The position numbers and the translations under genes were made by a program. Positions 1 through 64,000 of a stretch of DNA of 64,000 nt are shown here, one piece after another. The notes below the pieces were generated by a model that was not told where the DNA came from, did not search any database, and saw only the letters and a list, made by a program, of their open reading frames with translations. Origin of the DNA: Candidatus Nomurabacteria bacterium (GTDB lineage Bacteria; Patescibacteriota; Minisyncoccia; Phycocordibacterales; UBA9973); the NCBI GenBank assembly GCA_943350445.1, contig CALRAE010000001.1, positions 29,561-93,560 of the forward strand, in the 5' to 3' direction. Every line of letters starts with the position of its first letter. Position 1 is the first letter of the stretch.

Positions 1-5
1 AGGTA

Positions 6-302
6 ATGAGGAATAAAATCGAAAAAGGATTTAACATGAACGATACTGCGTTAGAGTTTTGTAGAGCACACGAAGAACTTTCTGAGGCATTTTCAAAGTT
101 TAATAAAGGGCAAAATGGGGTGGCTGAAGAATTCGCTGATGTGATGATATTTATTCTCGGTATGTGTGAGAACTTGGGTTTTGATTTAGAAAAAGAATTA
201 GTTAGAAAAATTGAAATCAACAAGAAGAGAAAATATAAAAAATCTAAATCTCCAGATGGAAAAGATATTTTTATTCGTATCAAGACTCCTCTAGACCCGT
301 AA
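6..302 (+). CDS. MazG-like nucleotide pyrophosphohydrolase, small single-domain form
   Basis: 98-aa ORF; motif EEFADVMIFILGMCENLGFDLEKEL resembles the MazG/NTP-PPase helical core. Confidence 0.45.
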   Translation: MRNKIEKGFNMNDTALEFCRAHEELSEAFSKFNKGQNGVAEEFADVMIFILGMCENLGFDLEKELVRKIEINKKRKYKKSKSPDGKDIFIRIKTPLDP

Positions 303-329
303 AAATATAAAATATCAACTTTTCTTTGT

Positions 330-415
330 TACGGATTTTTTTAAGCTTAAAAAATCCTGAAGTTGGCTCGCCGTCGCTCGCCAAACCCCTGCGAAAAGTT
401 ATATTTTATATTTTT
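330..415. repeat. ~85-bp dispersed repeat, copy A (second copy at 36326-36410)
   Basis: ~85% identical to 36326-36410; contains AT-rich palindrome GGATTTTTTTAAGCTTAAAAAATCC; lies between two convergent genes. Confidence 0.6.
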
Positions 416-905
416 ACAACCTCTCGTAAGTAGAAAAAGTATAAGAAAAAGGATTTTTGTCGTCCTTTTTGTGTTCTTCGTGCGAGATTTTGTTCCAAAC
501 GATTGGAATAATTTCCGGAAAGAAGACATCAGCCTTTTTATCTTCGGCATTTACGTGGGTGATATAAAGTCTGTCGACAAATTTCATTGATTGTTTATAT
601 ATTTCCGCTCCGCCTATTATAAATACTTCTTGTGAAGGTCCGACCTTCACAAGTTTTAGTACTTCTTCTAGTGAATGTGCAACTTCTACACCAGCACGGG
701 TGTATTTTTTATCTCTTGTGATTACTACATTTCTTCTTTTTGGTAGTGGTCTACCGATAGATTCAAAAGTTTTACGTCCCATAATTACCTTATGGCCAGA
801 TGTTATTTCCCTGAAATGTTTCTGGTCATTCGGGAAAATCCAGAGAAGGGTGTTACCCTTACCGAGTTCATTATTTTTACCAATTGCAGCGATGAGTGAA
901 ATCAT
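414..905 (-). CDS. folA: dihydrofolate reductase
   Basis: 163 aa; MISLIAAIGKNNELGKGNTLLW...GRKTFESIGRPLPKRRNVVITR is the DHFR signature; start overlaps the thyA stop. Confidence 0.85.
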   Translation of the reverse strand: MISLIAAIGKNNELGKGNTLLWIFPNDQKHFREITSGHKVIMGRKTFESIGRPLPKRRNVVITRDKKYTRAGVEVAHSLEEVLKLVKVGPSQEVFIIGGAEIYKQSMKFVDRLYITHVNAEDKKADVFFPEIIPIVWNKISHEEHKKDDKNPFSYTFSTYERL

Positions 906-907
906 GT

Positions 908-1861
908 TTATACAGCTATGGGAGCCTTAATACCTTCGTGTGTATTATAATCAACCAACTCAAAATCCTCGATAGTGAAATCTTTGATTTTCATTTTCTT
1001 TGGATTTATTTTCATCTTTGGCATAGGGCGAATATCATTACGACGAGAGAGTTGCAATTTTGCTTGATCTAAATGATTTAAATATAAATGTACATCGCCA
1101 CCAGTCCAAACAAATTCTCCAACTTTTAGTCCACAAATTTGCGCGATGATCATAGTGAATGTGGCATACGAAGCGATGTTGAAGGGGACTCCGAGGAATG
1201 TGTCACATGAGCGCTGGTAGAGCTGACAAGAAAGCTTGCCGTCCACGACGTAAAACTGGAAGAAGCAGTGACAAGGAGGGAGTCCGGCTTTAGCCATCTC
1301 CTCTATGTCTGCTACGTTCCATGCTGAAACTATTAGCCTCCTAGAGTCAGGGCTTTTTTTAATTTGCTCAATTACGTTTGCGAGTTGATCTATATGTTTG
1401 CCGTTTGGCGCTGGCCAACTTCGCCATTGATAGCCGTAGATTGGTCCAAGGTTGCCATATTCCCTCGCAAATTTTTCATCTGTTTTTATTTTTTCCACGA
1501 ATTCTTTAATGCCTGAATTCCATTCTTCTGATCCAGTTTTTGTAACGTTAATTTTATTTCGAATTAAATATGCCTTGTAGGGCCATTCATCCCAGATGTG
1601 CACATTATTATCTGCAAGATATTTTAAATTTGTATCTCCGCGCATGAACCAAAGCAATTCATGGATGATGGATTTGATTGGCACTTTCTTTGTGGTGAGG
1701 AGGGGGAAGCCGTCTTCTAAATTAAATCGCATTTGATACCCTAATACACTTTTTGTACCTGTTCCTGTACGGTCAGTCTTGGTGGCGCCATTTTTCATGA
1801 TGTGCTCTAGGAGGTCCAAATATAAAACGTCCGCGTGTTTACCAAGAGGTTTATTCTGCAT
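908..1861 (-). CDS. thyA: thymidylate synthase
   Basis: 317 aa; [26 protein letters not shown] and the catalytic Cys region match ThyA. Confidence 0.9.
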
Positions 1862-1900
1862 GGTTTCATTATACTTTTCTGACTAGATTAAGAAACATTG

Positions 1901-1929
1901 ACAATCTATATACAAAGTGCTATACTTGT
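1901..1929 (+). promoter_or_regulatory. sigma70-like promoter (TTGACA-17-TATACT) upstream of the helicase gene
   Basis: Near-consensus hexamers with 17-bp spacer; followed by inverted repeat TTTGTGTC...GACACAAA in the leader. Confidence 0.4.
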
Positions 1930-2037
1930 TACATCATTCTCACCTATTAATTAACGAGACTGACGCTTGTGGAAATCATCTATGACTTTTGTGTCGCAAA
2001 GTGACTAGAGATTGATTGCCATGACACAAAGTTATAT

Positions 2038-3327
2038 ATGATGAACAAACGCAGTTTCGCGCGTCCAGCTTCGGCAGGTGCGCACAAGTCTTCTGGTTTC
2101 ACTCCGAGACCTTCTAGCCCTTCTTATGGAAGTGGTAAGTTTAATAATTCTCGTCCTAGTTTTTCTAGAGGGGGAGGCAGAGGTGCTCCAAAGAGGGGTA
2201 GATTTGGTGGCGAGAGGATAGATGCTTCTCGTTTCATTAAAAAAGCTATACATGTGGAGGAAAAGCCATATGTAGCAAAGCATACATTTGCTGATTTTCC
2301 TTTTAATCCACAATTACATAAAAATATTAAGGGCGCTGGATTTGAACATCCACGACCGATTCAAGACCAATCAATTCCAACAGTTCTTTCTGGGCGTGAT
2401 GTTTTCGGTATGGCAAACACTGGTACAGGTAAGACTGCAGCCTTTCTTTTGCCTTTGATTGAAAAGATTTCTAAGACTAAAGGACTTTCTAAGAAAGAAA
2501 AAGTATTAATTATGGCGCCGACTCGTGAGCTTGCTTTACAAATCGAAAGTGATTTCAAAACTCTAGCTTTTGGATTCGGTATGTTCTCCGTGGCTTGTGT
2601 GGGTGGGCTACCAATCGGGAAGCAAATAAGAGAAATAAAAATGGGGGTATCGTTTGTTATCGGTACGCCGGGGCGTCTACGAGATTTGATTGACCAAAAA
2701 GTTCTAGACCTCTCTACTTGTCACTCTGTGGTACTCGACGAAGCTGACCGTATGCTCGATATGGGATTCCGTGATGATATGGTTTACATTATCGGCAAGA
2801 CTGCAAAGGAACGTCAAACTCTATTCTTCTCTGCGACTCTTTCTCCAGAAATTAGAAAAATGACGGAACAATATCTGAAAGATCCTGCTTTTATTTCTGT
2901 GATTTCAGGTGAGACAGCAAAAAATATCGAGCAAGATGTAGTTCGTTTTAGAGCTAAGGAAGAAAAAATAGAAAAACTGCACGAAGTTTTGAAAAAGGAC
3001 GGATCTGACAAAGTTCTTATCTTCCGCGAGATGAAACACAGCGTGGATTCTCTAGCGAAAGAACTTCAAGGTTTTGGATTTAAAGTGGGTGGTATTCATG
3101 GCGACAAGAGAAGTCGTGAACGTATCCGCATCCTTGATTCATTCAAAAAGGACCAGATCAACATCTTGATTGCGACAGACGTGGCAGCCAGAGGTCTAGA
3201 TATTCCAGATGTGACCCACGTCATCAACTACGACGTCCCACAAACATATGATACATATGTGCACCGCATAGGCCGAACAGGCCGCGCAGGCAAGAAGGGA
3301 ACAGCCTTGACCTTCGTGCCGGCGTAA
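2038..3327 (+). CDS. DEAD-box ATP-dependent RNA helicase with N-terminal RGG-rich extension
   Basis: Q-motif, AxTGTGKT, PTRELA, DEAD (VLDEADRMLDMGF), SAT and HRIGRTGRAG motifs; N-terminal 60 aa Arg/Gly/Ser-rich. Confidence 0.9.
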   Translation: MMNKRSFARPASAGAHKSSGFTPRPSSPSYGSGKFNNSRPSFSRGGGRGAPKRGRFGGERIDASRFIKKAIHVEEKPYVAKHTFADFPFNPQLHKNIKGAGFEHPRPIQDQSIPTVLSGRDVFGMANTGTGKTAAFLLPLIEKISKTKGLSKKEKVLIMAPTRELALQIESDFKTLAFGFGMFSVACVGGLPIGKQIREIKMGVSFVIGTPGRLRDLIDQKVLDLSTCHSVVLDEADRMLDMGFRDDMVYIIGKTAKERQTLFFSATLSPEIRKMTEQYLKDPAFISVISGETAKNIEQDVVRFRAKEEKIEKLHEVLKKDGSDKVLIFREMKHSVDSLAKELQGFGFKVGGIHGDKRSRERIRILDSFKKDQINILIATDVAARGLDIPDVTHVINYDVPQTYDTYVHRIGRTGRAGKKGTALTFVPA

Positions 3328-3343
3328 ATAATTATAGATAAAT

Positions 3344-3376
3344 AAAAAAACTCCACTAGGTGTGGAGTTTTTTTAT
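3344..3376. terminator. bidirectional intrinsic terminator
   Basis: A-run, ACTCCAC-tagg-GTGGAGT hairpin, T-run between the convergent helicase and rpmB genes. Confidence 0.6.
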
Positions 3377-3618
3377 GCCTTTATTAATCCAGCTTTGAGG
3401 AGGGTTGCGTAGGCGCCGTTTTTCTTCATGGTGCGCATGCCTTTAGTGGTTATTTCAATATTTAGGAATTTGTTTATCTCCGGCACGAAAACCCTCTTCT
3501 TTTGAAGGTTTACATACTTTCGGACTTTACCAGTAGGGTTGAATTTGGTCGCACGGGTCCTGTTAGAGTATCCGCCTCCCATGATTGAGCCCTTTTTTGT
3601 TATTGCGCATATTTTCAT
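3373..3618 (-). CDS. rpmB: 50S ribosomal protein L28
   Basis: 81 aa, basic; C-x-I-T-K-K-G...N-R-T-R-x-K-F-N-P pattern typical of L28. Confidence 0.6.
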   Translation of the reverse strand: MKICAITKKGSIMGGGYSNRTRATKFNPTGKVRKYVNLQKKRVFVPEINKFLNIEITTKGMRTMKKNGAYATLLKAGLIKA

Positions 3619-3649
3619 ATCAGTTACAAAATGCTATCATAAAATACAA

Positions 3650-4270
3650 ATGGAAGCAACCAACGCAGTATTTTATGTGGTCGTACTTGTGATGTCTATC
3701 GTTATTCACGAAGTCTCGCATGGTTTCATGGCGGAGTATTTTGGCGACAAGACGGCGCGCTTTGCAGGTAGGCTGACTTTGAATCCCATTAAACACTTAG
3801 ACCTTTTTGGCTCCGTCCTTTTGCCAGTCTTTCTGGTTTTCACACATTCTCCATTCTTGTTTGGTTGGGCGAAGCCCGTGCCATACAATCCAGAAAATTT
3901 AAGTAATAAAAAATGGGGGACTGTGGCCGTAGCATCAGCCGGAGTTCTCTCCAATTTCCTGATCGCTATTATTTTTGGGGTCATCATCCGTCTCTCACAC
4001 GGCATGACTTTACCAGAAGGTTTTTATTTCATAACTTCGATAATAGTCCTTGTGAACCTAGCCTTGGGAATATTCAACTTGGTTCCCATACCACCACTCG
4101 ATGGTTCAAAGATACTTTTCTCTCTTTTGCCACAATCTGCCTCTACGTATATTTCTCAGATTGAACAATACTCTCTTTTTCTGTTGATAATTTTCATTGT
4201 TTTCTTTTCTAACTATCTATACCCGATTTTGACTTTTCTCTTCAGTTTTCTTACCGGTCTTGCATTTTAG
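3650..4270 (+). CDS. site-2-protease-like membrane metalloprotease (peptidase M50 family)
   Basis: HEVSHGF (HExxH) in a TM helix plus NLVPIPPLDGSKIL (LDG motif). Predicted ORF 3539 would overlap rpmB, so ATG 3650 is the likely start. Confidence 0.55.
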   Translation: MEATNAVFYVVVLVMSIVIHEVSHGFMAEYFGDKTARFAGRLTLNPIKHLDLFGSVLLPVFLVFTHSPFLFGWAKPVPYNPENLSNKKWGTVAVASAGVLSNFLIAIIFGVIIRLSHGMTLPEGFYFITSIIVLVNLALGIFNLVPIPPLDGSKILFSLLPQSASTYISQIEQYSLFLLIIFIVFFSNYLYPILTFLFSFLTGLAF

Positions 4271-4345
4271 TTTTTAAAATAGTATATTAAAGTCCTTAGT
4301 CACTTAAGTCTTCTTGGGTGCTATTTTGTTTATATATTTAAAATT

Positions 4346-4771
4346 ATGGCAACAATCAATCAATTAGTTCGAAAAGGCAGATTCAAGGTCCATGCTAAAA
4401 CAAAGACTGTAGCTTTGGCGCGTGGATTCAACGTTCTAAAGAATCGCCCAGTCTTTTTCCCAGCTCCTTTTAAGAGAGGTGTTTGTACGAAAGTCTCTAC
4501 AACGACTCCAAAGAAGCCGAACTCTGCTCTACGAAAGATCGCTCGCGTACGTTTGACCAACGGCATGGAAGTCACCGCTTATATCCCAGGTGAAGGACAC
4601 AATCTACAAGAACACTCAGTCGTTATGCTCCGTGGAGGACGCGTAAAGGACTTGATCGGAGTGCGATATCACATCGTCCGTGGAGTGCTCGATACACAAG
4701 GAGTAGAGAAGAGACGACAAGGACGTTCACTATACGGAAACAAGAAACCGAAGGAAGCGAAAGCGAAATAA
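4346..4771 (+). CDS. rpsL: 30S ribosomal protein S12
   Basis: [12 protein letters not shown]...[10 protein letters not shown] conserved. Confidence 0.95.
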
Positions 4772-4824
4772 TCACCACCCCTAGCACCTCCTCATTAAGG
4801 AGGGGAGGAAATTAAAAAAAATTT

Positions 4825-5295
4825 ATGCGAAGAAAAGTAAAAAATCGAAATATAGTAGCGCCAGACTTCATCTACAATTCTACAAAATTGGAGAAGTTTA
4901 TTAATTACATCATGTGGTCTGGAAAGAAGGAGACAGCCCGCAAGGTAATGTACGCTACTTTTGATACCATAAAAGAAAAGACTGGCAATCCAAATCCTCT
5001 TGAAGTTTTCGACTTGGCTATGAAGAACGCAGGTCCTTTGACTGAAGTTCGTTCAAAGCGTATCGGTGGAGCTAACTATCAGATCCCTATCGAAGTCCGT
5101 CCTGAAAGACGCAATGCTCTAGCTATGCGTTGGATTCGCGATGCTGCTCGTGGAGGAAAAGGCAAACCAATGCATTTGAAACTCGCCGATGAACTGATAG
5201 CTGCTTCAAAGAATGAAGGTTCTGCTATTAAAAAGAAGGAAGACACACACAAGATGGCCGAAGCAAACAAAGCTTTCGCTCACTTTGCTTGGTAG
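4825..5295 (+). CDS. rpsG: 30S ribosomal protein S7
   Basis: 156 aa; typical S7 N- and C-terminal motifs. Confidence 0.95.
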   Translation: MRRKVKNRNIVAPDFIYNSTKLEKFINYIMWSGKKETARKVMYATFDTIKEKTGNPNPLEVFDLAMKNAGPLTEVRSKRIGGANYQIPIEVRPERRNALAMRWIRDAARGGKGKPMHLKLADELIAASKNEGSAIKKKEDTHKMAEANKAFAHFAW

Positions 5296-5341
5296 GAGAG
5301 AAAGAGGTATAATTTGTTTATTAGTTAATCTTAATTAAAAT

Positions 5342-5737
5342 ATGAATAAATCTTTTATTTTTTCTTTAATTTTGATTCTTCTAGGAGTATTTGGATTCTT
5401 CTATTTCCAATACTTAGGAAACAATTCTGTTGAACATTGCAAGGCTTTAAATAATTGTTCAGGTGCAGAAGGACTTCAGGGATTAGCCAGCTTCTTTTTT
5501 GCTCTTCCTATACTTTTAATAGGTTTGATTCTTTGTTGGGTATCACTATTTTCAAAAAGCAGCCTACTCATTTCAAGAGTGTATTCTTTAGTTGGAGGAA
5601 TAGTGGGCTTCTTGTTATTCATGCTTCTTGGAAGGTTTATTTTCTTTCTAAATATTGGATATTTAGGCTATCTTTTGATTGGAATAGTAGGTGCATCAAT
5701 AGGAATTTATATTGGTCGAAAAGTTGCGACGGTTTGA
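5342..5737 (+). CDS. hypothetical small membrane protein (4 predicted TM segments)
   Basis: 131 aa, hydrophobic; follows rpsG by 46 nt; no recognisable family. Confidence 0.4.
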   Translation: MNKSFIFSLILILLGVFGFFYFQYLGNNSVEHCKALNNCSGAEGLQGLASFFFALPILLIGLILCWVSLFSKSSLLISRVYSLVGGIVGFLLFMLLGRFIFFLNIGYLGYLLIGIVGASIGIYIGRKVATV

Positions 5738-5806
5738 TGTAAACAGAGTCTAAGGCTCTGAATCTCGCAAGGACCGTCCTTGCTATTGACTTGCTATGGA
5801 TCAAAA

Positions 5807-5828
5807 GACCACCGAAAGGTGGTTTTTG
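5807..5828 (+). terminator. intrinsic terminator
   Basis: GACCACC-gaaa-GGTGGTC hairpin followed by TTTTTGGTTT. Confidence 0.55.
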
Positions 5829-5829
5829 G

Positions 5830-5865
5830 TTTACACCGTTGACTTTTATTTTTGTTAAGTATATG
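5830..5865 (+). promoter_or_regulatory. promoter for the toxin-antitoxin module (TTGACT-17-TATGAT)
   Basis: Hexamers with 17-bp spacer immediately downstream of the terminator. Confidence 0.35.
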
Positions 5866-5912
5866 ATATTATAATATTAGATTATCATACAAATTAACAT
5901 AAGAATATAAAT

Positions 5913-6122
5913 ATGACCACATTATCAATACCCGTGTCAGGGGATTTAGAAAAATTTATAGAAGGGATGGTTAAAGTTGGGAAAGGTTCAAACAAAGCTG
6001 ACGTCGTTCGACGTGCCTTACGTGAGTATCAAGAGAATGAAATAGTTAAAACTATTTTACAGGCTGAAAATGAGCCTACAATGAAAGGGGACTTACGCGA
6101 TTTAATGAAAAAATTCAAATAG
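5913..6122 (+). CDS. type II antitoxin, ribbon-helix-helix (ParD/CopG-like)
   Basis: 69 aa; N-terminal beta-strand then KADVVRRALREY helix typical of RHH; 4-nt gap to the downstream toxin. Confidence 0.6.
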   Translation: MTTLSIPVSGDLEKFIEGMVKVGKGSNKADVVRRALREYQENEIVKTILQAENEPTMKGDLRDLMKKFK

Positions 6123-6126
6123 TCCG

Positions 6127-6387
6127 ATGATTCAGATATCTTTTAAACCGACTTTCGTAAAGCAAATGAATAAGCTTGAAAAAGCGTTGGTTGAAGAGGT
6201 GTTTGAAAAAATTGAATTATTTAAAAATAAGGAGAATCATAAGACACTAAAAGTTCACAAACTTCATGGTAAGTTAGCGGGATATTTCAGTTTCTCTCTG
6301 AATTATAAGTTTAGAATTGTATTTCTGTATGAATCGGGTAATCACGTTGTATTTCTTGATATTGGCGACCATGACTTATACAAGTAA
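6127..6387 (+). CDS. type II toxin, RelE/ParE superfamily (YafQ/StbE-like)
   Basis: 86 aa; H-K-L-x-G...FSFSLNYKFRIVF...VFLDIGDHDLYK matches the RelE/ParE fold signature. Confidence 0.7.
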   Translation: MIQISFKPTFVKQMNKLEKALVEEVFEKIELFKNKENHKTLKVHKLHGKLAGYFSFSLNYKFRIVFLYESGNHVVFLDIGDHDLYK

Positions 6388-6469
6388 TTGCTTTTAACGT
6401 ACTTTTGTTATACTATTAAGTACATAAGACGACAGCGTCTTTTTTTTATTAAATAAAGAAAATTAACAC

Positions 6470-8620
6470 ATGGAACGAGACTATCCACTAGAGAAAGTTA
6501 GAAATTTTGGAATTATCGCGCACATTGATGCGGGCAAGACAACGACGACAGAACGCGTGCTTTTTTATACTGGTACGAAGCATAAAATTGGCGAGGTGCA
6601 TGAAGGTGAGACGACGACAGACTGGATGGAACAAGAACGAGAGCGTGGTATTACTATCACCGCTGCCGCTGTCACTTGTTTCTGGATTCCGACATACGCT
6701 CCTACCGATAAAACAAAGAAGCATCGTTTTAATATTATTGATACTCCTGGACACATCGACTTTACTGTAGAGGTAAAGCGTTCTTTACGCGTTCTCGACG
6801 GCGCTGTGGTGGTGTTTGACGGTGTGGCTGGTGTTGAACCTCAGTCTGAGACGAACTGGAGATATGCTGACGAGGCAAAGGTTCCTCGTATTTGTTTTAT
6901 AAATAAATTAGATCGAACAGGTGCTTCTTTTGAACATTCTTATGCAACTATTTTAGACAGACTTAGTAAAAAGGCTGTTCGCGTGCAGATCCCTATTGGT
7001 CTCGAAGATAAATTTGAAGGAGTTATTGATTTGCTTCGCATGAAGGCTTTCTATTTCGAGGGAGACATGGGTAATACCATTATTGAAAAAGACATTCCAG
7101 AAAATATGAAAGCTGATGCAGCTAAATATCACTCAGAGCTAGTGGAGAAAATTGTTGAGACAGATGATGTCATGATGACAGAGTACTTAGAGGGGATGGT
7201 TCCTGGTTTTGATGTACTGAAAAAGACTCTCCGTAAGGCTGTTATTGATAATAAGATTTTCCCAGTTTTTGCTGGCTCTGCTCTAAAGAACAAAGGTGTT
7301 CAGCTCATACTTGATGCTGTGATAGATTATTTGCCAGCTCCGACAGATATCGCAGCTGTCTCCGGTATTGATCCAAATGATGATGACAAAGTAATAACTC
7401 GAAGTGCTTCCGACAAAGAGCCTTTTTCTGCGCTTGCTTTCAAAGTCGCGACTGATCCATTCGTCGGACAGATTATTTTCTTCCGTGTTTATTCTGGAAC
7501 ACTTGCTGCAGGTAGTTATATTTACAATCCTAGAACTCGTAATAAAGAGCGCATTGGACGAATTCTTCGTATGCATGCAAATGATCGAGAAGAAGTGAAG
7601 CAAGTCTTTGCTGGAGAAATAGCCGCAGCAGTGGGACTCAAGGACACAATTACATCAGACACTATCTGTGATGAAGAGAAGCCAATTATTCTAGATAGAA
7701 TTATTTTCCCTGAACCAGTTATTTCTCTACGCATAGAACCAAAAACAAAAGCTGACCAAGAGAAAATGGGTATGGCTTTGAACCGTCTAGCGCAAGAAGA
7801 CCCTACTTTTAGAGTGAGCAGTGATCAAGAAACAGGGGAGACTATCATTGCAGGGATGGGAGAATTACACTTGGAAATTATTGTTGATCGTATGAAGCGT
7901 GAGTTTACAGTTGAGGCAAATGTGGGCAAGCCACAGGTTGCTTATCGTGAAACAATCAATAGTTCTAGTGAAGCTGAAGGCAAATACATCAAGCAGTCTG
8001 GTGGACGCGGTAACTACGGACACGTGAAGATCAAGGTCAAGCCAATGGAAATGCTTACAAAGGAAGAAGTGGAAGATCTACCAAAGAATACAAAGCGATC
8101 TCCTGGATTTGAATTCATAAACAGCATCAAGGGTGGAGTTATTCCTCAGGAATACATTACTCACTGTGAAAAAGGATTCAAAGAAGGACTCGATCGTGGA
8201 GTTTCTGCTGGATTCAAAATGGTCAATGTCTCTGTAGAGCTTTGGGACGGTAGTTATCACGAAGTTGACTCAAACGAAATGGCTTTCAAAATCGCTGCAT
8301 CAATGGCAGTGCAAGATGCATGTAAACGAGCGAGCCCAGTCATCCTTGAGCCGATGATGAAGGTAGAAGTCGTGACTCCAGATAAATTCATGGGAGACGT
8401 AACAGGCAACCTTTCATCAAAGCGCGCGCTCATCGAAGGCATGGAAGATCGTGGTATGAACAAAGTCATCAAAGCCATTGTTCCTCTATCTGAAATGTTC
8501 GGATACATGACTGGCCTACGTTCTATGACTGAAGGCCGCGCATCATTCACGATGGAATTCTTCCGCTACGACATCGTGCCAAACAACGTGGCTGAAACTA
8601 TTATTGCGGCGAGGAAGTAG
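6470..8620 (+). CDS. fusA: elongation factor G
   Basis: 716 aa; [14 protein letters not shown]-domain and conserved domains II-V. Confidence 0.97.
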
Positions 8621-8651
8621 TTGTATTCGAACCAACATTCATGTTATAATA
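8581..8651. repeat. direct repeat copy 1 (fusA 3' end plus intergenic ATGTTATAATA)
   Basis: 40 nt AAACAACGTGGCTGAAACTATTATTGCGGCGAGGAAGTAG recurs at 10038-10077 with 3 mismatches; downstream ATGTTATAATA block also recurs. Confidence 0.75.
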
Positions 8652-8656
8652 AATTC

Positions 8657-10039
8657 ATGAGTTTTGATTTACCACCTGAAGATGAAGTACCAAGAAAACG
8701 AACTCCTGAAGAGTTAGCTTCTTTACTTAGTGAAACACAAAATATCTCAGGAGATAATATATATGAATTAATGCTAAAAGCTAAAACTTCGTTAGAGCAT
8801 TCTTCCCCAGAACAAACACAAAAACTCCTTGAGTCTATTAAATTGGCTGCAAATGATATAATTGATAGACAAAATGGTTATCTGGTTAACCTTCGTAATA
8901 AAATAGATCTTTGTTTTGATATACTCCATAGGGCAATGCTTGAAAATGTAGTGCCAGGCAATCCATATAATGAAATATGTCAAAAATCGCTTGATTTTGT
9001 CTTTGAAAAACAGATCCAGCTTTCTTCGTTTCATCAAACTTTTACGGATTTAAACAGTAAGTTTTTAGAAATCGATGTTAGTGTTTCGGGATCAGAGGAA
9101 TTATCAAAAATGGCTGAGAAATTGATTGAAATACTTGCAAAGGAAAAAGCCGCGATGGACGAGTATATAGATGCTGTAGATAAGTTAAGTGTAAATGTGA
9201 AAGCCCGAGCTCTTTTTAAAGTTATGGAAAAACGGTCTGCCAATTCGGATGATCGAGGTGTTAAAGTTGACAATGTAGAAGCCGCATCCGTTAAAACCCC
9301 TACTCCAGATATAAAAAATGCGGGCGATAGAAACACTAAAGATGTATTAAGTAACGAATCCATAGTTAGACCTTCTTTGTCAGAATCATATGATCCTAGA
9401 TTGAATGAAGTTATAGAGAGATCAAAAAATGCGAGTGAGAAAATAAAAAACCAAGTTTTTAAGTTAACTCAAAGAAGATCTTTTTTTGAAAATAGCCTCA
9501 GAAAACATCTTGATTATATAAGAAGGGATTTTTCTTGGCTTATCAAAAATCCGGAAGATCAAATAGGGGGTGGGGAATATAAAGGTTGGACATCTGAAGA
9601 AATAAAGGAATACTATTTTGTATTATATGGAACAGATGACTTTCCAAAACAATCTGAGGTGCAGCCTTTAATGGGTCAGATTTTGGGTTCCAGGGAAAAA
9701 CATAATGAAAATATTGAAAACAGACAGCCTGATTCAGGAGTGGATATTTCAACAGAAACTCTTTTCGTGGACCTTGAAAAAGTTCAAAATGTAGAAGGTG
9801 CGTTTAATATTTTTCAAAAAGCTCATTTTCTGTTAGAAAAAGAAGGTGGTTTTTTTTCTAAAAAAAGAAAAGAACTTAGGGCTCTAAAAAAAGCGGCTCT
9901 TGCAAAAATGAGACAAGTTAGTGGGCTTTCGCTAGAAGATATATCCAGGATTGAATCAGGCTCGGATCTGGGAACTTCCCAATACAGAAGATATTTTTAT
10001 TTGGCAAAAAAACTTGGTATTCCACATAAATGGTTTTAA
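8657..10039 (+). CDS. hypothetical soluble protein inserted between fusA and tuf
   Basis: 461 aa from ATG 8657 (track gives TTG 8621); no TM, no signal peptide, no recognisable domain; acidic/helical. Confidence 0.5.
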   Translation: MSFDLPPEDEVPRKRTPEELASLLSETQNISGDNIYELMLKAKTSLEHSSPEQTQKLLESIKLAANDIIDRQNGYLVNLRNKIDLCFDILHRAMLENVVPGNPYNEICQKSLDFVFEKQIQLSSFHQTFTDLNSKFLEIDVSVSGSEELSKMAEKLIEILAKEKAAMDEYIDAVDKLSVNVKARALFKVMEKRSANSDDRGVKVDNVEAASVKTPTPDIKNAGDRNTKDVLSNESIVRPSLSESYDPRLNEVIERSKNASEKIKNQVFKLTQRRSFFENSLRKHLDYIRRDFSWLIKNPEDQIGGGEYKGWTSEEIKEYYFVLYGTDDFPKQSEVQPLMGQILGSREKHNENIENRQPDSGVDISTETLFVDLEKVQNVEGAFNIFQKAHFLLEKEGGFFSKKRKELRALKKAALAKMRQVSGLSLEDISRIESGSDLGTSQYRRYFYLAKKLGIPHKWF

Positions 10040-10104
10040 ACAACGTGGCTGAGACCATCATTGCGGCGAGGAAGTAGACCTTGATACTATTTTATGTTAT
10101 AATA
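10038..10104. repeat. direct repeat copy 2 (non-coding duplicate of the fusA 3' end)
   Basis: See copy 1; in this copy the duplicated fusA codons are non-coding. Confidence 0.75.
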
Positions 10105-10327
10105 GAGGTATGGAAGACTCATTTCATACAACCCATCTTCCTGCGGAATATGAAAGGAAGGGAAGAAACATGAAAGTCTTATTGAGAGCGTTCTTGCTCA
10201 CGTTGCGGAATCTACTCATCATCTCGACCATCAGATCAACATCGTCATCGGAATAAGCGCAGCGACGTTTCTTCTTTCTGTATCAATTTTTGAAAAGGAA
10301 CACGGAAGTGCTCCTCTATTTTTCGTA

Positions 10328-10642
10328 ATGATCTTTGCTGGAGCTTCCGCTCTCGTGGGTTTGCTCGCAGTGCATCCGCCACGATTTATGAGGAAGCGTG
10401 GCCAGCCGGAGAGTCTGCTTTATAAGAAAAAGATTGAAAGTTTTAGTTCACCAGCAGAATACGAGAAAGCAGTTTTATTAGCGATGAAAACTCCAGCAAA
10501 AACCCGTGAACAATATGCAATTGAGATTTACAACTTATGTAAATATTACTATAGTCCGAAACGCAAACTCTTCCATGTGTCTCGCAAGCTTCTATTTGTT
10601 GGGATAGCTTTGAGTCTGGTTACGTTTCTAATTGGGGTTTGA
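10328..10642 (+). CDS. small hypothetical membrane protein (possibly frameshifted; upstream ORF from 10110)
   Basis: 104 aa with 2 TM helices. Frame continues upstream to 10154 without a start codon and overlaps a 49-aa ORF (10110-10256) in another frame. Confidence 0.3.
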   Translation: MIFAGASALVGLLAVHPPRFMRKRGQPESLLYKKKIESFSSPAEYEKAVLLAMKTPAKTREQYAIEIYNLCKYYYSPKRKLFHVSRKLLFVGIALSLVTFLIGV

Positions 10643-10814
10643 CAATGGTTTTTAATCTGCTAAGATATAAATCACTGCACTTTAGGCAGTTTTTGTTTTG
10701 TTTTTTACATTATTAATAATATCGCTCACGCTTAATTGGTGGGAGCAAGTTAGTAATTAAGCCTTAGCAGCTGGTCCTCGTATGTTAAGTCTTAACTATT
10801 AGCACAATATAAAA

Positions 10815-12008
10815 ATGTCAGAAGAATTTAAAAGAGATAAACCACACGTAAACGTAGGTACGATCGGTCACGTCGACCATGGTAAGACTACTTTAACGGC
10901 TGCAATCTTGCATGTGTTAAACATGGCTGGAAAGCAAGTTCGACTTCGAGGTGTTGATCAGATTGACTCAGCTCCAGAAGAAAAGGCTCGTGGAATCACC
11001 ATTAACATATCTCACAACGAGTATGCTACCGATGCACGTCACTATGCGCACATTGATGCTCCAGGACACGCAGACTACATCAAGAACATGATCACTGGTG
11101 CCGCTCAGATGGACGGCGCTATTCTTGTAGTTGCGGCGACTGACGGCGCTATGCCACAGACTCGTGAACACGTTCTTCTTGCAAAACAAGTTGGTGTTCC
11201 AAAAATGATCGTTTTCCTAAACAAGTGCGATATGGTTGACGATAAAGAAATGATTGACTTGGTTGAAGAGGAAATACGAGAACTTCTTACAAAGCAAGGT
11301 TTTGATGGCGCTGGCGCTCCAGTTATCCGTGGTTCTGCTCTCAAAGCTCTTGAATCAAAATCTGTGGATGATGAATGGGCAAAGAAAATTCTTGATCTTG
11401 CAAATGCTCTTGATACATATATTCCTGTTCCAATCCGAGAGTTAGCAAAACCTTTCCTTATGCCTGTCGAAGACATCTTCTCAATCGAAGGCCGTGGCAC
11501 AGTTGTGACTGGTAAGATCGAAAGAGGAGTAGTCAAGGTTGATGAGGAAATAGAAATTGTCGGAATCAAGCCTACTCAGAGATCAGTTGTTACAGGTATC
11601 GAAATGTTCAACAAGAATCTAAAAGAGGGTATGGCTGGCGACAACGCTGGTATCCTTCTCCGAGGTCTTAAAAAGGAAGATATAACTCGCGGACAAGTTC
11701 TTTGTAAACCTGGAACTACAACTCCACATGACAATTTCACAGCTGAAATTTATGTTTTGAAAAAGGAAGAAGGTGGACGTCACACTCCTTTCTTCAAGGG
11801 TTACAAGCCTCAATTTTATGTTCGAACTACAGATGTTACAGGTGATGTGACTCTAGCTGAAGGAACAGAGATGGTTATGCCCGGAGATACTGTAAAAATA
11901 ACAGTTAAATTAGTCACTCCAGTAGCACTCGAAGAATCACAGAGATTCGCGATCCGCGAAGGAGGCAAGACAGTCGGAGCTGGAGTGGTTACCAAGATCC
12001 TCGGATAG
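10815..12008 (+). CDS. tuf: elongation factor Tu
   Basis: 397 aa; [13 protein letters not shown] and DAPGHADY motifs. Confidence 0.97.
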
Positions 12009-12037
12009 CATATAAGTTATAAAGTTATAAAAGTTCT

Positions 12038-12448
12038 ATGACAACAACAGAGATAAAAACAAAAAAGCCTAAAGTGGCAAAAAGTGCAGCAACCAAAATT
12101 CCCAAAGTGAAGGCCTCAAAAGCTTCAAAGAAGGAAGACGGTCAAGTTGTGCTTCGCATACGTGTACGAGCGTATGAGAGTAAGATTCTTGATGCTTCTG
12201 TGAAGCAAATTATGGATACTGCAGTTCGTCACGATGCTACTATTGTTGGTCCTGTTCCGTTGCCTACTGAAATAAAGAAATACACAGTCAATCGCTCTCC
12301 TTTTATTTACAAAAATACTAGAGAGCAATTTGAAATTCGTGTACACAAGAGATTGATTGATATCATAAATCCAAATGCAAAGACCATCGAGGCTCTTACC
12401 AATTTGTCTCTTCCTTCCGGAGTAGATATAGACGTTAAAATGTTGTAA
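12038..12448 (+). CDS. rpsJ: 30S ribosomal protein S10 with Lys-rich N-terminal extension
   Basis: Core LRIRVRAYESKILD...GPVPLPTE matches S10. Confidence 0.9.
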   Translation: MTTTEIKTKKPKVAKSAATKIPKVKASKASKKEDGQVVLRIRVRAYESKILDASVKQIMDTAVRHDATIVGPVPLPTEIKKYTVNRSPFIYKNTREQFEIRVHKRLIDIINPNAKTIEALTNLSLPSGVDIDVKML

Positions 12449-12452
12449 TTCC

Positions 12453-13067
12453 ATGAAATTCATTCTTGCTACAAAAGAAAACATGTCTGAGTATTTCTCC
12501 GAAGAGGGTGTGGTTATTCCAGTGACTATCGTTTCTGCTGGACCTGTGACTGTGACTCGAGTCTTCGAAAAATCAAAAGATGGTTATGACTCTGTCCAAG
12601 TTGGTTTCGGCACTCAAAAGAAAGAAAGAATCACCAAGGGTCGCGCTGGTGCCATGAAAGGTGCTTTCTATAAGAATTTGAAAGAATTCAGACTAAAACC
12701 AGCAGACAAGACAACAGTCAAAGAAGGTGATGTTGTGGATGTTTCAATCTTTACTGCAGGAGACATGGTTCAGATCTCAAGTACCTCTAAAGGTAAAGGT
12801 TTTCAAGGTGTCGTTAAACGCCATGGATTTGCTGGAGGTCCACGTACTCACGGCCAAAAGCACTCAGAGCGTGAAGCTGGTTCTATCGGTGGTGGTCTAC
12901 GTACTCACGTGCCAAAAGGTATGAGAATGGCTGGACGCATGGGTTCTGATCGTATCACGCAAAAGAATTTGAAAGTTATTTCCGTAGACAAAGAAAACAA
13001 CATTATGCTTATCAAGGGAGCAATCGCTGGGAAGCGTGGAAGTTTAATCGAGATAATCAGTAGATAA
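12453..13067 (+). CDS. rplC: 50S ribosomal protein L3
   Basis: 204 aa; GFQGVVKRHGFAGGPRTHGQ motif. Confidence 0.9.
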   Translation: MKFILATKENMSEYFSEEGVVIPVTIVSAGPVTVTRVFEKSKDGYDSVQVGFGTQKKERITKGRAGAMKGAFYKNLKEFRLKPADKTTVKEGDVVDVSIFTAGDMVQISSTSKGKGFQGVVKRHGFAGGPRTHGQKHSEREAGSIGGGLRTHVPKGMRMAGRMGSDRITQKNLKVISVDKENNIMLIKGAIAGKRGSLIEIISR

Positions 13068-13068
13068 T

Positions 13069-13728
13069 ATGGAAGCAAAAATATACAACCAAAAAGGAAC
13101 TACAGCCGGCACGATAACTCTTCCAGAGAAAGTTTTTGCTGCAAAGTGGAGGAGCGACCTCGTGCACCAAGTCGTACAGAGTATGCGCAGTAACAAGCGC
13201 GCTGGTACAGCTGACACCAAAGACCGCGGAGAAGTTCGTGGTGGAGGTAAGAAGCCTTGGAAGCAAAAGGGAACAGGACAAGCTCGTCATGGATCATCTC
13301 GCAGTCCTATTTGGGTAGGTGGAGGTGTGACTCATGGCCCACTCGCTGAAAAGAACTATAAGAGAAAAATTTCAGCAAAGATGCGTGCACAAGCTTTATT
13401 CTCAGTACTTTCAAAGAAATTAAAAGACGGAGAGATAATTTTTGTTGATACTCTGGCGACAGATTCTATCAAGACTAAAGATGCTGTAAAAGTGGTTCAG
13501 AACTTGGCTAAAGTTTCTGGATGGAAGACAGTAGATGCATCAAAGAAGCCTCGCGTTCTTACTGCTCTTTTTGCTCGCAGTGAAAAGACAGAGAAGAGTT
13601 TCCGTAATATTCCAGCCCTTGAAATAGCTTTTTTGAAAAATTTGAATCCATTTGATGTGTTGAATTATAAGTATCTTTTAATTGAGAATCCAACCGAAAG
13701 TGTTAAATTCCTAGAATCAAGAGGATAA
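13069..13728 (+). CDS. rplD: 50S ribosomal protein L4
   Basis: 219 aa; GGGKKPWKQKGTGQARHGS motif. Confidence 0.9.
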   Translation: MEAKIYNQKGTTAGTITLPEKVFAAKWRSDLVHQVVQSMRSNKRAGTADTKDRGEVRGGGKKPWKQKGTGQARHGSSRSPIWVGGGVTHGPLAEKNYKRKISAKMRAQALFSVLSKKLKDGEIIFVDTLATDSIKTKDAVKVVQNLAKVSGWKTVDASKKPRVLTALFARSEKTEKSFRNIPALEIAFLKNLNPFDVLNYKYLLIENPTESVKFLESRG

Positions 13729-13733
13729 ACCAT

Positions 13734-14003
13734 ATGACACACATAATACAAAACCCAAGAGTCACCGAAAAAGCATCTTTTGCCTACGAGCACAATGTTT
13801 ACACTTTTGATGTATCTGCTTCTGCGAACAAGACAGAAATCAAGAAAGCAATTTTTTTACTTTACAAAGTGAAGCCTGTGAAAGTAAACGTTCTACCTAT
13901 CCCAAAGAAAAGTACTTTTTCAAAAGGGAAGGCTGGGTCAAAAGGTGGAGGCAGAAAGGCTCTGGTATATTTAAAGAAAGGTGATAAGATAGAATTCGTT
14001 TAA
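13734..14003 (+). CDS. rplW: 50S ribosomal protein L23
   Basis: 89 aa; position and sequence consistent with L23. Confidence 0.8.
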   Translation: MTHIIQNPRVTEKASFAYEHNVYTFDVSASANKTEIKKAIFLLYKVKPVKVNVLPIPKKSTFSKGKAGSKGGGRKALVYLKKGDKIEFV

Positions 14004-14053
14004 AAGCGCCGCGCTTTAATTGACGATTGCGCGACATGATTTTGTAAAATCAC

Positions 14054-14893
14054 ATGAAAACATACAAACCAACAAGTAAATCAAGACGACACATGACTCA
14101 TGTTCCTTACAGGGAGCTTTTGAGTCACACTGAGCCGACCAAATCTTTAACTCACGGATTCTATCGAAGAGTGGGCCGCAACAGTGCTGGACGCATCACT
14201 GTCCGTCATAAAGGAGGAGGACACAAGCGCCTCTATCGAGACGTAGACTTTTTATATAACAAGAAAGACATTCCGGCGACTATCAAATCTGTGGAATACG
14301 ATCCAAACCGTTCCGCATTTATCGGTCTTGCTGTCTACAAAGATGGAGAGAAGAGATATGTAGTTCTTCCGAAGTCAGTCAAACCAGGTCATACATTTAT
14401 TGTTTCCAATAAAGCTCCTCTTGAACTTGCAAACAGACTTCCTTTAAAAGAAATCCCAGTCGGTACTTTCGTTTACAACGTAGAGATCCAACCAAACGGT
14501 GGAGCAAAGATCGGACGTTCTGCAGGTATCTTCGCACAAGTTGTGGCGAATGCTGATGGATATACAAACCTCAAGATGCCTTCGACTGAAATCAGAAAAA
14601 TAAATGAAAATTGTTTTGCATGTGTCGGTACTGTTAGTAACGATGAACATCATCTAGAAAATTGGGGCAAGGCGGGACGTTCTCGCTGGAAGGGTATTCG
14701 CCCGACTGTCCGTGGTTCTGCAATGAACCCTGTAGACCATCCATACGGTGGAGGTGAAGGTAGACAAGGCCGTGGTACCAAGCGTCCGAAGACTATGTGG
14801 GGTAAAGTTACGGGTGGCAGGAAGACCCGCAGCCCAAAGCGATACTCTCAAGTGTTCATCGTCTCCCGCCGAAAGACTGGCAAGAATAAATAA
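14054..14893 (+). CDS. rplB: 50S ribosomal protein L2
   Basis: 279 aa; RHKGGGHKRLYR and PVDHPYGGGEG motifs. Confidence 0.95.
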   Translation: MKTYKPTSKSRRHMTHVPYRELLSHTEPTKSLTHGFYRRVGRNSAGRITVRHKGGGHKRLYRDVDFLYNKKDIPATIKSVEYDPNRSAFIGLAVYKDGEKRYVVLPKSVKPGHTFIVSNKAPLELANRLPLKEIPVGTFVYNVEIQPNGGAKIGRSAGIFAQVVANADGYTNLKMPSTEIRKINENCFACVGTVSNDEHHLENWGKAGRSRWKGIRPTVRGSAMNPVDHPYGGGEGRQGRGTKRPKTMWGKVTGGRKTRSPKRYSQVFIVSRRKTGKNK

Positions 14894-14930
14894 AGAATTT
14901 AAAAACACAGCCTTCGGGCTGTGTTTTGTT

Positions 14931-15458
14931 TTAACTCAATTTCTCAAAAGCCATTTTGACTGCTTCCTTTTCGTCAGAGAACATGGCTATGGTGTTTTCG
15001 TCTGTTACACCCGTGTTTCTATCTATATGTTTCAGGTCTACAATTTTTTTCACATCATTTGGTCTGATTACCCTAAACCCTCCAAATGAAGCTTTTTTCT
15101 CTCTATTTATCATATTTTTCCACACTTTTTCTTCTATAATGGCTCCATAAGTGATTACTTGTTTCTCTGGTTTTTCATAGTTTATCAATTCTATTAATTT
15201 TCCTGTTTCAGATAATTTTTTCACTATAAGTAATAGTTCATCTCCGAGTTCTTCTTGAACTTCTCGAAATAGCGCTTGCATAAAGTCTTCACCTTCTTCA
15301 AGTCCACCATGAGCCGTCACCTGGCACATGCCTGGATAGGATTCTGGGCAGTTTTTTTCTGCATCCCATTTTGCACGCACTTGCAGTATGGCCACCAATC
15401 CTCCATCTTTATTTTTGCCTAATAGTTGTATTCCGACGGATTTCTTTTTATTTTGCAT
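14931..15458 (-). CDS. NUDIX hydrolase
   Basis: 175 aa; Nudix box GGLEEGEDFMQALFREVQEELG; antisense to the ribosomal operon. Confidence 0.7.
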   Translation of the reverse strand: MQNKKKSVGIQLLGKNKDGGLVAILQVRAKWDAEKNCPESYPGMCQVTAHGGLEEGEDFMQALFREVQEELGDELLLIVKKLSETGKLIELINYEKPEKQVITYGAIIEEKVWKNMINREKKASFGGFRVIRPNDVKKIVDLKHIDRNTGVTDENTIAMFSDEKEAVKMAFEKLS

Positions 15459-15650
15459 ACAAGTTTATACTATCATGGTTCGATTTTACTCACTATGACC
15501 CTGAGCTTGCCGAATGGATCATTGTTTTTATAAACAACAATCCACAATTCTTATATTGCGTTATTTTATATATAGTGTATAAATATAAACGAATAATATT
15601 GAACAAATAGTGCACTGCTTACGCAGTCCACGGAAGGGAGGTGAGTAATA

Positions 15651-15746
15651 ATGTCTAAAGCCAAACAGAAACAACTGACCGCACAAGGACAGCAAGGAGA
15701 AAAACAGAAGCTCAGAAGGCAGCCGCAGAAAGTTCGCCAGAAGTGA
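15651..15746 (+). CDS. candidate 31-aa highly basic small protein
   Basis: Strong SD GGAAGGGAGGTGA 7 nt before the ATG; sequence MSKAKQKQLTAQGQQGEKQKLRRQPQKVRQK; followed by an 11-bp GC hairpin terminator; locally GC-rich. Confidence 0.3.
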   Translation: MSKAKQKQLTAQGQQGEKQKLRRQPQKVRQK

Positions 15747-15770
15747 CCTGCGAACCAAAGTGCTAGAATC

Positions 15771-15805
15771 ATGGGGGCCACCGATGCACTCGGTGGCCCC
15801 CAATC
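15771..15805 (+). terminator. strong intrinsic terminator
   Basis: GGGGGCCACCG-atgcact-CGGTGGCCCCC perfect 11-bp stem followed by a T-rich tail. Confidence 0.65.
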
Positions 15806-15812
15806 TATTTTA

Positions 15813-15842
15813 TTTGACATTTTGCGCCTATTTGCTAATATA
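15813..15842 (+). promoter_or_regulatory. promoter for rpsS (TTGACA-16-TAATAT)
   Basis: Near-consensus -35 with a 16-nt spacer to an AT-rich -10. Confidence 0.35.
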
Positions 15843-15891
15843 AATCCAAGCTCGCTAGGGGCTATTTTTAATGCTTTACCAAAAATAAACT

Positions 15892-16245
15892 ATGACAAGA
15901 TCACTCAAAAAAGGTGTATATGCAGATGAAAGGCTCTTGAAAAAGATTGCCGGCAAAAACCCGCTCAATACTCCTACTGTAAAGACATGGAAAAGAGCCG
16001 TAGTTATCTCTCCAGAGATGCTTGGCTTCACTTTTGGTGTTTACAACGGCAAGGTGCATGTGGATGTTCTTGTCACCGAAGACATGGTGGGTCACAGACT
16101 AGGCGAATTTTCTCCAACCAAGAAGTTTACGAAACACGGAGGAAAGATGCAGAAAGAGCTTGAGCAAAAGAAAAAGGAAGCTGAAATAACTGCTGCTAAG
16201 GGCGCGACTGCAGCCGCAGTGGACGCAAAAGCACCTAAGAAATAG
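15892..16245 (+). CDS. rpsS: 30S ribosomal protein S19 with Lys/Ala-rich C-terminal tail
   Basis: Core GHRLGEFSPTKKF etc. matches S19. Confidence 0.9.
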   Translation: MTRSLKKGVYADERLLKKIAGKNPLNTPTVKTWKRAVVISPEMLGFTFGVYNGKVHVDVLVTEDMVGHRLGEFSPTKKFTKHGGKMQKELEQKKKEAEITAAKGATAAAVDAKAPKK

Positions 16246-16270
16246 TTCGACAAGCTCACTATAAATAATC
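16243..16270 (+). repeat. 26-nt exact repeat TAGTTCGACAAGCTCACTATAAATAA (copy 1, after the rpsS stop)
   Basis: Identical 26-mer recurs at 22459-22486 after the rpsZ stop. Confidence 0.7.
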
Positions 16271-16279
16271 ATCATAAAT

Positions 16280-16666
16280 ATGAAAGCATTTTTAAAAAAT
16301 TACAGACAAGCACCAAGAAAAGTTCGCCTAGTGGCATCTCTCGTTAAAGGCAAGAGTGTTGCGAACGCGATAGTTGAACTTGATTTCTTGGCAAAGCGCG
16401 CAGGTCTACCGATCAAGAAGCTTTTACTTTCTGCTGTTGCGAATGCAAAAAATATGGGCATAGAAGTAGATAATTTATTTATCAAAGAATTAAGAGTAGA
16501 CAAGGGCATAGTCATGAAGAGAATGATGCCAGCGGCGATGGGTACAGGACACAGAATAAACAAGCGAACGAGTCACTTGAATCTGCTTTTGGCGGAAAAG
16601 GTGGCTCCGGTTAAACGATCTAAGAAAATTAAAGAGGTTAAAGTGAAAGAAGTAGTAAAAAAATAA
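16280..16666 (+). CDS. rplV: 50S ribosomal protein L22
   Basis: 128 aa; conserved L22 core. Confidence 0.9.
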   Translation: MKAFLKNYRQAPRKVRLVASLVKGKSVANAIVELDFLAKRAGLPIKKLLLSAVANAKNMGIEVDNLFIKELRVDKGIVMKRMMPAAMGTGHRINKRTSHLNLLLAEKVAPVKRSKKIKEVKVKEVVKK

Positions 16667-16675
16667 TAAAATTAT

Positions 16676-17416
16676 ATGTCAAAAATAGTACATCCATATG
16701 CACATAGATTGATCATACTCCGAGACTGGAAGTCTCGCTGGTTTGCTGATTCAAAGAAATACGTCACCTATCTAAAAGGGGATGTGCTCATTCGTCAGTA
16801 CTTAGAAAAGAAATTGCGTGGTATGTACGTCTCTACTATTGAGATCGAACGAAGCCGAAAAGCTACTCGCTTTATCATCAAGACTTCTCGCCCAGGACTT
16901 ATCATCGGCCGAAGTGGCGAAGGTGCTACCAAGCTCAAAGAAGAGATATTGAAAAAGATGGACTACCTCAAGCTAGGCAGACCAGAAGATTTCAAACTAG
17001 AAATCGTGGAAGTCACAAATCCAGAAGCAGATGCTGCTATCGTCGCATACATGATCGCAGAAGGTTTGGAGAAAAGATTACCATACCGCCGAGTTATCAA
17101 GACAATAATCGAAAAAGTCATGACTGCTCGTGGGGTAGAAGGAGCGAGAGTAGTCCTGTCAGGTAGACTCGGAGGAGCTGACATTGCTCGTACGGAAGAG
17201 CTTAAGCGTGGAAGTATCCCGCTTCAGACTTTCCGCGCGGACATAGACTTCAAGCGTGAACGCGCGACTCTATCTTATGGAGTTATCGGCGTGAAGGTTT
17301 GGATATATCGAGGAAAAATATTTGCAGATAAGAAAAATTCCAAGACTGTTTTTAGTAGTGATGAAGCAGGTGGCAAAGAAGGAGCAGATAATATAAAGGC
17401 AGTTAAATTAGATTAA
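16676..17416 (+). CDS. rpsC: 30S ribosomal protein S3
   Basis: 246 aa; KH domain GRSGEG and KW.SRWFA motifs. Confidence 0.95.
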   Translation: MSKIVHPYAHRLIILRDWKSRWFADSKKYVTYLKGDVLIRQYLEKKLRGMYVSTIEIERSRKATRFIIKTSRPGLIIGRSGEGATKLKEEILKKMDYLKLGRPEDFKLEIVEVTNPEADAAIVAYMIAEGLEKRLPYRRVIKTIIEKVMTARGVEGARVVLSGRLGGADIARTEELKRGSIPLQTFRADIDFKRERATLSYGVIGVKVWIYRGKIFADKKNSKTVFSSDEAGGKEGADNIKAVKLD

Positions 17417-17420
17417 ATAT

Positions 17421-17849
17421 ATGTTAGTACCAAAAAAAGTAAAATTTAGAAAATGGCAGACCAAGCGAACGAATCCAAAGGCGATGGGTCCAGATACTAG
17501 GGGCACCAAGTTGTCTTTCGGTTCTTATGGACTCAAGTCTATATCTCAAGCTCGCGTCAGATCTGCGCAAATCGAAGCAGCACGAAAGGTTATCGCTCGT
17601 ACTCTCACCAAAGCTGGTAAATATTGGATCCGCATTTTCCCAGATCGACCTTATACTGCTAAAGCTGCAGAAGTGGGCATGGGTAAAGGTAAAGGAGACC
17701 CACAAGGATACTGTTTCGATGTTTTCCCTGGACGTATTATTTTCGAAGTTGACGGAGTAGATGAGAAAACTGCTAGCGAAGCATTACGAAAAGCTGGTAG
17801 CAAGCTCCCACTAAAGGTCAGAATCATGTCTAGAGTACACAAGCAATAA
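17421..17849 (+). CDS. rplP: 50S ribosomal protein L16
   Basis: 142 aa; MLVPKKVKFRK start. Confidence 0.95.
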   Translation: MLVPKKVKFRKWQTKRTNPKAMGPDTRGTKLSFGSYGLKSISQARVRSAQIEAARKVIARTLTKAGKYWIRIFPDRPYTAKAAEVGMGKGKGDPQGYCFDVFPGRIIFEVDGVDEKTASEALRKAGSKLPLKVRIMSRVHKQ

Positions 17850-17855
17850 AATTAT

Positions 17856-18065
17856 ATGGCTAAAGCAAAGAAAACCGAAAAGAATAGTTTTAAAGGTATG
17901 AAATTGGCAGATCTTAACAAGCAACTCGCTACTTTACAGGAGAATGCAAGAGTTATAAGATTCAAGGCCGAGGGTGCAAAACCAAAGAATGTTAAGGAGA
18001 TTGCAAATTTAAAGAAAGATATTGCTCGAATCTTAACAGAGATAAAAGCACAATCCGCAAAATAA
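17856..18065 (+). CDS. rpmC: 50S ribosomal protein L29
   Basis: 69 aa helical; position consistent with L29. Confidence 0.8.
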
Positions 18066-18090
18066 TAGATTTATAAAGTTATATAAAAAA

Positions 18091-18354
18091 ATGGCAACAA
18101 AATCAGAAAACAAAATAAAAGAAAGCAAAGGCAACATCCTAAAAGGAGTGGTTGTTTCAGACAAGATGCAAAAGACTGTTGTTGTTTCTGTTTCCAGATT
18201 CATCAAGCATCCCTTGTATGGCAAGTATTACAAAGTCAGCAAGAAGTATAAAGCGCACGATGAAGAGAATGCACATAAAGTCGGAGACAATGTAGAAATA
18301 GTCGAGACACGACCTATTTCTAAAGACAAGAGATTTAAAGTAGTCGTTAAATAA
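18091..18354 (+). CDS. rpsQ: 30S ribosomal protein S17
   Basis: 87 aa; [14 protein letters not shown] motif. Confidence 0.85.
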
Positions 18355-18373
18355 ATATTTTAGAAATAATTAT

Positions 18374-18745
18374 ATGATTCAACCAAGAACATTAGTAAAA
18401 ATAGCAGACAACGCCGGAGGAACACTCGGAGCCGTATTTAAGGTTTTGGGTTCTTCAAAGAAAAGATACGCAACTCTTGGTGAAGAAGTAGTTATTTCTA
18501 TAAAAATTGCGACTCCTAGAAAGGGTGTTAAAAAGAAAGACGTGCATACAGCAGTCGTAGTGCGAACTCGTGCTGCTTTCCGCCGAAAGGATGGTTCTTA
18601 TATTCGTTTTGATGATAATGCGGTGGTGTTGCTCGAAAAAGGCAAAAAAGATCCAAAGGCTGGACGTGTTTTCGGTCCGATTCCACGAGAGCTAGCTGAA
18701 AAGGGATACCAGAAGATAATTTCATTGGCGCAAGAAGTCATCTAA
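18374..18745 (+). CDS. rplN: 50S ribosomal protein L14
   Basis: 123 aa; MIQPRTLVKIADNAGG start. Confidence 0.95.
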   Translation: MIQPRTLVKIADNAGGTLGAVFKVLGSSKKRYATLGEEVVISIKIATPRKGVKKKDVHTAVVVRTRAAFRRKDGSYIRFDDNAVVLLEKGKKDPKAGRVFGPIPRELAEKGYQKIISLAQEVI

Positions 18746-18761
18746 GTTATAAAGTAAATAT

Positions 18762-18980
18762 ATGAAAATCAAAAAAGGAGACAACATAACAGTAATAACA
18801 GGTAAGGATAAAGGCAAAAAAGGCAAAGTTGCTCGTGTGTTAGTGAGCGAAAATAAAGTCATCGTTGAAGGTATCAACATGATGAAAAAGCACCAGCGTC
18901 CAAGGAAGTCTGGCGAGAAGGGAAGTATGAAGGACATCGAAATGCCGATAGATGCTTCAAACGTTAAAAAAAATGATTAA
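18762..18980 (+). CDS. rplX: 50S ribosomal protein L24
   Basis: 72 aa; ITGKDKGKKGKV...VEGINMMKKHQRP motif. Confidence 0.85.
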   Translation: MKIKKGDNITVITGKDKGKKGKVARVLVSENKVIVEGINMMKKHQRPRKSGEKGSMKDIEMPIDASNVKKND

Positions 18981-18988
18981 ATAAATAT

Positions 18989-19540
18989 ATGGCAAAACAT
19001 TTAACTGTAAAAGAAAAAGAAATAGCGGCTTTTGAAAAAATGAAAGATGTTTTTCATTATAAAAACATCATGGCTGCAGCAAAGATGGAAAAGGTTGTGA
19101 TCAACGTCGGTACTGGAACGGCTATTAAAAAAGATAAGAACAAAAATGACGCTATCTCTGATCGTTTAGCCAAAATAACTGGCCAGAAGACCGCTACAAG
19201 AGGTGCAAAGCAATCAATCGCATCTTTTAAAACTAGAAAGGGGGATCCTATCGGCATCGTGGTAACACTACGTGGCAAGAGGATGTATGCTTTCTTGGAA
19301 AAGCTGATCAACGTGGCTCTGCCTCGTACCAAAGACTTTCGTGGGCTCACTCCAAAGTCAGTAGACAATATTGGTAACCTTACCATTGGCATAAAAGAAC
19401 ACACTATTTTCCCAGAAACAGCTGATGAAGACATTCGCGACGTTTTTGGTCTTTCTATCACCCTTGTATCTAAAGCAAAATATAAAAAGGAAGGTAAAGC
19501 CTTTTTTGAACTCCTCGGCGTTCCTTTTAAGAAGGACTAA
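18989..19540 (+). CDS. rplE: 50S ribosomal protein L5
   Basis: 183 aa; conserved L5 core. Confidence 0.95.
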   Translation: MAKHLTVKEKEIAAFEKMKDVFHYKNIMAAAKMEKVVINVGTGTAIKKDKNKNDAISDRLAKITGQKTATRGAKQSIASFKTRKGDPIGIVVTLRGKRMYAFLEKLINVALPRTKDFRGLTPKSVDNIGNLTIGIKEHTIFPETADEDIRDVFGLSITLVSKAKYKKEGKAFFELLGVPFKKD

Positions 19541-19617
19541 ACGAAGAAATAGAAATTGTGAGGCAAGACCTCACAACTAATTTTGGTATAACTGCATGAT
19601 TGTTATATAATGTTTAT

Positions 19618-20034
19618 ATGCCTGAGGATATGAAAATCCCCAATAGTTCTGAGATTGATCAAGCCTTAAGAGAGTTTGAGGCACAGTCACATCCTCTGGG
19701 TCAGACGACACAAAAAGCTCCTGAAGCTCCAAGGGTATCTGATACTTTTAAGACCGAAACAACAGGAATAAGTTTTGAAACTGACAGTCTTAAATCGATA
19801 AATAATGCCAACGAAATTGTTGTGCCCAGAATGGTAAGAATCGTGATGAAACTCTCTGGAGGAGCTATAAAAGAGCAAAAACAGGCAGAATATGTGCTTC
19901 TCGGCTTTGCTTTAGTGATATTCCTTATTTCGCTGTATTTGTTTTTTGGCGGAGGTGAACCTACTCAAAAAATTTCCAACGAAGAATCTGTACAAAACTA
20001 TAATAATTATTATGAAAATCTACATAAAAAATAA
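19618..20034 (+). CDS. hypothetical C-terminally membrane-anchored protein, paralog 1
   Basis: ~138 aa; shares conserved block MV(R/K)(I/L)VMKLSGGAIKEQ(K/R)QAEYVLLGF and C-terminal TM helix with 21221-21616; stop overlaps the pilin start. Confidence 0.45.
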   Translation: MPEDMKIPNSSEIDQALREFEAQSHPLGQTTQKAPEAPRVSDTFKTETTGISFETDSLKSINNANEIVVPRMVRIVMKLSGGAIKEQKQAEYVLLGFALVIFLISLYLFFGGGEPTQKISNEESVQNYNNYYENLHKK

Positions 20035-20548
20035 AAGAGGTTTCACTTTGATTGAACTTCTGGTGGTAGTTGCCATCATTGGTCTTTTGTCTTCTGTTAT
20101 ACTAGCTTCTTTAAATAGTGCTAGGAGTAAGGCAAGAGATGCAGTAAGATTGTCTGATATAAAACAAATTTCTAATGCATTGGAATTATATTATAGCAAT
20201 AATGGTGTATACCCTTCAGGCCAATTTTTAAGTATTAAAAATACTTCTGATCCTAATAGTGTTTGGCAATGTTGTGGTGGGAGTGCATTCATAGCAGCAT
20301 TAGCACCTTATTTACCAAAATTACCAATTGATCCAAAAAATAATGATGTAACTTGTTATGCAAATGGCGCTCATTTTTACACTTATCAATCATTTAACGC
20401 AGGGAAAAATTATGGAATATATGCTTCACTTGAAAATCCAAAAGCGGGTGCAGCAGACCCAGCTAATTACCCCTGTTGTGCGACGTCTGCTCCCGGCAAC
20501 TGTATGTATAAAGCTACTAATGGAGGGGTGGGAATTGTTCCAAATTAA
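20012..20548 (+). CDS. type IV pilin-like protein (prepilin)
   Basis: MKIYIKNKRGFTLIELLVVVAIIGLL is a class III signal peptide (G-FTLIE); C-terminal Cys pair. Confidence 0.75.
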   Translation: MKIYIKNKRGFTLIELLVVVAIIGLLSSVILASLNSARSKARDAVRLSDIKQISNALELYYSNNGVYPSGQFLSIKNTSDPNSVWQCCGGSAFIAALAPYLPKLPIDPKNNDVTCYANGAHFYTYQSFNAGKNYGIYASLENPKAGAADPANYPCCATSAPGNCMYKATNGGVGIVPN

Positions 20549-20608
20549 TTTGACTAATTACCTCCAAAAGCTCGCAAAGCTCGCAAGAAGCTCGCAAGGA
20601 CTGTCCTT

Positions 20609-21136
20609 TTGCACTCCGTCAGCCAAACGGCAGACGGAGGCTACGTCCTCGGTGGACTCTCTTGGTCCGGAGTTTCAACCAACAAGTCAGACCCAAGCTA
20701 CGGCTTCGGGGATTACTTGGTGGTCAAGCTTGATGCCTCCGGCAACAAGCAGTGGGACAAGACTTTCGGCGGGTCTGACACCGACGAACTCACCTCCCTT
20801 CAGCAGACCGCTGACGGAGGATTCATTCTCGGTGGATGGTCATGGTCGGGTGTCTCCGGCAACAAGACGACCGCCAACATTGGGGTCTCAAGTTTCTGGG
20901 TCATCAAACTCGACCCTCCACCATCCCTCAGTCTTTCCGCAGTCGGGAAGACAAATGGGTTCAATGCATTCAGGTTGAGTGGGCCTGCCGGGTCTTACTC
21001 GATCCGGGCATCGACGAACTTCGTTAACTGGGTGCCTCTTACGAGCATCACCCTTGACGGCACGAACGCTACTGTCTTCGTGGACACGCAGTCCACGAAC
21101 TACCCCTCTCGGTATTACCGGGCGGTGGGGCAGTAA
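20609..21136 (+). pseudogene. high-GC fragment encoding a beta-propeller (SBBP-like) repeat protein remnant
   Basis: Repeats TADGG(Y/F)(V/I)LGG.SWSGVS.NK; GC ~55-58% versus ~38% flanks; no credible N-terminus or signal peptide; alternative-frame ORF spans the same DNA. Confidence 0.5.
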
Positions 21137-21220
21137 GCCTTCATCTATCACATCGAACGGGCTCTCCTTTTTAGGGGGGCCCTGTTTTGTTTTTTATAAG
21201 AATGAGTATATAATTTATTT

Positions 21221-21616
21221 ATGGATGAACAATTAAACCTTCAGGGAAATGCAGAGATAGATGCGGCCTTGAAAGAATTTGAAGCCAAGTCTAGTCCTCA
21301 AGCTGTGACTAATAATCCTATAGCACCTGGGATTTCTAGTGTTCCCAAAATGCCAACATCCGGTATTAGTTTTGATACCGATAATTATAGATCTATAAAT
21401 AAAGAAGAGGTTCCTTTACCAAAGATGGTTAAGCTTGTTATGAAGCTTTCTGGTGGAGCGATAAAAGAACAACGACAAGCCGAATATGTCCTGTTGGGGT
21501 TTGTTGCTATAATAATTAGTATTTCCGTCTATTTATTTTTTGGTGCAAATGGATCTCGTCAATCATCTTTTTCTCCGTCTACTGAGCAAATGATGAAAGC
21601 GGGACAGAATAGATAA
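21221..21616 (+). CDS. hypothetical C-terminally membrane-anchored protein, paralog 2
   Basis: 131 aa; paralog of 19618-20034 with the same conserved block and architecture. Confidence 0.45.
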   Translation: MDEQLNLQGNAEIDAALKEFEAKSSPQAVTNNPIAPGISSVPKMPTSGISFDTDNYRSINKEEVPLPKMVKLVMKLSGGAIKEQRQAEYVLLGFVAIIISISVYLFFGANGSRQSSFSPSTEQMMKAGQNR

Positions 21617-21621
21617 AAAAT

Positions 21622-22119
21622 ATGAAATTTTTAAACAAAAATAAAGGTTTTACTTTAATAGAGCTTCTCGTGGTGGTGGCTATCATTGGGCTTCTGGCTT
21701 CTGTTGTTTTGGCAAGTTTGAGTACTGCGAGGGGTAGAGGAAGGGATGCAAAGAGACTTCAAGATATGAATCAGGTTCGTACTGCCCTGGAACTTTACAA
21801 CAGTACAAATAATGCATATCCTAGTACTGGCGGTGCTTGGTGGGGTGTTTGCCCAGCATTTCAAAGCAAAGGAACATCTGGTTTTGGTGGGTACATTCCT
21901 GATCTAGCTCCAACATATATTCCTATTTTACCAACTGAACCAAAACCCACAGCTAATAATACTTGCTATGTTTACCGTTCTGATGGTAGGGATTATATTT
22001 TCTTAGTCTATTTAACTGTAGAGGGCAACATACCGAACTCGTTAAAACGTCCCGGTATTTGGTCAGCCGAGAAGGATTATGCTATTTATACTTCAGCGTC
22101 AGTAGTAGCAGGTTGGTAG
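21622..22119 (+). CDS. type IV pilin-like protein (prepilin)
   Basis: MKFLNKNKGFTLIELLVVVAIIGLLASVVL class III signal peptide. Confidence 0.75.
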   Translation: MKFLNKNKGFTLIELLVVVAIIGLLASVVLASLSTARGRGRDAKRLQDMNQVRTALELYNSTNNAYPSTGGAWWGVCPAFQSKGTSGFGGYIPDLAPTYIPILPTEPKPTANNTCYVYRSDGRDYIFLVYLTVEGNIPNSLKRPGIWSAEKDYAIYTSASVVAGW

Positions 22120-22276
22120 GATAAAAAGGGTTTGACTAATAACATCTAATTTGCTAGTATTTAATCCAAGGGAAATAGGTCTTAGTTAATCCACTTTTCT
22201 CCTTTGATTCTCTATATTTTAGAGGTTTAAAGAAAAAAAGTGAGATATTACAGGGTCTACCCTCAATTATTTATTT

Positions 22277-22462
22277 ATGGCAAAAACATCAGTTATCGCA
22301 AGATCACTTAAAAAGCCCAAGTTTAGCACTCGACAAAAAAATCGATGTTTTCGATGTGGCCGAGGCAATGCTTTCATGCGAGACTTCGGTATTTGCCGTA
22401 TCTGTTTTAGAGAATTAGCAAACGAAGGAATGCTTCCAGGAGTCCGTAAATCAAGCTGGTAG
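22277..22462 (+). CDS. rpsZ: 30S ribosomal protein S14, zinc-binding type Z
   Basis: 61 aa; [22 protein letters not shown] contains the Cys4 motif. Confidence 0.85.
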
Positions 22463-22486
22463 TTCGACAAGCTCACTATAAATAAA
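22459..22486 (+). repeat. 26-nt exact repeat TAGTTCGACAAGCTCACTATAAATAA (copy 2, after the rpsZ stop)
   Basis: Identical to 16243-16270. Confidence 0.7.
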
Positions 22487-22493
22487 AAAAATT

Positions 22494-22880
22494 ATGGATT
22501 CAATTTCAAACATGTTAATAGTAATGAAGAATGGTAGTCTTGCAGGCAAGGAGTCTGTGTCTGTTCCATATTCTAAAATGAGGAATGCCATTCTCGAATG
22601 TTTAAAGAAAGAAGGGTATGTGGCTGATATTGCAAAGAAGGTTAAAAAGGATGTGCCAGTACTCGAGGTTGGATTGATCTACACAGAAGATAAGCCAAAA
22701 ATTACTGAAGTAGAGAGAATTTCTAAACAATCAAGACGCGTTTATTTTGGAATGAAAGATATTCATACAGTCAGAAGTGGTTCCGGGTTGCTTGTGCTTT
22801 CAACGCCGAAAGGGATTTTATCAGGAAAAGCCGCTCGAGTAGAGCATGTCGGTGGTGAGGCTTTGTTTAGGATTTGGTAG
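22494..22880 (+). CDS. rpsH: 30S ribosomal protein S8
   Basis: 128 aa; conserved S8 core. Confidence 0.9.
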   Translation: MDSISNMLIVMKNGSLAGKESVSVPYSKMRNAILECLKKEGYVADIAKKVKKDVPVLEVGLIYTEDKPKITEVERISKQSRRVYFGMKDIHTVRSGSGLLVLSTPKGILSGKAARVEHVGGEALFRIW

Positions 22881-22903
22881 GAGTAAGTTGTAAATAAAAT
22901 TTT

Positions 22904-23437
22904 ATGTCAAGAATAGGAAAACAAGAAATCGAAATACCAGCAGGAGTCAAAGTCGCACAAAGTGGCGGTGTTTTGACAGTAACAGGCCCAAAAGGTGCCG
23001 TTACTAAGAATTTTCGAGATGACATAACAATTACTGTATCTGATAAGTCTATTTCTTTGAACATAAAGAGAAATGACAAGTTTTCTAAATCTCTCTGGGG
23101 TACTTACGCTGCACACATAAAGAATATGATCGCGGGTGTTGTTACTCCATACCAGAAAAAGCTCATCTTGGAAGGTGTGGGATACAAGTCTGAAGTTAAA
23201 GGCAAGGAGTTTGTCTTTGCTCTAGGATTTTCTCATCCAGTTGTTGTAAAAATTCCAGAAGGCATCACCGCTACTGCTGATAAGAACAACATCACGATTA
23301 CTGGTATCGATAAGGAATTGGTGGGTAGCTTCACAGCATCTATACGTGCTCTAAAGAAGGGTGAGCCTTATAAGGGTAAGGGAATGCGTTATGAAGGTGA
23401 AGTGATCAGACGTAAGCAAGGTAAGAAAACAGTATAA
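22904..23437 (+). CDS. rplF: 50S ribosomal protein L6
   Basis: 177 aa; MSRIGKQEIEIPAGV start. Confidence 0.9.
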   Translation: MSRIGKQEIEIPAGVKVAQSGGVLTVTGPKGAVTKNFRDDITITVSDKSISLNIKRNDKFSKSLWGTYAAHIKNMIAGVVTPYQKKLILEGVGYKSEVKGKEFVFALGFSHPVVVKIPEGITATADKNNITITGIDKELVGSFTASIRALKKGEPYKGKGMRYEGEVIRRKQGKKTV

Positions 23438-23444
23438 AAGTAAT

Positions 23445-23786
23445 ATGCAAAATAAAACTGACAAAAGAATAAGACTAAAAGCGAAGATAAGATCTAAGAT
23501 ATCGGGTACTAAAGAGCGCCCACGTCTTTCTGTATTTCGTTCAAATAAATTTATTTATGCGCAAGTTATCGATGATGCGGCTGGCAAGACTTTGGTTCAA
23601 GCAAATGATGTAAAGATAACAAAGGGTACCAAGACTGAACGAGCCAAAGAGGTAGGTAAGATGATTGGTGAAGCTTGTAAAAGTGCAAAGATATCCCAAG
23701 TCGTTTTTGACCGCAATGGTTTTAAATACACAGGAAGAATAAAATTAGTAGCAGACGAGGCAAGAGCTGCCGGCCTTCAATTCTAG
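23445..23786 (+). CDS. rplR: 50S ribosomal protein L18
   Basis: 113 aa; RPRLSVFRSNKFIYAQVIDD motif. Confidence 0.85.
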   Translation: MQNKTDKRIRLKAKIRSKISGTKERPRLSVFRSNKFIYAQVIDDAAGKTLVQANDVKITKGTKTERAKEVGKMIGEACKSAKISQVVFDRNGFKYTGRIKLVADEARAAGLQF

Positions 23787-23814
23787 ATAGTTATAAAGTT
23801 CATAAAGAAAAAAA

Positions 23815-24390
23815 ATGGAAAAAGATAAAGAAAAAAAGAATAATAATCGACGCAACTCTTCTTTTGGAAGAGTGAAGCCTGAATTTGATCAGAAGATCTT
23901 AAACATCCGTCGTGTCACGAGAGTCGTGGCTGGAGGACGTCGATTCTCTTTTTCTGTAGCACTAGTAGCTGGAGACAAAAAGGGTTCTGTGGGTCTAGGT
24001 CTTGGAAAAGCGGGGGACACAGCTCTGGCAATCAATAAAGCAGTCAGAAACGCAAAGAAGAACATGGTAAGACTTAAGTTGACCAAAACTATGTCTATTC
24101 CTCATGAACTTTCTGCTAAATTCTCAAGTTCCAAAGTCCTCCTTATTCCTAATAAGGGTCGTGGACTTGTGGCTGGTTCAGTTATTCGCGATATCGTGAA
24201 GCTTTCTGGAATGAAAGATGTTACAGCAAAAATTTGGTCAAAGAGCAAAAATAAGTTGAATAATGCAAAGGCGGTGATGGAAGCCTTGTCTATGATTTCT
24301 TCGAAGTATGCAAAGCCTATCCCTGAAAATGTTATTATTGCAAATAAGGAAGTCCCAGTCACTTCGATTGAAAAAGGCGAAAATAAATAA
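23815..24390 (+). CDS. rpsE: 30S ribosomal protein S5
   Basis: 191 aa; VTRVVAGGRRFSF...GLGLGKA motif. Confidence 0.9.
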   Translation: MEKDKEKKNNNRRNSSFGRVKPEFDQKILNIRRVTRVVAGGRRFSFSVALVAGDKKGSVGLGLGKAGDTALAINKAVRNAKKNMVRLKLTKTMSIPHELSAKFSSSKVLLIPNKGRGLVAGSVIRDIVKLSGMKDVTAKIWSKSKNKLNNAKAVMEALSMISSKYAKPIPENVIIANKEVPVTSIEKGENK

Positions 24391-24401
24391 TATTTAATCA
24401 A

Positions 24402-24713
24402 ATGCAGATACATAATTTAAAGAGACAACATAAGAACAAGATAGACAGACTGATAGGTCGTGGAGGAAAGCATGCCAAGACTGCAGGTCGTGGAGGAAAG
24501 GGACAGACAGCTCGTTCTGGTAACAAGCGTCGCCCAGAACTTCGAGACATCATCAAGAGGTTGCCAAAGAATCGAGGATATAAATTTAAGTCTATTCAGA
24601 ATGGTTATATTTTACCGAGTGACAAACCCTTCCTCAAGGGTGAAAAGTTCTCTGAAATTCGCAAGCGTCTAGGAATAAAGGGAAAGAAGATAGTGATGAG
24701 TATGGGTAAATAG
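24402..24713 (+). CDS. rplO: 50S ribosomal protein L15 (short form)
   Basis: 103 aa; GRGGKHAKTAGRGGKGQTARSG...RLPK motif; begins 12 nt after rpsE with no L30 gene between. Confidence 0.6.
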   Translation: MQIHNLKRQHKNKIDRLIGRGGKHAKTAGRGGKGQTARSGNKRRPELRDIIKRLPKNRGYKFKSIQNGYILPSDKPFLKGEKFSEIRKRLGIKGKKIVMSMGK

Positions 24714-24734
24714 TTTTAAGGTTATCATCCAGTC

Positions 24735-26021
24735 TTGTCAAAAATAAATATGCAAAACTTTTTTAATAAAATAAAATTAGTCTGGACAGATACTACTTTA
24801 CGAAAGAGGGTCATATTTGTGCTTGTCACACTCGTGGTCTTCCGTTTACTTGCAGCTATTCCGATCCCAGGCATTGATACTCTCGCACTAAATCGTTTCC
24901 TCGCCAATAATCAGTTCTTTGGAATATTGAATATATTCTCAGGAGGTGGATTGACGAATCTTTCAATAATAATGCTTGGTGTTGGTCCATACATCACTAG
25001 TTCGATCATCATGCAACTTCTCACCATCATGGTGCCTGCTCTAAAAAAGATTTACCACGAAGAAGGTGAAGCTGGTAGAAAGAGATTTACACAATATTCT
25101 AGATTGCTCACTGTGCCACTTGCAGCCATGCAAGGATTTGCCCTTTTGGCCATTTTGGAGAGCCAAAACATCTTGATAAATTTAAGTACTTTTGACCGCA
25201 TCACAAACCTCATAATTGTTGTCGCAGGCTCTCTGTTGCTCATGTGGATCGGTGAGCTTGTATCTGAATTTGGTATCGGTAACGGAGTGTCTTTGATAAT
25301 ATTTGCTGGTATCGTCTCAGCCCTACCTTCAAAGATTGGTCAGCTTATATTTACTTTTGATGTTTCTCAAATTCCACTTTACTTGATGTTTGCTGTATCT
25401 GGCCTACTTGTTATTGCAGGCATAGTACTTGTGACTGAGGCAGAAAGACCTATTCCTGTCACTTATGCCAAGCGTGTTCGTGGTATGAAAATGTACGGTG
25501 GTGGTTCTACTTATTTACCTTTGCGTGTCAATCAAGCTGGAGTTATCCCAATAATTTTTGCTCTATCTATCCTCCTTTTTCCACAAATTATCGGTACTTT
25601 TTTGGCTAGATTTAGTAATGAAATAGTTGCGAAAGTTTCTAGTGTTCTTTTGTCATTTACTCAAGATTCAATATTATATGCAGTACTATATTTCGTATTA
25701 GTATTTCTCTTTACCTACTTTTATACAGCTGTTACTTTTGATCCAGAGGCACTTTCTACTAATTTACAGAAGAATGGCGCTTTCATCCCCGGTATTCGTC
25801 CAGGTGCATCAACCTCTGAATACATTTCAAAGGTCTTGAGTCGCATCACGCTCCTCGGTGCAGCCTTCCTTGGATTTATCGCAATCTTACCTCTTGTGAT
25901 GCAACATCTTACAGGGCTTACCTCTCTAGCTCTGGGTGGTACTTCAGTCCTCATCGTCGTTTCTGTTGTTCTCGACCTGATGAAAAAGGTAAACTCTCAG
26001 ATATCAATGAGGGAGTACTAA
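24735..26021 (+). CDS. secY: preprotein translocase subunit SecY
   Basis: 428 aa, 10 TM; conserved SecY motifs. Confidence 0.95.
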   Translation: MSKINMQNFFNKIKLVWTDTTLRKRVIFVLVTLVVFRLLAAIPIPGIDTLALNRFLANNQFFGILNIFSGGGLTNLSIIMLGVGPYITSSIIMQLLTIMVPALKKIYHEEGEAGRKRFTQYSRLLTVPLAAMQGFALLAILESQNILINLSTFDRITNLIIVVAGSLLLMWIGELVSEFGIGNGVSLIIFAGIVSALPSKIGQLIFTFDVSQIPLYLMFAVSGLLVIAGIVLVTEAERPIPVTYAKRVRGMKMYGGGSTYLPLRVNQAGVIPIIFALSILLFPQIIGTFLARFSNEIVAKVSSVLLSFTQDSILYAVLYFVLVFLFTYFYTAVTFDPEALSTNLQKNGAFIPGIRPGASTSEYISKVLSRITLLGAAFLGFIAILPLVMQHLTGLTSLALGGTSVLIVVSVVLDLMKKVNSQISMREY

Positions 26022-26044
26022 TCCTTGATTTTCAAGCCTAATTT

Positions 26045-26644
26045 GTGTATTCTTTTGATATGAATTCAAAAGCTATTGTTTTTTTTGGGCGTTCTGGTTG
26101 TGGCAAGGGGACTCAAGCTAAACTCTTGGCAGGGGTTTTAAAGTCTCAAGGTAAAGAAGTAATTTATATAGAGACTGGTAGTAAATTTCGCGAACTTTCA
26201 AGCCAAGATACTTTACTCGGAAGGAACGTGGCAGAAATTATAAAAAATGGTTTATTAATACCGGTATTTTTGCCAATTTGGATTTGGACACAAATCATAA
26301 CGGATAATTTTTCCGGAACACAGGATATGATTCTCGATGGTGTGTGTCGTCGTAAAGAAGAGGCAGTGGCGCTCGATTCCACTTTTGATTTTTATAAAAT
26401 AGAAAAACCGAGCATCATCTTAATGAATGTTTCTAAAGAATGGTCTTATTCTCGGATGATGGAGAGAAAGAGGTCTGATGACACGGATGAGAAAATAAAA
26501 AACCGTCTGGAATGGTATGAACGCGATGTTCTCCCATCTATAGAATATTTCCATGCAAAGATAGGGTATAATTTTGTTGAAATAAACGGTGAGCAGACGG
26601 TAGAAAATGTGCATAAAGATATTATTAAAGCTTTAAATTTATAA
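26045..26644 (+). CDS. adk: adenylate kinase
   Basis: P-loop GRSGCGKGTQA; position after secY. Start may be ATG 26060. Confidence 0.75.
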   Translation: MYSFDMNSKAIVFFGRSGCGKGTQAKLLAGVLKSQGKEVIYIETGSKFRELSSQDTLLGRNVAEIIKNGLLIPVFLPIWIWTQIITDNFSGTQDMILDGVCRRKEEAVALDSTFDFYKIEKPSIILMNVSKEWSYSRMMERKRSDDTDEKIKNRLEWYERDVLPSIEYFHAKIGYNFVEINGEQTVENVHKDIIKALNL

Positions 26645-26647
26645 TTT

Positions 26648-27328
26648 ATGCAAGAAACAATAGTAATTTCACTTGGTGGATCATTGATCGTACCCGAAGA
26701 GATAGATAAGGATTTTCTAAAAGAATTTAAAGATTTAATTCTTTCGAACGTCGCACAAGGGAAAAGGTTTTTAATTGATACGGGTGGAGGCAGAACTTGC
26801 CGAAAGTATCAGAATGTTGCAAAGGAGATTTCTCAAGCCTCAGATATAGATTTAGATTGGATTGGAATTGCTACGAATAATCTAAATGCGGAACTTCTTC
26901 GAGTTATTTTTGGTAAAAGTGCGCAAAGTAAAGTGATTTACGATCTTTCTAAAACATTTCCGTTAGAAAGTCCAATTGTCATAGGTGGTGCATATGAGCC
27001 TGGGCATAGTTCAGACATTGATGCTGTTTTGGCGGCTAAAACACTTGGTGCTAAAAAAATAATTAATTTATCAAACACTGACTATGTATATGACTCTGAC
27101 CCAAAAAAGAATCCAAATGCAAAAAAGATAGAAACAATTTCTTGGGCAAAATACCGTGCGCTTATTCCTGCTGAATGGACATCTGGTCTTAATACTCCTT
27201 TTGATCCTATAGCCTCGAAAATGGCAGAAGAAGAGGGTATCTCGGTAATGATTATGAATGGCAAACCCATCAATAATCTAGCTAAATGTTTAAATGGTGA
27301 GAAGTTTCTGGGTACAATAATTTCTTAG
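26648..27328 (+). CDS. pyrH: UMP kinase, archaeal-type (amino-acid kinase fold)
   Basis: 226 aa; GGSLIVPEE...IDTGGGRTCRKY...PGHSSD...NTDYVYDSDPKKNPNAKKI aligns motif-by-motif with archaeal PyrH. Confidence 0.7.
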   Translation: MQETIVISLGGSLIVPEEIDKDFLKEFKDLILSNVAQGKRFLIDTGGGRTCRKYQNVAKEISQASDIDLDWIGIATNNLNAELLRVIFGKSAQSKVIYDLSKTFPLESPIVIGGAYEPGHSSDIDAVLAAKTLGAKKIINLSNTDYVYDSDPKKNPNAKKIETISWAKYRALIPAEWTSGLNTPFDPIASKMAEEEGISVMIMNGKPINNLAKCLNGEKFLGTIIS

Positions 27329-27333
27329 TAGTT

Positions 27334-28104
27334 ATGATAATAATAAAGACCAAAGAAGAAATAGAAATACTGCGTGAGGGAGGCAAGCGTCTCGCGACTA
27401 TACTATACAAGGTGAAAGAAATGGTGAAGCCTGGTGTTTCCACCAAGGATTTAGATTTATACGCAGAAAAATTAATTCGTGGAATAGGAGATGTCCCAGC
27501 TTTTTTAAATTATCGTCCAGCTGGAGCCAATACACCCTTTCCTGCGTCTTTGTGTGTTTCTGTGAATGAAGAAGTGGTTCATGGTATTCCAAGTGAAGAG
27601 AAAATATTAAAAGAAGGGGACATAGTATCGATTGATTTGGGTTTAAAACACAGGGGGCTTTTTACTGATATGGCTATTACTGTCGGGGTGGGGGCTGTGA
27701 GTCCAGCTAGTCAAAAGTTGATGGATGTGACAGAGAAGGCATTGCAGGTGGGTATAGACGCTGCGATGGGAGGCAATACAGTCGGGGACATTGGTCATGC
27801 GGTAGAGAGTTTCGTGCGTGGGCAAAAGGGCCTGACCTACGGCATTGTGGAAGTTCTTTCCGGACATGGGGTGGGTAAAGCGATACATGAAGATCCATAT
27901 ATTCCGAATTTTGGTAAAGCTGGCAAGGGCGCAAAACTAGTTCCGGGCATGGTAGTCGCCCTAGAGCCGATGTTGAACAATGGTACAAAGAATGTAACAC
28001 TCGATGAAGATGGCTACACTTTTCGCACCGCGGACGGTAAAAAAAGCGCTCATTTTGAGAAGACGATACTGATAACTGAAGGTGAAGCAGAGGTTTTTAC
28101 CTAA
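27334..28104 (+). CDS. map: methionine aminopeptidase type I
   Basis: 256 aa; pita-bread fold motifs (VHGIP, DIVSIDLG, HGVGKAIHE). Confidence 0.9.
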   Translation: MIIIKTKEEIEILREGGKRLATILYKVKEMVKPGVSTKDLDLYAEKLIRGIGDVPAFLNYRPAGANTPFPASLCVSVNEEVVHGIPSEEKILKEGDIVSIDLGLKHRGLFTDMAITVGVGAVSPASQKLMDVTEKALQVGIDAAMGGNTVGDIGHAVESFVRGQKGLTYGIVEVLSGHGVGKAIHEDPYIPNFGKAGKGAKLVPGMVVALEPMLNNGTKNVTLDEDGYTFRTADGKKSAHFEKTILITEGEAEVFT

Positions 28105-28132
28105 ATTTATCTTTTTGTTATATAATTAACCT

Positions 28133-30898
28133 ATGCAAGGATCCTTTTTTAAGGAGATGCCAAAGTTTAAGACTCCAGAAGAGGAGCTTGGTTATTTGCG
28201 TGCTCATGTCGCTAAACGCGAACAAGAATTAATCCAAATAGGTCATTTTGAAAATGCGAAAGAAAATGCAGTCCATGATGTTGTGGGAGCTTATAAAGAA
28301 ATTCCATCTGAACAAGTGGTGCATGATAGCCACATCATAAATCAAAAAGAAGCACAGGGGATAGTGTTGGCTCTAAAGCCGGAATCTCATGATAATGTGA
28401 TGGAAGAGCTTCTCGGTATTGTCATTACCAAAGGCATCAAGAATGCACTTAGAGTGGTAGAAGTCATGGGTAATCCCCACATCGATGATGATTTTCATAG
28501 ACTTTTAATTCAATATTTAAAAAATGGACAAATAATAACAGATCTAAAAGAGGGCACACCCTTACACAAATCACTCAATATGACGCTTTTTGAAATAACT
28601 CTTCCGCCACCCACAGAGCAAGCTGATAAGTCAAAAGGTTTTAAGGAATTCATTGGCGCGATGGAACAGTTTTATGCCGGCATGCAGTCTATATCTGTAG
28701 ACAAAAGAAATGAAAAAGAGATTTATTTTACCCTAGAAGTTGCTCTTTCAAATGAGAGTGATGCAGTAGTTGTCTATGCTGGAATTCCAAATAAATATAT
28801 CTCACTTTTTGAAAAACAAATTCTAGCTTTCTATCACGATGCAAAAGTTCATGAGATTACTGATGATTATAATATTTTTAATGACAATGGCGCATCTGTT
28901 GGGGCCTATGCGCATCTTGCAGAGCGTGGTGTGATGCCCATCAAGACTTATGACAATATAGAGCATGATCCAATGAATACTATACTAAATGTTTTTTCTC
29001 AACTAAAGACCAAGGGTGAGGGTGCAGCGATTCAGCTCATAGTGGCACCTGCTGGTGATAAATTTATAAATGAATTTCATTTAATATTAGACGATGTAAA
29101 AGATGGAATGTCTGTTAAACATTCAGCAGACAACTTCTATAAATTTAATAGTGCATTTCTCAAAGCTGGCAAAGAACTTCTCTTTGGTATAAGAAAAACG
29201 CCAGAAGAAAAGAAAGAAAAAAATATGAAAGGTAGACGTGCGGTAGACGAGGGTGCGGCCGAAAAAATAGGAAATAAAATAAAAAGCACTATTATGAAGG
29301 CGAATATTCGTGTTATCGCCTCTGGTGGGACAAAAGAACGCGCAGAAGCTATACTACAAGAAATAAAATCTTCTTTTAATCAATTTACTGAAGCAGCGAG
29401 TAATTCATTTATTTTTGAAGAAGCTCGCGGAAGTGATTTAAAAAAGCTTTTCCATGATTTTTCCTATCGTGCTTTTTCGGGGGATAAAGTTATGCCACTT
29501 AACTTAAAAGAGCTTGCATCTGTATTTCATTTCCCAGTTGGTATAGGTAGTCAGCCACAATTAAAAGAGGCAAAAGCTGGCATCGCGCCAGCGCCAATGG
29601 AGATGGGTCAGCAAGGAATAGTTCTGGGTATAAACAGCTATCGAGGTAAAGACACTGAGATTCATCTTGCACGTGAAGACAGGCTGAGGCATTGCTATGT
29701 TATCGGTCAGACGGGTACAGGTAAGACAAATATAATGCTGAACATGATAACTCAAGATATCAAAAATGGTGATGGGTGTTGTTATGTTGATCCACACGGT
29801 ACAGATATTCAGACTATCCTTTCTCGTATTCCAAAGGAACGCATCGATGATGTTATCTATTTTGACCCTGCTTATACGGCCCGACCGATGGGTCTCAACA
29901 TGTTGGAATTTGATCCAAAATATCCTGAACAAAAAACTTTCGTAGTAAACGAAATGATGGGAATTTTCAATAAACTTTTTGATATGAAAGTGGGTGGCGG
30001 AGCAATGTTTGAACAATATTTTAGAAATAGCGCGTTCTTGGTGATGGAAGATCCAGAATCTGGTTCTACTTTACTTGAAATCACGCGAGTGCTCGGGGAT
30101 AAAACGTTTCGTGATATGAAGCTTGCTAAATGCAAGAACCCAATCATTAAACAATTCTGGGTTTCGGCTGAGCAGACGACGGGGGATCAATCTCTCGCGA
30201 ACTTCGTGCCTTACATTTCTTCTAAATTTGACAATTTTATCAGCAACGATATCATGCGTCCGGTTGTGCTCCAGCAAAATTCTGTCTTCAATTTTCGTAA
30301 GATTATGGATGAGAAGAAAATATTACTAGTCAATCTTTCTAAGGGAAGACTTGGTGATATAAATGCGAATCTTATCGGTCTGGTGCTTGTCGGTAAAATC
30401 CAAATGGCAGCACTTTCTCGAGTTGATATGTTCGGTAAGCCGATGAATGATTTTTATCTATATATAGATGAGTTCCAAAATGTAACTACCGACTCAATAG
30501 CTTCTATATTGTCGGAAGCGAGAAAATATAGACTCTCGCTGAACATTGCCCATCAATACATCAGCCAGCTCGAAGAAAAGATAAAAAATGCAGTTTTCGG
30601 TAACGTCGGCTCAATGGCTGTTTTCCGTGTCGGCACAGAAGACGCGACTTTCTTAGAGGCAAAATTTAAACCCCAATTTACTGCCCAAGATATCACCAAG
30701 CTTGATAATTACAATGCTTATATGAGCATGCTGGTAAATGGTCAGCCGACCAAGCCTTTTAACTTAAAAACCCTTGCGCCAGAGAAGGGCAACATGGACA
30801 TCGTCGACAGCCTAAAAGAGCTTTCATATATAAAGTACGGCAGAGAAAGGGAAGAAGTAGAAGCTGAAATTATGGCGAGGTATAAGTCGATGGAGTAG
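28133..30898 (+). CDS. large soluble ATPase with TraD/TrwB/VirD4-like (type IV coupling protein) C-terminal domain and ~480-aa N-terminal region of unknown function
   Basis: Walker A CYVIGQTGTGKTN, then VDPHG, Walker B LYIDEFQN, then RKYRLSLNIAHQYISQL (TrwB-like). No TM helices predicted. Confidence 0.6.
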   Translation: MQGSFFKEMPKFKTPEEELGYLRAHVAKREQELIQIGHFENAKENAVHDVVGAYKEIPSEQVVHDSHIINQKEAQGIVLALKPESHDNVMEELLGIVITKGIKNALRVVEVMGNPHIDDDFHRLLIQYLKNGQIITDLKEGTPLHKSLNMTLFEITLPPPTEQADKSKGFKEFIGAMEQFYAGMQSISVDKRNEKEIYFTLEVALSNESDAVVVYAGIPNKYISLFEKQILAFYHDAKVHEITDDYNIFNDNGASVGAYAHLAERGVMPIKTYDNIEHDPMNTILNVFSQLKTKGEGAAIQLIVAPAGDKFINEFHLILDDVKDGMSVKHSADNFYKFNSAFLKAGKELLFGIRKTPEEKKEKNMKGRRAVDEGAAEKIGNKIKSTIMKANIRVIASGGTKERAEAILQEIKSSFNQFTEAASNSFIFEEARGSDLKKLFHDFSYRAFSGDKVMPLNLKELASVFHFPVGIGSQPQLKEAKAGIAPAPMEMGQQGIVLGINSYRGKDTEIHLAREDRLRHCYVIGQTGTGKTNIMLNMITQDIKNGDGCCYVDPHGTDIQTILSRIPKERIDDVIYFDPAYTARPMGLNMLEFDPKYPEQKTFVVNEMMGIFNKLFDMKVGGGAMFEQYFRNSAFLVMEDPESGSTLLEITRVLGDKTFRDMKLAKCKNPIIKQFWVSAEQTTGDQSLANFVPYISSKFDNFISNDIMRPVVLQQNSVFNFRKIMDEKKILLVNLSKGRLGDINANLIGLVLVGKIQMAALSRVDMFGKPMNDFYLYIDEFQNVTTDSIASILSEARKYRLSLNIAHQYISQLEEKIKNAVFGNVGSMAVFRVGTEDATFLEAKFKPQFTAQDITKLDNYNAYMSMLVNGQPTKPFNLKTLAPEKGNMDIVDSLKELSYIKYGREREEVEAEIMARYKSME

Positions 30899-30949
30899 GA
30901 TTTTTATCTTAATTTTGCAAAAATATCTTTATCTGCTAAGATAAGACCT

Positions 30950-31423
30950 ATGAATAAACCAAATCATGAAAAATCTTTAATAATATTAAAGCCAGATGCA
31001 ATACAGAGAAATTTGATAGGAGAGATAGTCGGCCGTTTTGAAAGAAAAGGTCTTAAAATCATTGGTATGAAAATGATGAGTATCGAAACAGTTCTATTGG
31101 AAGAACATTATGCGCACATAAAAGACAAGCCATTTTTCCCAGGAGTTAGGGATTTTATGAAATCTTGTCCTGTTATAGTTATGGCTTTGGAGGGCATTAA
31201 CGCAATATCAGCGATCCGTTTGATAGTTGGTCCTACCAAGGCTTGGGAAGCTACTGCTGGCACTATCCGTGGAGATTTTTCTCTATCTACTCAATCAAAC
31301 ATTGTTCATGCATCAGAATCTGTAGAAGCTGGCGAGTCTGAAGTAAAACGTTTCTTCCAGAAAGACGAAATATTTGAGTATAAGAAAATTGACACTGATT
31401 TTATATACGCAGAGCACAAATAA
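30950..31423 (+). CDS. ndk: nucleoside diphosphate kinase
   Basis: 157 aa; NIVHASES active-site His region. Confidence 0.9.
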   Translation: MNKPNHEKSLIILKPDAIQRNLIGEIVGRFERKGLKIIGMKMMSIETVLLEEHYAHIKDKPFFPGVRDFMKSCPVIVMALEGINAISAIRLIVGPTKAWEATAGTIRGDFSLSTQSNIVHASESVEAGESEVKRFFQKDEIFEYKKIDTDFIYAEHK

Positions 31424-31475
31424 TAATTTTTTCGTTCGAAAATTAATTCAGAAACAAAAGATTCTTTCTGTCTAG

Positions 31476-31503
31476 TTGCATATGTCTCTAGTCTTGCTAT
31501 AAT
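31476..31503 (+). promoter_or_regulatory. near-consensus sigma70 promoter (TTGCAT-16-TGcTATAAT, extended -10)
   Basis: TTGCAT at 31476-31481 and TATAAT at 31498-31503, preceded by TG. Confidence 0.5.
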
Positions 31504-31509
31504 TTAAGT

Positions 31510-31666
31510 AGGGTTATTTCCGGTTATTACCTAGACACTAATTTATGGGAGAGTCGATCGTATTAAACCTTGGTTTAATACGTCTCTCACCCACCTAGCT
31601 ATAAGCTATGGTAATACATCTGAAATAGTCCTAAGAAGTACCCCCGATTTTACGGGGTTTTTTCTT
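31510..31666 (+). ncRNA. candidate ~155-nt structured RNA (sRNA or cis-regulatory leader) ending in an intrinsic terminator
   Basis: Strong promoter; rod-like nested pairing (UAUUACCUAG/CUAuGGUAAUA outer, GGGAGAG/CUCUCaCCC middle, 11-bp CGUAUUAAACC/GGUUUAAUACG inner); terminator CCCCCG-auuuua-CGGGG then U6; no ORF. Confidence 0.35.
31640..31666 (+). terminator. intrinsic terminator
   Basis: CCCCCG-attttA-CGGGG stem followed by TTTTTT. Confidence 0.6.
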
Positions 31667-31700
31667 ATCAGAAAGTCATTTTGTGTGATAAAATGACATA

Positions 31701-32105
31701 ATGGGCAGACAAAAGCTGATAAAACCACTGATATACCTCATTTCCTTTATTTTTATAACGAATTTCTTAGCTAATAAGTTCTACTGGTATTCAGCTGTAT
31801 CATATTTCGACATGATCATGCATTTTCTGGGCGGATTTTGGGTTGCTCTACTTTGTGTCTATCTTTATCCCTTCAAAGAAAAATCTCCAAATGTAGTTCT
31901 TGAAGTACTTGCTTTTGTCTTACTTGTCGGGGTCGGATGGGAGATCTACGAAATGTTGGTTAATAGCGTTGCGGCCCAAAACCCTTTTGATTATTTAGAT
32001 ACAGGTTCCGATTTGTTTTTTGATTTATTTGGTGGGTCAATGGCCATTTTTTATTTTTATAAAAGAATTATGTTTGCTAAAGAAAATGGGGTACAATTAA
32101 AATAA
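31701..32105 (+). CDS. hypothetical membrane protein, possibly VanZ-like
   Basis: 134 aa, 4 TM; DYLDTGSDLFFDLFGG resembles the VanZ motif; weak. Confidence 0.3.
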   Translation: MGRQKLIKPLIYLISFIFITNFLANKFYWYSAVSYFDMIMHFLGGFWVALLCVYLYPFKEKSPNVVLEVLAFVLLVGVGWEIYEMLVNSVAAQNPFDYLDTGSDLFFDLFGGSMAIFYFYKRIMFAKENGVQLK

Positions 32106-33469
32106 TGGAAAAGACTGCAAAAATAACGTTTTGTGGAGGGACTGGTTCTGTAACAGGAGCGAATTTCCTCTTCGAAGTTGATGGTAAGAAAATTTTGGTT
32201 GATTGTGGTCTTACTCAGGGGACGAAAGTGGCGGATGATATAAACTGGGATCCTTTTCCCTATGATTCAGGACAAATAGACACCCTTTTTATCACCCATG
32301 CACATGTGGATCATTTAGGGCGTGTCCCTAAACTTATCAGTGAAGGATTTCGCGGGAAAATTTATTCTACCGAGCCTACACGCGGTCTTGCGGGTCCAAT
32401 GCTCGAAGATACTGCGGGGATATTGTCGAAAAATACGGAACTGCATTTAGATAAAATTTATTCTCCGGAGAACATTAAATTAGCGCTTTCTTTATGGCAA
32501 GGATTTAAATATCACGAAACAATAAAGATAACTCCAAACTTGGAAGTGTCTTTTTGGGATGCTGGGCATATATTGGGTTCAGCCATGGTTTTGTTTAGTT
32601 ATAATAGCAAACGTATTCTTTTTACTGGAGATTTAGGCAATAGTCCTTCGCCGATTCTTCCTGACACCGAAATTGTCCCAAATGTGGATTATTTAATAAT
32701 GGAGTCTGTTTATGGTGATAGAAATCATGAATCACGAGATGATCGTATAAAGTTTTTAGAGGAAACAATTGAAGATAATTATAAAAGGAAGGGGACGCTC
32801 ATTATACCTACTTTTTCCCTTGAACGTTCTCAGGAATTACTTTTCGAACTTAATTCCTTGGTGGAAAATAATAGAATTCCTGTGATGCCTATTTTCCTTG
32901 ATTCCCCACTCGCTATTCGTTTGACGGAAGTTTTTAAGCAATTTAAAAGTTATTTAAATGAAAATGCGCAACATGCAATGAAAAGTGATAAGTACCTTTT
33001 TGATTTTCCAGGCCTTCATAGCACCTTAAAATCAGAAGAATCAAAAATGATAGGTAATGTTACTAATCCAAAGATAGTCATTGCTGGTAGTGGAATGTCG
33101 ACTGGTGGACGTGTGGTGCATCATGAAAGGCATTACTTGCCTGATCCAAACAATACTCTTCTTTTGACAGGGTATCAGGCTGTAGGTAGTCCTGGACGTT
33201 TAATTCAAGAAGGGGTTAAAACAGTGCGTATAACGGGTGAAGATGTGATAGTTCGAGCACATATTGTGACAATTTTTGGGTATTCAGGGCATAAAGATTC
33301 CGATGGCTTAATGGCTTTTGTTGAAAATATGTCGGAAACATTAAAAAAAGTTTTTGTGGTTATGGGTGAACCTAAATCAGCAATGTTTCTAGTGCAGAAA
33401 CTTAGAGATAATTTAGGAATCAACGCATCTGCGCCAGAACAGGGGGATAGTGTAACAATTGTTTGTTAG
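32105..33469 (+). CDS. beta-CASP family MBL-fold ribonuclease (RNA-metabolising metallo-beta-lactamase)
   Basis: 454 aa; HAHVDHLG motif with downstream beta-CASP D and H motifs. Confidence 0.75.
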   Translation: MEKTAKITFCGGTGSVTGANFLFEVDGKKILVDCGLTQGTKVADDINWDPFPYDSGQIDTLFITHAHVDHLGRVPKLISEGFRGKIYSTEPTRGLAGPMLEDTAGILSKNTELHLDKIYSPENIKLALSLWQGFKYHETIKITPNLEVSFWDAGHILGSAMVLFSYNSKRILFTGDLGNSPSPILPDTEIVPNVDYLIMESVYGDRNHESRDDRIKFLEETIEDNYKRKGTLIIPTFSLERSQELLFELNSLVENNRIPVMPIFLDSPLAIRLTEVFKQFKSYLNENAQHAMKSDKYLFDFPGLHSTLKSEESKMIGNVTNPKIVIAGSGMSTGGRVVHHERHYLPDPNNTLLLTGYQAVGSPGRLIQEGVKTVRITGEDVIVRAHIVTIFGYSGHKDSDGLMAFVENMSETLKKVFVVMGEPKSAMFLVQKLRDNLGINASAPEQGDSVTIVC

Positions 33470-33472
33470 ATA

Positions 33473-34078
33473 ATGTATAATGTTATTATGGAACCTTTGT
33501 TAAATACTAAACACGGACATAATCAGATAAAGATTTGCGTTTCTGGCGCTGCTGAGACTGGTCACTGTGGGGTAGATGCTTTAGAAAAAGCAAAAGAACT
33601 CGGACGTGAAATTGCTCGCCAAGGTGCTGTGCTAGTGACTGGAGCGACGAATGGTTTCCCAATGTGGGCTGCAATCGGTGTTAAAGAAGTAGGTGGGATT
33701 TCTATTGGTATATCTCCAGCAGCTTCCGAAAAAGAACATGTTCAAGTTTACAAACTCCCTCTTGATTATATGGATTTGATTATGTATACCGGTTTTGGAT
33801 ATCCTGGAAGGGATTTACTCCTAACTCGTTGCGCTGACGCAGTCATCTGCGGTTGTGGGCGCATTGGCACTATCCACGAGTTTACTATTGCCTTTGAGGA
33901 CAATAAGCCTATCGGTATTTTTGAAGGACCATGGGAAATGGGTGATCAGCTTAAAGAAATTATTGACAAAGGACATCGTCCTAATACTAAAATTATTATA
34001 GGTAATAACCCGAAGAAAATAGTAGAAGATTTAATTGCATTAGTTAAGAAAGATAAAATAGCTGAATACAAAGTATAA
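33473..34078 (+). CDS. LOG/TIGR00725-like Rossmann-fold protein
   Basis: VLVTGATNGFPMWAAIGVKEVGGISIGISP and TGFGYPGRDLLLTRCADAVICGCGRIGTIHE resemble LOG-family motifs. Confidence 0.45.
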   Translation: MYNVIMEPLLNTKHGHNQIKICVSGAAETGHCGVDALEKAKELGREIARQGAVLVTGATNGFPMWAAIGVKEVGGISIGISPAASEKEHVQVYKLPLDYMDLIMYTGFGYPGRDLLLTRCADAVICGCGRIGTIHEFTIAFEDNKPIGIFEGPWEMGDQLKEIIDKGHRPNTKIIIGNNPKKIVEDLIALVKKDKIAEYKV

Positions 34079-34105
34079 AAATTTCGTACTATTTTAATTT
34101 CGTTT

Positions 34106-34450
34106 TTATTTTACCGCTTCGAGAACTTTAGCGAAAGTAGTTGGATGATGTTCTGCGAGATCCGCGAGTATTTTACGATCAACCAAAATTTTCTTCTTTG
34201 AGAGTGCTCCCATGAATTGAGAGTAAGACATTCCAAGCTCGCGTGCACCAGCGTTGATCTTGATGTTCCAAAGTTTTCTATTGTGTGACTTCTTGTCTTT
34301 TCGGTGGGCAAAAGCATAGTTGCCAGAGTGCAAAAGAGCATCTTTTGCTTGTCGCTCCTTTGTGCTTCGTCCATGACGAAAACCCTTCGTCTGTTTTAAT
34401 ACGCTTCTTCGTCTCTTTAGTGCATGTACTCCCTTTTTTACTCTTGTCAT
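34106..34450 (-). CDS. rplT: 50S ribosomal protein L20
   Basis: 114 aa; MTRVKKGVHALKRRR...KLWNIKINAGAR motif. Confidence 0.9.
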   Translation of the reverse strand: MTRVKKGVHALKRRRSVLKQTKGFRHGRSTKERQAKDALLHSGNYAFAHRKDKKSHNRKLWNIKINAGARELGMSYSQFMGALSKKKILVDRKILADLAEHHPTTFAKVLEAVK

Positions 34451-34477
34451 GTTGTTTAATTAACTATTTATAAATTA

Positions 34478-34666
34478 TTAGATAAAAGGCATCAAGTGGC
34501 TCTTTGCTTTGTTTTTGATAACAAAATTAGCGCTTCTTTTGCCGGCTAATTGTTTGGTGCGTGATTGCTTTGCATTGAAATGGTTAAAACCAGGCTTTCT
34601 AGCTAAAATTTTGCCATTTTTTGTAACTTTTAATCTTTTTGAAAATGATTTATTTGTTTTCATCAT
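34478..34666 (-). CDS. rpmI: 50S ribosomal protein L35
   Basis: 62 aa, basic; infC-rpmI-rplT order. Confidence 0.75.
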   Translation of the reverse strand: MMKTNKSFSKRLKVTKNGKILARKPGFNHFNAKQSRTKQLAGKRSANFVIKNKAKSHLMPFI

Positions 34667-34670
34667 AAAA

Positions 34671-35219
34671 TTATTTCTTTTCGATTGTTGTTGTTAAACC
34701 TTTTGGACCCTTTTTATAACTATCGGAAACTTTATATTCTTCGGTGATTAAATGTAAAACTCGATCTAAGCGTTCTCGCAAAAACTTTTCATCCATGTAC
34801 TTTGCGCGTCCAGCGAGGAAGAGTTCCACTTTTACTCGATGTCCTTCCTTGATCCATTTCGAAGCAGTTTTTGCTTTTAGTTCTAGATCGTGATCACCGG
34901 TACCTATCTTTACCTGGATACCTTTCGTCTCTGTTTTATTCGCACCAGCCTTAGCTTTTTTTAATTTCTTATTAGCTTCGTACTGATACTTTCCAAAATC
35001 CATCACTTTTGCGAGTGGGGGATTAGCATTTGGACCTATCTCAATCAAGTCCAAACCTTTACTTTGCGCCAATTCCAAAGCGGCTTTTATGCTCAAAACA
35101 CCGAGATTTTTATTTTCACTGTCTAAAACCCGAAGTTCCGTCGCCCGTATTTGGTTGTTTATTCTTTCACGCAATTTATGTAAATAAAACCTAGCAAGGT
35201 TTTGACACCTCTGACTCAT
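34671..35219 (-). CDS. infC: translation initiation factor IF-3
   Basis: IRATELRVLDSENKNLGVLSIKAALELAQSKGLDLIEI and C-terminal domain; true start may be a non-ATG codon downstream of the annotated Met. Confidence 0.85.
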   Translation of the reverse strand: MSQRCQNLARFYLHKLRERINNQIRATELRVLDSENKNLGVLSIKAALELAQSKGLDLIEIGPNANPPLAKVMDFGKYQYEANKKLKKAKAGANKTETKGIQVKIGTGDHDLELKAKTASKWIKEGHRVKVELFLAGRAKYMDEKFLRERLDRVLHLITEEYKVSDSYKKGPKGLTTTIEKK

Positions 35220-35415
35220 AAGAATATAGCCTATTACAGGCTTAAAGTCAACAGGTTGTTGTTGTGATACTCCGCATATAAAAAGATGCCTTTTTTATGT
35301 TTATAAATAAAATTCACCCAAAGCCGAAGCTCTGAGTGAATAAGGGAGTTACTAGTTCCCTTTGATGTGTCCTAATAGGTAGCACTTTCGGCACGTCCTA
35401 ATTTCTGTGGAAGAT

Positions 35416-35592
35416 TCTATTTCCTGAGAAAAAAAGGAGGATTTTTTGCCTGCTTACGTTTCTCTTCAGCGTTGAACTCACTGGCGTGAGCGTGTTTGCA
35501 AAAGAATAAACCGTATTCTTTCACTGCTTTGTTGACGGGAATTTTCCGTCTACAAGATTTGAGATGGCATTTAACGATCTTGAATGCACTCA
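35416..35592 (-). CDS. possible 58-aa zinc-finger-like small protein
   Basis: MSAFKIVKCHLKSCRRK...FFCKHAH has C-x4-C...C-x-H-x-H; weak RBS; unannotated because under 60 aa. Confidence 0.2.
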
Positions 35593-36029
35593 TAGGTTTT
35601 TTCCGTTAAGTTTTTTTGACCTAATCAGTTCAGTTGTATAATTTCCTGTTCTGACTTGAGTTGATTAAAGGTAATTTTCTCAATATTGTTTTCGTTACCT
35701 TCTTCCAATTCTAAGGCAAGTTCGACTCGTAAGTCCCACTTGCCTTTGCGATGCACTGTGACCTCTATTGTGATTACATTTTCCACAACTAGCCTTTCTC
35801 TTTTGTTTTCGAACAGCCAACACTTGTTATCTATTATATAACTTTAAGGCAAATTGTTAATTTCCCTTGGATTTAATACTCTTATTTTTTGTGGAACTGA
35901 CGAGAATTGAACTCGTGTGCAGAAGGCTTTTGCATTGAAGTCTACATATATAGCGCGCTTTTTTGTTTAGATTAAAAAATTCTTAAACGCGCCAAATATT
36001 TTTAAATCGAGTTCCTTTGTTTTGCACTA

Positions 36030-36347
36030 TTGGCGGAACGGTCAATATGCTATCCCGATAATATTATGCCTCTACTGATATATCGGAAGTCTATAAGAGA
36101 GACACGAGCTTACGCTAAAGCGGAAACTCGAGCAAAAGCGAAGTCATTCATACCGAAGTATGGAGAGACAGCCGCTTTTACTTTGGAAGCTAATTTTGCA
36201 ATTAAGCTATTGAACGAAGTTTTACGAGATTACGTCCATTCTCGATATGCATCAAATACATACGGCCTACTGTCTATGCCTAGCAGTCCCATGTTATTAG
36301 AAAATACGGAATATAAATTTTTCCGGTACGAATTTTTTGAAGCTTAA
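36030..36347 (+). CDS. hypothetical protein
   Basis: 105 aa; no recognisable domain; stop codon lies inside repeat copy B. Confidence 0.3.
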   Translation: MAERSICYPDNIMPLLIYRKSIRETRAYAKAETRAKAKSFIPKYGETAAFTLEANFAIKLLNEVLRDYVHSRYASNTYGLLSMPSSPMLLENTEYKFFRYEFFEA

Positions 36348-36410
36348 AAAATTCTGAAGTTCTCGGCTCGTCAGCCTACGAAACCCCTGCAAAACTTATA
36401 TTCCGCATTT
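36326..36410. repeat. ~85-bp dispersed repeat, copy B
   Basis: Matches 330-415; palindrome GAATTTTTTGAAGCTTAAAAAATTC carries a compensatory G:C to A:T change relative to copy A. Confidence 0.6.
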
Positions 36411-36427
36411 TCTTATTTTCAAAGTTC

Positions 36428-36880
36428 TTATTCCTTACCTCGCATATCTCGACGAATCTCACGATCCGTCTCGCGCTTCTTTGTAGTCTCACGCTTATCA
36501 AATTTCTTCTTGCCTTTAACTAAAGCAATTTCTACTTTGATTTTTCTACCTTTATTATACACTGAAATTGGCACAATTGTCAAACTCCTGTTTTTGGCGT
36601 TGCCTGCCAGCTCAGCAATTTCCTTTTTAGTTAACAGAAGTCTTCTGTTGCGAAGTGGGTCATAGTCTTTTGGAGTATTTTTGGCTTGATATGGTGGAAT
36701 GTTCGAATTTATTAAGAAAGCTTCACCTCCCCGAACTATTACAAAAGCCCCTTCAAGCGACATTTGTCCTCCTCGTACAGACTTTACCTCCACGCCCAAA
36801 AACTCAATACCTGACTCGTATTTTTCAATGATTTCATAGTCAAACCTCGCTTTTCTGTTTTCAGCGTAATGGGACATCAT
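36428..36880 (-). CDS. smpB: SsrA-binding protein SmpB
   Basis: 150 aa; conserved SmpB core with basic C-terminal tail. Confidence 0.9.
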   Translation of the reverse strand: MMSHYAENRKARFDYEIIEKYESGIEFLGVEVKSVRGGQMSLEGAFVIVRGGEAFLINSNIPPYQAKNTPKDYDPLRNRRLLLTKKEIAELAGNAKNRSLTIVPISVYNKGRKIKVEIALVKGKKKFDKRETTKKRETDREIRRDMRGKE

Positions 36881-36955
36881 TACATGATAACATTTATGTT
36901 AAAATTAAGAATTAAAATATTTCACTTTCTTTCTTTTTTATGTTAATCTGTATCA

Positions 36956-38893
36956 ATGGATTTTAATTTTTTCAATAAAAAAGCGGGGCAGAATGTAGGT
37001 CAAAATAAAGGTAAAAAAAACATTAAGACACCAAAGTTTGGCAGTAGTGTTGTCGGGTCAGTATTTATTTTTATGCTCATCACGGCCGTATATTTAGTCG
37101 TGTCTGATAGTGCAAAAGTAATACCAGAAATTCCGATTTCTGATTTAGCCAAAAGTGTTTCTACTGGAGAGGTCAAAAATATTTTGGTGGAGGGCGACAA
37201 GCTGACTATTACTTATAAAAATGATGAGGTAAAGATAGCTAAGAAAGAAGTGGGCTCAGCGCTTTCACAGACTTTATTTAATTATGGTGTGACACCGCTC
37301 GCACTATCTAATACAGGGATAGAAATAAAAAATGAAAGTGGCTTTATGTTCTTACTCTTAAATATTTTGCCTTTCCTTCTTCCAATAGTATTTATTTTAA
37401 TTTTCTTCTGGTATTTATCTAGACAAGTCAAAGGTGCAGGCATACAGGCGATGACTTTCGGACAGTCAAAGGCTCGCATCACAGATCCGAATGATAAAAA
37501 CAATCGCGTGACTTTCAAAGATGTGGCCGGATGCAAAGAAGCGAAAGAAGAATTAAAAGAAATTGTTGATTTCTTGAAGAGTCCTAAAAAATTCCTCGAT
37601 ATCGGCGCGCGTATTCCAAAAGGCGTCATCTTGACTGGTTCTCCAGGTACAGGCAAGACCTTGCTCGCGCGAGCGGTGGCAGGGGAGGCAGGCGTCCCAT
37701 TCTTCCATTTGTCTGGATCAGAATTTGTGGAGATGTTTGTGGGTGTCGGAGCATCTCGCGTACGAGACCTTTTCAAAATGGCAAAGAAAGCAGCTCCAGC
37801 TATTATCTTCGTAGATGAGATAGATGCTATCGGGCGCACACGCGGTGGAGGCTTTGGCGGGGGGAATGACGAGCGTGAGCAGACTTTGAACCAAATATTG
37901 GTGGAGATGGATGGTTTCGAACCAAACGACAAGGTGATAGTCATGGCGGCGACCAACAGGCCAGATGTTCTCGACCCTGCGCTTATTCGCCCAGGACGTT
38001 TCGATCGAAAAGTGCTGCTTGATTTACCTGATCGCGCTGACCGTGAAGAGATATTAAAGATACATGCGATGAAGAAGCCTTTGGCGGAAGATATTAATTT
38101 AAAATTAATCGCGGAGCGCACTCCTGGATTCTCGGGTGCTGACCTTTATTCTCTAATGAACGAAGGTGCAATATTAGCTGCTCGTGAAAACAGAAAAAAA
38201 GTTTTCCAATTTGATTTAATACGAGCGATTGAGAAAGTCATGCTTGGGCCCGAGAGGAAGAGTCATCTACTTTCTAAGAAAGAAAAAGAAATTACTGCAT
38301 ATCACGAAGCTGGACACGCTCTAGTGGCTTCAGTACTTCCGTATGCTGACCCAGTGCATAAAGTTTCCATAATCGCTCGTGGGAATGCTGGGGGCTACAC
38401 CATGAAGCTTCCACTCGAAGAAAGACGCCTACAGTCAAAGAAAGAATTTATCGATGATATTGCTATGTCTCTCGGTGGATATGTGGCAGAGAAAATGATC
38501 TTTGGGGATATAACGACTGGCCCTTCCTCTGATCTACAAATGTCTACAAACCTAGCCAAGGCGATGGTCACACGTTGGGGTATGTCTGATCTTATTGGTC
38601 CAATAGCCCTTAATGGTGGAGGTGGCAGAGCTCATTATGGGGAAGTGGTTGAACAAGAATATTCTGAAGCTATTTCTGCAAAAGTCGATTCTGAGATTTC
38701 AAGAATCATTACTGATGGATTAAAATCTGCTGAAAAGGTCCTCAATGAACACCGTAAAGCTTTTGATGCTATAGCCAAGAAACTCATCGAAGTGGAGACA
38801 TTGGAGCAAGAAGAATATGAGAAGTTGCTCACGGCGCATGGGATAGTCTTGAAAAAAAAGGAAATCATAACACCTGCACCAGCTGCAGTTTAA
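36956..38893 (+). CDS. ftsH: ATP-dependent zinc metalloprotease FtsH
   Basis: 645 aa; 2 TM, AAA Walker [18 protein letters not shown] zinc motif. Confidence 0.95.
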
Positions 38894-38924
38894 GTATTTC
38901 CAGTTTGAAAATTTAAAATCTAAA

Positions 38925-39398
38925 ATGCAAAATAAATTTTGGGGATGGTATAAGAGATGGTATAAGATTATCGCACCACTCACGGCGCTGCTTTTTTTGT
39001 CACAAATAGTCCACCTATATTGGATGACGACCAATATTGTTTTCTTTAAAGTTTTTGGACATGCATTTTGGGATCCTAGTGTTTTTTGGAATATTGTCAT
39101 TGCACTTATAGATTATTTTGAGATCCCTGCGATTATTTCTAGTACAGTTTTTTATATTCACCAGTATCGACAAGGTGTGGATCTCAAATGGAAAAGTTTG
39201 TTGTTTCTGTTCTTGATTAATTCTCAATGGATTCATCTATTTTGGATTACTGATGAGATAATTTACGAGCAGTTTGTGGGTACCTCTCTTGTTGCGATAC
39301 CTATATGGCTCTCTTGGATAGCTATTTTTATAGATTATCTAGAGCTTCCAGTTATGTATGATACAGTAAAAAAGGCGGTAATCTCTTTGCGTACTTAA
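38925..39398 (+). CDS. hypothetical membrane protein
   Basis: 157 aa, Trp-rich, 4 predicted TM. Confidence 0.4.
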   Translation: MQNKFWGWYKRWYKIIAPLTALLFLSQIVHLYWMTTNIVFFKVFGHAFWDPSVFWNIVIALIDYFEIPAIISSTVFYIHQYRQGVDLKWKSLLFLFLINSQWIHLFWITDEIIYEQFVGTSLVAIPIWLSWIAIFIDYLELPVMYDTVKKAVISLRT

Positions 39399-39475
39399 GA
39401 GGGAAGGGTAGTTTTACTCGTGTATACGAACCATGGTATACTATGCCAATACCTATCATTCATAGGTTCACTATA

Positions 39476-40150
39476 ATGGCAAGAAAATTAGATAAACAAA
39501 AGGCTCTAGCTATGCGTCAAAAGGGGATGAGTTATAGCCAGATTAAAGATCATATTGGTGTAAGTAAGAGCACCTTGAGTGGGTGGCTTAAAGATTTTCC
39601 TCTTAGTGAAAAAAGAATTAGAGAGTTGAGGGACAATAGCCCAATTCGTATTGAACGCTACAGGAATACAATGCGAGCTAAAAAAGAAGCCCGCCTAAAG
39701 ATGGTTTATGAAAAAGTGTCGAAAGACATAGGTGTTTTCTCAAAACGAGAAATTTTCTTATTGGGCATGTTCTTGTACTGGGGAGAAGGCACTAAAGCTA
39801 AAAATACTTCAGTTGCTCTCACAAATACAAATCCCGCAATGGTTAAGTTCTTTATCAATTGGCTTGATTCGTTTAATGTGCAAAGGAAAAAATTAAAAGT
39901 TAAATTGTATTTATATTCCGATATGAATATTAATAAATCTATTGCTTTTTGGTCAAAAGAGCTTAGAATACCAGTAAGCCAATTTACGAAGCCATACATT
40001 AAAAAGACTAATTTGGCATCGATAACTTATAAAAATGGCTTTGGTAAGGGGACTTGTTGTGTAATGTTTGATAATCGAGATCTTTTGGAATATATAATAA
40101 TGGGTTTGAAATATATTTCTGAAGTTAGTAATAAAAATATCCACCCTTAG
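39476..40150 (+). CDS. HTH-containing protein with LAGLIDADG-like motif (possible homing-endonuclease-like)
   Basis: N-terminal HTH MSYSQIKDHIGVSKSTLSGWL; later FLLGMFLYWGEGTK resembles a single LAGLIDADG motif; last 10 nt overlap tRNA-Ile. Confidence 0.35.
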   Translation: MARKLDKQKALAMRQKGMSYSQIKDHIGVSKSTLSGWLKDFPLSEKRIRELRDNSPIRIERYRNTMRAKKEARLKMVYEKVSKDIGVFSKREIFLLGMFLYWGEGTKAKNTSVALTNTNPAMVKFFINWLDSFNVQRKKLKVKLYLYSDMNINKSIAFWSKELRIPVSQFTKPYIKKTNLASITYKNGFGKGTCCVMFDNRDLLEYIIMGLKYISEVSNKNIHP

Positions 40151-40213
40151 CTCAGTTGGTAGAGCGAGCGCCTTATACGCGCCAGGTCCCTGGTTCGAGT
40201 CCAGGAGGGTGGA
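40141..40213 (+). tRNA. tRNA-Ile, apparent anticodon UAU
   Basis: Manual fold: 7-bp acceptor (C1-G72), D-arm GCTC/AGTTGGTA/GAGC, anticodon stem with one A.C mismatch, loop CTTATAC, T-arm CCTGG/TTCGAGT/CCAGG, discriminator A; CCA not encoded. Confidence 0.65.
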
Positions 40214-40283
40214 CATTAACGAGTTTTAAAAGGTTTTTAAAGAACCCTTGTAATTTATTTAGATTATAAGATATAATATAGTC

Positions 40284-40466
40284 ATGGAAAACCAAAAGAC
40301 AGGCGTAGATGAAATTTTTACTTGCGCAAAGTGTGGGAAGCAGAAAAAAAGATCCGAAGGGAAATTTGTTTTGGAGGGTTCTACTTTTTGTTGCAAGCAG
40401 TGTTGTGGTGATCCTTCTATTAGTAAGCATAAGGAAAAAGCTTCAGCTGTCTGTGAATTTTGTTAA
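40284..40466 (+). CDS. small Cys-rich metal-binding protein (TRASH/YHS-like)
   Basis: 60 aa; CAKCGK...(17)...FCCKQCC plus C-terminal CEFC. Confidence 0.45.
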   Translation: MENQKTGVDEIFTCAKCGKQKKRSEGKFVLEGSTFCCKQCCGDPSISKHKEKASAVCEFC

Positions 40467-40474
40467 ATTTTGTG

Positions 40475-41272
40475 ATGAAAAGACATTTATTTTTTTTAGT
40501 CATTATCTTTTTTATGAGCGCCAGTTCTGTTTTGGCGCATGTTGGGAATGAGTCCACTTTAGTAGAGACGATATCAAAAAATTCTTTTTCCTTTGTTACG
40601 ATTGGTGGTTTTTTAATTTCATTTTTAGTGATTTTGGCAAGCTTATATCCAAAATCTTCAGAGGCTTTTAAAATTTCTGTATTTGTTTTAATTACAATTA
40701 TCTCTTTGGGTATTACGTTTTATCTTTCCGGAACAACTATATATAAAAATAACAAATCAGCCACTGGTGGGCCAGTCCACTGGCACGCTGATTTTAGGAT
40801 TTTTACTTGCGGAGAAGAATTAGATTTAATCAAACCAACTGGATTTTTTAACAGAATTGGTAAAACTGATCTGCATGAACATGGTGATAAAAGAATTCAT
40901 GTAGAGGGAGTTGTAATGGATAAAAGAGACATCTCTCTGAGTAACTTTTTTAAAGTTATTGGTGGTAATCTTGCTTACGGTGAGTTTAATTTCCCAGGCC
41001 GAGAGAAATATGAAAGATTTATAGATGGTGATAAATGTGAAGATGGGCGAGAGGGTAAACTTCAAGTTTTTGTGTATAAGACCGAAGGAATGGAAATTAA
41101 ACAGAACAAAATTGCAGATTATCCTGAATATGTATTGTCTGGAGAATCAAAAATTCCTCCCGGTGATTGCATAATTTTTGAATTTACTCCTGATGAAAAA
41201 GATAAAACTGATCAGATTTGTAATTTTACAAAGATTGCCATAGATAAAGGAAAATTTAATTATATAAAATAA
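40475..41272 (+). CDS. exported/membrane protein with His-rich motifs
   Basis: Signal peptide plus 2 TM; HWHAD and HEHGDKRIH motifs in the extracytoplasmic domain. Confidence 0.4.
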   Translation: MKRHLFFLVIIFFMSASSVLAHVGNESTLVETISKNSFSFVTIGGFLISFLVILASLYPKSSEAFKISVFVLITIISLGITFYLSGTTIYKNNKSATGGPVHWHADFRIFTCGEELDLIKPTGFFNRIGKTDLHEHGDKRIHVEGVVMDKRDISLSNFFKVIGGNLAYGEFNFPGREKYERFIDGDKCEDGREGKLQVFVYKTEGMEIKQNKIADYPEYVLSGESKIPPGDCIIFEFTPDEKDKTDQICNFTKIAIDKGKFNYIK

Positions 41273-41273
41273 T

Positions 41274-41984
41274 ATGGGAATAGAAGCACAATTACCTACA
41301 ATACTTACAGTTATAATCACAGCAGCAATTGATTCAATCAATCCGTGTGCTATTGGTGTTTTGATTTTAATGATTTCAGTAATCTTAGGTTCGGGTGGCT
41401 CTATTAAGAGAATGGTGTTCCTTGGGTTCGTATATACTGCTTCTGTATTTGTGGTCTATCTAGCTGCAGGAATTGGCTTAGTTTATTATTTTGCTAGTAT
41501 TCCACTTTTTGTTGTTGAATATCTTTCTATCTCGGTTGGTATTATTGTTATTTTTGTTGGACTTTTAGAGATTAAAGATTATTTTTGGTATGGCCGTGGC
41601 TTTTCACTTTCTATACCTAAAACCGCAAGTCAAAAATTACATAATTATGCTTCTCGTATGTCTGTTTTTGGGATTATGTTTCTCGGAGCCTTTGTATCGG
41701 CCGTTGAATTGCCTTGCACAGGAGCCCCGTATCTTGCAATAATAACAATTCTTTCCCAGTATTTTGATTTCAAGGCTTTAATGCTTTTAGTTTTATATAA
41801 TTTCATTTTTGTTTCACCCCTAATCATCATAATTTTATTAATTGCAGCTGGAAAAAAGATTGAAGATATTCAACAATGGAAACAAGATTCGCGTGGCACA
41901 ATGAGATTGTTTATAGGACTTCTACTTATAGCTTTGTCTTGGTTCTTGATATTAATAGCAAACGGAACAATTAATCTAGGATAA
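41274..41984 (+). CDS. DsbD/CcdA-family-like thiol:disulfide (or metal) transporter membrane protein
   Basis: 6 TM; DSINPCAIGVL and VELPCTGAPY Cys motifs inside TM helices. Confidence 0.45.
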   Translation: MGIEAQLPTILTVIITAAIDSINPCAIGVLILMISVILGSGGSIKRMVFLGFVYTASVFVVYLAAGIGLVYYFASIPLFVVEYLSISVGIIVIFVGLLEIKDYFWYGRGFSLSIPKTASQKLHNYASRMSVFGIMFLGAFVSAVELPCTGAPYLAIITILSQYFDFKALMLLVLYNFIFVSPLIIIILLIAAGKKIEDIQQWKQDSRGTMRLFIGLLLIALSWFLILIANGTINLG

Positions 41985-41996
41985 GATAATAAGGTC

Positions 41997-42596
41997 ATGG
42001 ATAATAATACAATTACAAAATCTATACATCATCATAAATCAATGGGCCATTTAGCCCATCAACCAATTACAGATATTGTGAAGTTTAGTGCTATGCGTCT
42101 TGTAAAAGTTCGCTTGCCATGGCTTTTATTTGGGTTAGTGGGCGGTATGGTGGCTACATTAATTGTTCGCTCATCTGAGGGTGCTTTATTGGAAAGACTA
42201 GCTCTTGCTTTTTTTATACCCGTGATTGTATACATGTCTGACGCAGTGGGTACGCAAACAGAAACACTTTTTATACGAGCCTTGGTTATTGAAAAGATTA
42301 ATCTCGCAAAATATTTAGTAAAAGAAGTTTTTGTGGGGTTTTTATTGGGAACAGTTTTAGGGGTATTACTTTTTATTTATTCTATGATTATGTTTAATGA
42401 TATTGAGGTTTCTTTTGTAGTTGCTATATCTATTGTTGTAAGTTCAATTTGTTCGGTAATAATCGCAACCCTAGTCCCTCTTCTTTTACGGCATTTTGGT
42501 AAAGATCCAGCTATTGGAGCTGGACCGTTTACAACTATCGTCCAAGATATTTTTGCTTTAGTTATTTATTTTATAATTTCAGCAATTATAATATAA
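41997..42596 (+). CDS. MgtE-like divalent cation transporter, membrane domain only
   Basis: RLPWLLFGLVGG...FIPVIVYMSDAVGTQTETLFIRAL matches the MgtE TM domain; no CBS or N-terminal domain. Confidence 0.55.
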   Translation: MDNNTITKSIHHHKSMGHLAHQPITDIVKFSAMRLVKVRLPWLLFGLVGGMVATLIVRSSEGALLERLALAFFIPVIVYMSDAVGTQTETLFIRALVIEKINLAKYLVKEVFVGFLLGTVLGVLLFIYSMIMFNDIEVSFVVAISIVVSSICSVIIATLVPLLLRHFGKDPAIGAGPFTTIVQDIFALVIYFIISAIII

Positions 42597-42612
42597 AAAG
42601 TTTAATATCCTA

Positions 42613-44817
42613 TTATTCGAAGTGGAATTCCGATACTTTTTGGTGAACTTTTTGTTTGAGTAAGGGGTAGTTTATAAGTTCTGGGTCTTCTTCTATTAGT
42701 CTTATTGCTTCAGTTCGTGCGGCTTCGACCATCTTTAAATTTTTTATCGCTTCCATGCCTAGGTCTGTGATGCCCCATTGTTTAGTGCCTCCGAGTTCAC
42801 CAGCGCCTCGTAGGGCGAGGTCGAGCTCGGCAAGTTCAAAGCCATTTTTTGCAGTTTTGAGGGCTTTCAGTCGGTCCATGGTCTTCTCGCTTTTCGCTTC
42901 GGCAAAGACATAGCAATAAGCTTGATGAGTGCTTCTTATCACGCGTCCGCGGAGCTGGTGCAGCTGGGCCAAGCCGAACCTCTCGGCGCCTTCAATGACG
43001 ATGACGGTGGCGTTTGGGACATTCACACCGACTTCCACTACTGAGGTGGCGCAGAGGATGTGAATTTTTCCCTCGGTGAATTCTTGCATCACTGCTTCCT
43101 TTTTCTCCTTACTCATTTTACTATGAAGTATTCCTATCTCATATTCTTTGAACACATCTTTCTTCAACCTCTTGGCTTCTTCAGTGACTGATTTCATATT
43201 GAGTGCGAGCTCTTTCTCTGGGTCTGGTTCATTTATTCTCGGGCAGATAATGTAGAGCTGTCTACCAGATTCTAATTCTTTCCTTATTTTTTCATAAGTC
43301 TCTGTGCGCTTATTTGGTGTGATTATTTCTGTGATAATTTGTTTTCTTCCAGCTGGCATCTCGTCTAGGAGTGAGAGGTCTAAGTCTCCATATACAGTGA
43401 GTGCGAGTGTGCGGGGGATGGGAGTGGCAGTCATGGATAGTAGGTGGGGCGCGACGCCGTCTTTACGGACTAGTTTTCGTCTTTGAGCTGTACCAAAACG
43501 ATGCTGTTCATCTATAACCACGAGGGCTAAGTTTTTAAATTTAACAGCTTTTTGAATTAGGGCGTGGGTACCGATCAAAATAGGTATTTCCCCATTTGCT
43601 ACCCATTTAAGTAATTGTGTACGAGAAATATCAGTCCAGCTTGCCCCGTTTGCGGGGCCAATCGTCTTTGAGGGAAACTTCCGACACCCCGAACCGGTAA
43701 TCAGCCCAATGTTTATAGGCAAGTGGCGGAAGTATTGTATAAAAGATTCGAAATGTTGAGCCGCAAGTATTTCTGTGGGTGCCATATAGGCTACTTGCAA
43801 GTTTCCAAAGTTCTGCCCGTTCGGTCGCTGTTTGACTGTCAGATAGCTTGCCGTAGCTGCTACGGCTGTTTTACCACTTCCGACGTCGCCTTCGAGCAGG
43901 CGAGACATAGGGACGTTCTTTCCGATATCATTTAATATGGTTTCAATGGAATTTTTTTGTGAATTTGTTGGTTCAAAAGGGAAGCGTTTCAGGAAATCTT
44001 GCACACTCACATCGTCTTTCTTAATTTGGAAAGATTTATTTTTTCTGTATTCAAATTTATCATGCTGACGTTCGAGTTGGATGCAAAAGACTTCTTCAAA
44101 AGCAAATCTTTTGCGGGCAGATTCAGCATCATCTTTATCTTTTGGTTTATGTATCCATATAAGGGCAGTCTTGAGTGTCGGCAAGTTATACTTTTTTAAA
44201 ATATCGGCTGGCACATAATCCTCTAGATTATCTAATGTTTTTTCCCTAAGTATTTTTTCTATTGCATGATAAAACCACTTGGAAGTTATGCCTCGAGTTT
44301 CAGCATAAATAGGGTAAGAAAATCCTTCGTTTTTTATCTCCCCCTGCAAAGGGGGAGTGCCTGCAACGCGAGGGGGTCTGAAGAGCGTATTGTGTGAATC
44401 TATGGGCATATCGAGCATCTTTTCAAATTCTGGATTTGCTAGGTAAGTGCCACTTTTACTTTCTGTCACTTTGCCGGTTAATTTTACAGTGTCACCTTCG
44501 TGGATCATCTTGGCTAGATAGGCTTGGTTAAACCAAATAATTTTAATTTTACCCGATAAGTCTTCTATTGTCCCCTCAGCCATGGGTATTTTTGAGTGGA
44601 ACCCTTTTTTAGTTCTCAGGTTTGAAACCTTACCATAGACCGTCGCCACATCTCCAGCAGTTAATTCTGTGATTCTTTTTACTTCACTTATGTCGCTATA
44701 ACGAACAGGGAAGTCGAAAATCAGGTCAGCCACGGAGAAAAGTTTGAGCTTATGTAGTGCCTTTTTCTGATTTACATCCAGCCTGAATTTTGTTTCTAGT
44801 TTATCATGAAGTTCCAT
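42613..44817 (-). CDS. recG: ATP-dependent DNA helicase RecG
   Basis: 734 aa; wedge/OB region, GDVGSGKT, DEQHRFG, QLRGRVIR motifs. Confidence 0.9.
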   Translation of the reverse strand: MELHDKLETKFRLDVNQKKALHKLKLFSVADLIFDFPVRYSDISEVKRITELTAGDVATVYGKVSNLRTKKGFHSKIPMAEGTIEDLSGKIKIIWFNQAYLAKMIHEGDTVKLTGKVTESKSGTYLANPEFEKMLDMPIDSHNTLFRPPRVAGTPPLQGEIKNEGFSYPIYAETRGITSKWFYHAIEKILREKTLDNLEDYVPADILKKYNLPTLKTALIWIHKPKDKDDAESARKRFAFEEVFCIQLERQHDKFEYRKNKSFQIKKDDVSVQDFLKRFPFEPTNSQKNSIETILNDIGKNVPMSRLLEGDVGSGKTAVAATASYLTVKQRPNGQNFGNLQVAYMAPTEILAAQHFESFIQYFRHLPINIGLITGSGCRKFPSKTIGPANGASWTDISRTQLLKWVANGEIPILIGTHALIQKAVKFKNLALVVIDEQHRFGTAQRRKLVRKDGVAPHLLSMTATPIPRTLALTVYGDLDLSLLDEMPAGRKQIITEIITPNKRTETYEKIRKELESGRQLYIICPRINEPDPEKELALNMKSVTEEAKRLKKDVFKEYEIGILHSKMSKEKKEAVMQEFTEGKIHILCATSVVEVGVNVPNATVIVIEGAERFGLAQLHQLRGRVIRSTHQAYCYVFAEAKSEKTMDRLKALKTAKNGFELAELDLALRGAGELGGTKQWGITDLGMEAIKNLKMVEAARTEAIRLIEEDPELINYPLLKQKVHQKVSEFHFE

Positions 44818-44853
44818 TTATGGATTATATAACATTTATGTTACAATTGAATC

Positions 44854-45126
44854 ATGAATGCAATCGAACAATCACAAGCTTTCTTTTTTATTTCTTCAAT
44901 CGGATTTGTAATTCTGGGGGTATTGGTCGGGGTACTTGTATTCTACCTTGTCCGCATTAGTCGTACTTTTTCTAGGATTATCGATAAAGCGGAAGCAGAT
45001 ATAAACAATATAGGAGACACTACGAAAGAAATATTGTCTGACATTAGAGAGAGTACATTATTCCAATTCCTAGATAGGTTTATAAAAAAGAAAAAAACTA
45101 CGAAGAAGACAAAGATGTCTAACTAA
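44854..45126 (+). CDS. hypothetical small membrane protein
   Basis: 90 aa, one TM helix. Confidence 0.3.
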   Translation: MNAIEQSQAFFFISSIGFVILGVLVGVLVFYLVRISRTFSRIIDKAEADINNIGDTTKEILSDIRESTLFQFLDRFIKKKKTTKKTKMSN

Positions 45127-45174
45127 TTATTATTTTAAATATAAATTGCGCCAAGCGTGATTTTGCTAAATCAT

Positions 45175-45510
45175 ATGAAAAAAAATGTAAAAAAGGTTGT
45201 ATATAAAGGGATGTCTGGTGGTAAGAAGGTGGCGATAGGAGGAGCGATAGCGGCGATCGGAGCTGGCGCATATTACCTTTTAGGGCCCGATGCAAAAGCG
45301 CATCAAAAGAAGACGTCCGCTCTTTTAGCCAAAGTAAAAAAAGAAGTGCAAAGTGAAGCCAAAAAAGTAAAAGAATTATCTGGCCCTCTATATCACAAGG
45401 CAGTAGATGTAATATCAGCAAATTATGCCAAGCAATACAAAGCTCATAGAAAGGAGATAGTAGCTTTTGCGGCTAAACTAAAAAAGGAATACAAGAAAAT
45501 AGTTAAATAG
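45175..45510 (+). CDS. hypothetical Lys/Ala-rich protein
   Basis: ~111 aa from MKKNVKK; Gly/Ala hydrophobic segment then basic helical region. Confidence 0.3.
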   Translation: MKKNVKKVVYKGMSGGKKVAIGGAIAAIGAGAYYLLGPDAKAHQKKTSALLAKVKKEVQSEAKKVKELSGPLYHKAVDVISANYAKQYKAHRKEIVAFAAKLKKEYKKIVK

Positions 45511-45919
45511 TCTTATTCTCTAACTTTCTTTTCTCAAAATATTCATCTAGGGACCAAGCACTTGATCCATGTAAAAATATGGAAATTAAAGCCATACTGA
45601 GTCCAAAATCACGAACACCTATTTCGTTATATCCGACACTAAATGCGATTCCGAATAAATGCAGAGAGAGAAGTCCTGCAACTATTCTTGTGTAAAATCC
45701 GGCTATCAGAAGTGCTCCGAATACTAGCTCAAACAATCCGTTCATGTAAACAAAATTCATTTTACTAATGGGCAATTTATCTATCCATTCTGGCAAGTAT
45801 CCAATCCATGAAACTGGGCTGGTTATTTGTTGTGAACCGAACCAAAACATGACCAAACCAAGGGCAATTCGCATTACAACAGGAGCAAACGGTTGCATTT
45901 TTGTTTTTATATTTTCCAT
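45503..45919 (-). CDS. DoxX family membrane protein
   Basis: 138 aa, 4 TM; RIALGLVMFWFG typical of DoxX. Confidence 0.65.
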   Translation of the reverse strand: MENIKTKMQPFAPVVMRIALGLVMFWFGSQQITSPVSWIGYLPEWIDKLPISKMNFVYMNGLFELVFGALLIAGFYTRIVAGLLSLHLFGIAFSVGYNEIGVRDFGLSMALISIFLHGSSAWSLDEYFEKRKLENKTI

Positions 45920-45942
45920 ATATAAATAATATCACAAAACAT

Positions 45943-46030
45943 TGGCGGAGCCGGTGAGATTCGAACTCACGGTCCAATAAAGGACGGCGGTTTAGTAAAC
46001 CGCTGATTTAAACCACTCATCCACGGCTCC
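45943..46030 (-). tRNA. type II (long variable arm) tRNA, Ser-like identity, apparent anticodon ACU
   Basis: Manual fold: acceptor GGAGCCG/CGGCTCC, G73, encoded CCA, perfect anticodon stem GCGGT/ACCGC, loop TTACTAA, variable hairpin GTCC-TTTATT-GGAC, T-arm GTGAG/TTCGAAT/CTCAC. Confidence 0.55.
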
Positions 46031-46125
46031 ATGCTGACTTTTCAAAACTAAGGGGAGTATAGCAGAAAAAATGGAAAAACCAATGGAAAAATATGCAGAA
46101 TATGATAGAGTGATAAATAGAAAAA

Positions 46126-46217
46126 GGAGCCGTGTCAGAGTGGTCTAACGTACCTCTTTGCTAAAGAGGCAGGGGCTTCAAAACCCCTCGGCGGTTCGAA
46201 TCCGCCCGGCTCCGCCA
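46126..46217 (+). tRNA. tRNA-Ser (anticodon GCU)
   Basis: Acceptor GGAGCCG/CGGCTCC, G73, CCA; anticodon stem CCTCT/AGAGG, loop TTGCTAA; long variable arm GGGG-CTTCAAAA-CCCC; T-arm GGCGG/TTCGAAT/CCGCC. Confidence 0.8.
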
Positions 46218-46530
46218 AAGGCAATTTAGTATGAAAGCGATCCGTCGCATATTTACTTTTTAGTTTTACTGAGTTTGGTATTTATTGTTAATATATACTT
46301 ATGGAGTTTGCTGAATTTTACTTATATTTCGATAATTTCAGCATATTTAGTTGTCATCGTTTTCAGGGTTTCGGTCTCTTTACTTATCGAGAAAAAAGAA
46401 TTTGATTAGAAATTGTTTTTTTAATGAATGATTTAAGATGTGACAATAAGCTATTTACTAGCATTACTTTGCGTAAATTGATACAATTACACTGGTACTC
46501 TGGTACTATTATAAATTAACCTATATTTTT

Positions 46531-47739
46531 ATGGAAACAAAAGGAATAAGAGCAAGTGTGGGTGCATCGTCTGGAGAGGATTCTTATACGGTTGGGGTAA
46601 ATGCGTGTCAGGATGCGATCGAGCAACTCGGAGATAAGAATCCTGATTTACTATTTGTTTTCTCTTCTATTAAATATGATCAAGAGAAAATGCTCGCTGG
46701 AGTGCGCTCGGTCGCTCCCGGCGCTCTTCTGGTTGGTTCTTCTACGTCGGGAGAGATTACGACAAATGGTCCACTCAAGGAAAGGTCTGTAGCTATTATG
46801 GCGATAAAATCACCAGAAATAAAGTATTATGTGGGTGTCGGACAACACATTATGGAAAATCCTCGCGAAGCAGGAAAATTCGCTGCTACAAAAGTTAAAG
46901 AGCAGGCGGGTGATACACTCAAAGCATTTTTGATGTTGCCAGACGTACTAGTGGGGAATGGCGCGGATATTGTCCGTGGTGTTTTAGATTCTCTTGGCGC
47001 CCACTTTCCTGTTGTTGGTGGGGCTTCAGGAGATGATTTCGAATTTAAAAAGACGTATCAGTATGTCAATGATAAAGTCTATTCAGGTTCCGTGGTGGGT
47101 CTAGGACTCTCTGGTAATTTCAAAATGGGTATCGGTGTGAAGCATGGTTGGATCCCTATAGGTGAGCCAATGAAAGTTACAAAATCAAAAGGAGCAGTTA
47201 TTAATGAGATTAATGGTCATCCAGCGGTCAAGATTTATGAAGATTATTTTGGAGAAGAAGAAACAAAGGTTTTAAGGACAGAAGTTTTAGCCAAGCTCGC
47301 CATTACTTATCCGCTTGGTATGAAAGCTCCTGGCAGTGATGAATTATTGATTCGAGACCCTCTAACGGTCGACGCCAATGGCTCAATCACTTGCGCTGCT
47401 GAAATCCCAGAAGGCTCAGAAATTCGTTTGATGATCGGTAGTCGTGAAGAAGCAGTTAAGGTGGCACAAATAGCAGCAGAGGATGCAGTCGCTCAATTGG
47501 ACGGCAGTTTACCTAAAGCAATCATTATCTTTAATTGTATCGCTCGCAATAAACTTTTCGGTGACAAATCTGGGGATGAAATAAACGCAATTCAGGAGGC
47601 AATAGGTAAGAATGTTCCTCTTATTGGCTTTTATACTTATGGAGAACAAGCTCCACTCGGAGGTGAAGTCAGAAACATAGAAAAATGTAATTCGGCTTTT
47701 CATAATGAAACCGTGGTGGTGTGTGTTTTAGCAGATTAG
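46531..47739 (+). CDS. FIST-domain sensor protein (FIST_N + FIST_C)
   Basis: 402 aa; C-terminal GFYTYGEQAPLGG typical of FIST_C; translationally coupled to the kinase. Confidence 0.65.
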   Translation: METKGIRASVGASSGEDSYTVGVNACQDAIEQLGDKNPDLLFVFSSIKYDQEKMLAGVRSVAPGALLVGSSTSGEITTNGPLKERSVAIMAIKSPEIKYYVGVGQHIMENPREAGKFAATKVKEQAGDTLKAFLMLPDVLVGNGADIVRGVLDSLGAHFPVVGGASGDDFEFKKTYQYVNDKVYSGSVVGLGLSGNFKMGIGVKHGWIPIGEPMKVTKSKGAVINEINGHPAVKIYEDYFGEEETKVLRTEVLAKLAITYPLGMKAPGSDELLIRDPLTVDANGSITCAAEIPEGSEIRLMIGSREEAVKVAQIAAEDAVAQLDGSLPKAIIIFNCIARNKLFGDKSGDEINAIQEAIGKNVPLIGFYTYGEQAPLGGEVRNIEKCNSAFHNETVVVCVLAD

Positions 47740-47740
47740 C

Positions 47741-48658
47741 ATGATAAATGTTACAGCAAAAAAGAGGGGTTTGAGGGATTTTTTAAAAAGCTTATTATGG
47801 AAACTTAATATTCGAGTATTTTTCTTGCCAGAAGTTGAAGAGATGGAGAGAAAACTTGCCAAATTAGAGCAAATTACAATTGAATACAACACCAGCATCA
47901 AGCTTTTAATTAGGCGAGACCTTGAACTCTCCAGGGCCAATGAAAAACTGCAAAATCTTGATGAAGTTAAATCAAATTTTATATCTGTTGTGGCTCACCA
48001 ACTCCGAACACCACTCTCTGGCATCAAATGGACTCTATCAATGCTCATAAATGGAGATTTGGGTCAATTAAATAATGATCAAAAGACCTTTATAATGAAA
48101 AGCTATGAGAGTAATACTCGGATGATCACATTGGTGAACGATATGTTGGTCGCCGATGGGATTCAGTCTGGGCGGGTACACTTTGGATTTAAACATATAG
48201 ATATTATTGATTTAATGGATAATGTTTTATTTGATATAAGTCCGCAAGCCTTGAAAAGAAAAATTTCTATTATATATAAAAACAAGTTTGAGAATCTACC
48301 AAAGGTATATGTTGACCCAGAGATGCTTCGTGCAGTTATACAAAACTTGCTGGAAAACGCTATTAAATATATAATAGAAGGGGGAAGGATTGAGATAGAT
48401 GTCAATAAAGAAAGTGACTACTTAGTTGTCTCTATTTCTGATAATGGTATAGGTATACCTAAAGATCAAGCGAAAGATGTGTTTGAAAAGTTTTTTAGAG
48501 CAAGTAACGCCATAAAGTATGAGACTGATGGCTCAGGGCTTGGTTTATATATCGCAAAAACTATTATCGAAAAAAATGGTGGAAGAATTTGGTTTAATAG
48601 TGTGGAGGGAAAAGGAACAACTTTTTATTTTACAGTTCGATTGGAAGAAAACATTTAA
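47741..48658 (+). CDS. cytoplasmic sensor histidine kinase (HisKA + HATPase_c)
   Basis: H-box VAHQLRTPL; N, G1 (DNGIGIP) and G2 (GSGLGLYIAK) boxes; no TM. Confidence 0.85.
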   Translation: MINVTAKKRGLRDFLKSLLWKLNIRVFFLPEVEEMERKLAKLEQITIEYNTSIKLLIRRDLELSRANEKLQNLDEVKSNFISVVAHQLRTPLSGIKWTLSMLINGDLGQLNNDQKTFIMKSYESNTRMITLVNDMLVADGIQSGRVHFGFKHIDIIDLMDNVLFDISPQALKRKISIIYKNKFENLPKVYVDPEMLRAVIQNLLENAIKYIIEGGRIEIDVNKESDYLVVSISDNGIGIPKDQAKDVFEKFFRASNAIKYETDGSGLGLYIAKTIIEKNGGRIWFNSVEGKGTTFYFTVRLEENI

Positions 48659-48660
48659 TC

Positions 48661-49485
48661 ATGAAAAAAATACTAATAATCGAAGATGATTTATTTTTAG
48701 GGGATGCATTAAGTCAAAAATTAATAGCTGAAGGTTTTGAAGTGAGCCTCGCTGTAGATGGTTTAAAGGGATACGAAAAAATAAAATCTTTTAAACCAGA
48801 TTTAGTGTTGCTCGATATTATTTTACCGACGATGAATGGTTATGAGATTTTGGAGGCTAAACAAAAGGATGCTTCTATTTCTAATATCCCAGTTATTATT
48901 GTATCTAACTCTGGTCAACCTGTTGAGATTAATCGCGCACTTTCACTTGGGGTCAAAGATTATTTAGTCAAAGCTCAGTTTGATCCAGAAGAGGTTTTGG
49001 TTAAAGTACGATCTCAGTTTAGAGAAGACAATGAGGAAATTTCATCTAACTTAGTTCAGTCCTTAGAGGGTATGATAAATAAAAAAATGACTACAGCCGA
49101 TCTTGAAGGCAAGAGAGTTATGTGGGTTGAGGATGACCAATTTCTTAATGACATTATTTCACGCAAACTTGCTCTTACTAAATGCACTTTTTTTCATGCG
49201 AGTGAAGGTGAAGAAGCTTTAAAACTTATAAATACAGAAATTCCTGATATTATAATGCTCGATATTATCCTTTCTGGTATAGATGGTTTTGAAATTTTAC
49301 GTAGAATAAAGAGTGATCCAAAAATTAAGCATATACCCGTCATTCTCCTGTCTAATCTGGGCCAAGCGAGTGATATTGAAAAAGGTAAAAGCCTTGGGGC
49401 TGCGCGTTTTATGGTCAAAGCGACTGTTACACCCAATGAAATCATAGATGCAATAAAAGAGGTGTTGAATAAAGATAAAAAATAA
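48661..49485 (+). CDS. response regulator with two tandem receiver domains and no output domain
   Basis: Two REC domains, each with D-D...D(phospho-Asp)...K pattern (LLDIILP and MLDIILSGIDG). Confidence 0.8.
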   Translation: MKKILIIEDDLFLGDALSQKLIAEGFEVSLAVDGLKGYEKIKSFKPDLVLLDIILPTMNGYEILEAKQKDASISNIPVIIVSNSGQPVEINRALSLGVKDYLVKAQFDPEEVLVKVRSQFREDNEEISSNLVQSLEGMINKKMTTADLEGKRVMWVEDDQFLNDIISRKLALTKCTFFHASEGEEALKLINTEIPDIIMLDIILSGIDGFEILRRIKSDPKIKHIPVILLSNLGQASDIEKGKSLGAARFMVKATVTPNEIIDAIKEVLNKDKK

Positions 49486-49619
49486 GAGTGATATAAGGGT
49501 TTTTTGTAAAACATGCTATAATTACATGGTCGATCATTATAAACTTTTTAACTTAATTTGTTTATGATTAATGGAGACGGACACTAAAAAATATTTGTTT
49601 TCTTTTTAAAAAAGACGGC

Positions 49620-50855
49620 ATGAGCTGTCTTTTTTATGTTATTATGCTATCGATGAATAAATTGGCTCTGAAAAAAAATACCTGTTCTTATTGTGGAGAA
49701 TCTCCCATAAATCACTATTTTGCATTTCTTGAAAGCGCGATTTTTTTTAATCTTGATAATCACGTAAAAAAATTTATAAAATATGTCCCATCTTTTGTGA
49801 AAGATTTTGTTGATTTAGTTCCTGAATTTTTATTTAAAACATTGGTTTTTGTAAAAATAGCCAAATTCTCCAATGATATTGATAAGGCCAACACATTTCG
49901 TTCAAGAATTATTTGGGAAGAAGCAAAAAAAAGAGATATATTGATGGAGCAAGTTATATTTTTAGGTAAACCGTTAGACCAGTATCGGGCGCTACTGAAG
50001 ATTAAAAACAAAAGTAAGTATTACTACTTTGAAAGTATTCCTATTCGGCCAGAATTTCTTGATAAACATATTTCCTGGGATGATAAGGTGGTAATGAAGC
50101 AAGAATTCAAGAAATATAAAATTCCGGTGCCTGACTATGTAGAGTTGTCTGCACTTCTATTGCCCAGTCTAAAGAAACTTGAAAAGATATTTGCTAATAT
50201 TAAAAAACCAATAATTGTTAAGCCACGGGTCGGTTCGCGTGGTCGGCACACTGTTACTCATATTAATGATTTATTGCAGTTTCGTATGGGTATCACCATC
50301 GCACGGAAGATATGTTCACAGTTGATTGTGGAAGAACATCTTTATGGAGATGTCTGTCGTGCAACTGTTATCGGGGATAAGTTGATGGGTTTTTATCGAG
50401 GTAGCTTGCCGCAAATAGTCGGTGATGGGCAAAGGACAATAAAACAATTAATTGATCAAAAAAATAAAGAAAAAATTTATAAATATCATATTCGTATGGA
50501 TGATGAACTCCATGATCATATAAAAAGATTGGGTTGGGGGATAGAAGATGTACTAACATTAGGATTAAATATTTCTCTTTCTCATAGGCGAGGTCAGTTG
50601 TTTGGTGGAGCAACATCTGAGATGATTGATGAACTTCATCCAAGCTTTATTCCAATTTTTGAAAAAGCTGCCAGGGTTATGGATGTATCGGTCGTTGGTT
50701 TTGATGCTATTATTCCGGACCCAACAAAAGACGCTAGCTCACAATCTTGGGGGATTATAGAGTGCAACACGTTACCTTTTATAGATATGCATTATTATGC
50801 TTTAGAAGGAAAGCCAAAAAATATCGCAGGAGCTATTTGGGACATGTGGAACTAG
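49620..50855 (+). CDS. ATP-grasp ligase (cyanophycin-synthetase-N-terminal/RimK-like)
   Basis: IVKPRVGSRGRHT, EEHLYGDVCRATVIGDKL, IVGDGQRTIKQLI, GIIECNTLPFIDMH match ATP-grasp motifs. Confidence 0.5.
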   Translation: MSCLFYVIMLSMNKLALKKNTCSYCGESPINHYFAFLESAIFFNLDNHVKKFIKYVPSFVKDFVDLVPEFLFKTLVFVKIAKFSNDIDKANTFRSRIIWEEAKKRDILMEQVIFLGKPLDQYRALLKIKNKSKYYYFESIPIRPEFLDKHISWDDKVVMKQEFKKYKIPVPDYVELSALLLPSLKKLEKIFANIKKPIIVKPRVGSRGRHTVTHINDLLQFRMGITIARKICSQLIVEEHLYGDVCRATVIGDKLMGFYRGSLPQIVGDGQRTIKQLIDQKNKEKIYKYHIRMDDELHDHIKRLGWGIEDVLTLGLNISLSHRRGQLFGGATSEMIDELHPSFIPIFEKAARVMDVSVVGFDAIIPDPTKDASSQSWGIIECNTLPFIDMHYYALEGKPKNIAGAIWDMWN

Positions 50856-51508
50856 ACCGAAGTGGTGGTGGGTTTATTTAAAAACAATTCCCATTCTTTT
50901 TTGAATAAGAATTTACAAGTTTCAAAAATTGTATAAGTAATAAAATAAGCTGCTAAAACGTCTATCGAATAGTGTATATGCCCAAGTAGCACGACTATCG
51001 CAAAAGTTATAGAAAATCCCAAGAAGATTGTTCTAATTGTTTTTTGTTTCCAAAACATTAAAGCCAAAAGAAAAGGTAATCCAGTGTGTCCAGAAAAGAA
51101 AAGATCATTGCCGGTAAAAATTCCGGTAAACAGGGGGCTATTAAAAAAAGATGATTCTATGACTATACTAGTTGGGAAGGCGCTAATGTGTGTGAGGATG
51201 ACAAAGAGTGAGCGTATCAAAGTAAAAAGAGCAATGCTTTTCATAGCAAAAGGTAGACGTTTTGGTTCTGCAAATCCAATGAATAATCCTATAAACAACA
51301 ACAGCACGGATCCATACACAAAAATGCCACCTACGTCATAAACCCTTATGTTGCTGAGTATTAAATCAGTTACGGGAGTGCTGGGTAGATTGTTTACATA
51401 GCCACTTATGTAGAATTGCATAGCTAAGCTAACTATCAATAAAAGTAGTCCACCAAAAAAAGATATAAGGAAATTTTTATCAGTAAAATAAGTTTTATAT
51501 AATTGCAT
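50852..51508 (-). CDS. PAP2-superfamily-like membrane protein
   Basis: 218 aa, 5-6 TM; FSGHTG and LGHIHYSIDVL resemble PAP2_C motifs. Confidence 0.35.
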   Translation of the reverse strand: MQLYKTYFTDKNFLISFFGGLLLLIVSLAMQFYISGYVNNLPSTPVTDLILSNIRVYDVGGIFVYGSVLLLFIGLFIGFAEPKRLPFAMKSIALFTLIRSLFVILTHISAFPTSIVIESSFFNSPLFTGIFTGNDLFFSGHTGLPFLLALMFWKQKTIRTIFLGFSITFAIVVLLGHIHYSIDVLAAYFITYTIFETCKFLFKKEWELFLNKPTTTSV

Positions 51509-51534
51509 ATGGTTATTGTATCAAATTAGTCTTT

Positions 51535-52347
51535 TTATGCAAAGATATTTTTCTTTAGAAAAGATTCTATCGCTTTGGACATTTCTTTTGCGGCATTGTG
51601 GGCGGTATTGTGATCAATGTTTTTTATACTTTTGAATTTTGAATTTTGTATCTCCTTGGACATTTTTATGGCCATTTTCAATGGCACCATGGTGTCTTTT
51701 TCGCCATGGATGATCAGAGTTGGCACATTTATTTTCTGTAGTGAATAATTTTGGGCGGGTATAAGAGATTGTCTTAGTGTATAGAAATGCACCCTAGGTG
51801 TCGTATTTATCATGTCTGCCAAGTTCCTTCTGATACTCCAATCAGTTGAATTTATGTGTTTGCTGTAGTCTACATGACCACGAGGTTTAGGATTAAAAGG
51901 TAATAAGCCCAGAATAAATGTCGAGATCTTCAAGATTGGTTTTAATATTTTACCTACAAATCCAGTATTTAGATAAACTTCAGGTGAAGTAAATATGATT
52001 GCAGTAACACTTTCTCTATATAATTTTATATATTCTATACCAATGAGTGCACCAAAGGAGTTGCCAATTAAAACAAATTTTTTAATATTCAAATGTGTGA
52101 TTAGGTCATGAAGGTCGTTGGCAAAATTTCCTATCTCGTAGTCCGAATATTTAGGAAATTTCTTTGATTTACCATGTCCTCGTATATCGTAAGTTAAGAC
52201 ATTATATTTATTCTCAAATATTTTCTCATAAGGTAGCCATGCAGAAGAAGAACCAGCAGCGCCGTGCACAAAAACCAGAGTTGGTCTATTTGGCCTAAAT
52301 TCATTCTTTCTGTAATATATTTTGTTTTCAAAAAGATATTCTTGCAT
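51535..52347 (-). CDS. alpha/beta hydrolase
   Basis: 270 aa; HGAAGS oxyanion region and GNSFG nucleophile elbow. Confidence 0.75.
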   Translation of the reverse strand: MQEYLFENKIYYRKNEFRPNRPTLVFVHGAAGSSSAWLPYEKIFENKYNVLTYDIRGHGKSKKFPKYSDYEIGNFANDLHDLITHLNIKKFVLIGNSFGALIGIEYIKLYRESVTAIIFTSPEVYLNTGFVGKILKPILKISTFILGLLPFNPKPRGHVDYSKHINSTDWSIRRNLADMINTTPRVHFYTLRQSLIPAQNYSLQKINVPTLIIHGEKDTMVPLKMAIKMSKEIQNSKFKSIKNIDHNTAHNAAKEMSKAIESFLKKNIFA

Positions 52348-53534
52348 TATTTTTTATTTTTTAGAGCTGAATGATAAACTTCCTCTAGTAAGGCAATACT
52401 TTTGTGTATATCATAAGCTTGGCTTTTTTCAAGACTAACTTCACCAAATCTTTTTCTTAGACCAGCATCCTTTATTAATTTTAGAGCTTGGTGTGCTAAA
52501 TCTGCGTGATCTTTTGCTGTAAATAAAAATCCATTACCATCTACAAAATATCTCGATGCGCTCATTTGTGCATCAGAGACTATGACTGGTTTACCACAAG
52601 CCATCGCTTCGAGTACTACCATGCCTTCGAGTTCTGCGAGTGATGGCAGGATAAATATGTCGCTTGCATTATATGCCAAGATTTTATCTTCTTCACTCAC
52701 TAGTCCTAAAAATGTGACATGTTTTTGAACATCGAGCTTCTCGGCAAGCTTTTCAAGCTTTGTTCTTTGGTGTCCTCCTCCGACTATCATTATGTGTGTA
52801 TCTGGATGCTCTTTGATTATTTGTGGTATTGATTTAATGAGAGTGTCGATGGATTTTTCTGGGAACAATCTTCCCACGAAAAGTAGTTTAGTTGCTTTAA
52901 GAGGAATATTATAACGATGATAAAAATTTCCAATATCTAGAGGCTTAAATTCTTTTAAATTTATTCCGTTACTTATTACTGTAGAAGGTTGTTTTTTATG
53001 ATTTAACTTTTCTAATAGACCCCGAGCCATCTCGGTGGGATATATTAATGATTCAGCCTGAGTATATACCCAGCTTAGATATTTATTCCATAATCTATCA
53101 AGTGTCGGTCTTGTAACCTTCGGCATATTCATAAAGATATTTTCGGGTTGAGAATGGGAATGTGTCACCAACTTGATTCCGAGCGCACGAGCTGCCTGTA
53201 TTGCCACTATAGCTCCAGACATTGGCAGAATTATGTGTACTACATCTATTTTTTCTTCCTTAAAAACTTTTTTTAATTCGCCCACTGTCGGGAGGGCAGT
53301 GTGCCACCCTCCAGATTGTGGTAAGGGGATAGATCGGAAACGATACGCTTTTATCCCATTGTGCTCGCTATGACCCCTATGTTCTTTAGATCGGGCTCCG
53401 ATAAAAATAATATGATGACCACGTTCTTTAAGAAGTTGGGAAAATCGCATGGTCGAAACGACCACTCCTGATTTATTGCTACCAATAGGGTCACAAACCA
53501 TCGCTATATTAAGTTTCTTGTGATTTGTTTCCAT
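52347..53534 (-). CDS. glycosyltransferase family 4 (GT-B, group 1)
   Basis: 395 aa; C-terminal EGMVVLEAMACGKPVI motif. Confidence 0.8.
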   Translation of the reverse strand: METNHKKLNIAMVCDPIGSNKSGVVVSTMRFSQLLKERGHHIIFIGARSKEHRGHSEHNGIKAYRFRSIPLPQSGGWHTALPTVGELKKVFKEEKIDVVHIILPMSGAIVAIQAARALGIKLVTHSHSQPENIFMNMPKVTRPTLDRLWNKYLSWVYTQAESLIYPTEMARGLLEKLNHKKQPSTVISNGINLKEFKPLDIGNFYHRYNIPLKATKLLFVGRLFPEKSIDTLIKSIPQIIKEHPDTHIMIVGGGHQRTKLEKLAEKLDVQKHVTFLGLVSEEDKILAYNASDIFILPSLAELEGMVVLEAMACGKPVIVSDAQMSASRYFVDGNGFLFTAKDHADLAHQALKLIKDAGLRKRFGEVSLEKSQAYDIHKSIALLEEVYHSALKNKK

Positions 53535-53550
53535 CTTCGATAAATTAATT

Positions 53551-54768
53551 TTATTGAGACTGTGTGGGAATATGCTTTCTCACCTCTTTAAACTTTTTGT
53601 TATATTTAATCGCTTGTTTGTATATCGCTAGATATTTCTCAATCATTTTTTCAATGCTGTGATTTTTTATTATTTGTAAGCTCTTTTTGCCCATATCCTC
53701 TCTCTTGTTTGCATTTACCATCATGTCATAAATTTCTTTGGCAAGGATATTGATGTCTCCAGGTTTAAAAAGTAATCCATTCACTTCATTCTTTATAAGG
53801 TGGGGTAACGCACCAGCGTTAACAGCTATTACTGGTAGTTCTGAGGCCATAGCTTCCATGACAGCTAGGCATTGGAGTTCAAACGGGCAAGCATTAATGA
53901 AGCAATCAGCGATAGTATAAAAGGCTGGCAGATCTTCATCAGACATAAATCCAGTAAAAAAAACATTGTCGCTGATACCCAGTTTCTTTACTTGTTTCTT
54001 TAGGCTATTTATTTCAAATCCACCCCCAACAATAGCTAGAGAAAAATCCACCTTCTTCATAGCTTTTGCGCTGGCTTCTATGATTTGCTCAACATGCTTT
54101 TCTGCTTCGAGGCGACCGACATACAATAATATCGGTTTATTTTCTTCGATATTAAAATGTCTACGTAAATACATACCATTATTTTTTGTATTAAATCTTT
54201 CTAGATCAACCCCATTCGTGATTGAGACCACTCTAATATCGAGTAGGGGGCGGATAATATTCGCGGCGATTTCTGTCGGTGTGGTGATGAATGGCACTTT
54301 ATTAAAAACTCTTGCGAAGTCATACCACATGAGCTCATTCACCAAACCAATAATTTTTTTAGGTAGGGGTAAATAATGAGTTAGATTGTCTGGCATAAAA
54401 TGGTTTGTCGCTACGATAGGGAAGCCCTGCTTTTTGGCTACCTTAAGCATGGCTCGGTTGATGGTGAAATGACCTTGCATATGAATCACATCTGGTTTGA
54501 ATTCTTTTAGAATTTTTTTCATTTGGGATTGAATGAAAAATGGATGCGGCAGGCGCATATCTTTTACTTTTTTTAAGATTTGCACTGAAGAAACACCGAA
54601 TACACGAATATTATTTTTTTTCTCATCTGTATTTTTCAAAAAACGTGATGGAGCAACCACCGCTACTTCATGACCCTCTGCTTTTTTGTATCGAGCGAGG
54701 CGTTGGGTAAAATAAGAACACCCATTCACGTCTGGATAATACATATCTGCCACAATAAGAATTTTCAT
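53551..54768 (-). CDS. glycosyltransferase family 4, diacylglycerol-glycosyltransferase-like
   Basis: 405 aa; N-terminal MKILIVADMYYPDVNG and C-terminal E-x7-E region. Confidence 0.75.
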   Translation of the reverse strand: MKILIVADMYYPDVNGCSYFTQRLARYKKAEGHEVAVVAPSRFLKNTDEKKNNIRVFGVSSVQILKKVKDMRLPHPFFIQSQMKKILKEFKPDVIHMQGHFTINRAMLKVAKKQGFPIVATNHFMPDNLTHYLPLPKKIIGLVNELMWYDFARVFNKVPFITTPTEIAANIIRPLLDIRVVSITNGVDLERFNTKNNGMYLRRHFNIEENKPILLYVGRLEAEKHVEQIIEASAKAMKKVDFSLAIVGGGFEINSLKKQVKKLGISDNVFFTGFMSDEDLPAFYTIADCFINACPFELQCLAVMEAMASELPVIAVNAGALPHLIKNEVNGLLFKPGDINILAKEIYDMMVNANKREDMGKKSLQIIKNHSIEKMIEKYLAIYKQAIKYNKKFKEVRKHIPTQSQ

Positions 54769-55313
54769 ATTTTTATACTTAACTTATATTTCTTCATCAA
54801 AACAAACAATAACACTACTAAGAGAATCACACTTGTGGTGGCCGCGTAATAGTCTAAATATTTTTCGATTACCATATAAGTGTGTCCAAAGAATATACCA
54901 ATGAGCAGCATTATAAAAGACTGTACTAAAGAAATGATCGTACATGTTTTGAAATATCTAAGATAATCTACGCGTGATGCACCAGCGGCGATCAATCCAG
55001 TGAATCCCACACCATGAGCAAGTTTAGATACTATGATTGCTTTTTTGTGATTGTCTTGGAAGTACAACCTTGCCTTCTCAAGCTTTTCATCGCTTATCTT
55101 AAAATAACCTAAGAATCTTTTTCCGAAGTATCCGATATAGTATACGATTGCATCACCTACCACGTCTCCAATTACCATTACAACATAGACTACAAAAGGA
55201 TTGAAAACTCCAAGCGTAACTAAAAATCCAGCCACCACAGCAATTATCGGCCCTTCAATTATCGAAAGAGGCACTAGAATGATATATTTATATGTGAGTA
55301 AAAGTTCGATCAT
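54765..55313 (-). CDS. DedA/SNARE-associated family membrane protein
   Basis: 182 aa; G-x-x-x-V/I re-entrant motifs typical of DedA. Confidence 0.7.
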   Translation of the reverse strand: MIELLLTYKYIILVPLSIIEGPIIAVVAGFLVTLGVFNPFVVYVVMVIGDVVGDAIVYYIGYFGKRFLGYFKISDEKLEKARLYFQDNHKKAIIVSKLAHGVGFTGLIAAGASRVDYLRYFKTCTIISLVQSFIMLLIGIFFGHTYMVIEKYLDYYAATTSVILLVVLLFVLMKKYKLSIKI

Positions 55314-55342
55314 TTAAGTTAATTAATACTAACACATTAGAA

Positions 55343-56020
55343 CTAATGCGCTATGGTGAAAGCGATGACTTTTTTTGCTCCATTTTGCTTTAGAATTTTC
55401 CTCGCTTCGTTTAATGTCGCACCTGTTGTGGTGATATCGTCTAGTAAAATTACATTTCTATTTTTCATGACTTCTTTATTTTTTATAGAGAATGAACCGG
55501 CGATATTTTTCAGTCTAATGCGCCTGTCTTTGATGCGAGCTTGATGTTCGGTATCTTTAGGTTTTATTAAAACATCAGTATGTAATTCAAAATTTTTATT
55601 TTCATCTATCTTGGCCAATTCTTTACAGATTAATTCTGTTTGGTTGTATCCACGCTCTCTACGTCTTTTAGAAGAAAGGGGGATTGGGATCAAAATAGGG
55701 TTATTATAATTTTCCATTACAGACAATTCTGAGAGTTCCTCTAATATTTTGCCATGCATTAGTTCGGCTAGTATTTGAGCTAGTCTTTTCTTACCCTTGT
55801 ATTTTATAAGCCACAGAGTCTTTTTGATTGGCGGATGACGATAGTCATAAAGTGGGAAAATCCATTTTGCACTTTCACGTTCTGCGATGGGGAAGTCACC
55901 TATGCATGTAATACATAAATCGGATCCTCGTTTCCCACAAGAGAGGCAGTTTGTGGGGAAAATAGTATTTAACATATTGCTCAATATAGTGTTAAATAAT
56001 GGCATATATGATATAATCAT
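55343..56020 (-). CDS. comF: ComF family phosphoribosyltransferase (competence protein F)
   Basis: N-terminal CxxC...CxxC zinc finger and C-terminal PRTase motif LLDDITTTGAT. Confidence 0.75.
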   Translation of the reverse strand: MIISYMPLFNTILSNMLNTIFPTNCLSCGKRGSDLCITCIGDFPIAERESAKWIFPLYDYRHPPIKKTLWLIKYKGKKRLAQILAELMHGKILEELSELSVMENYNNPILIPIPLSSKRRRERGYNQTELICKELAKIDENKNFELHTDVLIKPKDTEHQARIKDRRIRLKNIAGSFSIKNKEVMKNRNVILLDDITTTGATLNEARKILKQNGAKKVIAFTIAH

Positions 56021-56027
56021 AACATAG

Positions 56028-57173
56028 ATGGATAATCCGTTAAAAAAATTCTTCTCTAGTTTTAGTAACTTAGGAGGCGGTGCTGATAGTAGCGCCGTTG
56101 GTGTTGATATAGGTTCTTCTGCGATTAAGATTGTCGAGATTAAGGTTAAGCGAGGGAGGGCAATACTTGAAACCTATGGAGCAATATCCCTTGGTCCCTA
56201 TGACGGCCTCGATTTTGGACGTGTTGCAAATCTTTCAGTTGAAAAAACAGCTGAAGCGCTAAAAGAAGTTATTAAACAATCTGGAGCCACCACTTCATCT
56301 CCGGCTTTTTCTATTCCCGTCCAATCAAGTTTAATTTTCACTATAGACTTACCAGCTTCTGTGAAAGAAAGTGAGCTGGCATCTATAGTACCAACAGAAG
56401 CTCGCAAATATATTCCAGTACCGATCACTGAGGTTTCACTGGACTACTTCATGTTGCCTCAGAAAGAGTCTTCTTTTGAAGAAATGAATAGTTCTTCAAA
56501 TAATAATAGCGCTAGTGTTCCACAAAAAAAGTTAGACAAGACAAATGTTCTTGTGGTCGCTACACAAAATGACGCTATATCTAAATACCGTGCAATCATT
56601 TCTCAATGTTCTCTCTCTGCTTCTTTTTTTGAGATTGAAATATTTTCTTCAATTAGGGCAAATTTTGAACATGAACTCTCTCCGGTCTTGCTCATGGATT
56701 TTGGTGCATCACGAACCAAGCTTTCTGTTGTCGAATTTGGCATGGTGAGGAGTTACCATACGATAGAGCGCGGAGGCGCCGAGATTTCGCAATCCATCTC
56801 TCAATCGTTAAGTATTCCTTTCTCTGAGGCAGAAAAAATGAAAAAGGAATTTGGCCTTTTCGATAACCCAGTAGAAAAAAGTCTAGCTGATATTATCAGA
56901 ATTCACACGGATTATATTTTCTCTGAGACAAACAACGCATTGGCAGAATATGAAAAGAGATATAATAGGGCAATAAGCAAGGTGATATTTACTGGCGGCG
57001 GGTCTCTCTTAAAGGGGCTCAAGGAAGTGGCAGCAAATAATTTTAGAGTAGAGATAGAAGTCGGTTTGCCGTTCTCTAAGGTTAATGCTCCTGCATTTCT
57101 CGAAAAAGTTCTCGAAACCATGGGTGCTGAGTTTGCTGTTGCGCTTGGTTTAGCACTCAGAAAACTAAAATAA
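56028..57173 (+). CDS. pilM: type IV pilus assembly protein PilM
   Basis: 381 aa; actin-like ATPase fold motif GVDIGSSAIK. Confidence 0.85.
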   Translation: MDNPLKKFFSSFSNLGGGADSSAVGVDIGSSAIKIVEIKVKRGRAILETYGAISLGPYDGLDFGRVANLSVEKTAEALKEVIKQSGATTSSPAFSIPVQSSLIFTIDLPASVKESELASIVPTEARKYIPVPITEVSLDYFMLPQKESSFEEMNSSSNNNSASVPQKKLDKTNVLVVATQNDAISKYRAIISQCSLSASFFEIEIFSSIRANFEHELSPVLLMDFGASRTKLSVVEFGMVRSYHTIERGGAEISQSISQSLSIPFSEAEKMKKEFGLFDNPVEKSLADIIRIHTDYIFSETNNALAEYEKRYNRAISKVIFTGGGSLLKGLKEVAANNFRVEIEVGLPFSKVNAPAFLEKVLETMGAEFAVALGLALRKLK

Positions 57174-57293
57174 GCTTTTCCTGCAGAGATTTTACGGTAT
57201 TTGGGGCTAAACGTCGTATGCTGGCCTTTCCAACGTCGGAGTTATACACATTATGCTTTTGTTATCTATTGTTTTGTAATATAATAAGGTACA

Positions 57294-57890
57294 ATGGAGC
57301 AGAATTTTCAAACATCATTCATTCCCAAAAAACCTATGGTGGAAGAGCGCGTGGCTGTCGTGCGCTCCGTAAGCCTATTTTCGATTCTTAGTATTTTTAT
57401 TTTATTTACTGTTATCTTATCGACGGGTGGTCTTTATTTGTACAAAGATAATATTGCAAAAAATATTACTCAAAAAGAAAATGAGTTAAATTTAGCAAAG
57501 AATCGTTTTGAACCCTCTAAAATAAAAGAGCTTCAAGTTTTAGACAAAAGATTGCGAGCTTCAACAGAGATTTTATATAATCATGTGGCCATCACGCCCA
57601 TTTTTAAAGCATTACAGGCTATGACTATGAAGACTGTTCGTTATACTAAATTTGGCTATACTCTAGGAAATGAGAAAAGTGTAAAAGTTGTTATAAAGAT
57701 GAGTGGCTTGGCAGTCGGATACCGTTCTATTGCCTTACAGTCAGATCTTTTTGCAAAAGATAAGAACTTAATCGAGCCAATATTTTCCAACCTTACTCTT
57801 GATGAAAAAGGTAATGTTCTTTTCGAGTTAGAATTTTCGGTCGATCCATCATTTGTTAATTATAAGCAGACACTTTTAACACAAAATTAA
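57294..57890 (+). CDS. pilN: PilN-like pilus assembly protein
   Basis: 198 aa; N-terminal TM then coiled coil; position after pilM. Confidence 0.5.
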   Translation: MEQNFQTSFIPKKPMVEERVAVVRSVSLFSILSIFILFTVILSTGGLYLYKDNIAKNITQKENELNLAKNRFEPSKIKELQVLDKRLRASTEILYNHVAITPIFKALQAMTMKTVRYTKFGYTLGNEKSVKVVIKMSGLAVGYRSIALQSDLFAKDKNLIEPIFSNLTLDEKGNVLFELEFSVDPSFVNYKQTLLTQN

Positions 57891-57894
57891 TTTT

Positions 57895-58494
57895 ATGATG
57901 AGATTCGTAATACCGGCAATTTTAATAGGAATAAGCTTCACTCTTTTTTTTGTATTTACTAATCCAATGTACACCAGCGTCGGTTTACAGCAAGCCCAAC
58001 TCAGGTCTTACAATGAAGCTCTTGATAATTCTAAAAAGCTTGAGAATAAGCGTGATTTACTGACTGCTAAAGCAAATTCTATTGATCGCAATGACTTAAT
58101 GAACTTAGGCAAACTCTTACCTAATAACATTGACAATATACGTTTGATTCTTGAGATAGGGCAGATCGCTTTACCTTATGGTATGGTCTTAAAAGATGTT
58201 AAATATAGTTCAACTGACGTTGATACTTCAAAGCCTGCCGCCCTTGGTATTCAAGGAGGTGTTGTGGCCAAGACCCCAAGTAAGGAATACGGTATTTGGG
58301 ATCTAGAGTTTTCGACAGTGGGTAGTTATGATAATTTTCTTAATTTTACAAAAGATCTAGAGAATAATCTTCGCATTGTAGACATATCTTCTATTTCTTT
58401 CGCTTCAGATGTGAATAGTGGACCTTCGGCTGGTACTTCTGCCGCATCTTATACTTACAATTTCAAGATTAAAACTTATTGGCTGAAGAATTAA
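57895..58494 (+). CDS. pilO: PilO-like pilus assembly protein
   Basis: 199 aa; N-terminal TM plus periplasmic domain; operon position. Confidence 0.45.
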   Translation: MMRFVIPAILIGISFTLFFVFTNPMYTSVGLQQAQLRSYNEALDNSKKLENKRDLLTAKANSIDRNDLMNLGKLLPNNIDNIRLILEIGQIALPYGMVLKDVKYSSTDVDTSKPAALGIQGGVVAKTPSKEYGIWDLEFSTVGSYDNFLNFTKDLENNLRIVDISSISFASDVNSGPSAGTSAASYTYNFKIKTYWLKN

Positions 58495-58502
58495 AATAAA
58501 AA

Positions 58503-58892
58503 ATGTCAAAAATAAAGAACATAATAGTATTGGTTGTAGTTGGAGCAATTCTTGTTGCTGTCTATTTTTTATATATAAAGAAAGATCCTTCTGAATCAGC
58601 CAACTTAATCTCTTCTTCTTTAGATCCCACAGCCTCAAATGGTGTGGTGGGCGCTACTATTACTTCAATCAGTCAAGATTTCCTCACATTACTTTTAGGT
58701 GTTAAAGATATAAATTTAGTTGACTCAATTTTCGCTGATACTGCATTTACTAGCTTGGATGGTTCTCATAGTATTTTACTTACACCAGATGGAACTGAGG
58801 GTAGATTAAACCCTTTTGCGCCACTTGGAACTGATGCTACTGTTCCACCAATCACCCCTACAACATCACCACTAACACCTTCTACGAATTAA
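58503..58892 (+). CDS. small membrane-anchored pilus operon protein (PilP-like?)
   Basis: 129 aa; TM helix then Ser/Thr/Pro-rich tail. Confidence 0.25.
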   Translation: MSKIKNIIVLVVVGAILVAVYFLYIKKDPSESANLISSSLDPTASNGVVGATITSISQDFLTLLLGVKDINLVDSIFADTAFTSLDGSHSILLTPDGTEGRLNPFAPLGTDATVPPITPTTSPLTPSTN

Positions 58893-58899
58893 TTAAATT

Positions 58900-60639
58900 A
58901 TGAGTTTTTTAGAAGAGCTAGCTAAAGAAGGTACTATACAGAAAAGCCAAATAGGCGAAATAAAAAATCGTGCGGAAGAGAAGTTTAATGGTGATACTGA
59001 TCAAGCTTTGATTGAAGCTGGCATAGGTGAAGAAAAAATTCTCGAAATAAAAGGTAAATATCTAAAAATGCCCACAAAAAAAGTGGATATACAGCACATG
59101 TCTTTTGATGCTTTGAAGTACATATCAGAAGATTCAGCGACACATTATCATTTCGCTCCGATTCAATTAACTGATGGCGTGCTTGAAGTTGGAGTTACAA
59201 ATGGAGAAGATGTACAGGCGCTTGATGCTTTGCAATTTATTTCTGCCAAGCTCGGTGTACCATTTAAAATTTACCTTATTTCTAAAAGTGACTATTTGGG
59301 CATAATTGAGGCTTATAAAGGTCTTGGAAGTCAGGTGGATGAAGCACTTTCTGAGCTTGATCAAGATGGTGCGAAAGGTATCAGTGAAGAGAACCTAAGT
59401 AAAGAAATAAAAGAAGTAAAAGGAGGAGAAGAAGCAAAGATCGTCGAAGATGCACCAGTGATAAAGATTGTCGCTGTGATACTTCGTAATGCTCTAGAGG
59501 GTGGTGCTTCTGATATACACATAGAGTTTACTGGAGAAAAGGTGAAAGTACGTTTTCGTGTGGACGGTGTGTTGCATACTAGTATTGTGTTGCCATCAAA
59601 TATCTATAGCGGTATTGTGGCTCGTATAAAAATATTGGCAAAATTACGTCTTGATGAAAAGAGAAAGCCTCAAGATGGGAGTTTTAGTGCTAACATCGAT
59701 AGACGTAAGGTCGATTTTCGTGTCTCCACAATGCCCGCATATTATGGTGAGAAAATTGTCATGCGTATACTAGATGCCGAAAAAGGGGTTAAACCTTTAG
59801 ACCAACTAGGTCTTTCAGAGGTAAATCTGAATATGATCCGAGAAGCTATCAAGAGACCTTATGGACTTATTTTAATTACTGGTCCGACTGGTTCTGGAAA
59901 GTCTACGACTCTATACTCAATGATGAATGAGCTTGATAGGGAAAAAAGCAACATAGTTTCCTTGGAGGATCCAGTGGAATATCATATGCCCGACATCAAC
60001 CAGTCTCAGATGATGCCTGAGATAGGATATACTTTTGCTTCTGGCCTTCGCTCTATTCTTCGTCAGGATCCAGACATAATAATGGTGGGAGAGATACGTG
60101 ACAAGGAAACAGCTCAGCTCGCTATTCAGGCAGCCTTGACTGGACATCTTGTTATTTCTACACTTCACACTAATACCGCGATCGGTGCGGTTCCTCGTCT
60201 AGTAGATATGGGTGTTGATCCGTACTTGATTGCACCGACACTTATTTTGGCCGTTGCTCAACGTCTCGCGCGTATGACTTGTCCAAGTTCCAAAAAACTT
60301 GTGCCAATAGATGAAAGTATAAAAATGCAAATAGAAGAACAAATGAAAGATTTGCCTCCAGAATTTAAAAAAGAAATCGGGGCTAAAGGACAAATGTATG
60401 ATACTGTGCCATCAAGCGAATGTCCTTCTGGTACGCGTGGGCGCATCGCTATTTTCGAGATGTTTAAAATAGATAAGGAAATTCAGAATGTCATATTGAA
60501 AAGTCCAACCAATGGAGAAATATACAAAGTAGCCCGCAAGCATGGTATGCTAATGATGAAGGAAGATGCGATGCTTAAGTCGGTAGAGGGACTGATTCCT
60601 TTTTCAGAAATATATAATTTTAGTAACGAAAACGAATAA
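58900..60639 (+). CDS. pilB: type IV pilus assembly ATPase PilB (GspE family)
   Basis: 579 aa; Walker A GPTGSGKSTT, Asp/His boxes, tetracysteine motif. Confidence 0.9.
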   Translation: MSFLEELAKEGTIQKSQIGEIKNRAEEKFNGDTDQALIEAGIGEEKILEIKGKYLKMPTKKVDIQHMSFDALKYISEDSATHYHFAPIQLTDGVLEVGVTNGEDVQALDALQFISAKLGVPFKIYLISKSDYLGIIEAYKGLGSQVDEALSELDQDGAKGISEENLSKEIKEVKGGEEAKIVEDAPVIKIVAVILRNALEGGASDIHIEFTGEKVKVRFRVDGVLHTSIVLPSNIYSGIVARIKILAKLRLDEKRKPQDGSFSANIDRRKVDFRVSTMPAYYGEKIVMRILDAEKGVKPLDQLGLSEVNLNMIREAIKRPYGLILITGPTGSGKSTTLYSMMNELDREKSNIVSLEDPVEYHMPDINQSQMMPEIGYTFASGLRSILRQDPDIIMVGEIRDKETAQLAIQAALTGHLVISTLHTNTAIGAVPRLVDMGVDPYLIAPTLILAVAQRLARMTCPSSKKLVPIDESIKMQIEEQMKDLPPEFKKEIGAKGQMYDTVPSSECPSGTRGRIAIFEMFKIDKEIQNVILKSPTNGEIYKVARKHGMLMMKEDAMLKSVEGLIPFSEIYNFSNENE

Positions 60640-60719
60640 ATTGAGTTATGCACACAAGTGTTCAATTTTACATAGTTGTATAGTATAATAAAGTATTGCT
60701 TAAAAATTAATGAAAATAT

Positions 60720-61121
60720 ATGGAAGGTGAAAAAAGTAAAATTTTAATAGTTGATGACGACAGCTTTCTGTTGGATATGTATGCTCTAAAGTTTAGCCAG
60801 AACAATTTTGAAGTTCACACTGCAAATGGTGGCGTTCAAGCGATCGAGAAATTAAAAGGTGGCCTAGCTCCTGATATTATGTTGATGGACGTTATTATGC
60901 CGGAGATGGATGGTTTTGAGATGTTGCAAAAGATAAATTCTGAAAAATTGTCTCCAAATTCTATTAAAATTGTATTATCTAATAAAAGTCAGCAGTCTGA
61001 TATCGATGAAGGGAATAGATTAGGGGTGTCTGGTTACATAGTAAAGGCAAATTCCACTCCAGTGGAAGTTATAAATCAAGTGGTAAGTATTTTGAGCAAA
61101 AAAGGAGCAGCTCTAAAATAA
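60720..61121 (+). CDS. single-domain response regulator (CheY/PilH-like)
   Basis: 133 aa; REC with DD...MLMDVIMPEMDG...K. Confidence 0.8.
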   Translation: MEGEKSKILIVDDDSFLLDMYALKFSQNNFEVHTANGGVQAIEKLKGGLAPDIMLMDVIMPEMDGFEMLQKINSEKLSPNSIKIVLSNKSQQSDIDEGNRLGVSGYIVKANSTPVEVINQVVSILSKKGAALK

Positions 61122-61125
61122 AATC

Positions 61126-62184
61126 ATGGATTATAAAGCAAAAATTGAAGAATTAATTCTGACCATAATTCGTGAGGGTGGGTCTGACCTGCATTTGGGA
61201 AGTGGTCGTGTGCCAGCTGTCCGTATAGCTGGAGAGTTGATATTTCTTGTAAAATATCCAGTTTTTACTAATGAAGATATGCTGGGAATGTTGAGTGAGG
61301 TGATGCCAAAGGTAAAAATCGAGCAATTTATGGAAACCCAAGAAGCTGATTTTTCTTTTGATTTCCATAATGATGCACGATTGCGCGGTAATGCTTTTTT
61401 TCAAAAAGGTCTGATATGTATTGTTTTTAGATTAGTACCAAAGGTAAAGACGATCGCAGAATTACATTTACCTCAAATTATCGCAGATCTTGCTCGTAAG
61501 AAACAAGGATTTTTTCTCGTGGTTGGTCCAGCCGGTCAAGGTAAGTCTACTACTTTGTCTGCCATGGTTGACTTGATCAATAATGAACAAGCTCGTAATA
61601 TTATAACTATAGAAGACCCTATCGAGCATATATATATACCAAACAAATCTATAATCAATCAGCGTGAAGTAGGTATAGATACCAAGGATTTCCACGTGGC
61701 CTTGAAGTCAGTCTTTCGTGAAGATGTGAATGTGATCATGGTGGGGGAGATGCGTACACCAGAGACTATTTCTACAGCAGTTACTGCAGCAGAGACAGGG
61801 CACCTTGTACTTTCTACTTTACATACCAACAACGCTTCTCAGACCATAGACAGAATCATTGATTCTTTTCCTGGCAATCAGCAAGATCAGATTCGCACCC
61901 AACTCGCAGCTTCACTTCTTGGTATCTTGTCTCAAAGATTGATTCCAAGGATTACAGGTGGACTTGTGCCTGCATATGAGCTTCTTTTGAACAATAATGC
62001 AGTGGCAAACTTGATTCGTGAAAAGCGTACACATGAGATAGATGTAGTAATAGAGACGGGGATGGAATCTGGGATGATAGATTTAAACCATTCACTTCTA
62101 GAGCTCGTACGTGCTGGAGAGATATCTATCGAGACGGCACATACATTTTCACTCAATCCAAAAGGTTTAGAGCGTATGATGTAA
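61126..62184 (+). CDS. pilT: twitching motility ATPase PilT
   Basis: 352 aa; Walker A GPAGQGKSTT, no N-terminal GspE domain. Confidence 0.9.
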   Translation: MDYKAKIEELILTIIREGGSDLHLGSGRVPAVRIAGELIFLVKYPVFTNEDMLGMLSEVMPKVKIEQFMETQEADFSFDFHNDARLRGNAFFQKGLICIVFRLVPKVKTIAELHLPQIIADLARKKQGFFLVVGPAGQGKSTTLSAMVDLINNEQARNIITIEDPIEHIYIPNKSIINQREVGIDTKDFHVALKSVFREDVNVIMVGEMRTPETISTAVTAAETGHLVLSTLHTNNASQTIDRIIDSFPGNQQDQIRTQLAASLLGILSQRLIPRITGGLVPAYELLLNNNAVANLIREKRTHEIDVVIETGMESGMIDLNHSLLELVRAGEISIETAHTFSLNPKGLERMM

Positions 62185-62190
62185 AAAAAT

Positions 62191-63399
62191 ATGCTATTTA
62201 AATATAAAGCAATAGATGTAGAAGGTGTAAATAAAGAAGGAGAAATAGACGCGCCCAGTAGAGATTCAGCCATAAGCGGTCTTCAAAGGAGGGGGCTCGT
62301 GATCATCTCTATCAATGAAGAAGGGGCCAAGAAGTCCGTTTTTGATGTTACTTTTTTTGAAAAAGTTTCCAATAAAGACGTTGTGATACTTTCTCGCCAG
62401 ATCGCGACCCTTTTCGAAGCCCAAGTCTCTGCTCTCAAGGCTTTTACAATGCTGGCATCCAATACGGAAAATAAACTTTTAGGTAGAAAGTTGACTACTA
62501 TCGGGGACGATCTCCAGGCTGGAGTTTCTATCTCTGGAGCTCTCGCCAAGCACCCAGATGTCTTTTCAGATTTCTATATAAACATGGTGAAAGTGGGTGA
62601 GGAGACTGGTAAACTCAATCAAACCTTCCTGCATTTGGCGGAATACTTAGACCGCCAATATGCCCTGACTTCTAAGACTAGAAATGCCCTCATTTATCCA
62701 GCTTTTGTTGTCGTGACTTTTTTTGTGGTTATGACTCTGATGTTTGTTGTAGTGATTCCAAAACTTTCTTCTATTATCTTAGACTCTGGTCAAGAAGTAC
62801 CCGTCTATACTAAAATAGTTATTGCCATTTCAGACCTTTTCGTTAATTATGGGTTCTTCATCTTGATTTTCTTGGTTTTGCTTGGTATTTGGGTTTGGAG
62901 GCTTTCTACTACTGACAAAGGCAAGCAATACCTTGATACGTTGAAGCTCTCTACGCCTGCAGTAGGTAATCTATATAAGAAGCTTTTCCTTTCTAGAATC
63001 ACAGACAATTTAAATACAATGCTTATTTCGGGTGTTCCTATCGTCAGGTCTATAGATATTACAGCTGAAGTCGTCGGTAGTCGTGTTTATAAAGAATTAT
63101 TGGCTGAAGTAGCTAATGGTGTAAAGTCTGGTCTTGCATTATCAGTCGCTTTTGCTAAACATGATAAATACATACCTGGAATCCTCATGCAAATGGTGCA
63201 GGTGGGTGAGGAGACGGGTTCACTCGGTTCTATTTTGAAAACTTTGACTGATTTCTATAAACGCGAGGTGGATGATGCGATAGACACGCTTGTGGGGCTC
63301 ATAGAGCCTGTGATGATTGTAGTGCTCGGTCTAGGTGTCGGTGTGCTTCTTGTGTCTGTACTTATGCCTATTTACAATCTTGCAGGGGGGATTAGCTAA
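62191..63399 (+). CDS. pilC: type IV pilus platform protein PilC (GspF family)
   Basis: 402 aa; two GspF repeats, 3 TM. Confidence 0.9.
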   Translation: MLFKYKAIDVEGVNKEGEIDAPSRDSAISGLQRRGLVIISINEEGAKKSVFDVTFFEKVSNKDVVILSRQIATLFEAQVSALKAFTMLASNTENKLLGRKLTTIGDDLQAGVSISGALAKHPDVFSDFYINMVKVGEETGKLNQTFLHLAEYLDRQYALTSKTRNALIYPAFVVVTFFVVMTLMFVVVIPKLSSIILDSGQEVPVYTKIVIAISDLFVNYGFFILIFLVLLGIWVWRLSTTDKGKQYLDTLKLSTPAVGNLYKKLFLSRITDNLNTMLISGVPIVRSIDITAEVVGSRVYKELLAEVANGVKSGLALSVAFAKHDKYIPGILMQMVQVGEETGSLGSILKTLTDFYKREVDDAIDTLVGLIEPVMIVVLGLGVGVLLVSVLMPIYNLAGGIS

Positions 63400-63546
63400 A
63401 ATATGGGTGTGGATAACTCTCTTGCACAAATGCCTTTTTGTATATGATATAATTTAGGTATTAAAAAATAAGTCGAAATTTCAGCCTTATCGGCTGACTC
63501 GCCGATTGGGTGAGATTATTAATTGTTGTTAAATAAAAAATATATT

Positions 63547-63918
63547 ATGAAGAAAATGAATTTTAAGAAAGGTTTTACATTGATCGAACTTTTGGTGGTT
63601 GTCGCTATTATCGGCATCTTGGCTTCAGTTGTGTTGGCTAGTTTGAATACAGCAAGAACAAAGGGTCAAGCTGCAGCTTTTAAGGCTGAGATGTCTAGCT
63701 TGCGTACAAATATAACTCTCCTTTGTGATGGTTGGACTACTGGAGCTACGCAACCTACATTTCCTGGAGGAAGTACTTTTGCTGCTCCTACTGGTGTTAT
63801 ATGTACTGGTAGTGGTGCAGGAACTGCCACTATTACACCCGCTACTGGTAAAGGAGGCGCTTGTACATCAGCAATTGTAAATGAAACTTCAGTCACACTT
63901 GCTCCTATCAATTGTTAG
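63547..63918 (+). CDS. type IV pilin (major pilin candidate)
   Basis: MKKMNFKKGFTLIELLVVVAIIGILASVVL class III signal peptide; Thr/Gly/Ala-rich C-terminal domain with Cys pair. Confidence 0.8.
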   Translation: MKKMNFKKGFTLIELLVVVAIIGILASVVLASLNTARTKGQAAAFKAEMSSLRTNITLLCDGWTTGATQPTFPGGSTFAAPTGVICTGSGAGTATITPATGKGGACTSAIVNETSVTLAPINC

Positions 63919-63945
63919 TTAATTTGTGACTATTTTTGGGGAAAC

Positions 63946-63976
63946 AAAAACCACCCTTTGGGTGGTTTTTGTTTTT
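63946..63976 (+). terminator. intrinsic terminator after the pilin gene
   Basis: AAAAACCACCC-ttt-GGGTGGTTTTT then GTTTTT. Confidence 0.6.
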
Positions 63977-64000
63977 AATGTTTGGTATAATAAACGGATT

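Follow-up and report, generated by a model that had tools for sequence, protein, structure and literature searches.

A second fusA 3' end beyond a cargo gene at the fusA–tuf junction of a Candidatus Nomurabacteria bacterium: a possible scar of recombination with DNA from a relative

The window, the whole stretch of 64,000 nucleotides analysed here (Candidatus Nomurabacteria bacterium, GCA_943350445.1, CALRAE010000001.1:29561–93560), carries fusA and tuf of the str operon on the plus strand, with two further genes between them on the same strand. The fusA gene (6470–8620) is intact and encodes an EF-G of 716 aa with Pfam matches to GTP_EFTU, EFG_III, EFG_IV and EFG_C, and its product shares 61–89% identity with EF-G of related Patescibacteria. 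The tuf gene (10815–12008; EF-Tu, 397 aa) forms the conserved right flank of the variable region. Between them lie ORF460 (8657–10039), a cargo gene whose start at ATG 8657 gives 460 aa rather than the 461 aa of an earlier sequence-only reading of this DNA, and an apparently frameshifted gene for a PycTM-like membrane protein (10110–10642), which that reading had missed. ATG 10110 and the PycTM-matching sequence are in different frames: the latter opens behind a TGA at about 10151 and ends at 10642, and the frameshift is placed at roughly 10150–10170. With 28.4 bits, the conceptual product of 159 aa exceeds the Pfam PF18967 cut-off of 27.2, and it aligns to PADLOC PycTM over positions 5–152 of 160 (E = 1.9e-8). 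A Pycsar anti-phage system at this gene was considered and rejected, since the frame of the gene is disrupted and the fusA–tuf interval contains no cyclase gene. No flanking repeats were found around the other insert of the str operon, between rpsG and fusA.

ORF460 is a real gene, and its soluble, helical product belongs to a rare family of Patescibacterial proteins. Its open frame spans 472 codons, compared with at most 166 in shuffles, and its GC content is 0.34, with a GC3 of 0.224 at the low extreme of the window (median 0.32). The protein is predicted to be all-helical and is hydrophilic, including its N-terminus (MSFDLPPEDEVPRKRTPEE); its maximum 19-residue Kyte–Doolittle value is 0.74, against 2.5–2.6 for the membrane-protein neighbours. 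The earlier statement that it has neither a transmembrane helix nor a signal peptide is borne out. The further suggestion of a secreted effector finds no footing, since the protein has no signal peptide or hydrophobic segment and neither neighbourhood nor homology points to secretion.

Additionally, the protein is not the orphan that it had been taken for. Its N-terminal region (aa 1–170; 8657–9166) and its C-terminal region (aa 360–459; 9734–10033), the latter without a Pfam match, correspond to the two ends of P0003, a 571-aa protein (BLASTP, 28% identity, E = 2e-12, and 42% identity, E = 7e-19, respectively), which is the sole full-length homologue and sits after murG. The central domain of about 80 aa (aa ~245–330; 9389–9646), with the motif NDFxxLxxNPxDExGGGxYxGWTxxEIxELYxVLYGE, recurs in small Patescibacterial proteins, about 40 in number (a phmmer search of 1.84 billion representatives gave 41 hits, ORF460 included), which are encoded in unrelated gene contexts; the closest domain relative, P0002, is on a 1.4-kb contig without informative context. 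The claim that the protein has no detectable domain is therefore correct for Pfam, NCBIfam, PHROGs and PADLOC, where ORF460 gave nothing significant, and incorrect in view of this uncharacterised family domain. Structure prediction, a check proposed by the sequence-only reading, models the domain as four helices (pLDDT 83.6), and the domain has no Pfam, PDB or Foldseek match. A PDB sequence profile search gave noise only, and 5.8 billion proteins searched by word index, with ORF460 by itself or with a profile of ORF460 and P0003, yielded these two proteins only. Nothing was confirmed in metagenome contigs for ORF460 relatives or their DNA, or in viral contigs for ORF460 or the central domain.

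The last 40 nt of fusA (copy A, 8581–8620), comprising the final 12 codons, the stop and one base, recur on the same strand at 10038–10077 (copy B). Alignment of the copies gives 37/40 identity, over a slightly longer stretch than had been claimed. The three mismatches, 8595/10052 (A/G), 8598/10055 (T/C) and 8601/10058 (T/C), are all at third-codon positions and synonymous, as the first reading of the repeat had it, and the same 12-residue peptide is encoded by both copies; three all-synonymous differences have a P of ~0.01–0.04 under random substitution. Copy A, with the codons GAA ACT ATT, is the functional fusA 3' end, and copy B, with GAG ACC ATC and no fusA body, is read as a displaced or imported pseudo-3' end. 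Because the resident fusA favours GAA, ACT and ATT, which are the copy A codons, codon usage cannot tell the native copy or the direction of the event. When the whole window is compared with itself, the 40-nt repeat is the most significant direct repeat of the 64 kb (E = 5.7e-8), and just two others have E < 1e-3. The segment of 1,457 bases between the two copies, together with copy B itself, is what we treat as the recombined stretch, and the longest exact runs shared by the copies are 15 and 18 nt.

A second, promoter-like block follows each copy on the plus strand, TTCATGTTATAATA at 8638–8651 and TTTATGTTATAATA at 10091–10104, with 13/14 identity, which agrees with the recurring downstream block reported before. 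What had been described as a repeat of about 65 bp consists of two blocks, of 40 nt and 14 nt, parted by unalignable spacers of 17 nt (A) and 13 nt (B). Within the promoter-like blocks, the extended −10 sequence TGTTATAAT (8642–8650 and 10095–10103) occurs exactly twice in the 64-kb window, 22 and 18 nt past copies A and B, and each occurrence is followed by six bases and an ATG, that of ORF460 and that at 10110, respectively. For block A, this spacing suggests a leaderless-type start for ORF460. fusA and ORF460 are not separated by a terminator, and the latter is probably transcribed by read-through from fusA as well as from its own extended −10 promoter. In block B, TAGACC forms a −35-like hexamer that overlaps the stop of copy B, and the site has 10/12 consensus matches with the TG present. 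At the joint with copy B, the TAA stop of ORF460 consists of T10037 and A10038–A10039, both A's being the first two bases of copy B. There is no 3' untranslated DNA before copy B, and P0003 runs two residues past the ORF460 C-terminus.

To place the locus among its relatives, we compared 80 related species, whose fusA–tuf gaps measure between 89 bp and over 7 kb. In this comparison, which the sequence-only reading had proposed as a check, fusA runs nearly directly to tuf in several species, with gaps of 89–152 bp in L081, L058, L021, L075 and L012. Both ORF460 and the PycTM-like gene are absent from all 80 species. The cargo is heterogeneous, with just 18 homologous pairs between loci among 204 gap ORFs. 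In the relatives, 149 gap ORFs match 93 Pfam families, the 25 commonest of which include no integrase; two IS200-type Y1 transposases are among the gap ORFs, and no integrase-bearing cognate element was found at 81 loci. The fusA–tuf junction of Patescibacteria is a hotspot at which gene content changes. An insertion or a duplication had been proposed for this locus; the absence of ORF460 from the relatives and the short gaps in several of them agree with an insertion into the fusA–tuf junction of the str operon, whereas a simple in-place duplication fits poorly.

Extra fusA ends in other lineages, which the sequence-only reading did not mention, were also observed. Among 1,593 ORFs from 81 sources, a second in-register C-terminal end downstream was found for fusA only, with 0 in controls. 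The eight copies, at seven loci and in the window, amount to about one in ten related species and represent at least eight independent events in scattered lineages, the nearest relatives being without extra ends. In 5/9 events, the left boundary of the remnant lies at Val-Pro codons, −40 to −45 nt; the others are at −17, −78 and −141. At L024 there are three fusA ends in tandem, and at L032 a HEPN/MNT toxin–antitoxin cassette lies between perfect direct repeats of 22 nt, within which the fusA stop falls. In EF-G, L025 is 89–91% identical to L027 and L028, as is L032 to L028. The L073 insert, of ~140 nt, is non-coding, and this locus has seven substitutions within the last 18 nt with EGKRR and the stop kept (P <= 2e-5). 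The L030 remnant finishes in an EF-G tail that differs but is valid (..IKAARK), the stop being in register. The window, L005 and L006 (87% EF-G identity) have one tail peptide, about half of the codons of which differ. Coding potential is kept in the remnants of several lineages; those of L024, L025 and L049 have no in-frame start codon. Furthermore, small GC-rich hairpin units are present at L022, L024, L025 and L049, and neither the fusA region nor the hairpin-bearing loci match an Rfam family. The ORFs that were read at L030, L032 and L073 include no recognised recombinase, the inserts of L030 and L032 being partly scanned, and the inserts have no common sequence at their ends.

Several known systems resemble this locus in part. 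As in integrative elements at gene 3' ends, the insert is flanked by direct repeats of the target 3' end, and the target is intact with a synonymous replacement end; searches of ORF460 with Pfam, NCBIfam, PHROGs and PADLOC gave no tyrosine or serine recombinase. At icd of E. coli, the insert (e14 or phage 21) supplies an alternative 3' end with mostly synonymous differences, and the icdC pseudo-end lies on the far side (PMC13626634, citing Hill et al. 1989). Similarly, fusA stays intact through an alternative 3' end, and the other version is left as a short pseudo-end past the insert. In contrast, the 15-kb prophage e14 encodes an integrase of its own and excises site-specifically, whereas the segment here spans 1.46 kb, holds a single gene and lacks a recombinase, and its far joint cuts into the stop codon of the cargo. 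In Streptococcus thermophilus, ICESt1, ICESt3 and gene-less CIME derivatives reportedly occupy the 3' end of fda and undergo tandem accretion. The fusA loci share with these the direct repeats of a housekeeping-gene 3' end, the elements without recombination genes between att-like repeats and the arrays of three repeats (compare L024), but they differ in lacking a cognate integrase-bearing element at the 81 loci and in their inconstant repeat boundaries. A literature search found no description of fusA as an att site and nothing relevant on insertions in ribosomal operons of the Patescibacteria radiation.

Homology-facilitated illegitimate recombination is said to accompany natural transformation in Acinetobacter and Streptococcus pneumoniae, and is known mainly from laboratory selections. 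The locus would resemble its products in having a one-sided anchor in a conserved gene, an illegitimate other joint, no element enzyme and foreign cargo beside the anchor. The hybrid stop, the lack of a 3' untranslated region and the lack of an enzyme are consistent with it, and the parental alleles, from which a microhomology at the joint would be read, were not found in metagenome contigs; however, the process does not predict the fusA-specific recurrence or the boundary clustering. The "minimal mobile elements" (MMEs) of Neisseria and other integration hotspots are likewise reported to lie between conserved core genes. Here, too, the conserved fusA and tuf bracket a region with different content in nearly every species, whereas classical MME exchange is a cassette swap by double homologous crossover without a duplicated gene end. 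Among other kinds of mobile DNA, an insertion sequence, MITE or transposon was rejected on account of the imperfect 40-nt repeat and the lack of inverted repeats at the ends and of a transposase domain. An integron gene cassette was rejected because the junctions have no RYYYAAC/GTTRRRY core and no integrase is present among the scanned window ORFs. A diversity-generating retroelement was rejected because the differences (A/G, T/C, T/C) are not confined to adenines and no reverse transcriptase match was obtained.

Based on these observations, the arrangement is best explained as the scar of an enzyme-free, homology-anchored recombination with DNA from a relative at the fusA–tuf junction, a reading to which we give a probability of roughly one half. 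The broader reading, in which an insertion of foreign DNA of a related genome left an allelic fusA end at this site, is likely. Judged by their sequences, copies A and B fit fusA-end alleles of two related genomes, because their differences are synonymous only and the promoter block is kept while the spacer is not; the retention of parts likely under selection and the loss of the spacer form the pattern expected of alleles that diverged in separate genomes. The silent substitutions of L073, the valid tail of the L030 remnant and the tail peptide common to the window, L005 and L006 speak for an allelic origin as well. The locus would then hold two versions in tandem, from two related genomes, of a unit made up of the last 13 fusA codons, the spacer, the TGnTATAAT promoter, six bases and the ATG. 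Each version would drive its own downstream gene, ORF460 in one case and the now-frameshifted PycTM-like gene in the other. DNA of a close relative may have been taken up and recombined through one-sided homology in the highly conserved fusA or tuf, with the other side joined illegitimately, either by homology-facilitated illegitimate recombination or, equivalently, by a Campbell-type single crossover of a fragment that had circularised. The joint would fall in the last codons of ORF460 and, on the fusA side, near −40 nt of an end, so that one fusA end would remain gene-attached and functional and the other would become the 40-nt pseudo-end. The enzymology and which cargo gene came last are points that we infer rather than observe. 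Type IV pili are tied to competence, and the type IV pilus set encoded in the 64-kb window (PilM, PilB, PilT, PilC and pilins) is compatible with DNA uptake.

In favour of such a scar, the repeat far exceeds chance and was assembled independently, the junction is a hotspot with heterogeneous cargo, the joint is of the illegitimate type, with the hybrid ORF460 stop, no 3' untranslated region and a homologue two residues longer, and the GC3 of ORF460 is the compositional extreme expected of imported DNA. Moreover, the insert encodes neither an integrase nor a transposase nor a reverse transcriptase, its ends carry no terminal inverted repeat, and no tRNA or Rfam element is present. It counts against the scar that no empty-site allele or donor genome was found, an exact degenerate 39-nt pattern giving 0 matches in metagenome contigs.

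An artefact of assembly that joined two co-existing strains is extremely improbable. The data are metagenomic, and the start of both Logan contigs at window position 8287 hints at nearby strain variation; however, the arrangement recurs with 100% identity in a 94-kb contig of an ENA assembly and in two Logan assemblies built from different runs, the sequence thus coming from three samples. As these three assemblies, under three accessions and from two assemblers, agree across both junctions, the arrangement is not a mis-join, and the exact runs of at most 18 nt are shorter than any assembler k-mer, so that no k-mer path links the copies. The order of coding end, spacer, −10 block and ATG, common to both direct copies, might also have arisen if the last ~75 nt of fusA and the promoter had been duplicated in place and the copies had diverged, ORF460 then being inserted or arising between them. 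In that case, however, the non-coding downstream copy should have gained replacement changes, whereas all changes are silent, and L073 is more extreme; no single neutral clock accommodates a spacer beyond alignment (with a 4-nt length difference) next to three changes in 40 nt; and the homologues of ORF460 elsewhere indicate that it is not a new local product. We regard this course of events as very unlikely. It is highly improbable, too, that copy B was retained for a function, as part of a downstream promoter or operator or as a 15-codon mini-ORF from ATG 10030 to TAG 10077. The overlap of the −35-like hexamer with the remnant and its 10/12 consensus matches, the in-frame ATG at 10030 and the coding potential of several remnants would suit such a role, but remnants at three other loci lack an in-frame start, remnant lengths vary widely, no RNA family matches, and a recent origin from a functional allele explains the kept coding potential.

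The recurrence at fusA bears on a further reading, which takes the segment for what is left of a site-specific integrative element, or for an element without an integrase that is mobilised in trans. Its attB would lie in the last ~15 fusA codons, the element would have supplied copy A as its own replacement gene end, and copy B would be the displaced native end. The confinement of extra ends to fusA and the clustering of left boundaries are not predicted by random illegitimate joints and count against the recombination scar; a site-specific process would fit them better. The three tandem ends of L024 likewise resemble accretion at an att site, and the scattered independent events with nearest relatives lacking them, the perfect repeat around the L032 cassette and the replacement ends with synonymous differences at icd–icdC (PMC13626634) point in the same direction. 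Nevertheless, the window insert has no recombinase and none was recognised in the ORFs read at L030, L032 and L073, repeat lengths and left boundaries vary, the ORF460 stop is made by the junction and thus leaves no element terminus, the insert ends have no common sequence, and no tRNA-like or other known att structure is present. We therefore consider an integrative element rather unlikely. A related idea, which we put forward tentatively and as less than probable, is an undescribed insertion process aimed at the last ~15 fusA codons in Patescibacteria, with inserts of ~75 nt to 3 kb that each bring a replacement EF-G C-terminal end and displace the previous end downstream. Conceivable forms are an unknown trans-acting site-specific enzyme, or cassettes without a recombinase for which, once the DNA has been taken up, the conserved gene end serves as a homology "address". 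If such a process exists, the hairpin units of L022, L024, L025 and L049 would be minimal inserts and the ORF460 segment the cargo-bearing form.

The analysis of ORF460 defines a small uncharacterised domain family (GGGxYxGWT...LYxVLYGE), seemingly common in the Patescibacteria radiation. As a recombination scar, the locus would provide a concrete and datable example of gene gain by uncultured Patescibacteria with reduced genomes, in which DNA of relatives would have been stitched beside the most conserved chromosomal genes, inside an operon central to translation and with no obvious mobile element. As small molecular fossils of such events, the extra fusA ends would point to related genomes as the donors, and they lend themselves to a systematic search. 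Should the recurrence and the clustering of boundaries stem from a dedicated mechanism, an essential gene would be targeted at its end, yet kept intact, in a new way.

The str/S10 ribosomal super-operon of a Patescibacterium lies in the window (GC 38.4%), with rpsL at 4346-4771, rpsG at 4825-5295, fusA at 6470-8620 and tuf at 10815-12008, followed by rpsJ, rplC and so on. The encoded EF-G shares 89% identity with its counterpart in a 'Patescibacteria group' MAG and 86% with that of Candidatus Nomurabacteria GW2011_GWA2_40_9. Based on a repeat search and pairwise alignment, the last 40 nt of fusA (copy A, 8581-8620) recur at 10038-10077 (copy B) with 37/40 positions identical, and in a self-comparison of the whole 64 kb this pair was the best (E = 5.7e-8) of only three direct repeats with E < 1e-3. 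Additionally, a block T(T/C)ATGTTATAATA is repeated at 8638-8651 and 10091-10104, and the window has just two occurrences of TGTTATAAT, 22 and 18 nt past the two stop codons. The sequence-only reading had thus correctly seen both the fusA 3' end and a downstream block recur; its single repeat of ~65 bp resolves into blocks of 40 and 14 nt, split by spacers of 17 and 13 nt that cannot be aligned. By direct reading, six bases separate each -10-like block from an ATG (8657, the start of the cargo gene ORF460, and 10110), a leaderless-type layout.

The exact ORF460 protein is called on contigs of three accessions, and across both junctions the window matches a 94-kb ENA contig and two Logan contigs at 100% identity. 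Moreover, the longest exact run common to copies A and B is 18 nt, so that no de Bruijn path could link them; together with the identical junctions, this rules out an assembly artefact. The two Logan contigs, which come from different runs, both start exactly at window 8287, within fusA and ~300 nt upstream of copy A, which suggests that strains branch at this point and that an exchanged tract possibly has its edge there.

ORF460 (8657-10039) encodes 460 aa, one fewer than first counted, and is a genuine gene, since its open frame of 472 codons far exceeds the maximum of 166 in shuffles of the same DNA. It is a compositional outlier (GC3 0.224 versus a window median of 0.32). The protein is hydrophilic and predicted, with low confidence, to be all-helical; as the sequence-only reading held, it has neither signal peptide nor membrane segment, and nothing supports the secretion proposed there. 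Pfam, NCBIfam, PHROGs and PADLOC gave no match, and a search for viral relatives found none. In contrast to the orphan status given to it in the sequence-only reading, an exhaustive phmmer search of 1.84 billion representatives returned 41 matches including ORF460 itself, ~38 of them mostly ~100-aa proteins covering residues ~245-330. This uncharacterised central domain (9389-9646; motif NDFxxLxxNPxDExGGGxYxGWTxxEIxELYxVLYGE) was modelled confidently as a four-helix unit (pLDDT 83.6), without a PDB relative by sequence or fold, and the genomic contexts of the proteins that share it are unrelated to one another. The ~80-aa helical family has no Pfam model and appears confined to Patescibacteria-type metagenome bins; its members are usually whole ~100-aa proteins, and the domain is sometimes tandem-duplicated or C-terminal in large membrane proteins. 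A fuller homologue, the 571-aa protein P0003, matches ORF460 over the 170 residues at the N-terminus (E = 2e-12) and the 100 at the C-terminus (42% identity, E = 7e-19); in another Patescibacterium, its gene follows murG within a cluster of cell-wall genes. Unlike in most relatives, fusA has no strong terminator here, so ORF460 is probably also transcribed by read-through.

Between copy B and tuf lies a PycTM-like gene (10110-10642). Its ATG opens a frame of 48 codons. The match to the Pycsar effector membrane domain lies in a second frame, which is open from ~10151 to 10642; its conceptual translation reaches 28.4 bits with Pfam PF18967, for which the cut-off is 27.2, and covers positions 5-152 of 160 in PADLOC PycTM (E = 1.9e-8). 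Because the ATG and the domain match fall in different frames, the gene is apparently frameshifted near 10150-10170, and the agreement of three assemblies on its sequence makes a true pseudogene probable. No cyclase partner was found for it.

The two fusA ends behave like alleles rather than like a duplication followed by decay. All three differences between them are third-position transitions, and both encode the same 12-residue peptide (P ~0.01-0.04 for an unchanged peptide under random substitutions). The coding end and promoter block are kept and the intervening spacer has diverged beyond alignment, a pattern with the look of purifying selection after divergence in two separate genomes. 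Such allelic divergence is realistic, given that the window and the related loci L005 and L006 (87% EF-G identity) have an identical C-terminal peptide with about half its codons silently different. With only 3/13 codons changed, the second allele would derive from a much closer relative than these. As to the order in which the two cargo genes arrived, ORF460 stands out by its composition, but the codons of copy A are those preferred by the resident fusA anyway. At the other boundary, the ORF460 stop TAA consists of T10037 and the first two bases of copy B, no 3' untranslated DNA precedes the repeat, and P0003 extends two residues beyond ORF460 in the alignment. These features place the joint within the last codons of ORF460, and it looks like an illegitimate joint, not the end of a self-contained element. 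The insert has no terminal inverted repeats, no tRNA or Rfam element lies nearby, and no recombinase was found among the scanned window ORFs.

The fusA-tuf junction is a hotspot. Across 80 species-level relatives fetched for comparison, the gap ranges from 89 bp to >7 kb. The direct fusA-tuf order, which the sequence-only reading had proposed seeking in related genomes, occurs in five loci (L081, L058, L021, L075 and L012; 89-152 bp). Among the five closest relatives the gap measures 0.56-5.8 kb, and they have no genes there in common with one another or with the window; only 18 homologous inter-locus pairs exist among 204 gap ORFs. The gap ORFs match 93 Pfam families, a mixture of peptidoglycan-binding proteins, IS200-type transposases, HepT toxins and assorted housekeeping genes, and the 25 commonest include no integrase. 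None of the 80 relatives has a counterpart of ORF460 or of the PycTM-like gene.

Nucleotide and peptide scans downstream of intact fusA revealed extra fusA ends in other lineages. Locus L030 has a 101-nt copy (98% identity) 3.1 kb downstream, whose diverged tail still reads ..IKAARK* with the stop in register, and in L073 an identical stretch of 63 nt precedes a final 18 nt with seven substitutions, all of them silent. In L032, a HEPN (HepT-like)/MNT nucleotidyltransferase toxin-antitoxin cassette (9131-9943) lies between perfect 22-nt repeats, ATCGCGTCCAGAAAGTAAACCA, which hold the last 5 codons and stop of fusA and are each followed by their own terminator hairpin; L028 carries a HepT gene 62% identical to that of L032 at the same junction, without repeats. 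In L022, L025 and L049, the second end lies merely 31-65 nt past the fusA stop, and L024 has two further ends in tandem (three in all). In the window, in L022 and L025 and in both extra ends of L024, the remnant has its left edge at conserved Val-Pro codons (-40 to -45 nt); this edge lies at -17 in L032, -78 in L073 and -141 in L030. When every ORF of at least 100 aa in 81 sources (1,593 ORFs) was scanned for a recurrence, farther downstream, of its final 12 residues and a stop, fusA alone scored, eight times; reverse-strand and upstream controls gave zero. The scar-bearing genomes are scattered (64-78% EF-G identity among most), and their nearest relatives (86-91% identity) lack the scar, except for the pair L025/L032, mutually 89% identical; these are therefore independent events.

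Spacer-hairpin units directly follow the fusA stop in L022 (4494-4597), L024 (9140-9367, two units), L025 (9149-9243) and L049 (9158-9227). Each comprises a spacer with a GC-rich hairpin (GCCCCGT..., with GGG(G) just before the remnant), then the second fusA C-terminal end and stop; the hairpin matches no Rfam family. The motif GCCCCGTAGC.TCCCG....CGGGAT is common to L022 and L024, whose EF-G identity is only 72%. Within L024, the hairpin is 95% identical between the two units, and the neighbouring coding ends differ at most codons.

The super-operon is interrupted elsewhere. Between rpsG and fusA, an insertion at 5342-6387 encodes a multi-pass membrane protein of 131 aa (GC3 0.24) together with a weak RHH-antitoxin/RelE-HigB-like toxin pair (5913-6122, 6127-6387); flanking direct repeats were sought there and none was found. 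In L036, homologues of this pair (70% and 57% identical) occur downstream of fusA (3228-3711), surrounded by direct repeats at 3691-3747/4340-4396 (57 nt, 96%; overlapping the toxin gene 3' end) and 2900-2939/4429-4468 (40 nt, 95%); this hints that a mobile toxin-antitoxin cassette duplicated a gene end there in a similar way. A NUDIX hydrolase gene (14931-15458, - strand) separates rplB from rpsS. The spc-operon insert at 19600-22270, between rplE and rpsN, holds two paralogous pairs, each of a small membrane protein and a type IV pilin-like protein that has the N_methyl motif, and also a GC-rich stretch (GC 0.51) in which ORFs overlap (20358-21136). The sequence TAGTTCGACAAGCTCACTATAAATAA forms a perfect direct repeat of 26 nt (16243-16268 and 22460-22485), which begins with the stop codon of rpsS or rpsN and lies 8-11 nt before the ATG of rplV or rpsH; a common intergenic signal or a further trace of recombination could account for it. 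Farther on are a tmRNA gene with a long predicted tag (35891-36290) and a region (39443-42596) that may be another acquired segment, in which tRNA-Ile(TAT) (40141-40214) overlaps the end of an HTH-protein ORF and is followed by three low-GC3 genes (0.22-0.24), including SfLAP-like and MgtE-like transporters.

For the origin of the arrangement between fusA and tuf, we favor homology-anchored recombination with a relative's DNA, closed by one illegitimate joint, at a probability of about 0.5. Such an exchange would fit the hybrid stop codon, the lack of an enzyme or element termini, the varying repeat lengths, a hotspot between two genes that rank among the most conserved in bacteria, and the type IV pilus set in the window. 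The spacer after the first copy in L025 resembles the native flank of its relative L027, which suggests that L025 acquired its downstream copy along with foreign DNA. The alternative, a site-specific process directed at the fusA end that would have left integrase-less remnants, has a known model in the CIMEs at fda. The specificity of the extra ends for fusA, the clustering of remnant boundaries and the tandem array in L024 all speak for it, and we regard it as the less likely candidate. The prophage-type precedent is e14 at icd (PMC13626634).

Whichever route applies, the structure in the window is a real, well-defined recombination scar marking gene gain in a core operon. Structures of this kind are already known; what is worth following up is their recurrence, specific to fusA and without any recombinase.

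Follow-up and report, generated by a model that had tools for sequence, protein, structure and literature searches.

A GC-rich island between two pilin modules of a ribosomal-protein operon

How does a short stretch of GC-rich DNA come to lie inside the ribosomal-protein operon of a low-GC bacterium, and what, if anything, does it still encode? The window—the whole 64-kb stretch of DNA analysed here—carries the S10-spc gene row (S3, L16, L29, S17, L14, L24, and L5, then S14, S8, L6, L18, S5, an L15-like gene, and SecY), and between L5 (18989-19540) and S14 (22277-22462) there are two paralogous modules, each composed of a gene for a small single-pass membrane (TM) protein followed by one for a type IV pilin-like protein that bears an N_methyl motif. 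The stretch in question separates the two:

19618-20548, + strand: pilin module 1, with a TM protein (TM1) at 19618-20034 and an overlapping pilin-like gene at 20012-20548
20568-21195, + strand: GC-rich island of ~650 bases, 54-57% GC against ~38% in the remaining window
21221-22119, + strand: pilin module 2, with a TM protein (TM2) at 21221-21616 and a pilin at 21622-22119

The module-1 pilin had N_methyl and T2SSG/GspG matches. TM1 was 57% identical to the TM protein of L092, a relative with a single module, and TM2 shared 64% amino acid identity over a global alignment with the TM protein 3′ of the island in contig L096 (described below). TM-protein homologues were numerous and the named ones were all Patescibacteria (Paceibacteria, Nomurabacteria, Berkelbacteria, Minisyncoccia); judged by these homologues, the host is a small-genome Patescibacteria/CPR bacterium. 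A literature search found no report of pilin genes inside CPR ribosomal operons.

In 300-nt windows, GC averaged 0.384 (sd 0.048) over the window, as in a low-GC genome, and the island peaked at 0.573, forming both the longest run at or above 0.50 and the largest GC excursion in the 64 kb. At finer resolution (200-nt windows), GC rose from 0.29-0.39 at 20000-20400 to 0.54-0.575 at 20600-21199 and dropped to 0.355 beyond. The recomputed composition is hence not uniform, and a first-pass annotation of this DNA, which had placed a GC-rich island between two paralogous pilin modules, was right on both counts. The reading frame of the island is likewise foreign to its surroundings, with a GC3 of 0.695 as compared to 0.20-0.36 in six neighbouring host genes; for the homologues L005, L017, L082, and L083 (see below) the values were 0.59-0.72. 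Other GC peaks were considered as further islands and rejected, as they sit in the core genes for FtsH and RecG. Three peaks besides the island were seen in 300-nt windows, one more of them at ~27.7 kb.

The island encodes the 3′ end of a beta-propeller gene

The frame at 20558-21136 runs for 192 codons with no stop and contains a 60-residue repeat twice, 180 nt apart (TADGGYVLGG..SWSGVS.NK..VVKLDASGNKQWDKTFGGSD), so that the coherent, repeat-bearing frame that had been singled out at first pass, with its quoted motif in two copies, was readily recovered. It divides into two parts:

~20606-20776 and 20777-20917, + strand: two beta-propeller blades, the last two of a seven-bladed propeller
20918-21136, + strand: C-terminal beta-sandwich of ~70 residues (72) and TAA stop (..GPAGSYSIRASTNFVNW..SRYYRAVGQ)

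The blade region was 55-63% identical to multi-repeat proteins, mostly from Bacteroidota, and at E≤0.001 its repeat family ran to 50,507 cluster representatives. In these relatives, the matched stretches typically number 7, 14, or 21—multiples of seven, which argues for seven-bladed propellers. A phmmer search of the PDB returned CylK as the only solved relative, at E 3e-26 with the full-length homologue L005 as query and at E 0.003 with the window ORF, and an AF2 model of the ORF (pLDDT 95.5), in which eight strands make up two blades and a beta-sandwich follows, had CylK as its top Foldseek match (E 1e-4, probability 1.0). The blades are four-stranded and match a solved propeller in both sequence and structure; of the complete seven-blade ring, two blades are present.

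The first-pass label, 'SBBP-like', holds for the motif and fails for the family. At E≤1, Pfam returned no family for the ORF, SBBP (PF06739) included, or for the relatives P0006, P0012, P0013, L005, and L017, and no SBBP match for any of six longer relatives. NCBIfam likewise offered no usable family; its SBBP lipoprotein model (LipL53-type, NF047494) scored 13.3 bits for the ORF (E 0.024) against a model cut-off of 400. The label therefore fits loosely and is only approximate, with membership in the SBBP family unproven.

The C-terminal tail domain, for which there is no matching Pfam family, aligned end to end with P0006, P0013, L005, and L017 and was found at the extreme C-terminus of 222 proteins, many of them otherwise different; one of these is labelled Verrucomicrobiota, on 71 contigs. 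A metagenome scan with the tail domain returned distant relatives only (26-35% identity or short partial matches), on contigs of uniformly 48-64% GC.

Homology to these relatives opens in mid-blade, at ~20600-20606, and runs to the last residue. Full-length relatives (L005, 513 aa; L017, 577 aa) possess signal peptides and 7-8 blades, and the gene in the window must therefore have been cut at its 5′ end. The ORF has neither a signal peptide nor an ATG start. Its sole in-frame start candidate, TTG 20609, is preceded by GC-rich sequence, whereas all host genes inspected (18/18) start with ATG after an A/T-rich 'AAATAT/ATTAT'-type context, without a Shine-Dalgarno sequence. Neither of the two public assemblies lists the ORF among its called genes, and no record matched exactly the 175-aa product that would start at the TTG. 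Truncated relative to intact homologues and devoid of host-type start signals, the frame has the features of a remnant, and it indeed lacks a plausible N-terminus, as had been remarked before.

The island carries its own predicted terminator and sits in a broken promoter copy

Downstream of the stop codon, three elements occupy the passage from the island into module 2:

21137-21158, + strand: 3′UTR of the imported gene (GCCTTCATCTATCACATC...), conserved past the stop in L096, L082, and L083
21159-21195, + strand: predicted intrinsic (Rho-independent) terminator from a terminator scan, with a hairpin at 21159-21182 and a T-run at 21183-21195
21209-21214, + strand: TATAAT box, read from the sequence, 6 nt before the TM2 ATG

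The hairpin folded at -21.5 kcal/mol (z -4.5) and is followed by the T-run, in line with the GC hairpin terminator previously proposed for this end. An informative comparison came from L096, a 1431-base Patescibacteria contig from a different metagenome (JGI 3300025536), which starts in the tail domain and continues through the same 3′UTR, an equivalent hairpin, the same TATATAATTTATTTATG, and a TM2-type protein into a pilin, the S14 promoter and leader, and S14. Its hairpin is kept via wobble-compatible changes, and L083 has an equivalent one. The 3′UTR (..ATCTATCACA..) and GC hairpin are thus common to the window and L096 and recur in diverged forms in the distant relatives L082 and L083, arguing that the terminator arrived with the gene. 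Identities between window and L096 were as follows:

Island coding part (the tail domain): 77% nucleotide, 73% amino acid
3′UTR, terminator, and promoter: 82% nucleotide
S14: 88% amino acid

As the right junction is common to two clearly different organisms, it must be biological. The layout of a TATAAT box, 6 nt, and an ATG is seen again at TM1 (TATAAT at 19606-19611) and in L096, which suggests a putative promoter of a leaderless module-2 transcript. No terminator-like element other than the imported hairpin lies between pilin 1 and this promoter. Rfam returned nothing at E≤1 over 19400-22500.

The left junction is best read against the site where S14 is still preceded by its own promoter:

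20549-20567, + strand: S14 promoter stump, with its -35 element (TTGACT) at 20550-20555 and 20567 as the last position homologous to the host
20568-20597, + strand: junction filler of 30 nt, three tandem (AAGCTCGCA)(A) at a spacing of 9 and 11 nt
22132-22276, + strand: intact S14 promoter and structured leader, with TTGACT-17-TAGTAT at 22132-22160 (promoter scan)

After pilin 2 of the window, as in single-module relatives, the promoter TTGACT-17-TAGTAT directly follows the pilin stop and leads into a structured leader of ~115 nt and then S14. The leader is 91% identical to L096 at the nucleotide level and contains a hairpin predicted by RNAalifold, with 13 compensated pairs. After pilin 1, TTTGACTAAT..CTCCAA is kept, and the -10 box and leader are missing. 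The stump (TTTGACTAATTACCTCCAA) is 84% identical to 22131-22149 of the intact promoter after pilin 2, and TTGACTAA also stands directly after the pilin in L092, L094, and L096. Aligned this way, 22132-22276 represents the ancestral sequence that the island interrupts after pilin 1, and the left breakpoint falls within the spacer of the S14 promoter, so that the island sits in a broken promoter copy. The filler consists of exact AAGCTCGCAA copies starting at 20568, 20577, and 20588 (TRF: period 9-11, 3 copies)—the triple tandem repeat that had been noticed at this junction—and is without homology to either the host promoter or the propeller gene.

Signs of coding constraint and the case for a working gene

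Taken together, we consider it probable that 20568-21195 is a 5′-truncated relic of a gene that came by horizontal transfer from a GC-rich donor, and that its terminator ends the module-1 transcript. The most serious alternative is that the stub is a working gene, giving rise to a protein of ~175 aa (two blades plus tail) from TTG 20609 or through re-initiation after pilin 1, which selection would keep, for instance as a module for binding or mimicry. We judge this unlikely, yet several observations speak for it. Over the 71 island codons covered by L096, a contig that starts inside the tail domain, the two copies differ with a dS of 0.66, a dN of 0.17, and an omega of 0.26. Differences fall on codon positions 1/2/3 in the proportion 12/11/25, in excess at third positions, and divide into 24/48 synonymous and 24/48 nonsynonymous ones, where neutrality would predict 27-37% synonymous over a range of transition and GC-to-AT biases (p 0.0004-0.05). 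Neutral decay would bring omega to ~1 and introduce stops or frameshifts; neither copy has a stop or frameshift. Moreover, the tail domain of the window is at least as close to the outgroups as is the L096 copy, without added divergence. For these 71 codons, the pattern is suggestive rather than decisive of constraint at the protein level that lasted through much of the time since the split.

Further support for a functional product comes from the confidently predicted fold of an intact frame, from an AAGGA 8 nt upstream of TTG 20609, and from a precedent, the ATG-started ORF P0221, which ends in this tail domain and comes from a genome of 31% GC (see below). Against it, the host genome makes no use of Shine-Dalgarno sequences and the context of the TTG is not host-like; a propeller cannot be closed with two blades out of seven; the signal peptide is absent, whereas the full-length relatives are secreted; neither assembly has the ORF called; and the omega test is based on 71 codons. 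For the relic that we favour, the intact 192-codon frame and the omega of 0.26, both unlike a long-dead stub, argue that truncation was recent relative to acquisition, or else that translation continued.

The insertion is old

A second alternative, and a very improbable one in our estimation, is an insertion private to the window genome and so recent that its GC content has had no time to ameliorate. Such youth would account for a GC3 of 0.70, as high as in putative donors, and for the absence of the island from L092, the closest relative by S14 (dS 0.55). However, L096 has the island at the same junction, and the dS of 0.66 between the two islands runs in step with that of the adjacent S14 fragment (0.74), meaning that the copies have long been separated and that the insertion is old and predates the split of the two lineages. 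From the earlier view of a recent horizontal fragment with a higher-GC donor, we therefore retain the foreign origin and the 5′-truncated remnant and drop the recency, given that L096 shares the island, the 3′UTR, the terminator, and the TM2 junction. A compositional island, in other words, need not be young: here, a GC3 of ~0.7 has been kept across a dS of ~0.7.

The island is present in L096 and absent in L092, L094, L095, and L098, in which L5 is followed by one TM-pilin module; the first three of these run on into S14/S8, and L098 ends within the pilin gene. Since the island-free L092 is nearer to the window by S14 (dS 0.55) than is L096 (dS 0.74), either the island was lost in the L092 line or a block of island plus module 2 moved laterally among Patescibacteria, two options between which S14 is too short to choose. 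A search for more island-bearing loci via TM-protein homologues yielded none: L098 is L5-adjacent without the island, and further TM2-type homologues came without a usable contig. One candidate, L097, in which a module lies beside SmpB, was discarded, as by inspection its uncalled gap resembles a tmRNA gene.

Read-through and assembly artefacts

It would be exceptional if pilin 1 and the stub formed one read-through protein, a pilin with a C-terminal propeller-and-sandwich tip. The two do share a frame, with TAA-TTT-GAC-TAA between them, but this is expected by chance in 1 of 3 cases, and two consecutive TAA stops would have to be read through in a genome that gives no sign of TAA recoding and that uses TAA to end other genes of the window. 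Furthermore, in relatives the TTTGACTAAT found after the stop makes up the conserved -35 element of the S14 promoter, so the pilin 1 stop is older than the island; we ruled out the fusion on the grounds that both stops lie inside conserved promoter sequence.

That an assembler joined Patescibacteria DNA to that of a GC-rich genome—the contaminant join that could have overturned the first-pass reading—is hardly credible: the composition does switch abruptly at both edges, and the related contig L082 itself joins two gene fragments, but the same operon continues on both flanks, a 94-kb MEGAHIT contig (L001; ENA ERZ27280297) and a 15.6-kb Logan contig (L002; ERR3719144) are each 100% identical to the window through both junctions, and the orthologous right junction occurs, in diverged form, in the independent JGI sample (L096). 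The locus hence provides a clean case of cross-phylum DNA inside a CPR ribosomal-protein operon, doubly verified and placed directly between two pilin modules.

A scenario for the origin of the island

The relic that we favour builds on what is demonstrated: the composition is foreign, the gene is truncated, the positions of both junctions are established, and the island occurs in two diverged genomes but not in single-module relatives. From these facts, the following history may be pieced together. The product of the original gene would have been a secreted protein made up of a seven-bladed beta-propeller and, at the C-terminus, a small beta-sandwich; the 3′ third of that gene is left: two blades, the tail domain, a stop codon, and its own 3′UTR and Rho-independent terminator. 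Ancestrally, the order was presumably L5, TM-pilin module, S14 promoter, S14; the present one would read L5, module 1, broken S14 promoter, filler repeat, gene stub, terminator, module 2, intact S14 promoter, S14, making the island site a putative rearrangement joint in the Patescibacteria spc operon. Foreign DNA may have been taken up and inserted through illegitimate recombination, with (AAGCTCGCA)x3 as a possible repair scar. For a time after its arrival, the gene was probably intact and under selection, and it would have been truncated later, in the window lineage, while the module region was rearranged. In the window genome, the stub is presumably no longer translated, and the imported terminator would now stop the module-1 transcript just before the leaderless module-2 promoter.

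Where did the gene come from? Its codon usage is alien to the host, and relatives found in a compositionally uniform context are all from other lineages: the blades from Bacteroidota, and blades plus tail from high-GC contigs of soil or PVC type. Together, these points argue for a foreign origin. No close donor was found; the best relatives with the full architecture, P0006 and P0013, are only 51-53% identical. A genome scan returned blade relatives of Bacteroidota type at up to 63% identity, blades in some Verrucomicrobiota MAGs (loci L039 and L045, with different C-termini), and full-architecture matches in L005 (labelled Limnocylindria) and L017 (labelled Bifidobacteriaceae), both of them short, unreliably binned contigs. 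The signals thus diverge, with the tail domain pointing toward PVC/Verrucomicrobiota-type genomes and the blades being commonest in Bacteroidota; the most likely donor is a GC-rich PVC/Verrucomicrobiota-like organism.

As to the route, the island is accompanied by neither an integrase nor a transposase, its neighbours being ribosomal proteins and pilin modules; no direct repeat brackets it, the nearest tRNAs are >15 kb away, and searches of phage proteins and of plasmid DNA came back empty. Type IV pili and ComEC are believed to let CPR bacteria import DNA of their hosts (PMC8080830), which makes DNA uptake followed by illegitimate recombination the likely route.

Recurrence of the tail domain in low-GC genomes

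The window is not the only low-GC setting of this tail domain. In L083, a blades-plus-tail ORF of 55% GC, complete with the conserved 3′UTR and hairpin, abuts 33% GC DNA in which a nusA gene begins. P0221 (contigs L099-L102), mentioned above, is a 123-aa ORF whose tail is 64% identical to that of the window. Its contigs, from aquifer metagenomes, have 31% GC, and at least 4 samples carry the ORF in identical form; its GC3 of 0.38 versus 0.19-0.27 in neighbouring genes indicates partial amelioration. P0232 was dismissed as a further CPR case, since it is part of a gene broken up by frameshifts, in a genome with 57% GC. With three apparently independent low-GC cases (window plus L096 in the ribosomal operon, L083, and P0221), one may wonder whether Patescibacteria repeatedly keep, by selection, the 3′ ends of genes that encode secreted proteins in GC-rich (PVC-type) bacteria and that carry the 'ASTNLVxW...RFYRAV' tail. 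We regard this as rather doubtful; the recurrence could simply mirror the abundance of the domain in donor genomes. If selection were at work, the tail would be a functional module in an epibiont, maybe binding or mimicking the host surface or a sorting system, and would give a pointer to the lineage of the hosts of these uncultured bacteria. And should the recurrence exceed chance, such fragments could be used to trace which hosts groundwater Patescibacteria live with; if not, this is an ordinary relic of horizontal transfer.

Comparison with known systems

The closest structurally characterized counterpart is the propeller of CylK, a cyanobacterial Friedel-Crafts alkylating enzyme (PDB 7RON, 7FH6), which has the same type of blade: four-stranded, with the shared motif D-x-W-hydrophobic-K-hydrophobic-D..GN..W...FG. 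Unlike CylK, the window ORF has two of seven blades, no N-terminal Ca-binding domain, and a different C-terminal domain; identity in the structural alignment is ~16%, and the ORF bears no sign of catalysis. To the SBBP repeat (PF06739/NF047494), the likeness is one of repeat length and motif pattern. The closest blades, at 55-63% identity, are those of Bacteroidota multi-blade propellers with T9SS sorting domains (e.g., P0021 from Hymenobacter), and these proteins share with the window the arrangement of a propeller followed by a small beta domain at the extreme C-terminus. Their tail, however, is Por_Secre_tail (PF18962), to which the window tail ('ASTNLVxW...RFYRAV') is unrelated.

As a relic, the island is of an ordinary kind: like other horizontally acquired fragments and pseudogenes, it combines atypical GC and codon use, truncation, a patchy distribution, and relatives in other phyla. 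What is unusual is its site in a ribosomal operon between duplicated pilin modules, its co-opted predicted terminator, and its conserved orthologue. Unlike such fragments, it lies inside a ribosomal-protein operon with no integrase, tRNA, or flanking repeat, and its orthologue has been retained at a dS of ~0.7 with a coding-like substitution pattern.

Tail domain in other low-GC surroundings

The C-terminal (tail) domain of the island ORF also closes P0221, an ORF embedded in aquifer contigs of 31% GC, with 64% identity to the copy in the window.

L099 1220–1591: P0221 ORF, 123 aa, ATG-started; also on L100, L101 and L102

P0221 was identical across at least four samples, its GC3 (0.38) exceeded that of neighbouring genes (0.19–0.27) and it looks 5′-truncated relative to P0235. 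Besides that of the window, a second GC step was found on contig L083, where 55% (1–800) gives way to 33% (800–1222) directly 3′ of the hairpin terminator of the blades-plus-tail ORF P0013—seen at its 5′ side only up to the contig edge—and the start of nusA lies downstream (NusA_N, E 2e-16). On contig L082, the related propeller ORF P0006 (135–932) starts mid-blade immediately beside an antisense gene fragment (1–134), an internal piece of a PLP-dependent decarboxylase (Orn_Arg_deC_N positions 116–157, E 3e-4); this junction is either a genuine fragment mosaic or a chimera within the 976-base contig.

A TM-pilin module in the ribosomal-protein operon

In the window and in related Patescibacteria, the L5–S14 interval of the spc ribosomal-protein operon houses a small membrane protein and a type IV pilin-like gene, a module present twice in the window and once in relatives.

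Window 19618–20548 and 21221–22119: modules 1 and 2
L092 5001–5863, L094 5001–5877, L095 3449–4325, L098 570–1084: single modules of relatives

The membrane protein has 144 homologues and matched no Pfam family, and a literature search on pilin genes in CPR ribosomal operons returned nothing on it.

S14 leader and RNA genes

Window 22132–22276, L096 (the island-carrying relative) 1163–1308, L092 about 5865–6006, L094 about 5890–6033: S14 promoter and leader

Between a conserved promoter (TTGACT-17-TAGTAT) and S14 lies a leader of ~115 nt, predicted to form a long hairpin in which 13 of 33 pairs carry compensatory changes among the four sequences compared. Rfam held no match to this leader, which may represent an uncatalogued ribosomal-protein leader. 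Elsewhere in the window, ARAGORN predicted RNA genes, among them two neighbouring tRNA-Ser genes, one tRNA-Ser(GCT) and the other with ACT, an unusual anticodon.

45943–46030 (−) and 46126–46217 (+): tRNA-Ser pair
40141–40214: tRNA-Ile(TAT)
35891–36290: tmRNA

Translation starts and predicted module promoters

Inspection of the 30 nt upstream of 18 window genes (16676–24750) revealed ATG starts preceded by an A/T-rich context (AAATAT/ATTAT) and no Shine-Dalgarno sequences. At both membrane-protein genes, TM1 and TM2, a TATAAT box lies 6 nt upstream of the ATG, a spacing that suggests leaderless mRNAs.

19556–19576: hairpin TTGTGAGG-CAAGA-CCTCACAA, directly 3′ of L5
19583–19611: module-1 promoter, TTGGTA-17-TATAAT

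The hairpin (−13 kcal/mol, z −3.2) sits just upstream of the module-1 promoter, an order resembling the terminator-then-promoter arrangement ahead of module 2.

Follow-up and report, generated by a model that had tools for sequence, protein, structure and literature searches.

In the window analysed here, a stretch of 64,000 nucleotides from a Candidatus Nomurabacteria bacterium, one of the ultrasmall CPR/Patescibacteria, a gene for an ATPase lies in the order secY-adk-(amino-acid-kinase-like)-map-ATPase gene-ndk (Table 1). The sequence-only reading had taken the ORF as real and this was borne out, as it is free of interruptions and more than 2,000 homologues were scored, the best 120 of which are full length and 84-100% identical to the target protein. 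A terminator-like hairpin was located 3' of ndk, at 31642-31657, so that the ATPase gene and ndk may share a transcript with the ribosomal cluster.

The genes infA, rpmJ, rpsM, rpsK, rpsD, rpoA and rplQ were searched for in the 64 kb window with the ORF table and a motif scan and none of them was found, in agreement with the earlier claim that the tail of the alpha operon is absent. The idea that the ATPase gene 'replaces' infA-rplQ was set aside because, among 39 loci of the fused type, to which the target belongs, only about 17 have it after map, and none of the membrane-type loci does, where the ATPase carries an N-terminal membrane helix. The position after map is a lineage-specific synteny. 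In these approximately 17 loci the neighbours are genes for nucleotide handling (adk, ndk and genes for a UMP-kinase-like protein, a beta-CASP RNase and a LOG-like protein); ndk and the RNase gene are linked to the ATPase gene in a single sublineage only. The neighbours of the membrane-anchored relatives are unrelated to these and include PMT-family glycosyltransferases, prfB-ftsEX and RmuC.

As had also been noted, no VirB-type gene was detected in the window, nor in the 9 kb of contig that follow it, and the same region contained no relaxase, secretion-system or pilin-VirB2 genes. The GC content of the ATPase gene did not deviate from that of its flanks, and neither an integrase, a relaxase nor a repeat boundary was found at the locus.

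Table 1. Positions in the window of the ATPase gene, its domains and motifs, and its neighbours
Feature	Position	Strand	Basis or remark
map (methionine aminopeptidase), upstream neighbour	27334..28104	+	28 bp from the ATPase gene
ORF, 921 aa plus stop, ATG start	28133..30898	+	Uninterrupted; partner domain, DUF8128 and T4CP-type ATPase
Helical domain homologous to stand-alone c2, residues ~13-131	28169..28525	+	HMM match; helices 15-131 in the model
DUF8128 (PF26449), alpha/beta domain, residues ~144-480	28562..29572	+	Precomputed Pfam annotation
T4CP-type (TrwB/VirD4) nucleotide-binding domain, residues ~495-921	29615..30895	+	Pfam, profile and fold matches
Walker A GQTGTGKT, residues 525-532	29705..29728	+	G525, G528, G530 and K531 invariant in 50 diverse homologues
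All-helical insertion between Walker A and Walker B, residues ~600-703	29930..30241	+	Secondary structure of the model
Walker B region FYLYIDEFQN, residues 774-783	30452..30481	+	D779 and E780 invariant
RKYRLSLNIAHQYISQL, residues 797-812	30521..30568	+	Aligns with GRKAGLRVVAGLQSTSQL of TrwB (profile alignment)
ndk, downstream neighbour	30950..31423	+	

Domain architecture of the ATPase

The T4CP/TrwB motifs that had been reported for the C-terminal ~430 aa were all recovered in the order given, with GQTGTGKT at 525, VDPHG at 552, IDEFQN at 778, RKYRLS at 797, AHQ at 806 and SQL at 810-812. R797, K798, Q808 and Q812 were invariant in the 50 diverse homologues, and RKYRLSLNIAHQYISQL is likely to be the arginine-finger and sensor region, as predicted from the alignment. 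The target itself passed, marginally, the Pfam cut-offs for TraG-D_C (PF12696; 26.7 bits, cut-off 22) and TrwB_AAD_bind (PF10412; 22.9 bits, cut-off 20.5). Each of these two models was matched by 48 of the 50 homologues (E <= 0.05), the second with a best E of 3e-13, and T4SS-DNA_transf (PF02534) was matched by 26 of them (best E 3e-12). The NCBIfam equivalog models for TraD and TrbC gave partial matches far under their cut-off (48 bits vs. 366).

When the family profile was compared with solved structures, TrwB (2e-7) and DotL (1.7e-5) were matched with Walker A, DPxG, Walker B and RK...Q..SQL in register; comparison with VirB4 and VirD4 of Agrobacterium, each taken as one sequence, was not informative, since templates of this kind hold too little information. 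In the AlphaFold2 model (mean pLDDT 87.5), the C-terminal half superposed on TrwB with an E of 7e-12, a TM-score of 0.62-0.67 and an rmsd of 5-6 A, covering the whole of TrwB minus its first 70 residues, and it also superposed on DotL and Cag-beta. The helical insertion appears in the model as the equivalent of the all-alpha domain of T4CPs. Thus, the C-terminal half is an ATPase of the type IV coupling-protein (VirD4/TrwB) branch of the FtsK-HerA superfamily with its motifs intact, as the sequence-only reading had proposed.

The ~480 residues upstream had been described as lacking any recognisable domain, a statement that does not hold, as two domains were found there (Table 1). DUF8128 was annotated in the precomputed Pfam data on P0001, a protein identical to the target, and on all 120 listed homologues, its boundaries in the target being inferred from alignments; the alignment with distant relatives starts at residue ~140-200. 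When the N-terminal region was modelled separately and searched with Foldseek, its sole significant matches among solved structures were 14 TrwK/VirB4 chains (E from 1.6e-5 to 1.8e-3). The full-length model aligned with TrwK/VirB4 over ~880-905 columns (E 4e-14), a likeness that is remote in structural terms (TM-score ~0.3, about 0.33). The viral matches of the N-terminal model included gp156 of phage G and the VirB4-like gp155, and no match to HerA was obtained for this model. The DUF8128 fold, as modelled, resembles the N-terminal domain of VirB4.

The rest of the N-terminal half corresponds to c2, a protein of ~140 aa whose gene lies directly upstream of the ATPase gene in membrane-anchored relatives. 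An HMM of 18 stand-alone c2 proteins matched residues 13-127 of the target with an E of 7e-7, and other fused-type proteins with E values down to 6e-13; an alignment revealed a conserved core, KG...DP.h.D.FH. Of 31 membrane-anchored loci, 20 had a c2 gene upstream in the same orientation, whereas none of 37 fused-type loci had one. When the search was carried outward from c2 homologues, the next gene encoded a protein with DUF8128 and T4SS-DNA_transf and was overlapping or at most 16 bp apart. As the c2 homologue is a separate upstream gene in most relatives, the N-terminus of the target is the product of a gene fusion, and a protein of 977 aa (P0165) that contains the c2 domain, two membrane helices, DUF8128 and the ATPase represents an intermediate. 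The c2 protein has no membrane helix, and its family had neither a Pfam match nor a sequence relative among solved structures. The names given to c2 proteins were uninformative, with one source entry labelled as an ATP-synthase b subunit. Another small upstream ORF family, c23, present in 6 loci, was rejected as a counterpart, as it had no detectable relationship to c2.

The absence of an N-terminal membrane anchor from the target was confirmed, the maximum Kyte-Doolittle value in 19-residue windows being 1.54, with the peak within the ATPase core. Compared with TrwB, VirD4, TraD and DotL, the target shares the ATPase fold, the all-alpha insertion and the catalytic motifs, but in these canonical T4CPs a transmembrane domain at the N-terminus leads directly into the ATPase, and they are encoded with relaxase or T4SS genes, whereas the target has no membrane helix, begins with ~480 additional residues and shows no linkage to genes of that kind. 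With VirB4 (TrwK of R388) it shares the two-domain layout, and among solved structures the fold match of its N-domain is specific to VirB4, but its ATPase is of T4CP type by sequence. The VirB4-related models CagE_TrbE_VirB, P-loop_TraG and AAA_10 gave no match on the target, and AAA_10 matched weakly in 10 of the 50 diverse homologues.

Relatives within and outside Patescibacteria

Representatives at 50% identity were searched exhaustively, and 4,987 of them had E <= 1e-30. The identity of the target to its orthologues ran parallel to that of ribosomal proteins and SecY (84, 77, 63 and 51%), and the position of the gene was kept across genera at 50-84% identity, its presence being near-universal and not patchy. 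This is a very large family in Patescibacteria that evolves about as slowly as ribosomal proteins. Of the 150 best representatives, 77 had an N-terminal membrane helix, as did the proteins of every complete membrane-type locus; most family members carry this helix, which the lineage of the target swapped for the fused partner. Variants of 1,200-2,000 aa were also observed, with long disordered tails rich in proline and alanine; neither these variants nor the large proteins encoded downstream of some relatives gave any Pfam clue.

The flanks (+/-8 kb) of 80 related Patescibacteria loci contained no recurrent T4SS, relaxase or pilin-VirB2 genes. Searches with phmmer of all ORFs of these 80 loci gave no match with VirB3, B4, B6, B8, B11 and D4 of Agrobacterium, nor with the phage proteins gp27.3, gp27.8, gp153, gp154 and gp155, both of which are limited evidence of absence. 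Likewise, no Replic_Relax (MobC-like) nickase was found beside the ATPase in the 80 loci with SPO1 gp27.3 as the query, a single-sequence search of limited sensitivity, and no VirB3, VirB6 or VirB8 gene adjoined the ATPase gene in the window or in the 80 loci.

Outside Patescibacteria, the ATPases of two Bacillus Tcp-type plasmids (NZ_CP154917.1 and NZ_OX419568.1), annotated as 'DUF87 domain-containing protein' and of 885-913 aa, matched the family HMM over their full length (E 2e-87 and 2e-77). Like the target, they have a DUF8128-like N-domain followed by the ATPase, and no membrane helix; unlike the target, they are plasmid-borne, lack the c2 domain, are only ~22-23% identical to it and stand first in a conjugation operon, directly followed by Replic_Relax relaxase, TcpC, TcpE and VirB4-like genes. 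In a 27.5 kb plasmid of Bacillus subtilis the order was homologue (family HMM E 2e-87), Replic_Relax relaxase, TcpC, TcpE, AAA_10 VirB4-like ATPase and another 'conjugal transfer protein', and the order on a 64.7 kb plasmid was similar by annotation.

Phage relatives were grouped in phrog_5156, to which residues 149-921 of the target aligned over profile positions 27-812 of 824 (E 6.8e-80). Its members SPO1 gp27.4, phage G gp156 and 0305phi8-36 orf201 share with the target an N-domain without a membrane helix, but they belong to lytic Bacillus phages, have no c2 partner and are neighboured by a relaxase-like nickase, an actin-like protein, and VirB6- or VirB4-like genes. Thus, SPO1 gp27.4 (family HMM E 9e-61) adjoins the relaxase-like gp27.3, and phage G gp156 (E 1e-87) is preceded by a TrbL/VirB6-like gene and by a VirB4-like gene, the latter, gp155, being so assigned by Pfam (P-loop_TraG, AAA_10). 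A phage 'DNA translocation operon' made up of a relaxase and a coupling ATPase without a membrane helix has been interpreted as encoding a VirD4-like translocase (Pathria et al. 2012, PMC3357382), and is dispensable in the laboratory (PMC3357382).

In every non-Patescibacteria relative whose neighbourhood was inspected (the two Bacillus plasmids and phages SPO1 and G), the gene adjoined relaxase or T4SS genes, and full-length homologues hold the position of the coupling protein in Bacillus conjugation operons and in phage relaxase/translocase operons. As full-length homologues occur on Bacillus plasmids and in phages, a coupling ATPase without an anchor and with a large N-domain is not unique to the target. 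The architecture, which had been put forward as novel, is in fact common to thousands of Patescibacteria proteins.

Proposed role in a type IV secretion system

The above results lean towards the ATPase being the coupling ATPase of the Patescibacteria T4SS, the remaining genes of that system being located in other parts of the genome. The product is a cytoplasmic P-loop motor of a distinct family, in which a VirB4-like DUF8128 domain of ~340 aa precedes the coupling-type ATPase. In most Patescibacteria this motor has one N-terminal membrane helix and a small soluble c2 made from the gene just upstream, and in the Nomurabacteria/Paceibacteria lineage c2 has become fused to the N-terminus with loss of the helix. 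By homology, the protein would most likely form a hexamer that is driven by ATP, and a substrate (candidates being DNA, RNA or protein) would be recruited and then handed to, or pushed through, a monoderm-type T4SS. The T4SS components VirB4, TrsD, VirB3, VirB6 and the VirB2 pilins would be encoded elsewhere on the chromosome, and docking may take place via the VirB4-like N-domain and the fused c2, in place of membrane helices of its own.

Patescibacteria T4SSs are of monoderm type and chromosomal, with T4CP homologues usually unlinked to virB4 (Quinonero-Coronel et al. 2025, PMC12102498), and Nomurabacteria genomes hold VirB4-TrsD-VirB3-VirB2 clusters together with several T4CP hits (PMC12102498). 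In that survey, whose hits may not include the DUF8128 family, T4CP homologues were present in 2,918 genomes and VirB4 in 2,417, and 148 of 5,713 T4CP homologues lay near virB4, a figure to be read with the same limit on the hits (PMC12102498). As in the target, the T4CP homologues of the survey are chromosomal, widespread, mostly far from virB4 and without a relaxase, but the DUF8128 N-domain, the c2 partner, the fusion and the loss of the membrane helix are undescribed there. The term 'orphan' used in the sequence-only reading therefore stands as regards the lack of T4SS genes at the locus, but a T4CP far from virB4 is the published norm in Patescibacteria (PMC12102498).

A doubtful alternative, though one of some weight, is that the protein is a housekeeping motor of coupling-protein descent, exapted and independent of secretion, that moves or remodels nucleic acid within the cell or at its membrane; uptake or processing of host DNA or RNA for nucleotide salvage would be one example, chromosome handling another. 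Exaptation of T4CP homologues was raised by the authors of the survey (PMC12102498), and T4CP homologues occur in more genomes than VirB4; in S. epibionticum the T4SS is essential and the T4CP homologue, which may not belong to the DUF8128 family, is not (PMC12102498). None of the Patescibacteria loci examined had T4SS genes linked to the ATPase gene, the form found in the lineage of the target is soluble and conserved at the level of ribosomal proteins, and the nucleotide-handling neighbours of the ~17 loci would suit such a motor, as would the report that Patescibacteria feed on host RNA (bioRxiv 10.64898/2026.06.21.733656). However, ndk and the beta-CASP RNase gene accompany the ATPase gene in a single sublineage only, the membrane-anchored relatives having unrelated neighbours, adk and map are ordinary members of the spc operon, so that part of this neighbourhood is expected anyway, and the inspected plasmid and phage relatives all adjoin relaxase or T4SS genes. 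It also seems unlikely, though conceivable, that c2 and the DUF8128 ATPase form an importer motor pulling host RNA or DNA through a pilus-bearing T4SS into nucleotide salvage, a role that would explain the degree of conservation, the absence of a relaxase and, for the lineage of the target, the placement among adk, the UMP-kinase-like gene, ndk and the beta-CASP RNase.

That the protein is instead a second, highly divergent VirB4-type ATPase, powering assembly or pilus biogenesis rather than receiving the substrate, is improbable. The alignment of ~900 columns with full-length TrwK/VirB4 and the N-domain matching only VirB4 among solved structures point in this direction, and the small partner fused at the N-terminus recalls the known VirB3-VirB4 fusions (noted in PMC12102498), but c2 has no membrane helix, unlike VirB3, and VirB4 sequence models are unmatched save for the weak AAA_10 hits, whereas T4CP models match 48 of 50 homologues. 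Moreover, a separate bona fide VirB4 is encoded in the same operon in the Bacillus plasmids and phage G, and the homologue sits beside the relaxase. The reading as a defence system and that as a mobile-element remnant were both rejected on synteny and conservation. An anti-phage ATPase of HerA or MADS type, a role considered in the sequence-only reading, is very unlikely: weak PADLOC matches were obtained with mad8 (6e-12, residues 519-834) and HerA (3e-7, Walker A region), and HerA was present among the fold matches, but these matches stem from the ATPase core that FtsK-HerA proteins have in common, a HerA-type barrel is not what the N-domain forms, and neither a nuclease, a Sir2 or a methylase nor any other partner in defence recurred in the 80 loci. 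Vertical inheritance, housekeeping synteny and conservation like that of ribosomal proteins are the opposite of a variable defence island. Even less probable is that an integrated conjugative element or a prophage landed by chance after map and left this gene behind; full-length homologues on Bacillus plasmids and in Bacillus phages would fit such an origin, but different genera share the position, none of the catalytic residues varies in this near-universal gene, and no integrase, relaxase, repeat boundary or GC shift accompanies it.

Significance for Patescibacteria

Patescibacteria account for a large part of the diversity of bacteria and rely on host cells, and the T4SS is essential in the sole genetically tractable species of the group. 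The gene described here is real and strongly conserved and its family is large and already catalogued, so the finding, though solid, is only moderately new. The analysis adds a VirB4-like identity for the N-domain, as judged from the model, and the previously unannotated partner protein c2, backed by a gene fusion. An orphan ATPase that is phylum-wide and slowly evolving is now tied to relatives with an informative gene context, and it becomes a concrete candidate for the coupling ATPase of the Patescibacteria T4SS, with specific interactions to probe. Coupling proteins without an anchor and with a large soluble N-domain constitute a broad, overlooked subclass, extending over monoderm plasmids, phages and Patescibacteria.

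The ORF and its ATPase half

The window is part of a Patescibacteria (CPR) chromosome. The ORF under study is single and unbroken, and the closest named relatives of its 921-aa product were found in Candidatus Nomurabacteria and Paceibacteria. It lies on the plus strand behind the series rpsE-rplO-secY-adk-(amino-acid-kinase-like)-map, starting 28 bp past map, and is followed by ndk and by genes for a DUF2238 protein, a beta-CASP RNase and a LOG-like protein. In this lineage, adk, the UMP-kinase-like gene, ndk, the RNase and the LOG-like gene make up a nucleotide-handling neighbourhood. The alpha-operon tail (infA, rpmJ, rpsM, rpsK, rpsD, rpoA and rplQ), which the sequence-only reading had stated to be absent from this locus, was not found in the whole 64 kb either, and no type IV secretion system (T4SS) gene was present in the window or in a further 9 kb of the contig.

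Features of the window (positions in nucleotides)
Position	Feature	Remarks
5913-6387	Two-gene cassette between rpsG and fusA	69-aa and 86-aa ORFs; looks like a toxin-antitoxin pair, the 86-aa ORF matching HigB/RelE-like weakly (sub-threshold)
8621-10039	472-aa ORF in the str operon	Inserted between fusA and tuf; no Pfam match
19600-22119	~2.6 kb insertion in the ribosomal-protein operon, between rplE and rpsN	Two tandem pairs (~131-144-aa membrane protein plus N_methyl-motif type IV pilin-like gene); 175-aa ORF without Pfam match; two small proteins are clear paralogues
22277-22462	rpsN	61 aa, zinc-type
26648-27328	Amino-acid-kinase-family (UMP-kinase-like) gene	Inserted between adk and map
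28105-28132	Spacer before the ATG of the ORF	28 bp; no obvious Shine-Dalgarno; TATAAT hexamer 8 bp upstream of ATG
28133-30898 (+)	ORF under study	c2-like domain ~13-131, DUF8128 (PF26449) ~144-480, ATPase ~495-921
32105-33469	beta-CASP RNase	
33473-34078	LOG-like gene	
56028-63918	Type IV pilus cluster, 25 kb downstream of the ORF	pilM, three small membrane ORFs, PilB-like T2SSE ATPase, response regulator, PilT-like ATPase, PilC-like T2SSF protein, pilin; linkage to the ORF not seen in the other loci examined

The earlier assignment of the protein to the type IV coupling proteins (T4CPs) was correct, on the basis of Pfam, the family profile and structural superposition on TrwB. All motifs that had been listed were found, in the same order, at residues 525, 552, 778, 797, 806 and 810. 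The protein marginally passed the cut-offs of the Pfam models TraG-D_C and TrwB_AAD_bind and gave only partial matches to NCBIfam TraD models; among 50 diverse homologues, TrwB_AAD_bind was matched by 48 (best E 3e-13), TraG-D_C by 48 and T4SS-DNA_transf by 26. The best solved relatives by family profile were TrwB (2e-7) and DotL (1.7e-5), in an alignment that lines up Walker A, DPxG, Walker B and RK...Q..SQL, residues invariant in the family. In a confident AlphaFold2 model (pLDDT 87.5), residues ~480-921 superposed on the whole soluble TrwB, helical insertion 600-703 included, with TM-scores of 0.62-0.67.

The N-terminal region and the c2 partner

The absence of a membrane anchor also stood, as no segment of the protein reaches membrane-helix hydrophobicity, whereas the N-terminal region described as lacking a recognisable domain turned out to hold a fused c2 partner in its first 130 residues, followed by a VirB4-like DUF8128. 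When N-terminal types were compared among the 150 best representatives, 77 had a membrane helix at the N-terminus without any further domain (membrane-type), and 22 had no helix, a Walker A located ~100 residues further downstream and an additional N-terminal domain.

Clustering of all flanking ORFs of the fetched loci revealed c2, a soluble protein of ~140 aa, encoded before membrane-type genes (~790-860 aa) on the same strand in 20 of 31 informative loci, and upstream of fused-type genes, which carry the c2 domain themselves, in none of 37. Almost the entire length of an HMM built from 18 stand-alone c2 proteins aligned both to residues 13-127 of the protein (E 7e-7) and to the N-terminal ends of the other fused-type proteins (lowest E 6e-13). 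One representative (P0165) showed an intermediate architecture of c2 domain, two membrane helices, DUF8128 and ATPase, and in the lineage of the ORF under study the c2 fusion goes together with the loss of this helix region. Two c2 homologues taken as starting points were each followed by a gene for a 786-790-aa DUF8128 plus T4SS-DNA_transf protein, with an overlap or a gap of at most 16 bp. A fusion of this kind is a classic sign of joint function, here of c2 with the ATPase. The 674 c2 members detected are almost all unnamed or 'hypothetical protein', those with a named source are labelled Patescibacteria, and no Pfam domain was found among them.

A second family (c23, ~165 aa), unrelated to c2 and without Pfam match, occupies the upstream slot in six membrane-type loci (L057, L069, L071, L073, L079 and L082), often overlapping the ATPase gene start. 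Five relatives outside the window (P0175, P0179, P0185, P0187 and P0198) reach 1,200-2,000 aa owing to disordered tails rich in proline, alanine or glycine, with recurring short motifs (PPPIGAPPVDL; DITGGR/K) that recall the C-tails by which coupling proteins bind adaptors.

Distribution and relatives on plasmids and phages

A family scan with one genome per species gave at least 600 hits. Among the best 80, all those informatively labelled were Patescibacteria (Nomura-, Kaiser-, Adler-, Taylor-, Zambryski-, Moran-, Falkow-, Uhr-, Azam- and Vogelbacteria), and the few with other taxon labels had the same neighbourhoods. Identity of the protein to its orthologues (84, 77, 63-64 and ~50%) parallels that of SecY and ribosomal proteins and exceeds that of adk and ndk. 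The gene is a vertically inherited core gene. Of 39 fused-type loci, about 17 have the gene behind map (with ndk downstream in about 17), and other fused-type and all membrane-type loci lie elsewhere; therefore, the proposed replacement of the alpha-operon tail holds as synteny of this lineage, but not as a property of the family. In Moranbacteria-like loci, a ~900-aa protein without Pfam match (L043, L051, L077) and a DUF5663 protein (L043, L051, L056, L070) are encoded upstream of the module, and a ~830-aa protein without Pfam match downstream on the opposite strand (L043, L051, L070, L077, not L056); these may be lineage-specific partners.

Relatives were also detected on 409 plasmid-collection records, mainly from Bacillus, Streptomyces, haloarchaea and Sulfolobus. 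A 27.5 kb Bacillus subtilis plasmid encodes a full-length homologue (family HMM E 2e-87) as the first gene of a Tcp-type conjugation operon, followed, as confirmed by Pfam, by a Replic_Relax relaxase, TcpC, TcpE, an AAA_10 VirB4-like ATPase and a further 'conjugal transfer protein'. A 64.7 kb plasmid has a counterpart (E 2e-77) in a similar order by annotation, and both homologues lack a membrane helix, like the protein studied here. Therefore, some members of the family stand where monoderm conjugation systems have their coupling protein. MOB-suite typed 349 of the 409 plasmids as 'non-mobilizable', yet two Bacillus plasmids so typed still hold a Replic_Relax relaxase, TcpC or TcpE and a VirB4-like gene (Pfam-confirmed on one), so their mobility may be under-called.

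Among phages, residues 149-921 matched phrog_5156 (unknown function) full-length (E 7e-80), and tblastn retrieved 47 records, among them SPO1 gp27.4, CP-51, JL, phage G gp156 and TP-84, which cover residues ~196-913 with about 22% identity. The family HMM matched phage G gp156 at 1e-87 and SPO1 gp27.4 at 9e-61, both likewise without N-terminal membrane helix. In SPO1, gp27.4 has tiny membrane proteins and an actin-like partition protein encoded on its upstream side and gp27.3, a relaxase-like nickase of the Replic_Relax type, on its downstream side; in phage G, gp156 comes after TrbL/VirB6-like and VirB4-like genes. This arrangement has been described in phages 0305phi8-36 and SPO1 as a 'DNA translocation operon', in which a relaxase is encoded together with VirB6, an MreB-like protein and a VirD4-like coupling ATPase that has no membrane helix; the operon was dispensable in the laboratory (Pathria et al. 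2012, PMC3357382).

A probable coupling-type ATPase at an unlinked locus

Patescibacteria T4SSs are chromosomal and nested in the monoderm MPF-FATA class; among 3,035 genomes, 2,417 have VirB4 and 2,918 have T4CP homologues, but just 148 of 5,713 such homologues lie near virB4, and relaxases were rare (Quinonero-Coronel et al. 2025, PMC12102498). The survey tables include Nomurabacteria genomes that combine a VirB2-VirB4-TrsD-VirB3 cluster with three or four unlinked T4CP hits (PMC12102498), and in S. epibionticum the T4SS cluster, which is essential, has no recognisable coupling protein (PMC10633639). The best-supported reading, to which we give somewhat better than even credence, is a coupling-type ATPase for the Patescibacteria T4SS encoded at an unlinked locus, where the VirB4-like N-domain and the c2 partner would anchor it at the machine.

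The main rival, which we hold doubtful, is an exapted nucleic-acid motor working without a T4SS; T4CP exaptation 'cannot be ruled out' according to Quinonero-Coronel et al. (2025, PMC12102498). Its speculative version invokes a recent report of Patescibacteria feeding on the RNA of their hosts (bioRxiv 10.64898/2026.06.21.733656) and leans on the nucleotide-kinase and RNase neighbourhood, but the ordinary spc operon accounts for part of this neighbourhood and membrane-type relatives lack it. VirB4 models were unmatched across the 50 diverse homologues apart from weak AAA_10 hits in 10, and a divergent VirB4 role is unlikely; the GC content of the gene does not differ from that of its flanks, and a mobile-element remnant is unlikely too, as is the defence role suggested earlier.

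The original observation is real and was interpreted correctly in its core, but the architecture is not as novel as had been proposed: it is a coupling-protein variant that is widespread, already catalogued and in part described, and not a new kind of system. Three points are new: the resemblance of DUF8128 to VirB4; the c2 partner, together with its fusion to the ATPase and the disappearance of the membrane helix; and the connection of the orphan ATPases of Patescibacteria to coupling ATPases encoded by Bacillus plasmids and phages.

Follow-up and report, generated by a model that had tools for sequence, protein, structure and literature searches.

The stretch of DNA analysed here, hereafter the window, comprises 64,000 nt of a 94-kb metagenome contig of Candidatus Nomurabacteria. 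Gene callers left a region of it empty between the gene for nucleoside diphosphate kinase (ndk, 30950-31423, + strand) and that of a small DUF2238-like membrane protein (31701-32105, +). The latter is followed by genes for a beta-CASP metallo-beta-lactamase RNase (32105-33469, +) and a SLOG/LDcluster4 protein (33473-34078, +), which form a conserved gene pair (32105-34078 in the window) at all the loci compared. The precomputed Pfam list of the RNase includes Anti-Pycsar_Apyc1 (PF23023). Upstream of ndk, here and at most loci, lies the gene of a VirD4/TraG-like coupling protein of 921 residues (28133-30898, +) with DUF8128 and TraG-D_C domains, in keeping with reports of a type IV secretion-like system in Patescibacteria.

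The empty region contains a conserved small-RNA gene with its own promoter and terminator. The promoter consists of a -35 element, TTGCAT (31476-31481, +), a spacer of 16 nt and an extended -10 element, TGcTATAAT (31495-31503, +), in which TG occupies 31495-31496 and a perfect TATAAT 31498-31503. Over 78 homologous loci the column identities are T100/T84/G84/C73% for the -35 TTGC and T94, A94, A92 and T100% for the fixed positions of the -10 TAnAnT, the spacer is 16 nt, and the distance between the promoter and the 5' end of the RNA is fixed, the near-invariant TAnAnT being followed by GUAGGG after 5–7 nt. Conservation of TTGC, spacer and TAnAnT at a fixed position in so many loci shows that the promoter is real, as the initial annotation had proposed. 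Its ranking there among the best promoter matches of the window was overstated as far as the -35 alone is concerned, although the promoter as such is conserved; TTGCAT is identical to TTGACA at only 3 of 6 positions, which explains why a generic promoter scan did not pick it up. Directly abutting the -35 box is a (c)TGTCTAG motif (31468-31475), present in about half of the loci, the most distant of all among them (CTGTCTATCTTGT), while the remaining half have a T-run/A-run there; the motif could serve as a regulator site or an UP-like element.

The predicted primary transcript is about 156 nt long (31508-31663, +), with the 5' end deduced from the -10 element and the 3' end from the U-tract, and it is without a conserved ORF, in agreement with the ORF-less transcript of about 155 nt first suggested. 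The intrinsic terminator (31634-31666, +) is made up of an AAGAAG tract, a CCCCG/CGGGG hairpin (31642-31657), U6 (31658-31663) and CUU; a terminator scan located the hairpin CCCCG-AUUUUA-CGGGG-U6 at 31642-31663, and the A-rich AAGAAG pairs with the U-tract and CUU. The end of the U-tract lies 37 nt before the ATG at 31701, confirming the terminator that had been placed some 35 nt ahead of the next start codon. The terminator stem covaries (alignment pairs 162-188 to 166-184) and so do the A- and U-tracts, with AAUAAG facing UUAUU (L016, L049), AAAAAG facing U9 (L044) and AACAAG facing UUGUU (L071). In 78 of 81 homologues the hairpin of the terminator folds as a self-contained unit, and its freely variable sequence adjoins an almost invariant RNA body.

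The RNA folds with a minimum free energy (MFE) of -53.7 kcal/mol (z = -4.96), and none of 200 dinucleotide shuffles folded as well. The rod with nested helices described in the initial annotation is found as a closing stem, a central bubble and an apical stem, about 127 nt in all or about 156 nt including the 3' terminator hairpin, while the bodies of distant homologues measure 136–171 nt. In the closing stem, of 24–27 bp and with one internal loop, the 5' strand (31509-31534, +) pairs with the 3' strand (31606-31633, +). The upper part of its 5' strand (~31523-31534), UUAUUACCUAG, is one of the best-conserved parts of the RNA (1.75 bits per column). Next comes the 5' side of the bubble, ACACUAAUUUAU (31535-31546, +), unpaired in both the MFE and the consensus structures and 12 nt long in the window as opposed to 13 nt in most relatives. 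An almost invariant GA(A)C|A motif sits at 31534-31537, GAACA reaching 1.98 bits per column over 81 sequences. The GGG/CCC flanking the bubble is invariant (2.0 bits), and the apical arm has the lowest values (0.8–0.9 bits). On the 3' side of the bubble, ACCUAGCUAUAAG (31593-31605, +), the segment CCUAGCU (31594-31600) can pair with AGCUAUGG (31604-31611) into an alternative hairpin. A 5-bp version of this hairpin is already part of the free-state MFE structure, which is a three-way junction with highly conserved junction strands.

The apical stem-loop (31547-31592, +) has an invariant GGG/CCC base, a UCGAU/UCU internal loop that is conserved in the main family, a variable, covarying stem and a CUUG tetraloop (31569-31572). 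The inner hairpin CGUAUUAAACC/GGUUUAAUACG, initially described as a perfect one of 11 bp, does exist, but physically it consists of 10 bp closed by the CUUG tetraloop. In distant homologues the apical arm is swapped for longer, different ones. One distant subgroup (L075, L076, L079, and L080; ~3805-3835 in L079) has a longer arm with a conserved GCGUCAGAAUUUUUAUCGCGGCG segment, and in a second subgroup (L069 and L071) the arm holds CUGUAAACA followed by UUACGUUAACAAAU; these arms are lineage-specific modules.

A search of the genome collection with the beta-CASP protein gave 80 loci (61–87% protein identity); the genomes, all metagenome-assembled, belong to Candidatus Nomurabacteria, Paceibacterota and Patescibacteria. 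With the RNA region as query, nhmmer detected homologues at about 70 of these loci, each located upstream of the beta-CASP gene (E down to 1e-51). A covariance model built from 66 sequences detected exactly one copy in 79 of the 80 loci, at 42–156 bits, scores that place the feature far beyond chance, and recovered all the distant loci missed by nhmmer (42–60 bits); the sequence of the 80th locus (L014) begins downstream of the expected RNA position. The 64-kb window contains a single copy according to the same model. A protein-independent pattern scan of metagenome contigs returned 10 loci, five of which are true members. The proteins listed in a further search for beta-CASP homologues were all at least 82% identical and did not extend to further lineages, and the RNA has been seen in one clade only (neighbour protein identity of at least 61%, plus the five metagenome contigs). 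Its nucleotide conservation surpasses that of the adjacent coding gene in all 62 main-family loci (median 84.5% vs. 75.6%).

Comparison of homologous regions for covariation, which the initial annotation had recommended, revealed a conserved structure in the relatives. In a MAFFT alignment made without reference to structure, standard pairs fill 93.3% of the pair cells, against 30–47% with slid partners (31–45% for slides of the 3' partners by 1–3 columns), and 17 pairs have changes on both sides; none of 500 shuffles reached the observed values. The 81-sequence alignment is model-based and leans towards the structure; 28 pairs have compensatory changes there, a count that does not represent independent events because the sequences are related. 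In the closing stem 25 pairs are formed, with 96% of cells paired and compensatory changes in 13 pairs, and all 15 variable pairs of the apical stem-loop have them as well (81 sequences). The structure belongs to the + strand transcript, as shown by two near-invariant G-U/U-G pairs in the closing stem and by the covariance-model match at 31506-31639, which scores 150.7 bits on the + strand and 39.5 bits on the reverse strand.

No known RNA family could be assigned, in line with the initial statement that the element does not match the TPP, FMN, SAM, purine, T-box, preQ1 or fluoride consensus motifs. The whole window, scanned with Rfam 15 at gathering score, gave no family at the RNA, 6S included, nor was any riboswitch aptamer class of Rfam matched. 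Even at E ≤ 10, queries of 381, 178, or 135 nt (the region, the isolated RNA and a distant homologue) retrieved no 6S-type match, and the sub-threshold matches were only terminator-type or nonsense (rimP leader, Phe leader, miRNAs). Since no Rfam 6S-type model scores the RNA or the distant homologue, it cannot be filed in the curated 6S family. Rfam models do work in this genome, as the tmRNA (RF00023) was detected at 35889-36290 (- strand) with 117 bits. The tag-encoding region of this tmRNA has a long insertion relative to the model. Three tRNA genes are also found in the window (40141-40213, +; 45946-46030, -; 46126-46214, +), the last two with a long variable arm, divergently oriented and about 100 nt apart.

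Several other identities were discarded. There was no Rfam model match for SRP RNA, tmRNA, RNase P RNA, 5S rRNA or ribozymes at the RNA, and by eye there is no trace of the signature motifs of SRP RNA, 5S rRNA or ribozymes. A small protein was rejected given that the internal ORF of 17 codons (AUG-GGA-GAG...) is not conserved, its AUG being UUG, UCG, UAG or AAG in relatives, and that the changes within it are compensatory for RNA pairing. The G-U pairs and the difference in score between strands (150 vs. 39 bits) rule out a DNA-level or reverse-strand element. A phage or mobile element was dismissed as well, with zero matches in viral contigs.

Regarding gene starts, almost no gene of the window has a Shine-Dalgarno (SD) sequence, and in many first genes a TATAAT-like box ends some 6 nt ahead of the ATG (e.g., 908-1861, -; 28133, +; 42613-44817, -; 50852-51508, -; 57294, +), so leaderless mRNAs appear to be widespread in these organisms. 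At seven related loci an inverted-repeat element of ~110–130 nt, ATGGATCCCGTWMGAAR ... YTTCKWACGGGATG, is located exactly at start codons, with ATG at both ends (L027 2579-2700, L053 3507-3630, L049 3880, L021 5393, L032 4536, L035 5377, and L043 5378). There is none in the window. It looks like a miniature mobile element targeting or regenerating start codons.

The RNA gene is independent of the gene downstream. The latter has a promoter of its own outside the RNA, TGaTAAAAT (31686-31694) followed after 6 nt by the ATG at 31701 (31686-31703, +, for box and ATG together). Throughout the relatives this box is an extended -10, TGnTAAAAT or TATAAT, between terminator and start codon; TAnnnT ends 4–9 nt before the downstream start codon in 56 of 73 loci, with a distance of exactly 6 nt in 41, compared with a background of 13.6% over all ATGs, and an SD-like sequence precedes the downstream gene in just one of the 73. 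A -10 box this close to the ATG makes the downstream mRNA leaderless, and a read-through transcript would carry an internal start lacking an SD. In one metagenome contig (L081), moreover, the RNA is followed by an unrelated gene for a 428-residue protein with its own TTGACA-17-TATACT-7-ATG promoter. The initial annotation had left the choice between a stand-alone sRNA and a riboswitch or attenuator leader controlling 31701-33469. A conserved promoter and terminator of its own, one copy per locus and a 6S-like architecture speak for the former, and the conserved -10 box of the next gene, the near absence of SD sequences, the self-contained terminator and the unrelated gene in L081 speak against the latter.

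We therefore regard as very improbable that the RNA is a cis-acting 5' leader, be it a riboswitch, an attenuator or a target through which the beta-CASP RNase regulates itself, acting on the membrane-protein, beta-CASP and SLOG genes through terminator read-through. Such leaders also have a conserved multi-helix junction and then an intrinsic terminator upstream of a co-oriented gene, and in 79 of the 80 genome loci the RNA is on the same strand and directly upstream of the membrane-protein gene, or of the beta-CASP gene in the ~12 loci where the former is missing. Inserted genes occupy the interval between ndk and the RNA in many loci and the interval between the RNA and the next gene in none. 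The RNA/beta-CASP linkage is, however, partly an ascertainment effect, as the loci were collected through the beta-CASP gene, and the downstream gene, leaderless and with its own promoter, is not constant. Nor is there an antiterminator fold, with body–terminator pairs in 0 of 81 MFE structures and a median of 0.01 expected cross pairs, while the closing stem corresponds to a P1 of 24–27 bp, unlike the P1 helices of riboswitches. The beta-CASP RNase J1 is known to process 6S RNAs in Bacillus subtilis (PMC10578484), a point in favour of the leader reading, in view of which the adjacency of RNA and beta-CASP gene may or may not be meaningful.

If the RNA acts in trans, it could do so by base pairing with mRNAs, the single-stranded 5' bubble UAGAACACUAAUUU being the seed. 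The strong terminator, the independence of the sRNA gene and a conserved unpaired stretch of 12–16 nt would suit this role, but we consider it improbable. Enclosed in an internal loop with a long helix on either side, the seed would have an unusual position, conservation spans strands of both helices, and the usual target site of sRNAs is missing because the genes here largely lack SD sequences and many look leaderless. The main rival explanation, which we find rather doubtful but far from negligible, is that the RNA represents a new class of structured RNAs acting in trans without any link to RNA polymerase, either an RNP component or a three-way-junction RNA binding a protein or ligand, with the invariant junction nucleotides (UAGAACA, GGG/CCC, CCCAC) as the putative binding site. 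The free-state junction with its highly conserved strands points in this direction, together with the lack of a match to known families, the resemblance of the UCGAU/UCU internal loop and CUUG loop of the main family to protein-contact sites, and a conservation of both closing-stem strands beyond what pairing alone demands. Against it, the context suggests no partner protein, since the gene upstream is variable and the one downstream is a different one in L081, and the distant homologues lose the features of the apical arm and keep the bubble and closing stem. This last pattern fits a function centred on the bubble better.

6S RNA is a rod of 160–200 nt in which two imperfect stems, the closing and the apical one, flank a central bubble. 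It binds the housekeeping RNA polymerase holoenzyme in the manner of an open promoter, and its release comes about when a short product RNA is transcribed, starting in the 5' bubble and proceeding into the downstream helix (PMC8876501, PMC8414754). In the E. coli type, release is driven by a hairpin in which the 3' bubble pairs with the 3' strand set free from that helix (PMC8876501). The comparison suggests, at a probability that we put slightly below even, that the RNA described here is a stand-alone trans-acting sRNA of Nomurabacteria/Paceibacteria-type bacteria of the candidate phyla radiation (CPR) working like 6S RNA. For polymerase binding, product-RNA synthesis and a regulatory role, all of which we infer, the model would be as follows. 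The rod, with its closing stem, 12–13-nt bubble and apical stem, would imitate an open promoter and occupy the housekeeping sigma-RNA polymerase holoenzyme until a short product RNA is copied from the bubble, whereupon the RNA would be released. The candidate start of the product RNA is C31536, the C of the invariant GAAC|A, and its predicted sequence is 5'-GUUCUAGGUAAUAA in most relatives and GUCUAGGUAAUAAC in the window, i.e., antisense 8–20-mers are predicted to start GUUCUAGG or GUUCUAGGUAAU, and GUCUAGGUAAU in the window strain. The conserved upper part of the closing-stem 5' strand would serve as the template, and the growing product RNA would open the closing stem at its upper end. The 3' strand released in this way would then pair with the CCUAGCU of the 3' bubble, a copy of closing-stem sequence.

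This last step can be followed in silico. CCUAG occurs twice in the RNA, in the closing-stem 5' strand and in the 3' bubble, and both copies are complementary to GCUAYGG of the 3' strand. When the 14-nt footprint of the product RNA is blocked, the CCUAGCU hairpin forms in all of 14 homologues examined, growing from 5 bp to 7 bp plus a bulge. Across the 81 sequences 92.9% of the cells of this hairpin are pairable, the changes being almost all wobble-compatible and on one side; as the top of the closing stem and the alternative hairpin are both nearly invariant, they are without real compensatory changes, and covariation supports neither of the competing helices.

The likeness to 6S RNA extends to the overall rod, with imperfect arms on either side of a bubble and small loops and bulges in the apical stem, and to an independent single-copy gene (per locus and per 64-kb window) under a sigma-70-type promoter. 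G-C pairs flank the bubble in both; these pairs are reportedly a conserved 6S feature, as Barrick et al. are said to have described in 2005. Once the downstream helix is opened, its 3' strand becomes available in silico for pairing with the 3' bubble, an arrangement like that of the E. coli type. In Lactobacillales 6S RNAs the product-RNA region is the best conserved part, with an adenine after the start site (PMC8414754), and here too the putative template segment is the conserved one. The product RNA of B. subtilis 6S-1 is GUUCGGUCAAAACU (PMC8876501), and the GAAC|A context of the candidate start is shared with that RNA (PMC8876501, PMC8414754), a likeness that is a 5-mer match noticed after the fact.

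The differences are also clear. The RNA goes unrecognised by any Rfam 6S model (RF00013 and related), its rod of ~127 nt (~156 nt with the terminator hairpin) is shorter than the 160–200 nt of 6S RNAs, its apical arm only just reaches the "-35" distance, and its sequence is conserved to an unusual degree. In the predicted product RNA, GG falls at positions 7/8, unlike known product RNAs with GG at 4/5 or 5/6 (PMC8414754). The size in itself is not too small, given that truncated 6S-1 variants of 78–82 nt still complete the 6S cycle in vitro (PMC8876501). We have kept our estimate for a 6S-like mode of action short of even because of the lack of an Rfam match, the short rod, the GG at 7/8, the invariance of the helices and the post hoc nature of the GAACA match. 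Another clade-restricted, 6S-like structured RNA missed by 6S models is Ms1 of Actinobacteria, which binds the RNA polymerase core and replaces or supplements canonical 6S RNA (PMC9130861). No sequence or model match exists between Ms1 and the RNA of this work.

Overall, two options are left: a CPR lineage has a divergent and minimal RNA of the 6S type, or the RNA belongs to a new class. As regards the second option, we would accept only tentatively, as a possibility falling well short of an even chance, that it is the founding member of a new trans-acting class specific to Paceibacteria-type CPR whose invariant three-way-junction core binds a protein or a small molecule. In the paper collection searched, none joined 6S RNA with "candidate phyla radiation"; among the matches listed there was no mention of 6S RNA in literature on Patescibacteria, Parcubacteria or Saccharibacteria and nothing relevant on small RNAs of Nomurabacteria. 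The CPR or Patescibacteria account for much of bacterial diversity, are for the most part uncultured and have tiny genomes with few recognisable regulators. The RNA is a concrete candidate for global transcription control in these bacteria and might play a role in switching between dormancy and host-associated growth. If it is of the 6S type, it would be among the smallest natural 6S RNAs, and current 6S models would be missing a whole lineage; if it is not, it would represent a new RNA class with 28 covarying pairs. Either way, an entry in the RNA family database is warranted and would allow the correct annotation of CPR genomes.
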